Assembly: GCF_035084215.1 (NCBI RefSeq)
Contig: NW_027139666.1
Span: forward strand, 2,294,001 to 2,358,000
Reading direction: 5' to 3'
Source of the DNA: Heptranchias perlo
Lineage: Eukaryota
DNA: 64,000 bases
Shown here: positions 1 to 64,000 of the stretch, piece after piece
How positions within the stretch are numbered: the stretch's first letter is position 1
Layout of the letters: each line of letters begins with the position of its first letter
Made by a program: the position numbers and the translations under genes
The notes under the pieces: generated by a model
What the model was told of the DNA's origin: nothing
Seen by the model: the letters and a program-made list of their open reading frames with translations, nothing else
The model's database searches: none

Positions 1-339
1 CTGACATACCAGTCCAAATATAGCACAAAGTGTCAGCCTGAAAGATAAAGTATCAATTCCATTAGCGCAGACTGAGCTACACAATAAATACCAGATCAAT
101 AATTTCACGGTAAAATATCGAAATATACATTATCATTTGCAATAGTCTTTCAAGAGATTAAGATGTAATCCTACACCAAACCTCACACATTGTTTGATTG
201 AAACAAAATACAGAAGTGTATCCATATTTAAAAAATAATGCTGGACAAAGGACCGTGCAAACATTAATGAAGTAAAGATACAGTTTCAAGTAACATGCTG
301 TATCCTGAAATAAGAATACAGAACGAATCCAGACTTGCA

Positions 340-790
340 CTTTGTCCCAGAGACTGAGTTACAGAATGAATCCCACACTGAGATAAAATTCCAGAGACTT
401 CCAGTCACAGAATGAATCCAACACTCACAGACAGCACCAGAGACTGACAGATACAGAATGAATCCCACACTCACACACAGTACCAGAGACTGACAAATTC
501 AGAATTGATCCCACACTCACACAAAGTACCGGAGACTGACAAATTCAGTATTAATCCCACACTCACACAAAGTACCAGAGACTGACAGCTACAGAACGAA
601 TCCCACACTCACACAAAGTACCAGAGACTGACAGATACAGAATGGATCCCACACTCACACAAAGTACCAGAGACTGACAAATTCAGAATGAATCAAACAC
701 TCACATACAGTACCAGAGAATGACAGATAGAGAATTAATCTCACACTCACAGACAGTACTGGAGGCTGACAGATACAGAATGAATATACA
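340..790 (+). repeat. 46-bp tandem satellite (cagtaccagagactgacagatacagaatgaatcccacactcacaca)
   Basis: ~9-10 directly visible tandem units; the same unit recurs throughout the window. Confidence 0.9.
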
Positions 791-1174
791 GTCTGACATC
801 GACTGGCCGTAAGCGAGACCTCGAACAGAGTGGAACAAATTCACATTGTCTGTCGTTACAGAAACAGGACAAAGTGCAATGTGAGGAAATAGTTTCTCTC
901 TTTAACTTCTACTCTGTTTTTTTAAAATATTTTGACAGTGAAAAATTAAGACAACTGACCCATAATAAAGTTTTTGTTTTGTTGATTCAAAAGTTGTGAA
1001 TTTGCCCCATTATATTTCACTGTACATTGCGCAATATTTCTGTCTGATTTCTCAGGACATGAATTAGATTAATTCAAATAAATCGAACTAAAACACAAAT
1101 AAAAACTGAGCACAAAGCTGGAAGTTTTAATGGCGACCGTCAAAAGTGAAAGGGATAAAATAGAGAGAAAAAAA

Positions 1175-1272
1175 TACCAAAAATGCTGGAAAGACTCAGC
1201 AGGTCCGGCAGCATATGTGGAGAAGGGAAGCTCGGGTTAACGGTTCAGGACTATGACCCTTCAATAGATCAG
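1175..1272 (-). mobile_element. Old Penelope-like terminal-repeat remnant with decayed hammerhead core (paralogues ~14798-14893, ~32048-32143)
   Basis: aaaatgctggaaagactcagcaggtccggcagcat...gttaacggttcagg..tgacccttc; minus strand of the 14.8k copy reads gaagggtca-t-tgacc-tgaaccgttaac, resembling a minimal hammerhead with mutated CUGANGA/GAAA; family assignment from recall, not a search. Confidence 0.5.
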
Positions 1273-1779
1273 AAAGGTTAATCCGGCATAGTTTAAATAA
1301 GGGACGGGAATCAGCAGAGAGAAAAAACTTCAGAAAATCTATTAATTTCACTGAATCCGGGCAATTGTTTCCCGTGTCCACTGTACAGATCAGTGTAAAT
1401 AATAATACAAAGGGAAAGAGTTAAATTCAAAGTTATGGTGGAAAGAAATGACCTTTCAAAGTATTTTAAAAATATAAATAAGACCCGTTTGTGTTTTGGA
1501 AACACTATCCCTCTGAACATCATCAAATTCGGTTCCAGTCTTGGTGATTCTGAATTCAGCGTGCTGGGATTCAAACCTGTTGGAATGAACTGTTTGGAAG
1601 GGAGCTCTGCTCACCATTATAGCGCCTTATTTCACTAGGAGGGAAAAATCGAGTGTTTCTGTGGAGTTTGGGTTTGGGGTTTCTGGTACTTTAATCATAG
1701 ACAATAAATAGTTTCCAAACATCAGCCCCTGAACAGACACAAAAAGCTGGTAGAATTTCTCATTCATAGATATTAAATA

Positions 1780-2440
1780 AGAGGATGGCAAAAGCGAATA
1801 GGAAGAGGTTAGGAAGAAGTCACAAAAACAATTAGGGAAGCAAACAGGAACTACGAAATCAAATTATCAAGGAATATAAAAAGAAATAGTAAATTATTCC
1901 ACAGACACAAAAATAACAAAAGGAAAACCAGAATAGTTTGAGTGCCACTAAGGGATGCACAAGATAAACTCACAGGTAATGTCAGCGAAATGGCAGAAAT
2001 ATTGAATTGTTACTTTGCCTCAGTATTTACCAGGGAGATTAACAGGGTAAATATGATATAGAGGAAGAGGTCAATAAAGATATCAAGACATTTAAGTTAG
2101 AAAGGGTGGTTAAACTGGTCCAGATGGATTGCATCCGCACATATTAAATGAAGCAAGGGAAGAGATAGCAGAGGCACTGTTACATATATAGAAAAAAAAT
2201 CATCACAAAAACGAATAGTGCCAAAGGGCAGGATGATAGTTAATGTGATTCATATATTTTGAAACAGGAGATAGAACAAGTCCAGGGAACTATAGGCCAG
2301 TTAACAAAAGGTCGGTGGTAGGAATGATCATGGAATCTTTTACTCAATGAAGCAATCGAAAAACATCTAGAAACCGAAAATATAATAAAGAATAGTCAGC
2401 ACGGATTTCAGAAAGGGAATGTTTAACAGTTTGACAGAAG
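1780..2440 (+). mobile_element. CR1-type LINE ORF2 fragment, degenerate (copies ~15395-16060, ~32665-33320)
   Basis: Translates to GPDGLHPHILNEAREEIAEAL, PGNYRPV and SQHGF motifs typical of CR1 RT; stops and frameshifts. Confidence 0.8.
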
Positions 2441-2449
2441 GTTTGAAAG

Positions 2450-2790
2450 TTTAAATTACAGTTCAACATAACTTATCTGCTTTTCAATTCTATTCCTCTA
2501 GAAATAAACCCCAGTGCTGTGTTTGCTTTCTGTGGCATCATCAACCTGTGTTGCTACTTTTAATGATTTGTCAATCTGTACCCCGAAATCCCTTCGCTCT
2601 TCTACCACATTTAGACTCTTATTTTCCAAGCAGTATGAGGCCTTCTTATTCCTGCGAGCAAAATGCACCATCTCACACCTTTCTATATTGAAATTCAATG
2701 GCCATTTCCACCGCCTTTCATCAAGCTTATTAAAGTCTTCTTGTATTTTGTTGGATTCTTCGTCAGTATAGACTATACACCCTAAATTAA
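2450..2790 (-). mobile_element. CR1-type LINE ORF2 fragment, inverted (copies ~16070-16255, ~28438-28600, ~33330-33670, ~44370-44502)
   Basis: ORF 2498-2698 FNIERCEMVHF...EERRDFGVQIDKSLK is CR1 RT C-terminal region. Confidence 0.8.
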
Positions 2791-2944
2791 TTACAAGAAT
2801 TTAATACAGCATGCAACCAACATTTGGTCCAACCAAATGTTTCCAATTCCCAGTTTTTCTAAATCCCACTCGTGCAACATAATGTGAAGAATGAGTTTAT
2901 CTTCTGTCCCTCTCTCACCTGCAAACTTCAATGTCCCGGGGTTT

Positions 2945-2976
2945 GGGGACATCTACTGGCCGAAAGCAGAACTGCA
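2945..2976 (-). promoter_or_regulatory. Putative bipartite CTCF site (upstream motif + core)
   Basis: Minus strand TGCAGTTCTGCTTTCGGCCAGTAGATGTCCCC; TGCAG starts 17 nt before a CCAGTAGATGTC core; conserved at 28781-28812, 33820-33851, 44133-44164. Confidence 0.6.
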
Positions 2977-3052
2977 ACAGTTCGGAACAAATTGCTCAAA
3001 CCGGACAATGTGCAGTGTGAGCGTGTTTGTGGTTGGTGGCAGGTATTAAATC

Positions 3053-3186
3053 TGATTGGTTTCTTCAGATATCCAATCAGAGAGTGAATGGAAAAGGTGA
3101 CGTTGTATCACTCCGAATGACCCAATCACAATCATTGCCTTCCTCCATCCCTCATTAGCATAGGGCTGTGGGGCTGCCTATTTCAT
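3053..3186 (+). promoter_or_regulatory. H2B promoter: CCAAT boxes, octamer-like H2B box CTCATTAGCATAG (3151-3163), TATA-like cctatttc
   Basis: gattgg/ccaatc motifs; one-mismatch match to CTCATTTGCATA directly upstream of the H2B ATG. Confidence 0.7.
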
Positions 3187-3238
3187 CCGAGTTCGGAGCG
3201 GATTTGGGTCATTTCTGGGTCTGAAATTGAGTTTGAAA

Positions 3239-3613
3239 ATGCCTGAGGACAAGAAAGCAGCTCCCAAGAAGGGCGCCAAGAAAACCTTGAATAAAGCACC
3301 AGCCAAGGGCGGCAAGAAGCGGAGAAAGTCGAGGAAGGAGAGTTACTCCATCTACATCTACAAAGTGATGAAGCAGGTTCACCCCGACACCGGCATCTCC
3401 TCCAAGGCCATGAGCATCATGAACTCCTTTGTGAACGATATTTTCGAGCGCATCGCTGGTGAGGCTTCCCGCCTGGCCCATTACAACAAGCGGGCGACCA
3501 TCAGCTCCCGGGAGATCCAGACCGCCGTGCGCCTGCTGCTGCCCGGGGAACTGGCCAAACACGCCGTATCGGAAGGGACGAAGGCGGTGACCAAGTACAC
3601 CAGCTCGAAGTAA
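3239..3613 (+). CDS. H2B: Histone H2B, replication-dependent, 124 aa
   Basis: [11 protein letters not shown]...[26 protein letters not shown]...AVTKYTSSK; intronless; followed by stem-loop. Confidence 0.97.
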
Positions 3614-3647
3614 AACTCCACAATGCACTGAAAAAAATGAACACAAC

Positions 3648-3663
3648 GGCTCTTTTAAGAGCC
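3648..3663 (+). terminator. Histone 3' stem-loop (H2B)
   Basis: GGCTCTTTTAAGAGCC followed by ACCCA. Confidence 0.95.
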
Positions 3664-4400
3664 ACCCACAGTCTCTCTGAAGACGCTGTACCGACCCCTC
3701 TGCATGGAATCATTTTACTGTAGAATGTTTGATACTAACTGTTTTTCTGTAACTCTTGTGCTTTTCTAATTTCTCTTGAAATCTAGTAGATTCTCGTCAT
3801 CACTGCCGGTTATAATCTGTGTGTTGCTTTTTTTATTTAGTCCCAATAACCAAAAACGTGTCACTGATCCTCTCGTTCTCGTTCATATTCCGACCCATCC
3901 GCCGCTACTGCCCATTAAGAGCCGTTTTAAGGGGGTGGATTAGACTTCAGTCATTTCTTTCTCCTTTTCACGTTTGTTTGTTCATTATTCGGGAATATCG
4001 CTATCAGAACCGCAATCCTTTGTAAAGCAACAGCCTTGAAAGAGACTTCACACCGAGTACAGAACAGTCTAAAGGATCTGTTACTGTTCGACTCCTGACA
4101 CCAGGAGTCCCGGCTCCGGTTTCGATCGCGATGCAGCTCCTGCGAACAGGGATCAATCCACAATCTGTCGTTTGTTCCTTTCACAAAGATTGAGCTGGAA
4201 TCTGTCTCGTTACAAAATGGGTCTTTATTCCCGCCCGATTGAAAATGAACGGTTAATGAAGCCGGATTTTAACCGGAATGTATAAGGTTCTGGAAGTTGT
4301 GACGGGAAATGTGGAACAACAGAGTAAAAGGAGAGAGATATTTAAATTTTTGTCTTTCGCGACATTATTTACTAAATCCGCTTCTTGTGTTACAGATATA

Positions 4401-5030
<630 letters not shown>

Positions 5031-5060
5031 ATCGGCCAAGATTTAACCTGATAACCCAAA

Positions 5061-5076
5061 GGCTCTTTTCAGAGCC
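5061..5076 (+). terminator. Histone 3' stem-loop (H2A)
   Basis: GGCTCTTTTCAGAGCC-ACCCA; HDE-like GAAAGGGCTG downstream. Confidence 0.95.
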
Positions 5077-5627
5077 ACCCACGGTATCAATGAAAGGGCT
5101 GGTCACTGTCTGTGGGCTCAGGTATTAACTTCAAAAGGACTTGATTCCGATTCGAGAAACTAACAATAACTTGTTATGCACAAATCATCCATATCGGTCT
5201 GTTGCAGTAATCGCTTCCGGACCGCAGATGTCGCCAACCTCCAATCGATTATAATTTGCAGTTTGTCTGGTGAATGAGACAAAATACCAGAACCGTTAGA
5301 ATTGCCAACTGGGCGGGTGGGATACAGAAATACCAGGGACGCTTAATATTATTTACCGTCCCATCCTCGGACAACACTGGCTCAGTCTGTGTTATTTTTC
5401 CCAGATTTGTACAACGGATGCTGACTGATGTGCTGTTATTGTATCAGCGATTACTGAATTAAGAATGTGAGTGAAATTTGTGTTTGGATGTGAGTGAGGT
5501 ATTTATTCTGTCCCTGTCCGTCTGATATCTGCTCCCTCCCCTTTATACGTTTCCCATTTAAGCAAATTTCTCACGACCCTGCCATTTCAACGCAGGAGAT
5601 CACAGCTCTTTCCATCGCCGATTTGGT

Positions 5628-5643
5628 GGCTCTGAAAAGAGCC
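5628..5643 (-). terminator. Histone 3' stem-loop (H3)
   Basis: Minus strand GGCTCTTTTCAGAGCC; U7-binding HDE GAAAGAGCTG at ~5603-5612. Confidence 0.95.
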
Positions 5644-5676
5644 TTTGTTGCACTTGGTGCTGAAGCCGGGTCGGGT

Positions 5677-6168
<492 letters not shown>

Positions 6169-6323
6169 TCAGGGTATCCGCCCCTGGCCTGTGATTGGCT
6201 GAGGTTTCACCCCCAGACAAGGAGGGACTGCGATTGGCAGGTTTGATCCGAGATCTGTCAGTCAGACCAAAACGGCGGGAGGTATTGGGTCCCAATTGGC
6301 TGAGCTGAAATTAATTTTCAATT

Positions 6324-6340
6324 TCAAAAAGCCCGCCAAT
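6324..6340 (-). promoter_or_regulatory. E2F/CDE-CHR composite upstream of H3 (second copy ~6548-6563)
   Basis: Minus strand TTGGCGG-GCTT-TTTGAA with exact 4-nt spacer; second copy CTGGCGG-GATT-TTTGAA. Confidence 0.6.
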
Positions 6341-6923
6341 TTCAGAGCATCAAATAAGTTTCAAGAAAATCTAATTTCCCTCCAGCAATTTAAGAATCTC
6401 TCTCTTCATAATCTCCATTATTTCCTTCTCCTCAGCTCAAATCTCAGGCTGTTTCACATTCCGATTCATTCTCTGATCTGTCTGTAAACGGGCGGGAATA
6501 AATTCCCGGTCATTGCTTTACGTAACGGGACAAAGTCCAGCTTCAATTTCAAAAATCCCGCCAGTTCCAGCCCGGTGAACCGCTCCTCAAACAGAAACTT
6601 CACATCGAACTGATAATTGAATGAGGGCAGGAAATAAACACCGAGCAGAGAGGACAGAGGGAGTGAGGAGGGATTTTAATTTGAGCGGAGAATGTAATGT
6701 CTGGGGAAAGACTCTATCACCGCCTGTTCATTTATACCGTGAAACCGGGAATTCCGCTCCTTCTCTCGGGATGGCCGAGAACCCCGGCCGTTGTTTCTGA
6801 TCTCCCTGTACCGAGTGTTGGGGAATCTCCCCATACTAATTAAATATCAGAAACTGATTCCCCACCCCGAGATCTTTCCTCTCCCCGTTCCCAGGTCAGT
6901 GCTCTCTCTGTGAGGCGGTGGGT

Positions 6924-6939
6924 GGCTCTTAGAAGAGCC
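6924..6939 (-). terminator. Histone 3' stem-loop (H4)
   Basis: Minus strand GGCTCTTCTAAGAGCC-ACCCA. Confidence 0.93.
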
Positions 6940-6974
6940 TTTGTTTTGTTTCCGGTTAGAAAGGGTCGAATTGT

Positions 6975-7295
<321 letters not shown>

Positions 7296-7390
7296 TCACT
7301 CAAATCGCTGCTGAATGAACAGCAAACTGATGTTGGTTCCGTTTTTATGCAGCCTGCCCTGACCTGACTGAAACACACACAGGGTGAGAG

Positions 7391-7507
7391 AGGGAGGGGA
7401 GGAGATAGAGATAAATATTAAACAGGGAGGGGAGGAGACAGAGTGTGATATTAAACAGGGAGGGGAGGAGACAGAGTGTGATATTAAACAGGGAGGGGAG
7501 GAGACAG
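7391..7507 (+). repeat. 33-bp purine-rich tandem repeat in H4 promoter (~3.5 copies)
   Basis: atattaaacagggaggggaggagacagagtgtg repeated; fewer units in the paralogue at ~16440-16495. Confidence 0.85.
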
Positions 7508-8165
7508 TCAGAGTGACGGACAAAGCGGAGAGCGGCTTCTGATCTTCCAGCTCCACCTCCAGCTTTCTCCACCCGCCAATTTCAAACCGTTTATCGATAA
7601 TAGAACCGAAACACAGCGCTCCGCACAAACCCTTACAGACTCGGGCTTCATAGAATCCCGGAGCTTTTCAATAAGCCCCATTACAATTAACAGTCAGCAA
7701 TATTCCTGCCAAAATACAGTCCCTTCCATAACAAGTCAACCCGCCTCCTTCCATTTCAGTCCCAGACCCGATTCTATCTCCCCGCACATTCCCTCCCAGA
7801 CGGGTTCAGCAGTTTATAAACACCTTATTCCAGCTGATTTGAAGAATCTCATGTGTTGGGGTTTGAATTGTGATCGCTGCCGATCTCCGCCAGTTTTACC
7901 CTGTTACGGACTGTCGCCCTGAATCTGTGAGAAAAAATGAACTGGGACTGGAGCCGAACACACGCCAGTTCCAGTGAGGCCCGGCCCGGATATCCCATTC
8001 TCTCTATTTTATTACAGACATTGGGGGTCGGGCGGGGATAGCGAATGTCAGCGAGTCACCAGGACCCTGGGTTTATTTGAAATGATTTCTATCTGAAATC
8101 TGAGCCCGGCCCCGGGACAGGAATCATCTGATTCCGGGATCAGCTCTTTTCTGAGAGACGTGGGT

Positions 8166-8181
8166 GGCTCTGAGAAGAGCC
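8166..8181 (-). terminator. Histone 3' stem-loop (H1)
   Basis: Minus strand GGCTCTTCTCAGAGCC-ACCCA; HDE AAAAGAGCTG at ~8141-8150. Confidence 0.93.
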
Positions 8182-8217
8182 GTTGGGTTCAGATGGTCAC
8201 AAGTTGCACTTGATTTT

Positions 8218-8835
8218 TTACTTCTTTTTGCCCGCTGCTTTCTTAGGCTTTGCTGACTTCGGCTTGGGCTTGGCCCTCGGTTTTTCCACCTTCTTCGCCT
8301 TCGCCTTAACTGGCTTGGGGGTCTTGGGCTTCTTAGCCGCCGCTTTCTTTTTAATTGGTGATTTCGCCGCCTTTTTCGTGGTCGATTTCTTGACCGCTGG
8401 TTTCTTGGCCGTTAACTTCTTGAGGGCTGTTTTTTTGGCCGCTGGTTTCTTTTCGGGAGATTTCTTGGTCACTTGTTTCTTCACCTTCTTTACCATTTTT
8501 GCCTGGGTTTCCTTCTTAGCGACTCTGAAGGAGCCCGAGGCGCCCGTGCCCTTGATCTGCACCAGGGAGCCTTTTTCCACATTTCTCTTGATACTTAATT
8601 TGATCTGGGACCGGTGCTTCTCCACATCCAGGCCTTTGGCAGCCAGAACCTTCTTTATCGCGGCCAGGGATATCCCCTTGCGATCCTTGCAATCCCCCAC
8701 AATCTTGAGGATCTGTTCGCCCAACGGGGGACCGGTGGTCTTGGGTCGGGGAACCGCCTTCTTCTTCTTCGGAGCCTTGGGTGGAGCGGCGGCGTCGGCA
8801 GGAGGAGCCGTTTCGGCGGCTGCAGTGTCTGTCAT
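8218..8835 (-). CDS. H1: Linker histone H1, 205 aa, divergent globular domain
   Basis: MTDTAAAETAPP...GISLAAIKKVLAAKGLDVEK...KGTGASGSF, Lys/Ala/Pro tail with SPxK/TPxK sites; H1-box AAACACA at 8980-8986 (minus); stem-loop. Confidence 0.95.
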   Translation of the reverse strand: MTDTAAAETAPPADAAAPPKAPKKKKAVPRPKTTGPPLGEQILKIVGDCKDRKGISLAAIKKVLAAKGLDVEKHRSQIKLSIKRNVEKGSLVQIKGTGASGSFRVAKKETQAKMVKKVKKQVTKKSPEKKPAAKKTALKKLTAKKPAVKKSTTKKAAKSPIKKKAAAKKPKTPKPVKAKAKKVEKPRAKPKPKSAKPKKAAGKKK

Positions 8836-11024
8836 GTCCGGGACTCTGTCGAAAATCTCTCTGACAGTCAGAGCTGGGTCAGAAATGAAACGAGAGGCGG
8901 CGGCACAGAGCAACTTAAAGGCACAGAGCGGACGGGGCGGAGACATCCTGCTGTCAGCTCCCGGCCCCTCCAGCCTCTCTGTGTTTCTCTCTCCTCTTAA
9001 ACTCCCCGATTCCAATTCAAATCGGGCACTCCAGAGTCCCAGACTAGCCCCTTCCTATATCTCACACCGGAATGTTTGCTGTCGAAAAACTTTCACCGGA
9101 ATTAAAAGCTCCAGTTTCGATTTAAACCAGTTTCATTGCTGCACTGATCGCGCTCTCTCACCCGATCGCTGACATGATCTCCGTTTTTCACCTGAAATCT
9201 TGAATTGATCTGAAATTTTACCTTAAATTTCCACTTCGGAGCTCGGCAGGGGAGGAGGGCGATCCTTTGACAGGGATTTTTTAAAATTTTACTCAAAAGG
9301 GACTCGGAAATCTGGCGATGAGACCGGCCACACAAACACAGTGACATTAATCTAACCCATCCGCCCCTTTAACACACTCTCTCTGACACAATGTTCACAT
9401 CTTCACATTCACAGGACAAAGTGTTCGCCAGATTGACAATTCCCGTGACAGGCTTTCCATCCCGCTCGGCCTGTGCTGCAGATTCTCGGAGGTGAGTTGT
9501 CGTTTCCCAGCTCAGTAACTGTTAAACACTCTGAGGCCGGCGCTCCTCACAGTGTCTTGTCCCCAGATTCAGGGGCAGCAGCCAATCACAGCTGTGGATG
9601 TGATTATCCATATCTTGTTTTACATGATTATATTATTCACACTCAGCAATATGTTTGGTTGAGACGATAATACAAATTCTCCTCTCTGGGCTCCTCCAGT
9701 CTCTCTGTCTTTCTCTCCCTCCTCCTAAACTGACTGACAGAAAACAGTAACTGGTGTTCTATCCGTCCCATTCTCAACACCCAGAGACGGCCAGTTGCTG
9801 AATAAATTCAACATTCATAGGCAGTCCAGTGTCAGGCCGTTACAGGCTGTTTCTCCCCACCTTTCCTTATTGGACTGGAGACTGATAAATGCACCGTCAG
9901 ACCGGCTCATACATAATAGAAGGGACAGTGACCGTCTCATCAACAGCACCGGAGGTCTGTTCACAGACACAGAATCAGTCTTTACCTTCCAACAGGGTGT
10001 TCATATTACGCTCAATAACACTATCCCGCTTTCATGTACAGCGCTGGAGGGAGAGAAATACAGACGGACAGATAAAGAGACAGACAGAGACAGGCACACA
10101 GACAAAGTATCATTCTCACACTTCCTCTCAGTGTGTCCGTTTCACACTCAGCAAACAGTATCCCACCTTCGTGTAAAGCGCTAGAGAGATACAGACAGGC
10201 AGAGTATCAGCCATACGCTTCCCATCAGTCTCTCTGTATCACGCTCAGCAGCAGTATTCCACCTTCATATGTTGTACATAAGAGAGAGAGAAACTGACCT
10301 GCAATGTCCCGTTTTCACCCAGTAACAAATTGGAAAATTCTCCATTCCAATTGCCATTCCAAGCTGGAGTGACGGAAGATGCAGTCTCATCTCTCACTGA
10401 TATTATTTCAGAGACAGACACATTATTAATCCCACTCTCAGTGACAGGGTCACGCATTTAACCCTCTCTTGAATGTTGTACCCTCTGCAATTTTGCAGCT
10501 CAGGGCCCTTCTGTATTTCTCTCAGTGACCGAGAGTTTCACTCCGATTGAAATAAACTGGGACTGTAGCCGTCAAATATTAATCCTACACGGTCCCAGCA
10601 AATACACCGACTCCCACTTTCCTCCCATGTTTCTCCAGAATTGGTTCGAGGAATCCGGCCTCCAGTTACGGAGTCACAAGTTTCTTTATCAGTAAAGGGA
10701 CCAAGAATGAACAGAACCAATTGGCTCATTTCACAGCCGCCCACTTTATCTCTGAAAGACTCTTTTCGATCAAAAGATACCGAGAGAAACAGCAGGGATG
10801 GAAACATCTAGTTTAATAGTAAGAGATTGTAAAGTCAGTCTGGATTCCAGCGTTAGGCACTGGTGGAATCCCATTTGTTTTCCATTCTGGTGCCTGTTCC
10901 TGCACTGCCTGTGGACCCCATTCCCTCTGACCTTTCCCCCAGACCCACTTCCTTTGCTCAGACTCTGAAAAATTCCAATTGGGGAAAGTTTCCATCGATT
11001 TTTGTATTGAGAATTAAACCAGAT

Positions 11025-11160
11025 TTCTGCGCATGCGCGACTCAGCCCCGCCCCCAGCGCTGGTTGTTGGTGAGCGGAAGAGCGCATGCGCTCTCCCCTC
11101 CCCCAGCTGGGCCTGTGGGCACCATTCCCTCAGTGAGCGGAAGAAGATGGTTTAAAACAG
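11025..11160 (+). promoter_or_regulatory. CpG-rich TATA-less promoter-like element of an unknown transcription unit (copies ~20645-20780 +, ~49785-49915 -)
   Basis: Two NRF1-type GCGCATGCGC motifs, GC box ccccgccc, ETS-like gcggaag x2, gaagatgg. Confidence 0.55.
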
Positions 11161-11508
11161 CCGGGAATGGAGAGATCACGGCCCCCGGGGGAAGGGAGCA
11201 AAGAGCAGCCTCGTTACAGCAGCTCATCGCTTCGGGACCGTGTCCGCAGATGGGCTCAGAGATCGGCATTGAGTCCGAGGGCTGTTTGTAAGAGGCGGAG
11301 TGGATCAGGAACTGGTCCCGGAACATGGAGTGAGCGGGGGAAGGGAGAGGTCATTCTCGGGCTGTGTGTGTACAGGGTGTGTCCAGGGGAAGGGAGACAG
11401 AATGGGAATAACCTGCTATTTAAAATCATTGCTGCTTTCTCTCCCCAAACCAGTAGTGAATGTTCCTGGTTTAGTTCCAGTCTCACCCTGTTTATTGTTA
11501 TTGGACAG

Positions 11509-12182
11509 TGAAGAGTGGAAACAGAGCCGGACAGTAAGGATGTGGGGAGTGAGACAAAGAGCATCTATTGCAGGCACCAGGTGAGAAGTGTGAAGGGCAC
11601 ATTTTAAACAGCGGCTGTTTGATTTCGGTTGAACGGTTAGTCCCATGGGAGAGGGGATTAGAAACCTGACGTGTGCAAAGGTCCCCGCCCCATCGGGTCG
11701 TCCCATTCATGGATCAGTGCAGAGGTTGGGTTGTGTCTGGATGTCACTAAATCGTTGTAAAATTGCCCAACACACCTGGTGTGCAGAAGCTGAGTGCTGC
11801 AGTACTGCAGTGGAGTCAGACACTGACACTGTTTGTATCACTGGTTCTCATTTGTGGATATTCAAAATAATCATTGATATGGATATTAATTCGAACACTT
11901 TTGTATTTTCTACCTCACTGGTTCTTGAGTTACAAGAGATAAATTTCTTCCTGCAGGCAAATCCTTGATGGACCCAGAATCAGTGTTATGTTTCCTCCAC
12001 TCGAGGCACAAGGAACAGTGCAGCCAGCTCCTTCTCTCACACAGTGAGTACATTATCACACACAGCGCACAGAGACACAGACAGGTCATCAGTTCCACAG
12101 TCTCAGACAGCAGAAGTCGTCAGTCCCACACTGATCCCAAGATCCAGAGACACATTTTCAATCCAACAGTCAAACAGAGCAG
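11509..12182 (+). other. Putative exons 2 (11509-11580, 72 nt) and 3 (11957-12182, 226 nt) of an unknown spliced gene, copy 1
   Basis: Acceptors ttattggacag| and ttcttcctgcag|, donors cag|gtgaga and cag|gtgagg, conserved across paralogues. Confidence 0.45.
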
Positions 12183-12879
12183 GTGAGGCAGACACTGTTC
12201 CATTTCCCCCGAGCTGAGTCCCGCTGACAGGTGGATACAAAAATCCCAGTCCAAGATCACACTATCAGATGGAAAGGCACTGTGTCAATCTCACAATAGG
12301 GCAACATTAGCTACGAATTAAATACCAGATCGAAATCACACATGGTACCCGATTTAAAGGTGCAGAATGAATCCCAATAATGTACCCTGAGATTCGAATT
12401 GATTACTCGCCCAGAACTCTCACACACATGTGAGTTTATACACTATGCGAATGGATATTGCATGTATCATGTGATACAAATTGCATACGAGTCCAAAACT
12501 CATGTACAGTATCAGATTAAAAATGCTGTGAGAGTGTAATCTGAGAAACAAATTAGATATCAGTTTATAATGGACTCATATTGTGAGATGTAACGATACA
12601 GTATCAATTCTATTAGTACAGACTGAGCTGTACATTATACGCCATTTGAAAAGTGTCACCATATCAATTTGAAAGATACATTATCTTTCACAATAGTACT
12701 CACAGAGATACAGATTTAATAGTAGTTCAAAAAGCACACAAATTATCTGATTAAAACCTACAGTGTCAAATCCTAAAGTGTATCCACATTTACCAATTAA
12801 ATAATGAGAAATATGATCGAAACATGAAGATATTAAAGCTAAAATTTTTTATGCCGTAATGCAATCTGAGAGAATAATT

Positions 12880-14420
12880 ACATACAGATACAGAATGAAT
12901 CTCACACTCAGATATAGTACCAGAGACTGACAGATGCAGAAGGAATCCCAAACTCACATACAATAATAGAGACTGACAGACACAGAGCGAATCCTACACT
13001 CACATATGGTACCAGAGATGACAGATATCGAATGAATCCCACACTGGCATACAGTACCAAGGGCTGATAGATATCTAGTTAATTACTCACTCTCATAAAG
13101 TACTAGAGACTGACAGAAAGATAATGACTCCCACATTCACACAGTACCAGAGCCTGAGAGATACAGAATGAATCACACACTCACACACAGTACCAGCGAC
13201 TGACAGATAGAGAATGCATCCCACACCAACATGCAGTCTGAGAGGCTGCATATACAGAAAGAATTCAACACCCACATACAACACTGGAGACTGAAAGACA
13301 CAGAATAAACCCCACACTCACAGTATCAGAGACTGCATATATAGATTAAATCGCAAACTCACACACACTACTGACAAGATACAGAATGAATCCGACACTG
13401 ACAAACTGTTCCAGATACTGAGAGATACAAAATGAATCACACATTAGTGCAGGCTGAGTAACATTATTTACCAGTCCAAGAAGTATCAGATTGAAAAATA
13501 CAGTATCAATTCCATTAGTGCAGACTGATCTACACATTATATACCACTACAAAAACTGATGCAGATTCAGACTGAAATATACAGTATTCCATTCATGCAG
13601 ACTGAGCTACACATCATATACTAGTTCAAAAATGTCACCATATCAGTTTGGAAGATAAACTAATTCACAATTGTGTTCCCATCGATACAGATTTAATAGT
13701 AGTCCAAAAAGTGCCCACATTCTCTGAATATATTCTAAAGCATTTCATTATCAACCAATTAAACACTGGGAAAAATATGCATTCATTGAGGTATTAAAGA
13801 TAAAGTTTTGAACACCATACTGTAAACGGAGATACAAATTACATACAGATAAGGAATGAATCTCACACTCAGATAGAGGGCCAGAGAGTGACACACAGAA
13901 TGAAACCAGCACTCACACAATGTAACAGTGACTGACAGATACTGAATGTATCTCAAATTCACAGACAGTATCAGAGACTGACAGATACAGAATGAATCCC
14001 AAACTCACACACAGTACCAGAGAGTGACAGATACAGAATGAATCTCACACTCACATACAGTACCAGAGAATGACAGATACAGAATGAATCTCACACTCAC
14101 ATACAGTACCAGAGTCTGACAGATACAGAATGAAACCCACACTCACATGCAGCACCAGAGACTGACAGATACAGAATGAATCCCACACTCACACACAGTA
14201 CCAGAGACTGACAGATACAGAATTAATCCCACACTCACAGACTGTACTGGAGACTGACGGATACAGAATTAATATCACACTCACAGATAGCACCAGAGAG
14301 TGACAGATACAGAATGAATCCCGCACTCACAGACTGTACTGGAGACGGACCGATAAAGAATGAATATCACACTCAAATGCTGACTGACAGACAGAATTAA
14401 TCCCACACTCTCATACAGTC
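12880..14420 (+). repeat. 46-bp satellite arrays (12880-13440, 13840-14420) with intervening ~82-bp units
   Basis: Visible tandem units of the same consensus as 340-790. Confidence 0.85.
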
Positions 14421-16250
14421 TGACATCTACTGGCCATAAGTGAGAACTGTAACAGAGTGGAACAAATTCACATTATCTTCGTTGTTACAGATTCAGGACA
14501 ATGCGCAATGTGAGGAAATAGTTTCTCTCTGCAACTTCTACTCTCGTATTTTTTCATATTTTGTCAGTGAAAAATTAGACAATTGATTCATAATAAAGTT
14601 TTTGTTTTGATCGTTTGAAAGTTGCCCCAGTATATTTCAGTACACATTGCTCAATATTTCTGTCTGATTTCTCAGGACACGATTTATATTAATTCAAATA
14701 AACCGAACTGAAACACAAATAAAAACCGAGCGCAAATCTGGAAGTTTCAATGGCGACCGTCAAAAGTGAAAGGGATAAAATATAGAAAAAAATGAAAACC
14801 GAAAATGCTGGAAAGACTCAGCAGGTCCGGCAGCATCTGTGGAGCATGGAAGCTCGGGTTAACGGTTCAGGTCAATGACCCTTCGAAAGATCAGAAAGGT
14901 TAATCCGACATAATTTAAATAAGGAACGGGAATCGGCAGAGGGAAAAACTTCAGAAAATCAATTAATTTCACTAATCCGGGCAATTGTGTCCTGTATCCA
15001 CCGTACAGATCAGGGCAAATAACAATACAAAGGAACAGAGTTAAATTCATCGTTATGAGAGAAGAAATGAATTTTAGAAGTATTTTTTAAATATAAATTA
15101 GACGCGTTTGGAAACATTATCGCTCTGAACATCATCAAATTTGGTTCCAGTCCTGGTGTTTCTGAATTCAGCGTGCTGGGATTCAAACCTGTTGGAATTA
15201 ACTGTTTGGAAGGCAGCTATACTCACCATTATAGTGCCTTATTTCACGAGGAGAGAGAAATAGAGTGTTTCTGTGGAATTTCGGACTGGGTTTCTGGCAC
15301 TTTAATCACAGACAATAAATCGTTCCCAAACATCAGCCCCTGATCAGACACAACAAGCTGGTGGAATTTCTCATTCATAGATATTAAATAAGGGGATGGC
15401 AAAAGCGAATAGGAAGAGGTTAGGAAGAAGTCACAAAAACAATTAGGGAAGCAAACAGGAACCACGAAATCAAATTATCAAGGAATATAAAAAGTAAAAG
15501 TAAATTATTCCACAGAAACAAAAAATAACAAAAGGAAAATCAGAATATCTTGAGGGCCACTAAGGGATTCACAAGATAAACTCACAGGTAACGTCAGCGA
15601 AATGCCACAAATATTGAATTATTACTTTCCCTCAGTATTTACCCGGGAGATTAACAGGGTGAATATATTAGAGGAAGAGGTCAATAAAGATATCAAGGCA
15701 TTTAAGTTAGAAAGGGTGGTAGAACTCCTGGTCCAGATGGATTGCATCCGCACATATTAAATGAAACAAGGGAAGAGATAGCAGAGGCACTGTTACATAT
15801 ATAGGAAAAATCATTACAGAAAGGAATGGTGCCAGAGGACTGGATGACAGTTAATGTGATTCTTTTATTTTGAAACAGGAGATAGAACAAGTCCAGGGAA
15901 CTAAAGACCAGTTAACTGAAGGTCAGTGGTAGGAATGATCATGGAATCTTTTACTCAATGATGCAATAGAAAAACATCTAGAAACCAAAAATATAAGAAA
16001 GAATAGTCAGCACGGATTTCAGAAAGGGAAGGTTTAATAGTTTGGCAGAAGGTTTGACAGTTTAAATTTCAGTTCAACATAACTTATCTGCTTTTCAATT
16101 CTATTCCTCTAGAATGTGCTGTGTTTGCTTTTTATGGTCTTATCAACCTGTGTTGCTACTTTTAATGATTTGTCAATCTGTACCCCAAAATGCCTTTGCT
16201 CTTCCACCCCATTTAGACTTTTATTTTCCAAGCAGGATGTGGCCTCCTTA

Positions 16251-16346
<96 letters not shown>

Positions 16347-17058
16347 TCACTCAGATCGCTGCTGAATTAACAGCGAACTTATGCTGGTTCCCTTTTTATG
16401 CAGCCTGTCCCGAACTGACTGAAACATTCACAGGATGATAGAGGGAGGGGAGGAGACAGAGTGAGATATTAAACAGAGAGGGGAGGAGAGAGTCAGAGTG
16501 ACGGACAGAGCAGAGAGCTGCCTCTGATCTTCCAGCTCCACCTCCAGCTTTCTCCACCCGCCAATTTCAAACCGTTTATCGATAACTGAACCGAAACACA
16601 GCGCTCCGCACAAACCCTTATAGACTCGGGCTTCATATTCAAGGATTTCCAGAAACTCGGAGCTTTTAAATAAGCCCCATTACAATTAAGAGTCAGTAAT
16701 ATTCCTGCCCAAATACAGTCCCTTCTATAACATGTCTACCCGTCTCCTTCCATTTCAGTGGCAGACCCGATTCTATCTCCCCACACATCCCCCCCCCAGA
16801 CGGGTTCAGCAGTTTACAAACACTGATTCCAGCTGATTTGGAGAATCTCATGTGTTGGGGTTTGAATTGTGATAGCGGCGGATCTCCGCCAGTTTTACCC
16901 TGTCACGGACTCTCGCCCTGAATCTGTGAGAAAAATGAACTGGGACTGGAGCCGAACACACGCCAGTTCGAGTGAGGCCCGGCCCGGACATATCGGAAAC
17001 TGCTTCCCCAGCCCGAGATCTTTCCTCTCCCCGTTCCCAGGTCTGTGAGGCGGTGGGT

Positions 17059-17074
17059 GGCTCTTGGAAGAGCC
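17059..17074 (-). other. Orphan H4-type histone stem-loop inside an ectopic ~95-bp copy of the H4 3' flank (~16991-17085)
   Basis: ggctcttggaagagcc with flanks matching ~6845-6950; no CDS upstream. Confidence 0.85.
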
Positions 17075-17102
17075 TTTGTTTTGTGTTCTCTCTATTTTAT
17101 TT

Positions 17103-17616
17103 CAATTGTAAACAATTTTACAACACCAAGTTATAGTCCAGCAATTTTATTTTAAATTCACAAGCTTTCGGAGGCTACCTCCTTCCTCAGGTGAACGATG
17201 TGGAAATGAAGTCCTCGAAATGAAGTCGCATTTATAATTCACAGAACAATGCTGGTGATAACAGACAGTTTTTTCAACTGCCCGTTGCCAAGGCAATCAG
17301 TGTGCAGACAGACAGGTGTTACCTGCCAGGTCTCAGAATATACAAATCACCAAAAAAAACAACAAACAAAAAAAAACAGAGATAGAGAGGTAGAAACATA
17401 GAAAAGACAGCAACTGACCCGTTATATTAAAAACAGATAACATTTGTTCGCTGGTGGGGTAACGTGTAGCGTGACATGAACCCAAGATCCCGGTTGAAGC
17501 CGTCCTCATGGGTGCGGAACTTGGCTATCAATTTCTGCTCGACGATTTTGCGTTGTCGTGTGTCTCGAAGGCCGCCTTGGAGTACGCTTACCCGAAGGTC
17601 GGTGGCTGAATGTCCT
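17103..17616 (-). mobile_element. Penelope-like retroelement, 5'-truncated: GIY-YIG endonuclease C-terminus + terminal repeat
   Basis: Minus-strand 17615-17427 encodes GHSATDLRVSVLQGGLRDTRQRKIVEQKLIAKFRTHEDGFNRDLGFMSRY..., matching the PLE GIY-YIG C-terminal pattern; absent from paralogous site ~8010; flanked by 11-bp repeat attttatttca (17094-17104, 17640-17650). Confidence 0.85.
17157..17195 (-). ncRNA. Minimal type I hammerhead ribozyme (Penelope-associated)
   Basis: UUCAC-CUGAGGA-A-GGAGG-UAG-CCUCC-GAAA-GC-UU-GUGAA: intact core boxes, 5-bp helices I and II, palindromic AGCU helix III. Confidence 0.85.
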
Positions 17617-17789
17617 TTCAGACAAAATTTCAGACAGAAATTTTATTTCAGACAGTGGGGTTGGGGCGTGGGTAGTGAGTCACCAGGACCCTGGGTTTAT
17701 TTTCAATGATTTCCATCTGAAATCTGAGCCCGGCCCCGGGACAGGAATCATCTGATTCCGGGGTCAACTCTTTTCTGAGAGACGTGTGT

Positions 17790-17805
17790 GGCTCTGAGAA
17801 GAGCC
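17790..17805 (-). terminator. Histone 3' stem-loop (H1 copy 2)
   Basis: Minus strand GGCTCTTCTCAGAGCC-ACACA. Confidence 0.9.
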
Positions 17806-17841
17806 GTTGGGTTCAGATGTTCACAAGTTGCACTTGATTTT

Positions 17842-18477
17842 TTACTTCTTTTTGCCCGCTGCTTTCTTTGGCTTTGCTGACTTCGGCTTGGGCTTGGCCC
17901 TCGCTTTTTCTACCTTCTTCGCCTTCACCGGCTTGGGGGTCTTGGGCTTCTTAGCCGCCGCTTTCTTCTTAATTGGTGATTTCGCCGCCTTTTTCGTGGT
18001 CGATTTCTTGGCAACAGGTTTCTTGACCGCTGATTTCTTGGCGGCCGGTTTCTTGGCCGTTAATTTCTTGACCGCTGTTTTTTTGGTCGCTGGTTTCTTT
18101 CCGGGAGATTTCTTGGTCACTTGTTTCTTCACCTTCTTTCCCACTTTTGCCTGGGTTTCCGTCTTAGCGACTCTGAAGGAGCCCGAGGCGCCCGTGCCCT
18201 TGATCTGCACCAGGGAGCCTTTTTCCACATTTCTCTTGATACTTAATTTAATCTGGGAACGCTGCTTCTCCACATCCAGGCCTTTGGCAGCCAGAACCTT
18301 CTTTATCGCGGCCAGGGATATCCCCTTGCGATCCTTGCAATCCGCCACAATCTTGAGGATCTGTTCGCCCAACGGGGGACCGGTGGGTCGGGGAACCGCC
18401 TTCTTCTTATTCGGAGCATTGGTTCGAGCGGCGGCGGCGGGAGGAGGAGCCGTTTCGGCGGTTGCAGTGTCTGTCAT
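17842..18477 (-). CDS. H1: Linker histone H1 copy 2, 211 aa
   Basis: Intact paralogue of 8218-8835 with in-frame indels in both tails; promoter and stem-loop retained. Confidence 0.93.
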   Translation of the reverse strand: MTDTATAETAPPPAAAARTNAPNKKKAVPRPTGPPLGEQILKIVADCKDRKGISLAAIKKVLAAKGLDVEKQRSQIKLSIKRNVEKGSLVQIKGTGASGSFRVAKTETQAKVGKKVKKQVTKKSPGKKPATKKTAVKKLTAKKPAAKKSAVKKPVAKKSTTKKAAKSPIKKKAAAKKPKTPKPVKAKKVEKARAKPKPKSAKPKKAAGKKK

Positions 18478-20466
18478 GTCCGGGACTCTTGAGAAAATCT
18501 CTCTGACAGTCAGAGCTGGGTCAGAAATGAAACGAGAGGCGGCGGCACAGAGCAACTTAAAGGCACAGAGCGGACGGGGCGGAGACATCCTGCTGTCAGC
18601 TCCCGGCCCCTCCAGCCTCTCTGTGTTTCTCTCTCCTCTGAAACTCCCCGATTCCAATTCAAATCGGGCACTCCAGAGTCCCAGACTAGCCCCTTCCTAT
18701 ATCTAACACCGGAATGTTTGCTGTCGAAAAACTTTCACTGGAATTGAAAGCACCAGTTTCGATTTAAACCCGTTTCATTGCTGCACTGATCGCGCTCTCT
18801 CACCCGATCGCTGACACGATCTCCGTTTTTCGTCTGAAATCTTGAATTGAACTCAAACCTTACCTTAATTTTTCACTTCGGAGCTCGGCAGGGGAGGAGG
18901 GCGATCCTTTGAAAGGGAATTTTTTTTATTTTACTGAAAAGCGACCCGGAAATCCGGCGATGTGACCGGCCACACAAACACAGTGACATTAATCTAACCC
19001 GCCCACCCCTTTAACACACTCTCTCTGACACAATGTTCACATCTTCACATTCACAGGACAAACTGGTCGCCAGATTGACAATTCCTGGGACAGGCTTTCC
19101 TCCCCGCTCGGCCTGTGCTGCAGATTCTCGGGGGTTAGTTGTAGTTTCCCAGCTCAGTAACTGTTAAACACTCTGAGGCCGGCGCTCCTCACAGTGTCTG
19201 GTCCCCAGATTCAGGGGCAGGAGCCAATCACAGTTGTTGGTGTCATAATTCACATCTGGTTTTAAAATATTATACTGTTCGTACACAGAAATATGTTTGG
19301 TTAAGACGATAATACAAATTATCCGCTCTGGGCTCTTCCAGTCGCTCTTTGTTTCTCTCTCCTCCTAAACTGACTGACAGACAATAGTAACTGGTGTCCT
19401 ATCCGTCCCATTCTCAACACCCAGAGACGGCTAGTTACAGAATAAATTCAACACTAACAGGCAGTCCAGTGTCAGGCCGTTACAGACCTTTCCTTATTGG
19501 ACTGGAGACTGATAAATGCACCGTCAATCCGGCTCATACATAATAGAAGGGACAGTGACTATCTCACCAACAGCACCGGAGGTCTGTTCACAAACACTGA
19601 ATCAGTCTTTACCTTCCATCAGGGTGTCGATATTAAGCTCAGTAACAGTATTTCGCTTTCATTTACAGCGCTGGAGAGAGAGAAAGACAGACCGACAGAT
19701 AAACAGACAGACAGAGACACACACACAGACAATGTATCAGTCTCACACTTCCTATCAGTATGTCCGTTTCACTCTCAGTAACAGTATCCCACATTCATAT
19801 GCTGTGCAAAAGAGAGAGAGAGAAACTGACCTGTAATGTCCAGTTTTCACCCAGTAACAAATTAGAAAAATATTCCATTCCAATTGCTATTCCAAGGTGG
19901 AGTGACAGAAGATGCAGTCTCATCTCTCACTAAAATTATTTCAGAGACAGACACATTATTAATCCCATTCTCAGGGACAGTGTCACACATTTAACCCTCT
20001 CTTGCATGTTTCACCCTTTGTAATCTTGCAGCTCAGGCCCATTCAGTATTTCTCTCAGTGACCGAGAGTTTCATTCCGATTGAAATAATCTGGGACTGTT
20101 GCTGTCAGATGTTAATCCCACACGGTCGCAGCAAATATACGGACTCCCACTTTCCTCCGCTGTTTCTCCAGGATTGGTTTGAGAAATCCTCCCTCCAGTT
20201 TCGGAGTCACGCGTTGCTTTATCAGTCAGGGAGCCAAGAATGAACAGAACCCATTGGCTCATTTCACAGCCGCCCATTTTATCCATGAAAGGCCTTTTAC
20301 CATCAAATGATACCGAGAGAAACAGCAGGGATGGAAACATCGAGTTTAATAGTGAGAGATTGTAAAGTCAGTCTGGATTCCAGCGTTAGGCACTGGTGGA
20401 ATCCAATCTGTTTCCATTCTGGTGCCTGTTCCTGCACTGCCTGTGGACCCCATTCCCTCTGACCTT

Positions 20467-20575
20467 TCTGAGAGTGATAATATACATACTGTGTGTGAGA
20501 AGGAGTTGGCTGCACTGTTCCTTTGTCTCGGGGGGAGGAAACTTCACATTCATTCTGGACCCTTCTCGGATTTGC
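20467..20575 (-). other. Inverted templated insertion copied from the 21592-21700 exon sequence
   Basis: Near-exact reverse complement of 21592-21700; replaces ~16 nt present at ~10937-10952 in the paralogue. Confidence 0.85.
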
Positions 20576-20784
20576 TCAGACTCTGAAAAATTCCAATTGT
20601 GGAAAGTTTCCATCGATTTTTGTGTTGGTAATTAAACCAGATATCTGCGCATGCGTGACCCAGCCCCGCCCCCAGCGCTGATTGTTGGTGAGCAGAAGAG
20701 CGCATGCGCGCTCCCCTCCCCCAGCTCGGCCTGTGGGCGCCATTCCCTCAGTGAGCGGAAGAAGATGGTTTAAAACAGCCGGGA

Positions 20785-21816
20785 ATGGAGAGATCACGGC
20801 CCCCGGGGGAAGGGAGCAAAGAGCAGCCTCGTTACAGCAGCTCATCGCTTCGGGACCGTGTCCGCAGATGGGCTCAGAGATCGGCATTGAGTCCAGGGTA
20901 AGGGCAGGGGAGTCCGGGGTCTGTTTGTAAGAGGCGGAGTGGATCAGGATCTGGTCCCGGAACATGGAGTGAGCGGGGGAAGGGAGAGTTCATTCTCGGG
21001 CTGTGTGTGTACAGGGTGTGTCCAGGGGAAGGGAGAGAGAATGGGAAGAACGTGCTATTTAAAACCATTGCTGTTTTCTCTCCCCAAACCAGTAGTGAAT
21101 GGTCCTGGTTTAGTTCCTATCTCACCCTGTTTATTGTTATTGGACAGTGAAGAGTGGAAACAGAGCCGGACAGTAAGGATGTGGGGAGTTATGCAAAGAG
21201 CATCTATTGAAAGCACCAGGTGAGAAGTGTGAAGGACACATTTCAAACAGCGGCTCTTTGCTTTCTTTTGAACGGTTAGTCCCATGGGAGAGGGGATTAG
21301 AAACCCGACCTGTACAAAGGGCCCTGCCCCATAGGGTAGTCCCATTCATGGATCAGTGCAGGGGTTGCATTTTGTCTGGATGTCACTAAATTGTTCTAAA
21401 ACAGCCTAACACACCTGGTATGCTGAAGCTGAGTGCTGCAGTACTGCAGTCGAGTCAGACACTGACACTGTATCACTGGTTTTCATTTGTCGAAGCACAA
21501 AATAATTATTAACAGAGCTATTAAACTGATCACTTTTGTATTTTCTACCTCACCTGTTATTGAGTAACAAGAGATAATTTTCTTTCTACAGGCAAATCCG
21601 AGAATGATCCAGAATGAATGTGAAGTTTCCTCCCCCCGAGACAAAGGAACAGTGCAGCCAACTCCTTCTCTCACACAGTAGGTATATTATCACTCTCAGA
21701 GCACAGAGACACAGACAGGTCATCAGTTCCACAGTCTCAGACAGCAGAAGTAGTCAGTTCCACACTGATCTCAAGTTCCAGAGACACATTTTCAATCCAA
21801 CAGTCAAACAGAGCAG
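20785..21816 (+). pseudogene. Putative three-exon unknown gene, copy 2 (20785-20897, 21148-21219, 21592-21816); in-frame stop early in exon 3
   Basis: ATG, gg|gtaagg donor, 72-nt and 225-nt symmetric phase-2 exons; product not recognised. Confidence 0.4.
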
Positions 21817-22449
21817 GTGAGGCAGACGCTGTTCCATTGCACCCGAACTCAGTCCCGCTGACAGGAAGATACAAAAATCCCAGTCCAAGATCACACTATC
21901 AGATTGTCAATTTCCAAGAAGTGCAGCATTCGCCATGAATTAAAAACCAGATACCCCGAGATTCCAATTGAATACTAGCCCAGAACCCTCACACCCACAC
22001 GGGAGTTTAATACATGCAGTATCCATTCGAATAGTGTACCATTCGAATACAAATTGCAAGTCCAAAAATCATGTACAATATCAGATTGAGAAATGCTGTG
22101 ACAGTGTAACCTGAGAAACAAATTAGATACCAGTTTATAATATACTCATAGCATGAGATTTAAAGATACAGTATCAATTCCTTTACTGCAGGCTGATCGA
22201 CACATTATATACCAATTCAAAAATGTCACCATATCAGTTTGAAAGAAATATTATCATTCACAATAGTACTCACAGAGATACTGATATGATACTCGTCCAA
22301 AAAACACAAATCTTCTGATTAAAACCTCCAGCATCAAATCCTAAAGTGTATCCATGTTTACCAATTAAATACTGGGAAAAAACTGTTTAAACATTAAGAT
22401 CGTAAAGCTACAGTATTGAACACCATAATGTAATCTGAGAGAATAATTA

Positions 22450-23380
22450 TATACAGATACAGAATGAATCTCACACTCAGATACAGTACAGAGACACACA
22501 AACACAGAATGAATCCCACACTCACATACAGTACTAGAGTTTGCCAGACACAGATTGAATCCAACACTCAAGTATGGTGCTAGAGATGTCAGATACAGAA
22601 TGTATCACACACTGACATACAGTACCAAGGACTGAAAGATAGCAAAACCATCCCACACTCTCATAAAGCACTAGAGACTGAGAGATACAAAATAAATCCC
22701 AAACTCAAACACAGTACCTGAGATTGGCAGATACAGAATGAAGACCACACTCACGTACAGTACCACAGTCTGACAGAGTACAGAATGAATCTCACACTCA
22801 CACACAGTACTCGAGACTGACAGATACAGACTGAATCCCACACTCACACACAGTACCTGAGATTGGCAGATACAGAATGAATCTCACACACAGTACCTGA
22901 GTTTGGCAGAGACAGAATGAATCTCACACTCATACACAATACCAGAGACTGACAGATACAGAATGAATCCCACACTCACACACAGTACCTGAGATTGGCA
23001 GATGCAGAATGAATCTCACACACAGCACCAGAGACTGACAGATACAGAATGAATCCCACACTCACACACAGTGCCAGAGACTGAGAGATACAGAATGAAT
23101 GCCACACTCACACGCAGTACCTGAGATTGGCAGATACAGAATTAATCTCACACTCACACACAGTACCAGAGACTGACAGATACAGTATGAATCTCACACC
23201 AACATACATTATGAGAAACTGGATATATGGAAATAATTCAACACCCACACACAGTACTAGAGAATGGAAATGCAGAATGAATCCCACAGTCAAATAGAGT
23301 ACCAGAGAGTGACAGTTACAGCATGAATCCCACACTCACAGTCAGTACCAGAGACTGAGAGATACAAAATGAATCTCAGA
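22450..23380 (+). repeat. 46-bp satellite array
   Basis: ~20 visible units. Confidence 0.9.
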
Positions 23381-23389
23381 GTCACCTAC

Positions 23390-24000
23390 ATTAGTGCAGG
23401 CTGAGTTACACATTACGTACCAGAGCAAAAATCTCACAGTCGCAGATCGAAAGATACCTCATCAATTCCATCAATGCTGTCTTAGTTACACATTACATAC
23501 CAGTCCAAAAATCTCATAGTGTCAGATTTAAAGGTGCAGTATCAATTCTATTAGCGCAGACTGAGCTACATATTAGATATATTGGTAAATACTCATGGAG
23601 TATTATACTGAAATAAACAGTATCAATACCATTGGTACAGACTGAACTACACATTACATACGAGTCCAAAAACCTCATAAATGATCAGACTGGAAAATAG
23701 AGTTTCAATTCTATTAGCACTGCCTGAGCTGTACATTACATACCAGACTGGAAATCCCATAAAATATTAGACTAAAAGATGTAGTATCGATTTCATGAGT
23801 GCAGACTAAGCCACACATTATATAGCAGTCCAAGAATCTCATACCTTATCAGACTCAAAGATACAATATCAATTCCATTAGCACAGACTGAGCTACATGT
23901 TACACACCAGTCCAAAAATCTCATACAGTTTAGACTGAGATACAGAATTAATCCCATTATTGCAGAATAAACTAAACATTACATAAGGGTCCAATAATTT
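23390..24000 (+). repeat. ~82-bp satellite (cagactgaaagatacagtatcaattccattagtgcagactgagctacacattacataccagtccaaaaatctcatacagtat)
   Basis: Degenerate tandem units. Confidence 0.75.
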
Positions 24001-24129
24001 CACCGGGAACAGATTGAAAGGTACATTATCATTCACAATAAAGTTCATGGATTAAGATGTAATACTACTCCAAAACTCACACACATTGTTTGATTAAAGA
24101 AAATTGAAAAGTGCTTCCATATTAACAAA

Positions 24130-27100
24130 TTAAATACTCGATGAATAACTGTATATAATTTAAAGTATTAAATCTACAGTTTCAAAAAAGATACTGTAAA
24201 CTGAAATAAGAACACCGAATGAATCCAGACTTGCACATTGTCTCAGAGACTGAATTACAGAATGAATCCCACACTGAGATAAAGTAGCAGAGAATGGCAG
24301 ATACAGAATGAATCCCACACACACAGATAGCACCAGAGACTGACAGATACAGAATGAATCCATCACTTATATGTAATACCCCTGAGACTGAGAGATGCAG
24401 AATATACCCCATGCTCACACTCAGTACCAGAGACTGACAGATATAGAATGAATCCTACACTCACATACAGTATCCGGAACAGAATGAATCTCACTCGCGC
24501 ACAGTACCAGGGACTGACAGATACAGAATGAATCTCTCACTCAAAAAGTACCAGAGACTGACGGATACAGAATGAATGTCACAGTCACATTACTGCAGAC
24601 TGAGTTACACTTTACAGACCAGTCCAAAGATCTCATAGTATCAGCTTGAAAGATAAAGTATAAATTCCATTAGTGCAGACTGAGCTACATATTAGATATA
24701 TTGGTAAATACTCAGTATTATACAGATATAAATATTATAAATACCATTGGTGCAGACTGAGCTACACATTACATACGAGTCCAAAAATCACATAAATGAT
24801 CAGACTGAAAGATATAGTTTAAATTCTTTTAGCACCGCCTGAGCTAAACATTATATAACAGTCCAACAATCTCATACAATGTTAGACTGAAAGGTACAGT
24901 ATCGATTTCATTAGTGCAGACTGAGCCACACATTATATAGCAATCCAAGAATCTCATACCTTATCAGACTCAAAGACATAATATCAATTCCTTTAGCACA
25001 GACTGAACTACATGTTACTCACCAGTCCAAAAACTTCATACAGTATAAGACTGATAGATACAGTATCAATTCCTTTAGTGCAGGATGAGCTACATATTAC
25101 ATATCGTGTCCAAAAATCACATGTCGTGTTAGACTCAGATACAGAATTAATCCCATTATTGCAGACTGAGCTACTCATTACATACCAGTCCAATAATTTC
25201 ACCGGGAACAGATTGAAACGTACATTATCATTCACAATACAGTTCAGAGATTAAGATATAATACTGCTCCAAAACTCTCACACATTGTTTGAATAAAGAA
25301 AATCGAAAAATGTATCCATATTAACAACGTAAATAATCGACGAAGAACTATATATAATTTAAAGCATTAAAGATACAGTTTCAAATACGATACTGTAAAC
25401 TGAAATAAGAATACAGAATGAATCCAGACTTGCACATTGTCTCAGAGACTGAATTACAGAATGAATCCCACACTGAGATAAAGTAGCAGAGAATGGCAGA
25501 TACAGAATGAATCCCACACACACAGACAGCACCAGAGACTGACAGATACAGAATGAATCCATCACTTATATGTAATACCCCTGAGACTGAGAGATGCAGA
25601 ATATACCCCATGCTCACACTCAGTACCAGAGACTGATAGATATAGAATGAATCCTACACTCACATACAGTATCCGGAACAGAATGAATCTCACTCGCGCA
25701 CAGTACCAGGGACTGACAGATACAGAATGAATCTCTCACTCAAAAAGTACCAGAGACTGACGGATACAGAATGAATGTCACAGTCACATTACTGCAGACT
25801 GAGTTACACTTTACAGACCAGTCCAAAGATCTCATAGTATCAGATTGAAAGATAAAGTATAAATTCCATTAGTGCAGACTGAGCTACATATTAGATATAT
25901 TGGTAAATACTCAGTATTATACAGATATAAATATTATCAATACCATTGGTGCAGACTGAGCTACACATTACATACGAGTCCAAAAATCACATAAATGATC
26001 AGACTGAAAGATATAGTTTAAATTCTTTTAGCACCGCCTGAGCTAAACATTATATAACAGTCCAACAATCTCATACAATGTTAGACTGAAAGGTACAGTA
26101 TCGATTTCATTAGTGCAGACTGAGCCACACATTATATAGCAATCCAAGAATCTCATACCTTATCAGACTCAAAGACATAATATCAATTCCTTTAGCACAG
26201 ACTGAACTACATGTTACTCACCAGTCCAAAAACTTCATACAGTATAAGACTGATAGATACAGTATCAATTCCTTTAGTGCAGGATGAGCTACATATTACA
26301 TATCGTGTCCAAAAATCACATGTCGTGTTAGACTCAGATACAGAATTAATCCCATTATTGCAGACTGAGCTACTCATTACATACCAGTCCAATAATTTCA
26401 CCGGGAACAGATTGAAACGTACATTATCATTCACAATACAGTTCAGAGATTAAGATATAATACTGCTCCAAAACTCTCACACATTGTTTGAATAAAGAAA
26501 ATCGAAAAATGTATCCATATTAACAACGTAAATAATCGACGAAGAACTATATATAATTTAAAGCATTAAAGATACAGTTTCAAATACGATACTGTAAACT
26601 GAAATAAGAATACAGAATGAATCCAGACTTGCACATTGTCTCAGAGACTGAATTACAGAATGAATCCCACACTGAGATAAAGTAGCAGAGAATGGCAGAT
26701 ACAGAATGAATCCCACACACACAGATAGCACCAGAGACTGACAGATACAGAATTAATCCATCACTTATTTGTAATACCCCTGAGACTGAGAGATGCAGAA
26801 TATACCCCATGCTCACACTCAGTACCAGAGACTGACAGATATAGAATGAATCCTACACTCACATACAGTATCCGGAACAGAATGAATCTCACTCGCGCAC
26901 AGTACCAGGGACTGACAGATACAGAATGAATCTCTCACTCAAAAAGTACCAGAGACTGACGGATACAGAATGAATGTCACAGTCACATTACTGCAGACTG
27001 AGTTACACTTTACAGACCAGTCCAAAGATCTCATAGTATCAGATTGAAAGATAAAGTATAAATTCCATTAGTGCAGACTGAGCTACATATTAGATATATT

Positions 27101-27950
27101 GGTAAATACTCAGTATTATACAGATATAAATATTATAAATACCATTGGTGCAGACTGAGCTACACATTACATACGAGTCCAAAAATCACATAAATGATCA
27201 GACTGAAAGATATAGTTTAAATTCTTTTAGCACCGCCTGAGCTAAACATTATATAACAGTCCAACAATCTCATACAATGTTAGACTGAAAGGTACAGTAT
27301 CGATTTCATTAGTGCAGACTGAGCCACACATTATATAGCAATCCAAGAATCTCATACCTTATCAGACTCAAAGACATAATTTCAATTCCATTAGCACAGA
27401 CTGAACTACATGTTACTCACCAGTCCAAAAACTTCATACAGTATAAGACTGATAGATACAGTATCAATTCCTTTAGTGCAGGATGAGCTACATATTACAT
27501 ATCGTGTCCAAAAATCACATGTCGTGTTAGACTCAGATACAGAATTAATCCCATTATTGCAGACTGAGTACTCATTACATACCAGTCCAATAATTTCACC
27601 GGGAACAGATTGAAACGTACATTATCATTCACAATACAGTTCAGAGATTAAGATATAATACTGCTCCAAAACTCTCACACATTGTTTGAATAAAGAAAAT
27701 CGAAAAATGTATCCATATTAACAACGTAAATAATCGACGAAGAACTATATATAATTTAAAGCATTAAAGATACAGTTTCAAATACGATACTGTAAACTGA
27801 AATAAGAATACAGAATGAATCCAGACTTGCACATTGTCTCAGAGACTGAATGACAGAATGAATCCCACACTGAGATAAAGTAGCAGAGAATGGCAGATAC
27901 AGAATGAATCCCACACTCACATACAGCACCAGAAAATGACAGATACAGAA
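24130..27950 (+). repeat. 1199-bp higher-order tandem repeat, ~3.2 near-identical copies
   Basis: tatccggaac at 24471, 25670, 26869; matching ORFs at 25012, 26211, 27410. Confidence 0.95.
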
Positions 27951-28559
27951 ATAATCCCACACTCACATAAAGTACCAGAGACTGACAGATACAGAATGAA
28001 TCCATCACTTATATATAGTACCTGAGACTGAAAGATGCAGAACATACCCCATGCTCACACTCAGTACCAGAGATTGACAGATACTGAATGAATCCCAAAC
28101 TCACGCACAGTACCAGAGACTGACAATGACAGAATCAACCCCACTCTCATGTACAGTGCTAGAGATGACATCTACTGGCCGTAAGCGAGTACTGTAATGA
28201 GGGAACAAATTCACATTATCTGTCGTGGTCACAGAAACAGGATAATGTGCAATGTGATGGAAGTTTCGGTCTGCAACTTTTACTCTCGTATTTTTGCACT
28301 TTTTGACGGTGAAAAATGAAGACAATTGATTCATAATAAAGTTTTTGTTTCACTCATTCGATAGTTGTGAATTTACCCCATTGTATTTCGCTTTACATTG
28401 CGAAGTATTTCTCGCTGATATCTCAGGATGATTTACATTGCTCCTCTACCCCATTTAGACTCTTATTTTCCATGCAGTATGTGGCCTCCTTATTCCCCCG
28501 AGCGAAATGCACCACCTCACACTTTTCTATATTGAAATTCAATGGCCATTTGCACGGCC

Positions 28560-28895
28560 GTTCTGCAAGTTTATTTTGTCCCAGTCTTCCTCAATATTGA
28601 CTATACGCCCTAAATCGATTACAAGAATTTAACACAGCATTACAAGTAGTTTTTGGTCCAAAAAAAATGTACTTGCAGCTCGTCTCCATTTTTTCTAAAT
28701 CCCACTCGTGCAATATAATGTGAAGAATGAGTTTATCTTCTGTCCCTCTCTCATCTGCAAACTTCAATGTACCGGGGTTTGGGGACATCTACTGGCCGAA
28801 AGCAGAACTGCAACAGTTCGGAACAAATTGCTGAAACCGGACAATGTGCAGTGTGAGCGTGTTTGTGATTGGTGGCAGGTACTAAATCTGATTTT
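28560..28895 (+). other. Orphan H2B upstream region, truncated before the core promoter; histone genes of this unit deleted
   Basis: Matches ~2770-3057, then switches to the homologue of ~11490. Confidence 0.8.
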
Positions 28896-29949
28896 TTAAA
28901 CCTGCCCATTAACCTTTAGTGTTTGTTATTGAACAGTAAACAGAGCCGGACAGTAAGGATATGGGGAGTTATACAAAGAGCATCTATTGCAGGCATCAGG
29001 TGAGAAGTGTGAAGGTCACATTTTAAACAGCGGCTGTTTTGTTTCGGTTGAACAGTTAGTCCCATGAGAAAGGGGAGTAGAAATCTGAAATGTACAAAGG
29101 CTCCTGCCCAATCGGGTAGACCCATTCATGGATCAGTGCAGGGGTTGGGTTGTGTCTGGATGTCACTAAATTGTAAAATTGCCCAACACACCTGGTGTGC
29201 AGAAGCTGAGTGCTGCAGTACTGCAGTGGAATCAGACACTGACACTGTTTGTATCGCTGTTTTTCCTTTGTGGATATTACAATGATTATTAACAGAGAGA
29301 TTCAATTGATCACTTTTGGTTTTTTCTACCTCACCTGTTCTTGAGTTACAAGAGACAGTTTTTTTTCCATCAGTCAATTCGTTGAAGGACCCAGAATCAG
29401 TGTGATGTTTACTCCACCCGAGGCACAAGGAGCAGTCAGTGCAGCCAGCTCCTTCTCACACACAGTATGTACATTAACACTCAGAGCATAGAGACACAGA
29501 CAGGTCATCAGTTCCACATTCTCAGATAGCAGAAATGGTCAATACCACACTGATCCCAATCCAACAGTCAAACAGAGCAGGAGAGACAGACGGAATTTCT
29601 ATTTCACAATGACTCAGTACCGCTGACTGGCAAATAAATAATTCCCAGTCCAAAATCACACCCAGTTTCAGATTGAAAGGCACTGTTTCAATTCTCACAT
29701 TATTTCAGCCTTAGCTACAAATTAAATACCAGATAGAACTGACACATGGTACTGATTGATAGATACAGAGTGAATAACAATAGTGTACTCCAAGATTAAA
29801 ATTAAATACCAGCCCTCAATTCACACACATTTTGAGTTTAAAGGTGCAGTATTCATGCCAATAGTGCACCCTGAGATACAAATTAGATACCAATTCAGAT
29901 GTTACCCATATTTGACTCACATATATGTTCAAAAACCTCATGGTGTCAG

Positions 29950-31240
29950 AATGAAATGTACAGTTTTAATTCCTTTACTGCAGATTGAGGTACACGTTAG
30001 ATACCAGTCCAAAATTCTCATACAGTATAAAACTGAAAGATATAGTATTGATTTGATTAGTACAGACTGACGTACACATTACATACCAGTACAAAAATCT
30101 CTCACAGTATGAGACTGAAAGATGCAGCATCATCCCATTAGTGCAGATTGAGCTACACATTATATACCCGTCCAAAAATCACATTCAGGGTCAAACTGAA
30201 AGGCACAGTATGAATTCCATTACAGCAGACTGAGCTACACATTATATACCAGTTCAAAAAACAGATTCAGGGTCATGCCGAATGATGCAGTATCAATCCC
30301 ATTAGTGCAGAATGAGTTACACATTACACACCAGTCTAAATATATTCCGCAGCATCAGACTGAAAGATACAGTATCAATTCCATTATTGCAGACTGAGCT
30401 ACACATTATATACAGTCCAAAATTCGCATGCAGTGTCGTACTGAAATATACAGTATGAATCCTATTAGTGTGGACTAAGCCACACATTACAAACCAGTCC
30501 AAAAATCTCTCTCAGTGTCTGACTGAAAGCTAGAGTGTCAATTCCATTCGTACAGACTGAACTACACATTACATATCAGTCCAAAAATCACTTCAAGCTC
30601 ATGCTGAAATGTACAGCATCAATTTCATTAGTGTTGACTGAACCACACATTGCATACTAGAACAAAAAAAATCACAGTGTCAGATTGACAGAAAACGTAT
30701 CAATTCCATCAATGCTGAATGAGCTACAAATTACAAACAACCCATAAATCTCATACAGTGTCAGACTGAGCTACACATTACCTACCAGTCCAAAAATCAC
30801 ATTCTTGGCCATGCTGAAAGATACAGTATCAATCCCATTTGTGCAGACTGAGCTACACCTTACACACCAGTCTAAATATATTACACAGTAGCAGACTAAA
30901 AGGTACAGCATCAATTCCATTAGTGCAGACTAAGCGACACATTACATACCGGTCCAAAAACCTCACACGGTATCGGACTGAAAGATACAGTATCATTCTT
31001 ATTATAGCTGATTGAGCCCCAGTATCAATTTGATTTGTACAGACTGAGCTACACATTCCATACCAGTTCAAAAACCTCATACTTCATCTTTAATTCTGTT
31101 ACTGTATCAATTCCATTATAGCTGACTGAGCTACACCTTACAGACTAATCTAAATATATTACACAGAATCAGACTGAAAGATAGAGTATCAATTCCATTT
31201 GCGCAGACTGAGCTGCACAAGAAATACCAGTCCAATAATT
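29950..31240 (+). repeat. ~82-bp satellite array
   Basis: ~15 degenerate tandem units. Confidence 0.8.
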
Positions 31241-34112
31241 TCACAGTAAAAGATGAAATGTAAATTATCATTTACAAAAGTCTTCAGAGATTAAAGTGTA
31301 ATCCTACACCAAAACTCACACACATTGTTTGATTAAAACAAAATCCAAAAGTGTATCCATAATTATAAATTAATGCTGGACAAAAGATTGTGCATCCATT
31401 AATGAATTAAACATACAGTTTCAAGCAATATACTGTAACATGAAATAAGAATACAGAACGAATCCAGACTTTCACTTTGTCCCAGAGACGGAGTTACACA
31501 ATGAATCCCACACTCACACGCAGTATCAGAGACTGACAAGAATAGAATGAATCCTACATTCACATAAAGCACCAGAGACTGACAGATAAAGAATAAATCC
31601 CACAAACACACATACACACACACAGTACCGGAGACTGACAGACACAGAATGAATCTCACACTCACATACAGTCTGACATCTACTGGCTGTAAGGGAGAAC
31701 TGTAACAGAGTGGAACAAATTCACATCATCTGTCGTTGATACAGATTCAGGACAATGTGCAATCGGAGGAAATAGTTTCTCTCTGTAACTTCTGCTCTCG
31801 TATTTTTTCATATTTTGTCAGTGAAAATGAAGACAATTGATTCATAATAAAGTTCTTGTTTTGCTCATTCGAAAGTTGCCCCATTATATTTCACTCTACA
31901 TTGCGCAATATTTCTGTCTGATTTCTCAGGACACGATTTATATTAATTCAAATAAACCGAACTGAAACACAAATAAAAACTGAGCGCAAATCTGGAAGTT
32001 CCAATGACCGTCAAAAGTGAAAGGGATAAAACATAGAAAAAATTAAAACCGAAAATGCTGGAAAGACTCAGCAGGTCCGGCAGCATCTGTGGAGCAGGGA
32101 AGCTCGGGTTAACGGTTCAGGTCAATGACCCTTCTATAGATCAGAAAGGTTAATCCGACATAATTTAAATAAGGAACTGGAATCTGCAGAGGGAAAAACT
32201 TCAGGAAATCAATTAATTTCACTGAATCCGGGCAATTGTGTCCTGTATCCACTGTACAGATCAGGAGAAATAATAATACAAAGGAACAAAGTTAAATTCA
32301 ACGTTATGGGGGAAATAAATGAATATTTAAAATATTTTTTAAATATAAATTAGACCCGTTTGTGTTTTGGAAACACGATCCCTCTGAACATCATCACATT
32401 TGATTCCAGTCTTGGTGTTTCTGAATTCAGCGTGCTGGGATTCAAACCTGTTGGAATTAACTGTTTGGAAGGCAGCTATACTCACCATTATAGCGCCTTA
32501 TTTCACGAGGAGAGAGAAGTAGAGTGTTTCTATGGAGTTTCACACTGAATTGCGCCCTTTGGGTTTTTGGTACTTGAATCACAGACAATAAATAGTTCCC
32601 AAACATCAGCCCCTGAACAGACACAACAAGCTGGTGGAATTTCTCATTCATAGATATTAAATAAGAGGATGACAAAAGCAAATAGGAAGAGGTTAGGAAG
32701 AAGTCACAAAAACAATTACAGAAGAAAACAGGAACCACGAAATCAAATTATCAAGGTATATGAAAAGAAATAATAAATTATTCTACAGATACAAAAATAA
32801 CAAAATGAAAATCAGAATAGTTTGAGTGCCACTGAGGGATGCACAAGATAAACTCACAGGTAAGTTCAGCGAAATAGCAGAAATATTGAATTATTACTTT
32901 GCTCAGTATTTACCCGGGAGATTAACAGGGTGAACATGATATTAAAGGAAGAGGTCAATAAAGATATCAAGACATTTAAGTTAGAAAGGGTGGTTAAACT
33001 GGTCCTGATGGATTGTATCCGTGCATATTAAATGTAGCAAGGGAAGAGATAGCAGAGGCACTGTTACATATATAGACAAAATCATCACAAAGTGGAATAG
33101 TGCCAAAGGACTGGATGACAGCTAATGGGATTGTTATATTTTAAAACAGGAGATAGAACAAGTGCAGGGAACTATAGACCAGTTAACGAAAGGTCGGTGG
33201 TGGGGATGATCATGGAATCCTTTACTCAATGATGCAGTAGATAAACATCTAGAAACCGAAAATATAATAAGGAATAGTCAGCACGGATTTCAGAAAGGGA
33301 AGGTTTAATAGTTTGACAGAAGGTTTGACAGTTTAAATTACAGTTGAACAGAACTTATCTCCTTTTCAATTCTGTTCCTTTAGAAATAAACCTCTGTGTT
33401 TGTTTTCTATGACATTCTCAACCTGAGTTGCTACTTTAATGATTTGTCAATCTGTACCCCTAAATCCCTTTGCTCTTCGACCCCATTTAGACTCTTGTTT
33501 TCCAAGCAGTATGTGGCCTCCTTATTCCCCCGAGCAAAATGCACCACGTCACAACTTTCTATATGGAAATTCAATGGCCATTTACACCGCCTTTCAGCAA
33601 GTTTATTAAAGTCTTCTTGAATTTTGTTACATTCTTCCTCAGAATAGGCTATACCCACTAAATAATTACAAGCATTTCACACGACATTACAACAAATGTT
33701 TGCTCCAACAAAATGTTCTCCATTCCCAGTTTCTCTGAATCCCACTCGTGCAATATAATGTGAAGAATGAGTTTATCTTCTGTCCCTCTCTCATCTGCAA
33801 ACTTCAATGTCAGGGGTTTGGGGACATCTACTGGCCGGAAGCAGAACTGCAACAGTTCGGAACAAATTGCTGAAACCGGACAATGTGCAGTGTGAGCGTG
33901 TTTGTGATTGGTGGCAGATACTGAATCTGATTGGATATCTGAAGAAACCTATCAGAGAGTGAAAGGAAAAGGTGACGTTTATCACTCCCAATGTCCCAAT
34001 CACAATCATTGCCTTCCACCATCCCTTATTAGCATAGGGTTGTGGGGCTGCCTATTTAATCCGAGCTCGGAGTGGATTTGTGTCATTTCTGGGTCTGAAA
34101 TTGAGTTTTGAG

Positions 34113-34528
<416 letters not shown>

Positions 34529-35496
34529 AACTCCACAATCAACTGAAAAAAAATAAACACAAAGGCTCTTTTAAGAGCCACCCACAGTCTCTCTGAAGAC
34601 GCTGTGCCGACCCCTCTGTATGGAATCATTTTACTGTAGATAGTTTGATAGTAACTGTCTCTCTATAACTCTTGTGCTTTTCTAATTTCTCTTGAAATCT
34701 GGAAGATTCTCATAATCACTGCCAGGTATAATAATCTATGTGTCGCTTTCTGTTTAGTTCCAATAACCAAAAACGTGTCCCTGATCCTCTCATTCCCGTT
34801 CATATTCCGCCCCTTCCCCCGCGTCTGCCCCTTCATAGCCGTCTTAAGGCGATGGATTAGACTTCATTTCTTTCTCCTTTTCACGTTTGTTTGTTCGTTA
34901 TTCGGGAATATCACTTTGAGAACCGCAATCCTTTGAAATGCAGCAACCCTGAAAGGGACGTCACACCGAGTACAGAAAAGTCGAAAGGCTCTGTCACTGT
35001 TCGACTTCTTACACCAGGAGTCTCGGCTCCGGTTTCGATCGCGCTGCAGCTCCTGTGAACAGGGATCAATCCACAATCTGTGGTTTGTTACTTTTACAAA
35101 GATTGAGCTGGAATCTGTCCCGTTACAAAATGTTACTTTACTCCCGCCAGATTGAAAGCGAACGGTGAATGGAGCCGGATTTTAAACGGATTGTAAAAGA
35201 TTCTGGAAGTTGTGACGGGAAATGTGCAATAACAGAGTAAAAGGAGAGAGATTTTTTAAACTTTGTCTTAAGGCGACATTATTTACTAAATCCGCTTCTT
35301 GTGTTACAAATATTTTGGCGGGCTTTTCAAATTTCAAAAAAACGGTTCAGTTCGGTATTTTCCGCCCTTTTCTCATTGCCGGCTATTGATTGGCGAATAA
35401 AACAGCTCTCTGATTGGGCTGTTCGCTAAACCAATGAGAGTGAAAACAGATTGACCAATTACAAGTGCCCCCATTTTATACCTCCAGAAGGTATAA

Positions 35497-35946
<450 letters not shown>

Positions 35947-35977
35947 ATCGGCCAAGATTTAATCTGATCAACCCAAA

Positions 35978-35993
35978 GGCTCTTTTCAGAGCC
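35978..35993 (+). terminator. Histone 3' stem-loop (H2A copy 2)
   Basis: GGCTCTTTTCAGAGCC-ACCCA. Confidence 0.95.
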
Positions 35994-36089
35994 ACCCACT
36001 GTATCTGTGAAAGGGCTGGTTACTGTCTGAAGAGACTGACCTATTGATCACAGTTGACCCCGGTCTACGTTGATATATTACATCACTAT

Positions 36090-36445
36090 AGCGGTTGAAG
36101 GAATGGGAGCCAATGTAAGTCACCGAACACAAGGGTGACAGGTGAACGGGAGTTGGAGGGAGTTAGAATAGGGCAACGGAGATTTGTAGGAGTTCATGTT
36201 TACAGAGCGTGGAAGATCGGAGGCTGACCAGGAGAGCATTGGAATAGCAAAGTCTGGAGGTAACAAGGGAATGGATGAGTGTTTCAGCACCAGATCAGCT
36301 GAGGCAGGGGCGGAGACGCGCGATGTTTCAAAGGTGGAATTAGGTCTTGGTGATGGAGCGGATATGTGGTCGGATGCTCATCTCAGGGTCAGATAGGACA
36401 CAAAGGTTGCGAACGGTCATATTCCGGCTCACACAGTGGCCAGGG
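36090..36445 (-). mobile_element. L2/CR1-clade LINE RT C-terminal fragment
   Basis: Minus strand AETLIHSLVTSRLCYSNALL, compare the family motif AETLIHAFVTSRLDYSNALL. Confidence 0.7.
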
Positions 36446-36449
36446 TCAA

Positions 36450-37140
36450 GTCTCTGTCCATCCCGGTCCCTGAATCGATCCAGTCCCCAAACAGGACCTG
36501 GGTCTGTCCATCCCGACCACTGAATCTATCCAGTCCCCACACAGGACCTGGGTATGTCCATCCCGGTCCCTGAATCTATCCAATTTCACACTGACTCCAG
36601 CTCTAATTCAATTCATAATAGCCACACATGACCAATCTCCATCCATTCCGGTCCCTGAATCTATCCAGTCCCCAATGACCTCAGCTCTAATTAAACTCAT
36701 TTTACCCACACAGGAACTGTCTCTGTCCATCCCGGTCCCTGAATATATGCAGTCCACACACAGGAACTGGGTCTGTCCATCCAATACCTGAATCTATCCA
36801 GTCCACACACAGGACCTGGGTCTGTCCATCCAATACCTGAATCTATCCAGTCCACACACAGGACCTGGGTCTGTCCATCCAATATCTGAATCTATCCAGT
36901 CCCCACACAAGACCTGGGTCTGTCCATCCTGGTCCCTGAATCCATGCAGTCCCCATACAGGACCTGGGTCTGTCCATTCCGTTCCCTGATTCTGTCCAGT
37001 TCCCAATGACTTCAGCTCCAATAAACGCATTGTACCCACACAGTAACTGTCTCTGTCCATCCCAGGACCTGAATCTACCCAGTCCCCACACAGGATCATT
37101 CTCCATTCATCCCAGTGCCTGATTCTATCCAGTCCCATAC
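36450..37140 (+). repeat. ~49-50-bp minisatellite (caggacctgggtctgtccatcccggtccctgaatctatccagtccccaca)
   Basis: ~12 visible units. Confidence 0.9.
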
Positions 37141-37662
37141 TGACCCAAGCACGGAAAGGTACAGATTGCCTTCCACACCGATTGATGTTTATTAAACTAT
37201 TGGGCGCCTCCTGTCAGCTACAAATCTGAAACTAAAACTATCCCTCTTCCAACGTTTCCGTAGCGGCATTGATTGATTTTATTATGAAAGTGATTGTGTT
37301 GGAACTGCAGTGTGCCTCATTTATTGAATTTAAATGATATATTCCGCCTTTTTTTCTGGAAACCCTTGAATATCATGCCGGAGTCTGTAAGGATTGTCTC
37401 TGAATTTGTATTTCCTATTTGATGCTGGTGAAAATTTTATAAAGGACGGTAACTAATTCCTGGAGGCGGAGCTTGAAGTTGCACGTCCGCTTGTCCGTCA
37501 TTCTGAGCCAGTCTCCTCCTCTCCCGCACTTCATGCTCTGTCTTTCATTCAAACACTCTTCCCCGGACTCTCCGATAATGTGCATTTCTCAACCAGGTCG
37601 GGGCGGGCTTTATAAATGCAGAAGAAAGGCGAGAGTCTTTCATTCAGCAGCGATCTGAGTGA

Positions 37663-37983
<321 letters not shown>

Positions 37984-38018
37984 ACAACTCGACCCTTTCT
38001 AACCGGACACAAACCAAA

Positions 38019-38034
38019 GGCTCTTCTAAGAGCC
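38019..38034 (+). terminator. Histone 3' stem-loop (H4 copy 2)
   Basis: GGCTCTTCTAAGAGCC-ACCCA. Confidence 0.93.
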
Positions 38035-39324
38035 ACCCACCGCCTCACAGAGAGAGCACTGACCTGGGAACTGGTGCGGGGTTATATGGGGCTCGGGAAT
38101 AGTTTTACAATTAAAGAGTTTTCTGTGACACGCAGTACGGTGAGGTGGGATCGGCGGCGAGCTGCACCGGTTACTGAGAGGGAACTTTCCCTTATTGAAT
38201 GCACTGAATTGTCCAGGGAACGTTACAAGTGAGTTTACCCGGAGCTGAATTCCCCCCCCCCCCCCCCCACCTCGCTGAAATGTTCCTTCACTCCATTCGC
38301 TCTGTTTTGGTTCTATTTATCAGTCAGATGTTGTGATGTGGGACCGGGGGTTTCCATGGGAGAACAGGTTGAGCTGAGCCGCTGTGATAAGGGCCCAGCT
38401 TGTGATAAGGATTTTCCCTCTGACGGTTGTTTCTGACACTGATACTGAGAGGGTTTGTGAAATTGAACCGTTTGAGCTCAGTCATTGGGGACCTGGAATT
38501 ACCACAGGCCCAACTGGCAAACCCCGTTGTCAATAGAGGCTACTTCTCATTGGTTGCTTTGCTTGAAAACTAATTTCCTTAACCAATCGGAGAGACGACA
38601 ACAAGAAAACGGAGCAAATTGTTGGCCACAATTGACCGATTTTTTTAAATTTGAAAAAGGCCGCCAATTTCAGTGTATGAAATAAGTGAATTACTCGGCC
38701 ATGTCGTTTTTACACAAAGACTTAAAATCTCTTTGTAATAATGTTATTCCGTATTACACGTCCCAAATTCCGAGCGCTGTTTCAAAAACACATTGTCTAT
38801 AACTTGCGGAATATAATCCCAATCATAGATTGCTGATATGGACAAATTTCACTTCTACCTGTAAAAATAACAAACTGCAGGTTATCAATTGATTCCGTTG
38901 CAGGGACTGAACAGGAACCGTGTGTCCTGAAAACGGAATCATGGACGAAGCCTGAAAATGAGCCAATTCTTTTCTCCAATCGTTCATTCTGGATTGTTAC
39001 ACTGCGGGGAACGTGCTGCTAATATGCGGGATATTAAGATCAGTAATTAATTATTTCAGAGATTGGCTCCACAGTGAGAAAGAGGAAGGAACTAAATTCT
39101 GATTCATAGCCCTGAAAGTGGTGGTTCACGGGAAAACCGGGGGCGGTGTAAATCTGAATGAGAGCGAGAGCAAAGCAAAAGGGAATTGAACGGACCCCGG
39201 CCCCGTGTTCACTTTATTGGGCAGTAAATTCGACAGAGACAAACATTAAAATGGAGTAGTTTCACTGACTTTCTTTCAATTTATCCACCAGATTCAAAGG
39301 ATGATGACCGAGTAAAGCAGCAAC

Positions 39325-40250
39325 TCTGTATCTGTCAGTCTCTGGTCCCGTATGTGAGTCGGATTCATTCTGAATCTGTCAGTCTCTGGTACTGTATGTG
39401 AGTGTGGGATTCATTCTGTATCTATCAGTCTCTAGTACTGTTTGTGAGTGTGGGATTCATTCTGTATCTATCAGTCTCTAGTACTGTGTGTGAGTGTGGG
39501 ATTCATTCTGTATCTATCAGTCTCTAGTACTGTGTGTGAGTGTGGGATTCATTCTGTATCTATCAGTCTCTGGTACTGTGTGTGAGTGTGGGATTTTTCT
39601 GTATCTGTCAGTCTCCAGTACTGTGTGTGAGTGTGGGATTCATTCTGTATCTGTCAGTCTCGGGTACTGTGTGTGAGTGTGGGATTCATTCGAGATCTGT
39701 CAGTCTCTGGAACTGTGTGCGAGTGTGGGATTCATTCTGTATCTGTCAGTCTCTGGTACTGTGTGTGAGTGTGGGAATCATCCGGTATCTGTCAGTCTCT
39801 GGTACTATGTGTGAGTGTGGGATTCATTCTGTATCTGTCAGTCTCTGGTACTGTATTTGAATGTAGGATTCATTCTGTATCTGTCAGTCTCTTGGCCTGT
39901 GTGTGAGTGTGGGATTCATTCTGGATCTGTCCGTCTCCCGTACTGTGTGTGAGTGTGGGATTCATTCTGTATCTGTCAGTCTCTGGTACTGTATTTGAAT
40001 GTAGGATTCAATCTAAATCTGTCAGTCTCTTGTCCTGTGTGTGAGTGTGGGGTGCATTCTGTATTTGTAGTCTCTGGTACTGTGTGTGAATGTGGGATTC
40101 ATTCTGTATCTGTCAGTCTCTGGTACTGTGTGTGAGTGTGGGATTCACTCTGTATCTGTCAGTCTCCAGTACTGTATGTGAGTTTCGGATTCCTTCTGCA
40201 TGTCAGTCTCTGTATTGTATCTGAGTGTGAGATTCATTCTGTGTCTATAT
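39325..40250 (-). repeat. 46-bp satellite array, inverted orientation
   Basis: tgtgtgagtgtgggattcattctgtatctgtcagtctctggtactg, ~20 units. Confidence 0.9.
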
Positions 40251-54131: not shown

Positions 54132-54289
54132 ATTAAGTGTTCTCATTAGTTTATTTCCTTCAGAAGCTCTTAAGTTTGCAATTGAATTTGATGCAGTTCA
54201 GTTGGGTATTGTTTCCAAAACATAAACGGGAGTAATTATCGTAAAATGATTTCAGCCTTCATTTATTTCCCTACAGAAGGAATAGAGGA

Positions 54290-55275
54290 AAAACATGCTG
54301 GAAATAACTAGCTGTAAAGGATCGAATGAGAGTTAGGAAGGCAAGTGATATGGTAGCATTTATTGTAAGGGTTTTCGTATATAAGATTAAGGAAGTCTTG
54401 CTGCAATTGCAGTATGAGACAATATTGTGTAAAATTGGCCTGTATTCTGTGGAGTTTAGAAGAATGAGAGGTGATCTCATTGAAATGTATAACATTCTTT
54501 GAGGGCTTGACAGGGTAGATGCTGAGAGGCTGATTCCCCTGGCTGGAGAGTCAAGAACTGGAGCTCATAGTCTCAAGATAAGGGGTCGGCCATTTAGGAC
54601 CGATATGAGGAAAAATTTCTTAACTCAAAGGGTTGTGGATCTTTGGAAGTCTCTACCCCAGAGGGCTGTGGATGCTCAGTTGTTGAGCATATTCAATGCT
54701 GAGATCGATAGATTTTTGGAATCGAGGGGAATCAAGGGATATGGGGATCGGGAGGGAAAGTGGAGTTGAGGTCGAAGATCATCCCTGATCTGTTTGAATG
54801 GCAGAGAGGGCTCGTGGGGCCATATGGCCTACACCTGCTCCTATTTCATACGTTCTTATGTAGAGAGCCTTATATCCAAGTGTGCTGATGACACTAAGTT
54901 AGGTGGCACAATTAATATTGTAGATGGGAGCAGAAAGTTTCAAAGGGACATTGATAGATTCAGTGAGTGGGCAAAACTGTGGCAGATGAAGTTCAACGTG
55001 GGTAATTGTGAGGTCATCCACTTTGGACCATAAAAAAGATAGATCAGAGTATTTACTAAATGCGGAAAAGCTAGGAACTGTGGGGGAGGAGAGAGATTTG
55101 GGGACCAAATACAGAATTCACTAAAAATGCAAAAAAAAGTTAAAATGGTAATGGAATTTTGAATTTTATCTCAAGGGATCCGGAATAAAAAGGACTGGAA
55201 GTTATGTCACAGTTATACAGAGCTCTGGTTAGACCTCATTTAGAGCACGGTGTTCAGTTCTGGGCACCGCACCTC
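54290..55275 (+). mobile_element. CR1 LINE fragments (3' end 54290-54860; RT part 54865-55275)
   Basis: ADDTKLGG, WQMKFNVGNCEVIHFG, LYRALVRPHLE motifs and CR1-like 3' UTR. Confidence 0.8.
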
Positions 55276-55494
55276 TGGCAGGATAAGAACAGATGAAATA
55301 TGAGCAGCAGTAGGCCTTACGGCCTTACGAGCCTGCTCCGCCATTCAATCGATCATGGCTGATTTTGTACCTCCACACCACTTTACTGCCCGTTCCCCAT
55401 ATCCCTTGATTTCCTTGTCCTAAAATCTATCAATCTCAATCTTGAATACACTAAACGACTGAACATCCACAACCTCTGGGGTAGAGAGAACAGC

Positions 55495-56229
<735 letters not shown>

Positions 56230-56289
56230 TTCCTCATTGTACGGTCAGTGTCTGTTCAGCAAACCGGCTCTGAATTCCTCAGTCTGCAT

Positions 56290-56680
56290 TTCGAGAAACG
56301 GTTCTGTGCGCGACACGGGCAATAAAAACGCTGACCGACGCACTGCGACTAATGTCGACCGGAGGCCCCACAATCCCCCGGGCCCCAGAAACCCCTCTAT
56401 CTCTCCAAGATGCTGATTTTCCGCTCAGACTGCGCATGCTCCCGAGGCCCGCCGTGTATTCTGGGAACGCATCGCTCATTTCCTTTGTTCCCGAGTTGGA
56501 CTCGGTGGAAACGGGAGAAGAAACCGGGAAGCGGCGGGTAGGACGGGGGAGGCGCTGGATGATGGGTGTAATGGAGTCCCGGGACCCCCGCCCGCCCGAT
56601 CCCCCGGGTCCCCCGGCTCTGATTCGTGGTCTGAGCCGCACTCGGTGTTGCTGAGACTCCGCTCAGTGCAAATGCAGGTT
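56290..56680 (+). promoter_or_regulatory. CpG island, probable promoter/first exon of the zinc-finger gene
   Basis: CpG-rich, tgcgcatgc NRF1-like motif, ccgggaag, candidate donor gg|gtagga ~56537. Confidence 0.55.
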
Positions 56681-56939
56681 GTTGTTGATCTGCTCCCGTT
56701 GGCCTCAGCTTTGCCGGTCAGAATCAGCCAGGGACGGTGACTGTGCTGCTCCCCATGGTTGAAATGCCGGCAGCTCGCTGTACAGGCTCACAGGTGCAGA
56801 ATTACCACTTGGCCGGGTTTTGGAGGGCAAGCAGTGGCTGGGGTCGAAACCCAACTTCACGCAGAACCTTCAGGAGAGAAAAGGAGGAAAAATAGATCCT
56901 GCCATGAATCTGGATTTCAAACAGCGAAGACGTGTCACG

Positions 56940-57220
56940 GAGGGAGAGTGTGTGGGACGGGGGAATTCACAGCTTAATAGGGGCAAGGAGGGAGAGTGTG
57001 TGGGACGGGGGATTTACATCCCAGTCGGGGCAAGGGGGGAGAGTGTGGGACAGGGGTTTTACAGCTTAATGATGGCAAGGAGGGAGAGTGTGTGGGACGG
57101 GGGATTGACAGCTTAATAGGAGCAAGGAGGGAGAGTGTGGGACGGGGGATTTACAGCTTAATCGGGGCAAGGAGGGAGAGTGTGTGGGACGGGCCATTCA
57201 CAGCTTAGGATGGGCAAGGG
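56940..57220 (+). repeat. ~46-49-bp G-rich minisatellite, ~6 copies
   Basis: gggagagtgtgtgggacggggatttacagcttaataggggcaagga. Confidence 0.85.
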
Positions 57221-57309
57221 AGAAAAGAATGTTCCAGAGAAACTAGAACTGTGTGTTCTGAATTTCTATCCTGTATTTATGGTGATGAATTATGTAAATA
57301 TGAGCACAG

Positions 57310-57736
57310 ATGCGTAGAGGCTTGTATTCTCTTGAATATACAAGATTAAGGACTGATCTAATTGAGGTGTTTAAGATGATTCGAGGTTTTGATAGAGTAG
57401 ATGGAGATAAACTATTTCCTCTGGTGGGAGAGTCCAGAACAAGGGGGAATCATCTTAAAATTAGAGCTCGGCCATTGAGGGGTGATGTCAGGATGCAATT
57501 CTTCACACAAAGGGGAATGGAAATCTGGATCTCTCTTCACTCCAAAAAGCTGTTGAGGCTGGGGGTCAATTGTAAATTTAAAAATTGAGTTTGATAGATT
57601 TTTGTTTGGCCAAAGTATTAAGGGCTATGATACTAAGTAGGGTAGATAGAGTTAAGATATAAATCAGCCATGATCTAATTGAATGGCGGAACCGGCTCGT
57701 GGGGCTGAATGGCCAACTCCTGTTCCTATGTTCCTA
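57310..57736 (+). mobile_element. CR1 LINE 3' end
   Basis: LYSLEYTRLRTDLIEVFKMIRGFDRVD...SRTRG; ends in ctcctgttcctatgttcct. Confidence 0.85.
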
Positions 57737-57824
57737 AATGCAGCAATCCGCAATAAGATTGTGGATGGCAAGGGCCTTGCTCACAAGTGAACGGACATCT
57801 GGAGGGAGATGCGGTGAGAGGAGG

Positions 57825-59120
57825 TGACTGGTCAGGGAGTGTCTGTAAATGAAGTAGAAATGGGGACGGTCAGGGAGCGTCTGTCAATGAAGGAGAAATG
57901 GTGATTGGTTAGGAAGTGTCTCGAAATGAAGTCGTAATGGGGACGTTCTGGGAGCGTCTGTCAATGAAGTAGAAATGTTGACTGGTCGTGGCGTGTCCGT
58001 AAATGAAGGATAAATGGTGACTGGTCATGGAGTGTCTGTCAATGAAGGAGAACTGGTGACAGGTCAGGGAGTGTCTATAAATGAAGGAAGAATGGGGACG
58101 GTCAGGGAGTGTCTGTAAATGAAGGAGAAATGCTGACTAGTTAGGGAGTGTCTGTAAATGAAGGAAAAATGGTGACTGGACAGGGATTGTCTCTAAATGA
58201 AGGATAAATGGTGACGGGTGAGGAAGTGTCTGCATATGAAGGAGAAACAGTGAATTATCAGGGAGTGTCTATCAATGAAAGAGAAATTGGGTCAGGTCAG
58301 TGAATGTCTGTAAATGAAGAATAAATGGTGATCAGTCAGGGAGTGTCTGCAAATGAAGGAAAAATTGCCTGATTATGGAGTGTCTGTAAATGAAGGAAAA
58401 ATAGTGTCTGGTTAGGGAGTGTCTATAAATGAAATCGAAATGGTGACAGGTCAGGGCGTGTCTATAAATGAAGGAGGAATGCTGACGGGTCAGGGAGTGT
58501 ATATAAATGCAGGTGAAATGGCACCTGGTAAGGGAGTATCTATAAATGGGAGAGGACTTGGTGACAGGTCAGGGAGTGTCTATAAATGAAGGAGAAATGG
58601 TGACGGGATAGGGAGTATCTATAAATGTCGGAGAAATGGTGACAGTTCAGGCAGAGTCTGTAAATGACGGAGAAATTGTGACAGTTCAGGCAGAGTCTGT
58701 AAATGATGGAGAAATGGTGACTTGTCAGGCAGCGTTTGTTAATGAAGGAGAAATAGTAACTGGTCAAGGAGTGTCTGTCAATGAAGGAGGAACGGTGATT
58801 GGTCCGGGAGTGTCTATGAATGCAGGAGAAATGTTGTCAGGTCAGGTAATGTCTACAAATGAAGAAGAAATAGTGATGGGCCAGGGAGCGTCTATTAATG
58901 AAGGAAAATGCTGACTGGTGAGAAAGAGTTTGTAAATGAAGGAGAAATGGCGAACGTTCAGGGAGCGTCTATAAATGAAGGAGAAATGGTGTTTGATCAG
59001 GGAGTGTCTGTAAATGAAAGTGAAATGCTGACTGGTCAGTGAGTGTCTGCAAATAAAGGAGAAATTGTGATAGGTCAGGGATAGTCTTTAAATGAAGGAG
59101 AAATGGTGACTGGTCAGGGT
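57825..59120 (+). repeat. 39-bp minisatellite (gtcagggagtgtctgtaaatgaaggagaaatggtgactg), ~33 copies
   Basis: Visible tandem periodicity. Confidence 0.92.
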
Positions 59121-59239
59121 GATTCCGTCGCAAAATTTTGGAGATATTACATATGGACTGCTTACAGGCAGCTGTAGGGAGGGACATAGTGTCGAAATGA
59201 GGGGCAGACCATATATACACACAGCAAGAGTGAGCATCT

Positions 59240-59425
59240 TCAGGAGAGGAGAGGGGAACCAGTGAGTGTAGAACTGAATCCAACCAGAGTCAGCACCTTC
59301 AGCGGAGGAGAGGAAGGGGGACCAGTGAGTTTAGAACTGAATCCAGCCAGAGTCAGCACCTTCAGGGGAAGAGAGGGTTGGGAGCAGTGAGTGTAGAACT
59401 GAAACCAGTCCGAGTCGGGATCTTC
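59240..59425 (+). repeat. ~60-bp tandem repeat, 3 copies
   Basis: cagtgagtgtagaactgaatccaaccagagtcagcaccttcag repeated. Confidence 0.8.
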
Positions 59426-59990
59426 AAGACAGAAAAATTAAATAGAAGGAAAATTGTTGCAAGTGATGCGATGGGTTTGCGTTTCAGCAGACGGAGGAGG
59501 GTGAGTGTGCGGGACGGGCATTTACAGTCTGTGGGAATGAGCGGGTAGAATGTTCCATAGAAACTAGAATTGCCTGTTCTGAATTTCTATCCCGTCTTCA
59601 CAGTGAGGACTTTTGTTATCTCCTTTTACAGGGCATTAGAAGGGGAGGATTTGCAGACGACAAACTCAAACCAAACATCACGTCAAGATCTGACAGTCAC
59701 TCGATTCACCAGCCCCTGAAGATTATCGGCCTTAAAATATAGGAGAAATGTTGATCTGTTCCATCTGTGGGAAAAGATTTCAAACATCACTGTGACTGGA
59801 ATAGCAGCGAGACACACACACCCGAGTGAGAGTGTTCCAGTGCACTGACTGTGGAAAGAAATTTAACCAGTTACACAGCCTGAAAAAACATCGTACCATT
59901 CACAGTGGGGAGAAACAAGACAAATGTTCTCTGTGCAGACGAGACTTGAACTGATCGTCCAACCTGGAGAGACACGAGGACGCCCGCACC

Positions 59991-61061
59991 ATGGAGAAAC
60001 CGTGGAAATGTGGGGACTGTGGGAGGGGATTCAGTTACTCGTCCCGGCTGGAAACTCATCGACACAGACACACTGGGGAGAGGCCGTTCACCTGCTCCGT
60101 GTGTGGGAAGGGATTCACTCAGTCATCCCACCTCATTGAACATCAACTTGTTCACACTGATAAGAGACTTTTTAAATGTTCTGCCTGTGAGAAGAGCTTT
60201 AAACGAAAAAGTGATCTGCTGACACACCAACGTACTCACACTGGGGAGAGGCCGTTCACCTGCTCCGTGTGTGGGAAGGGATTCATTCAGTCATCCAACC
60301 TGCTGACACACCAGCGAATTCACACTGGGGAGAGGCCGTTCACCTGCTCCGTGTGTGGGAGCGGATTCACTCAATCTTCCCACCTCATTGAACATCAACT
60401 TGTTCACACTGATAAGTGTCTTTTTAAATGTTCTGTCTGTGAGAAGAGATTTAAAAGAAAAAGTGATCTGCTGACACACCAACGTACTCACACTGGGGAG
60501 AGGCCGTTCATCTGCTCCGTGTGTGGGAAGGGATTTACTCGGTCATCCAGCCTACTGACACACCAGCGAGTCCACACTGGGGAGATGCCGTTCACCTGCT
60601 CTGTGTGTGGGAAGCGATTCACTCGATCATCCCACCTCCTGAGACATCAGCAAGTTCACATCGGGGAGAGGCCATTCACCTGCTCCCTGTGCGGGAAGGG
60701 ATTCGCTCAGTCATCCACCCTGCTGACACACCAACGAGTTCACACTGGGGAGAGGCCATTCACCTGCTCTGTGTGTGGGAAGGAATTCACATGTTCATCC
60801 GGCCTCATTGAACACCAACTTGTTCACACTGATAAGAGACCCTTTAAATGTTCTAACTGTGAGAAGAGCTTTAAAAGAACATGGGATCTGATGAGACATG
60901 AACGTATTCACATTGAGGAAATTCCGATCACCTGTTCCGTGTGTGGGATGGGATTCACTCAGTCATCCCACCTGCTGAGTCACCAGCGAGTTCACATTCG
61001 ACTGCAGGAGTTGGATTCTGCTGTTATTGCTGTATCCAGGACGAAACCACGTTCATTCTGA
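59991..61061 (+). CDS. C2H2 zinc-finger protein, 356 aa, 12 tandem fingers
   Basis: 12 x CxxC-12-HxxxH with TGERP/TDKRP linkers; candidate intron 59501-59631 (gtgagt...ttttacag); AATAAA at 61135-61140. Confidence 0.9.
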   Translation: MEKPWKCGDCGRGFSYSSRLETHRHRHTGERPFTCSVCGKGFTQSSHLIEHQLVHTDKRLFKCSACEKSFKRKSDLLTHQRTHTGERPFTCSVCGKGFIQSSNLLTHQRIHTGERPFTCSVCGSGFTQSSHLIEHQLVHTDKCLFKCSVCEKRFKRKSDLLTHQRTHTGERPFICSVCGKGFTRSSSLLTHQRVHTGEMPFTCSVCGKRFTRSSHLLRHQQVHIGERPFTCSLCGKGFAQSSTLLTHQRVHTGERPFTCSVCGKEFTCSSGLIEHQLVHTDKRPFKCSNCEKSFKRTWDLMRHERIHIEEIPITCSVCGMGFTQSSHLLSHQRVHIRLQELDSAVIAVSRTKPRSF

Positions 61062-61339
61062 CAGTTGGAGTTTGTTTCTGATGTTAATGACCCCCTTTAA
61101 CTGGGCTGCAGTTTAGTATTCTGTACAAGTGTCAAATAAATCAGCTTTCTTTTAAACACAGTGTTTTTGACCTTCATATCTCGATGATAAAAGAAACAGT
61201 TGGAGGACTTATGACGACGTGAGTGGAATACATCTTCGCACTGAGCTCCTCCACCTTTTTAAAAGATGGATCTTCAAGATATCCAAGTCTGACAGGACAT
61301 AAAATTGTATTATATCACAGGGTCAAGTTCAATCAGCCT

Positions 61340-62515
61340 GAGCAGGTTTCCACTCTCCTTCTGTGAAAAAGTGCTTCCTGATTTCAATCCTAGACGCCCG
61401 AGCTCTAAATTTAAGGTTGTGTCCTCTTGTTCTGGATTGCCCCACCAGAGAAAATAATTTCTGTTTCTACCACTTCGAATCCCTTTATCATTTTAAATCC
61501 CTGGATCAGATCACCCCTCAAACTTCTAAACTCAAAGGAATGCAAAACCAAGTTTATGCAACCGGTCCTCATAATTGAACACTTCAATGCCCAGTATCAT
61601 TCTGGTGAATCTGCACTGTCCCCCATCCAAGATCAATATATCCTTGGTGAGGATCAGTACACCAGATGGGCTCTGACCAAGGCTATGTAGAACTGAAGCA
61701 TCACTTCCTTCCCTTTGTATTCCAACACTAGCATTTAGTGATTTGTGTACATGGACACCCAAATCCCTTTGCTCCTTCACCATTCGCAGTCTCTCACTTT
61801 AAGAAAATACTCCAATGTTTCCTTTTTGCATCCAAAGTGAATGATCTCACACTTCCCCACATTGAACTCCATCTGCCACAGTATGTCCATTCACTTAAAC
61901 TTTCCCTTTGTCACTTCCTGCTCCCATCTACACAACTTACTGTGCCTCATAACTTAGTGTCATCTGGAAACTTGGATCTACAACTCTCTATTCCTTCATC
62001 CAAGTTATTGATAAATATGGTGAAAAGCTGAGGCCCCAGTACAGATCCATGGGGACACAACTAGTCATATCCCGCCAATCAAAGAAAATTCCCTTTCTCC
62101 TTACTCTTTTCTCCGACCTCCCAACCAAGGTCACTTTCAATTTTGTGCCTTTTATTTATTCCATTAATCTCTTGTGCTGAACCTTTTCAAATGCATTCTG
62201 TAAGTCCATATAGAAAACCTTCATAGACAATCCCCTGTCCACCTTGTTAGTTTCCTCAACAAATCCAACGAAATTAGTCAGATATGACCTGCCGTTCACA
62301 AATCCAAGTTGACTCTAAAATGACAGGTCTGTATTGTCCTGGTTTCTCCCTCCTTCCTTTCTTAAATAAACGGAGTGACATTTTCAACATTCATATCCAA
62401 AGGCACAATTCCTGAGTCTGGAGAGCTTTGGGAAATTATGATGAATGCATCTGCAATTTCCCCACCTGTTTCCTTTAAAACTCTGGGGTGGAAACCGTCA
62501 CATCCTGGAGATTTC
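61340..62515 (-). mobile_element. CR1 LINE ORF2 fragment, degenerate
   Basis: Minus-strand QRDLGVHVHKSL, RFTRMILG, YEDRLHKLG motifs. Confidence 0.8.
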
Positions 62516-62543
62516 ATTCTTAGTTTGCAGTTATTTATTTATC

Positions 62544-62832
62544 TGACTGTGTATAACAGGACTGAGTGTCCCAGCACTGAGTGTGTGTATAACAGGACTG
62601 AATGTCCCAGCACTGATTGTGTCTACAACAGGACTGAATGTCCCAGCACTGACTGTGTCCATAACAGGACAGAGTGTCCCAGCACTGACTGTGTGTATAA
62701 CAGGACTGAATGTCCCAGCACTGAATGTGTCTACAACAGGACTGAATGTCCCAGCACTGACTGTGTCTATAACAGGACTGAGTGTCCCAGCACTGACTGT
62801 GTGTTATACAGGACTGAGAGTCCGAGCACTGA
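62544..62832 (+). repeat. 36-bp minisatellite, ~8 copies
   Basis: tgtgtataacaggactgagtgtcccagcactgactg. Confidence 0.92.
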
Positions 62833-63114
62833 GGGTGGCGAGACATGCGGTTGTCGGTGGAGATTAAATCGGTTGCAGTGGATTACAGAGATAGGGAGAG
62901 GGTGAGGGCCATGGAGGGATTTGAACAGGAGGATTGTAGGGCTGGAAGAGGGTGCAGAGATAGGGAGGGGGTGAGGGCCATAGAGGGATTTGAACACGAG
63001 GATGAGAATTTTAAAATCGAGGCATTGCCACACCGGGAGCCAATGTAATAGAACACGAACAGAGCAAGACACACACAGAGGCCTCACAACAGAGCATGGA
63101 CGGTCTGAAAGACC

Positions 63115-63705
63115 ACCTCCCTCCAGGGGTCACGATACCTCCATCGCGGGTTCGTGGTCACACCATCCCGGGGTCGCGGTCCCTCCGTCCCTGTGGTAGC
63201 GGTCCCTCCGTCCCTGGGGTCGCGGTACCTCCGTCCCTGGGGTCGCGGTCCCTCCATCCCGCGTTCACGGCCCCTCCCTCCCGGGGTCGCGTTCCCTCCG
63301 TCCGCGGGGTAACAGTCCCTCCATCCCTGGGATCGCAGTTCCTCCATCCCGGGGTCGACGCCCCGCTGTCCCAGGATCGCGGTCCCACCATCCCGGGGTC
63401 GCGGTCCCTCCATCCCCGGGTCTCAGTCCCACCGTTCGAGGGTCTCGGTCCCTCCATCCCGGGGTCTCTGTCCCACCGTTCCAGGGTCTCGGTCCCTCGA
63501 TCCCGGGGTCTCGGTCCCACCATCCCGGGGTCGCGGTCCCTCCATCCCGGGGTCTCGGTCCCACCGTTCCAGGGTCTCGGTCCCTCCGTCCCGGGGTCTC
63601 AGTTCCACCGTTCCAGGGTCTCGGTCCCTCCATCCCGGGGTCTCGGTCCCTCCATCACGGTGTCTCGGTCCCACCGTCCCGGGGTCTCGGTCCCTCCGTC
63701 CCGTG
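63115..63705 (+). repeat. 22-bp GC-rich minisatellite, ~26 copies
   Basis: tccatcccggggtctcggtccc. Confidence 0.9.
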
Positions 63706-63709
63706 GGTT

Positions 63710-64000
63710 GCGACCCCATTAACGCCGATCGGGCCTGAAGTCGGAGGAGCTGTTGCCCGGGCCGGCCTCACGGCGCCATTCCAAGGCCCCGGGGCCCAGG
63801 CCACTTCCAGATGCGGACCCTCCCTCTGTCGGTCTCGACCCCGCCCACAGCAGCGGCCCTCCGACCGCCGACCCGAGGCCGCCATCATCATCCTCCCGGG
63901 ACGCGCCTGTTGCTGAAGGAACGCGGCACAGGGACCGCGCGGCGTCCCTCGGGCCGGAGATGCATGTACGCATCGCGATGTCAGCGCGCAAAGGTGAGAG
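63710..64000. promoter_or_regulatory. CpG island, possible 5' end of a neighbouring gene
   Basis: Very high GC and CpG density running off the window end; no product recognised. Confidence 0.4.

Follow-up and report, generated by a model that had tools for sequence, protein, structure and literature searches.

The non-histone members of histone repeat units that are listed in the text of a review of histone genes (PMC13525598) are rRNA genes. 5S genes accompany the histone repeat in Artemia and Mytilus, the rRNA cistron does so in the boll weevil, and both do in Potamopyrgus; the unit sizes given there range from 3.7 to 13 kb. The same text describes a head-to-head H2A-H2B pair as common in vertebrates and mentions repeat units in newt histone clusters that lie among satellite DNA; sharks are unmentioned in that text and in two supplementary files. 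According to PMC2114352, newt satellite 2 is transcribed by read-through. Among elasmobranchs, the Squalomix preprint (bioRxiv 10.1101/2025.06.08.657570) reports histone and tRNA gene clusters together in a ray. There was no report of a spliced gene as part of the histone repeat of a shark in the literature that we searched, which was mostly outside subscription journals and bioRxiv supplements.

We analyzed a 64,000-nucleotide window of the Heptranchias perlo genome (contig NW_027139666.1, positions 2,294,001 to 2,358,000 of the forward strand; positions below count from its first letter). The window covers a histone cluster: H2B, H2A, H3, H4, and H1 genes are present, together with a zinc-finger gene near 60 kb. 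The H2B protein encoded at 3239 is represented in the public protein collection, in a cluster of 29 members; of the 15 members listed, the 14 with a name are from Heptranchias perlo. Comparing the window with itself gave the unit order H2B>H2A><H3<H4<H1>gene X, in which gene X is the spliced gene discussed here. We favor, with a probability of about 0.55, the reading that gene X is a captured housekeeping-type promoter plus exons, amplified with the unit, that gives rise to a heterogeneous spliced lncRNA acting, if at all, in cis. Self-comparison also showed that only one unit in the 64-kb window is complete (786-14412); the remaining units are deletion derivatives. The features that define the unit are the following.

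786..14412, no single strand: reference repeat unit of ~13.6 kb, consisting of spacer, H2B (+), H2A (+), H3 (-), H4 (-), H1 (-), gene X (+), and 82-bp and 46-bp minisatellite arrays
17842..18477, minus strand: H1 gene, head-to-head with the 21k copy of gene X (ATG to ATG, 2308 bp)
22110..28150, plus strand: minisatellite arrays of 82-bp and 46-bp repeats, immediately 3' of exon 3, containing a 1199-bp higher-order repeat

Gene X and H1 are head-to-head in both units that retain H1; the ATG-to-ATG distance is 2332 bp in the 11k unit. H2B and H2A are in tandem in the complete unit, H3, H4, and H1 are on the opposite strand, and there is no head-to-head H2A-H2B pair. The 82-bp and 46-bp arrays form the 1199-bp higher-order repeat at 23388-27851, three copies of which are >99% identical, a very recent expansion.

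Several other observations describe the setting. Two H2B copies (34094-34530 and 43360-43875) and one H2A copy (42100-42529) are broken by an insertion or duplication, which in the H2A copy is a 29-bp tandem duplication at 42458-42518. These three broken copies place this part of the cluster in decay; they mark its birth-and-death edge. The insertion that breaks the H2B copy at 43875 includes 99 bp (43767-43865) that are 100% identical to 17103-17201, an insert in the second unit, and the shared stretch is a recent short mobile or templated insertion. A weak tRNA match at 54060-54131 (41.5 bits), with weak similarity near 1563-1621, 15175-15233, and 32434-32492 in the unit spacer, probably represents a SINE of tRNA origin that travels with the unit. 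The zinc-finger gene (56400-61061) encodes 12 C2H2 fingers and has an apparent CpG-promoter first exon at ~56430-56540 and a terminal-exon acceptor at ~59632, with 47-, 39-, and 63-bp repeats between the two exons; its exact protein is absent from the public protein collection that we searched. At 63084-63750 there is a GC-rich 22-bp tandem repeat with CpG and several open frames, probably a minisatellite.

The original prediction had described five full or partial copies of gene X, at about 11k, 21k, 29k, 41k, and 49k, and all five were found. Each lies in unit-homologous context and runs into the same downstream unit sequence; the copies arose by unit duplication and deletion. The copies other than the 21k copy, and an inverted piece beside the latter, are as follows.

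10953..12330, plus strand: 11k copy, belonging to the one histone unit that is complete in the window; first donor gone (21-nt deletion)
28920..29840, plus strand: 29k copy, limited to exons 2 and 3, fused on their 5' side to H2B-upstream sequence
40778..41199, minus strand: 41k copy, exon 3 plus ~55 nt of acceptor only, downstream of the broken H2B and H2A
48400..50587, minus strand: 49k copy, promoter and three exons; H1 gene deleted
20467..20575, minus strand: inverted 109-nt copy of the 21k exon-3 start, private to the 21k copy, replacing ~16 bp

The copies are damaged differently, as had been claimed, but the 11k copy retains an unbroken 130-codon open reading frame (ORF) (11167-11329 plus 11957-12186) when the next donor, 11329, which is equivalent to 20968, is used. 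Its 21-nt deletion of the first donor lies between GAGTCC repeats. The 29k copy has 9-nt and 21-nt deletions and a 4-nt insertion and has lost the 21816-type donor; in the 49k copy the first donor has changed from GT to GG and exon 2 contains a stop. The two partial copies (28920 and 41190) start ~17 and ~55 nt upstream of a splice acceptor; the acceptors outlasted the deletions, a post hoc observation. The inverted piece has GGG where exon 3 of the 21k copy has TGA, as the original prediction stated. It is identical at 105 of 109 positions to its own 21k exon 3, versus 89/110, 90/110, and 97/109 for three other copies, and neither the 11k nor the 49k copy has it; therefore, it is probably a local template-switch insertion. 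We rejected the idea that it is an independent gene copy, since it most resembles exon 3 of the unit in which it lies and occurs beside the 21k copy alone. The 21k copy itself looks like a decaying member of the family (longest ORF of 66 codons, private alleles). Its structure is given below.

20640..20784, plus strand: CpG-island promoter and 5' leader, with GCGCATGCG at 20647 and 20700, a GC box at 20664, and GCGGAAG/GGAAG at 20755
20785..20897, plus strand: exon 1 counted from its ATG, 113 nt up to the first donor; joined to 21148 and to 21155 in run X6
20898..20968, plus strand: exon-1 extension to the alternative donor GA/GTGAGC; joined to 21592 in run X1
21148..21219, plus strand: exon 2, 72 nt, flanked by AG and GT; an alternative acceptor (21155) is located 7 nt into the exon
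21592..21677, plus strand: exon 3, short form, 86 nt in the 21k copy (11k and 49k copies, 87 nt); one contig joins its donor backward to an exon-3 acceptor
21592..21816, plus strand: exon 3, long form (the one originally predicted), 225 nt; consensus donor at 21816 in four of five copies
21939..21944, plus strand: ATTAAA hexamer, a candidate poly(A) signal, 345 to 360 nt past the exon-3 acceptor in all five copies

The CpG-rich promoter, its two palindromes, the GC box, and the gcggaag motif were all where the original prediction had put them. We take the palindromes at 20647 and 20700 to be NRF1-type sites, the GC box to be Sp1-type, and the GGAAG at 20755 to be ETS-type. The CpG observed/expected ratio is 0.75, and the GC content 62%, over 20640-20900, versus a ratio of 0.24 over 21148-21816. 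The leader contains an alternative donor after 20750 and a two-codon upstream ORF at 20765. Also as predicted, there is an ATG at 20785 and a phase-2 donor (GG/GTAAGG) after 20897, and we could reproduce the spliced reading, which in the 21k copy stops after 66 codons. Exons 2 and 3 have the predicted lengths (72 and 225 nt) and canonical splice sites. However, exon 3, said to be symmetric, is so in only two of the five copies: measured to the 21816-type donor, two copies have 225 nt, two have 226 nt, and one has 207 nt. The second exon-3 donor (21677) reads GTAGGT in the 21k copy, GTGAGT in the 11k copy, GTATGT in the 29k and 41k copies, and GGAAGT in the 49k copy; it was coded from the alignment of the copies before the public contigs were aligned. 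No partner exon for the 21816 donor was found within the unit. The folding of exon-1 RNA is ordinary (z = -0.25).

Nine public runs from three studies share 0.11 to 0.31 of the words searched; none of them is recorded as RNA, and their type was guessed as such. Four of these (X1, X2, X5, and X6, of which X5 has a library label that reads RNA-Seq) were aligned as contigs at 80% likeness. With the run type so guessed, 6 of the 15 listed joints, in contigs from three of the four runs, fall at exon boundaries with GT and AG. The chance that a random joint would do so is ~0.005 (0.5%), and the agreement is therefore more than chance. Run X6 has the joints 20897 to 21148 and 20897 to 21155; these came out of the alignment as 20894 to 21147 and 20894 to 21154 with GG between, which we read as an A-to-G change at 20895. 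Run X2 joins exon 2 to exon 3 (21219 to 21592), and run X1 has the joints 20968 to 21592 and 20750 to 21592 and, in one contig, 21677 back to 21592. In addition, X6 loose ends have exon-3 letters directly behind 20898 and 21220, corresponding to exon 1 joined to exon 3 and exon 2 joined to exon 3. Run X5 has no joint, and one of its contigs is unspliced across 20665-21009. The joint from 21677 to 21592 is as compatible with a back-splice (circular RNA) as with a forward splice from one tandem exon-3 copy to another; exon-3 copies are in tandem in the order 11k, 21k, 29k on the plus strand and 49k, 41k on the minus strand.

The other 9 of the 15 listed joints are noncanonical, and 8 of these are at or beyond 21757, toward the repeat arrays. 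In four of the six exon-boundary joints the shorter side spans <30 letters; the joints were read without a silent control stretch. The donor at 21816 has no joint and no well-supported loose end among those listed, which does not indicate disuse. Summed contig depth climbs steeply at ~20750-20830 and drops past ~21900; note that the contigs carry no transcript ends, strand, or level, so that depth is uninformative on starts, ends, and levels. One X6 contig has a 1-nt deletion in exon 1. An X2 contig on 20576-20826 enters, past 20816, a second copy of the exon-1 start, which suggests a paralog in which the ATG region is tandemly repeated.

At the 37 best-supported sites of the aligned span that differ from the 21k copy, the contig letter was that of the 11k copy in 27 of 36 cases, the 29k copy in 19 of 24, the 49k copy in 23 of 37, and the 41k copy in 3 of 4; this table holds differences from the 21k copy only, and in most of its rows no contig carries the 21k letter. 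Because the contig letters are mostly not those of the 21k copy, the contigs are derived from further members of the family or from related species. Splicing is thus supported for the gene X family, and the contigs are not assignable to the 21k copy. For the family, and on the guessed run type, there are transcripts of >200 nt with canonical splicing. The prediction of a spliced gene inside the histone unit is borne out by the copies, which are unit duplications, and by contig joints that match introns 1 and 2; of the junctions at which reads had been proposed as a check, 20897/21148 and 21219/21592 were seen in the contigs, with the same proviso about run type.

We compared the 11k and 21k units, which differ at 337 of 4,173 sites. 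Their longest identical run, 149 bp (11122-11269), is the start region and exon 1 of gene X, and the second longest, 147 bp (8851-8997), is the leader and promoter of H1. Between the H1 coding sequences of the two units (201 codons), there are 17 residue differences and 11 synonymous ones. Across the three copies that have exon 1, 1 of 103 columns is variable, versus 37 of 443 in the flanks (Fisher P = 0.003); a window permutation gave P = 0.057 against the near flanks and P = 0.0004 over 2 kb, where rates are uneven. The signal in the promoter and exon 1 is at the nucleotide level and includes noncoding bases. The exon-1 identity could instead be due to gene conversion, an alternative raised by the 99-bp exact match between 17103-17201 and 43767-43865, which shows that short exact copying occurs here.

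The original prediction allowed a small protein or a lncRNA. The main rival reading, which we consider less likely, is that gene X encodes a lineage-specific small protein, made from intact units elsewhere. The protein would be read from the strong-context ATG through exons of 113, 72, and 87 nt, possibly with several 87-nt modules from successive exon-3 copies, or from the 130-codon two-exon frame of the 11k copy. In its favor, the 87-nt allele of short exon 3 gives exons that are all phase 2 and open, forming one in-frame chain whose chance under shuffling is ~2 to 3% (0.015 to 0.026, post hoc), and because of this shorter chain through donor 21677 the small-protein reading stays alive. The frame of the chain is preserved by four contig-supported joints, and at the exon-3 start of the X6 loose ends the only two visible differences are synonymous in it (by eye). 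The near invariance of exon 1 and the unbroken 11k frame also speak for a protein. On the other side, three contig-supported joints (20897 to 21155, 20968 to 21592, and 20750 to 21592) break the ATG frame or skip the ATG, so that there are four in-frame and three out-of-frame junction types, which contig depth cannot rank. The exon-1 differences among copies are both nonsynonymous, with no synonymous variation, and the 130-codon frame meets a stop in three of five copies, at a codon for which only the 11k/49k pair has TTA.

The composite ~136-amino-acid (aa) product first proposed is not supported. Its ORF is intact across three exons in none of the five copies: the 21k copy has a stop, the 11k and 49k copies lack the first donor, and the 29k and 41k copies lack exon 1. 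Exon 3 at 40912-41136 is, as had been stated, fully open in the predicted frame. Comparing rates among the copies, a check suggested with the prediction, gave a dN/dS of 0.93 in that ORF (50 nonsynonymous and 16 synonymous changes, with the mutation spectrum taken from introns), which is evidence against the protein; the copies are all at the decaying edge of the cluster, and therefore neutrality among them says little about an intact parent. By part, dN/dS was 1.29 for exon 2 and 1.82 and 0.57 for two parts of exon 3, none of them significant (the lowest P, 0.094, was for 0.57). ORFs in the 12 isoforms that we modeled for the 21k copy have 38 to 66 codons.

No protein relatives were found in the searches that we made. 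Pfam gave no family for eight gene X translations, versus 35 matches for the zinc-finger control; the original prediction, too, had recognized no domain. The 114-aa unspliced ORF of the 11k copy had no match among 1.84 billion representatives, and three word-index protein searches gave 3 candidates with none scored, 110 candidates with none scored, and no candidate. These protein searches are weak, since the queries were short and three of the six forward exon-frame options were covered; the collection includes RefSeq histones from this shark group. The ESM Atlas gave no usable match for two queries, which counts neither way. A metagenome scan with a 22-nt exon-1 pattern found a single locus, which we rejected as a chance match inside a bacterial gene without further similarity. 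For structured RNAs, Rfam at its gathering threshold found only eight histone stem-loops and the one tRNA-like match in the whole window, with no snoRNA, snRNA, or rRNA; an E-value scan of 10400-14500 gave two subthreshold matches and no snoRNA in the gene X introns.

We consider it quite unlikely that the unit holds only the 5' end of a longer gene, whose coding exons would be at a parent locus or far downstream (e.g., the zinc-finger terminal exon, from 59632 on) and for which exons 1 to 3 would be leader or N-terminal sequence. Such a gene would account for a strong consensus donor at 21816 that is kept in four of five copies with no partner exon in the unit, and the window's zinc-finger gene seems, by eye, to be built in this way, as a CpG-promoter first exon plus one distant coding exon. 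That the X2 contig turns into different sequence past 20816 would also fit. However, gene X has no similarity to the 5' region of the zinc-finger gene, the listed loose ends include no well-supported one at 21816, all five copies have the candidate poly(A) hexamer behind exon 3, and the searches for longer proteins were blank.

We think it very improbable that gene X is the remnant of a transposon, or sequence associated with the satellites, that is cryptically spliced, or that the joints derive from DNA (processed copies) or from repeat misassembly, because, although the run type was guessed, most joints off splice sites are in repeat arrays, and the DNA just 3' of exon 3 grades into the 82-bp repeat, the five copies have no independent insertion sites or unrelated flanks, six joints are on exact GT/AG boundaries, one of them at a donor chosen before contig alignment, and the CpG promoter and first exon are preserved as well as the H1 promoter.

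A spliced lncRNA from a captured promoter thus remains our preferred reading. We favor it over the ~136-aa protein because of the dN/dS of 0.93, the off-frame exon 3 in three of five copies, the frame-breaking joints, the lack of a joint at 21816, and the blank searches. Gene X would be a real multicopy RNA polymerase II (Pol II) transcription unit and the sixth member of the shark histone repeat. We infer that a housekeeping-type CpG promoter and first exons were captured beside H1 before the quintet was amplified. Transcription would be directed away from H1 into the minisatellites and probably onward into the next unit; a transcript would either stop near the ATTAAA or continue into that unit, and short exon 3 could be spliced to the following unit's exon 3. 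Constraint or homogenization would act on the DNA of the start site and exon 1, not on codons. The likeliest role would be in cis, a steady poly(A)-type transcription that holds the CpG islands of the array open, and the RNA itself, with its short ORF, would probably be prone to decay. Gene X may already be among the RefSeq noncoding models as an uncharacterized locus.

A bolder proposal, which we judge unlikely, is that in hexanchiform sharks the quintet has a sixth fixed member, a Pol II gene that is expressed and under constraint, and that the transcript of this gene spans successive units, splices out entire histone sets, and strings together in-frame 87-nt exons. The product would be either a modular, lineage-specific small protein whose dose follows the number of histone copies or an RNA with an architectural function at the histone locus.

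If the reading that we prefer is true, constant poly(A)-type transcription, sense to H2B and H2A and antisense to H3, H4, and H1 of the next unit, enters a locus that is specialized for intronless, stem-loop-ended mRNAs. Gene X would then allow one to ask, in a natural setting, whether transcription of a passenger contributes to the openness of histone arrays or is a mere hitchhiker. Should it be only a decaying hitchhiker lncRNA, its value is modest and mainly descriptive.

Genes that host snoRNAs, such as GAS5 and the SNHG genes, have a housekeeping promoter, a short first ORF, many splice forms, and poorly conserved exons. Gene X resembles them in promoter type, short first ORF, many alternative splice forms, and poorly conserved exons, but, unlike them, it has introns in which Rfam finds no snoRNA, and it is multicopy through duplication of the histone unit. 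In newts, transcription from histone clusters reportedly reads through into satellite 1. As in the newt clusters mentioned in the review's text, this is a vertebrate histone locus with tandem repeats between units that are probably transcribed from upstream promoters; in contrast to histone-gene read-through, gene X has a CpG promoter of its own, its exons are canonical, and it is directed away from H1. The cluster is also like the elasmobranch histone and tRNA cluster in being a large histone cluster of a cartilaginous fish that shares its region with other proliferating genes; what the main text of that preprint (bioRxiv 10.1101/2025.06.08.657570) describes is co-occurrence with tRNA genes, with no spliced gene inside the unit, and the term "lncRNA" occurs there zero times. 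As in the histone quintets that carry rRNA genes, gene X is a non-histone part of the repeated unit and was amplified with it, to five copies in the window. The passengers known from the review's text are structural RNAs made by Pol I or Pol III, whereas gene X has introns, is Pol II-type, lacks an Rfam match, and is in a vertebrate. A spliced Pol II gene within a vertebrate histone quintet, if true, would be a new kind of passenger.
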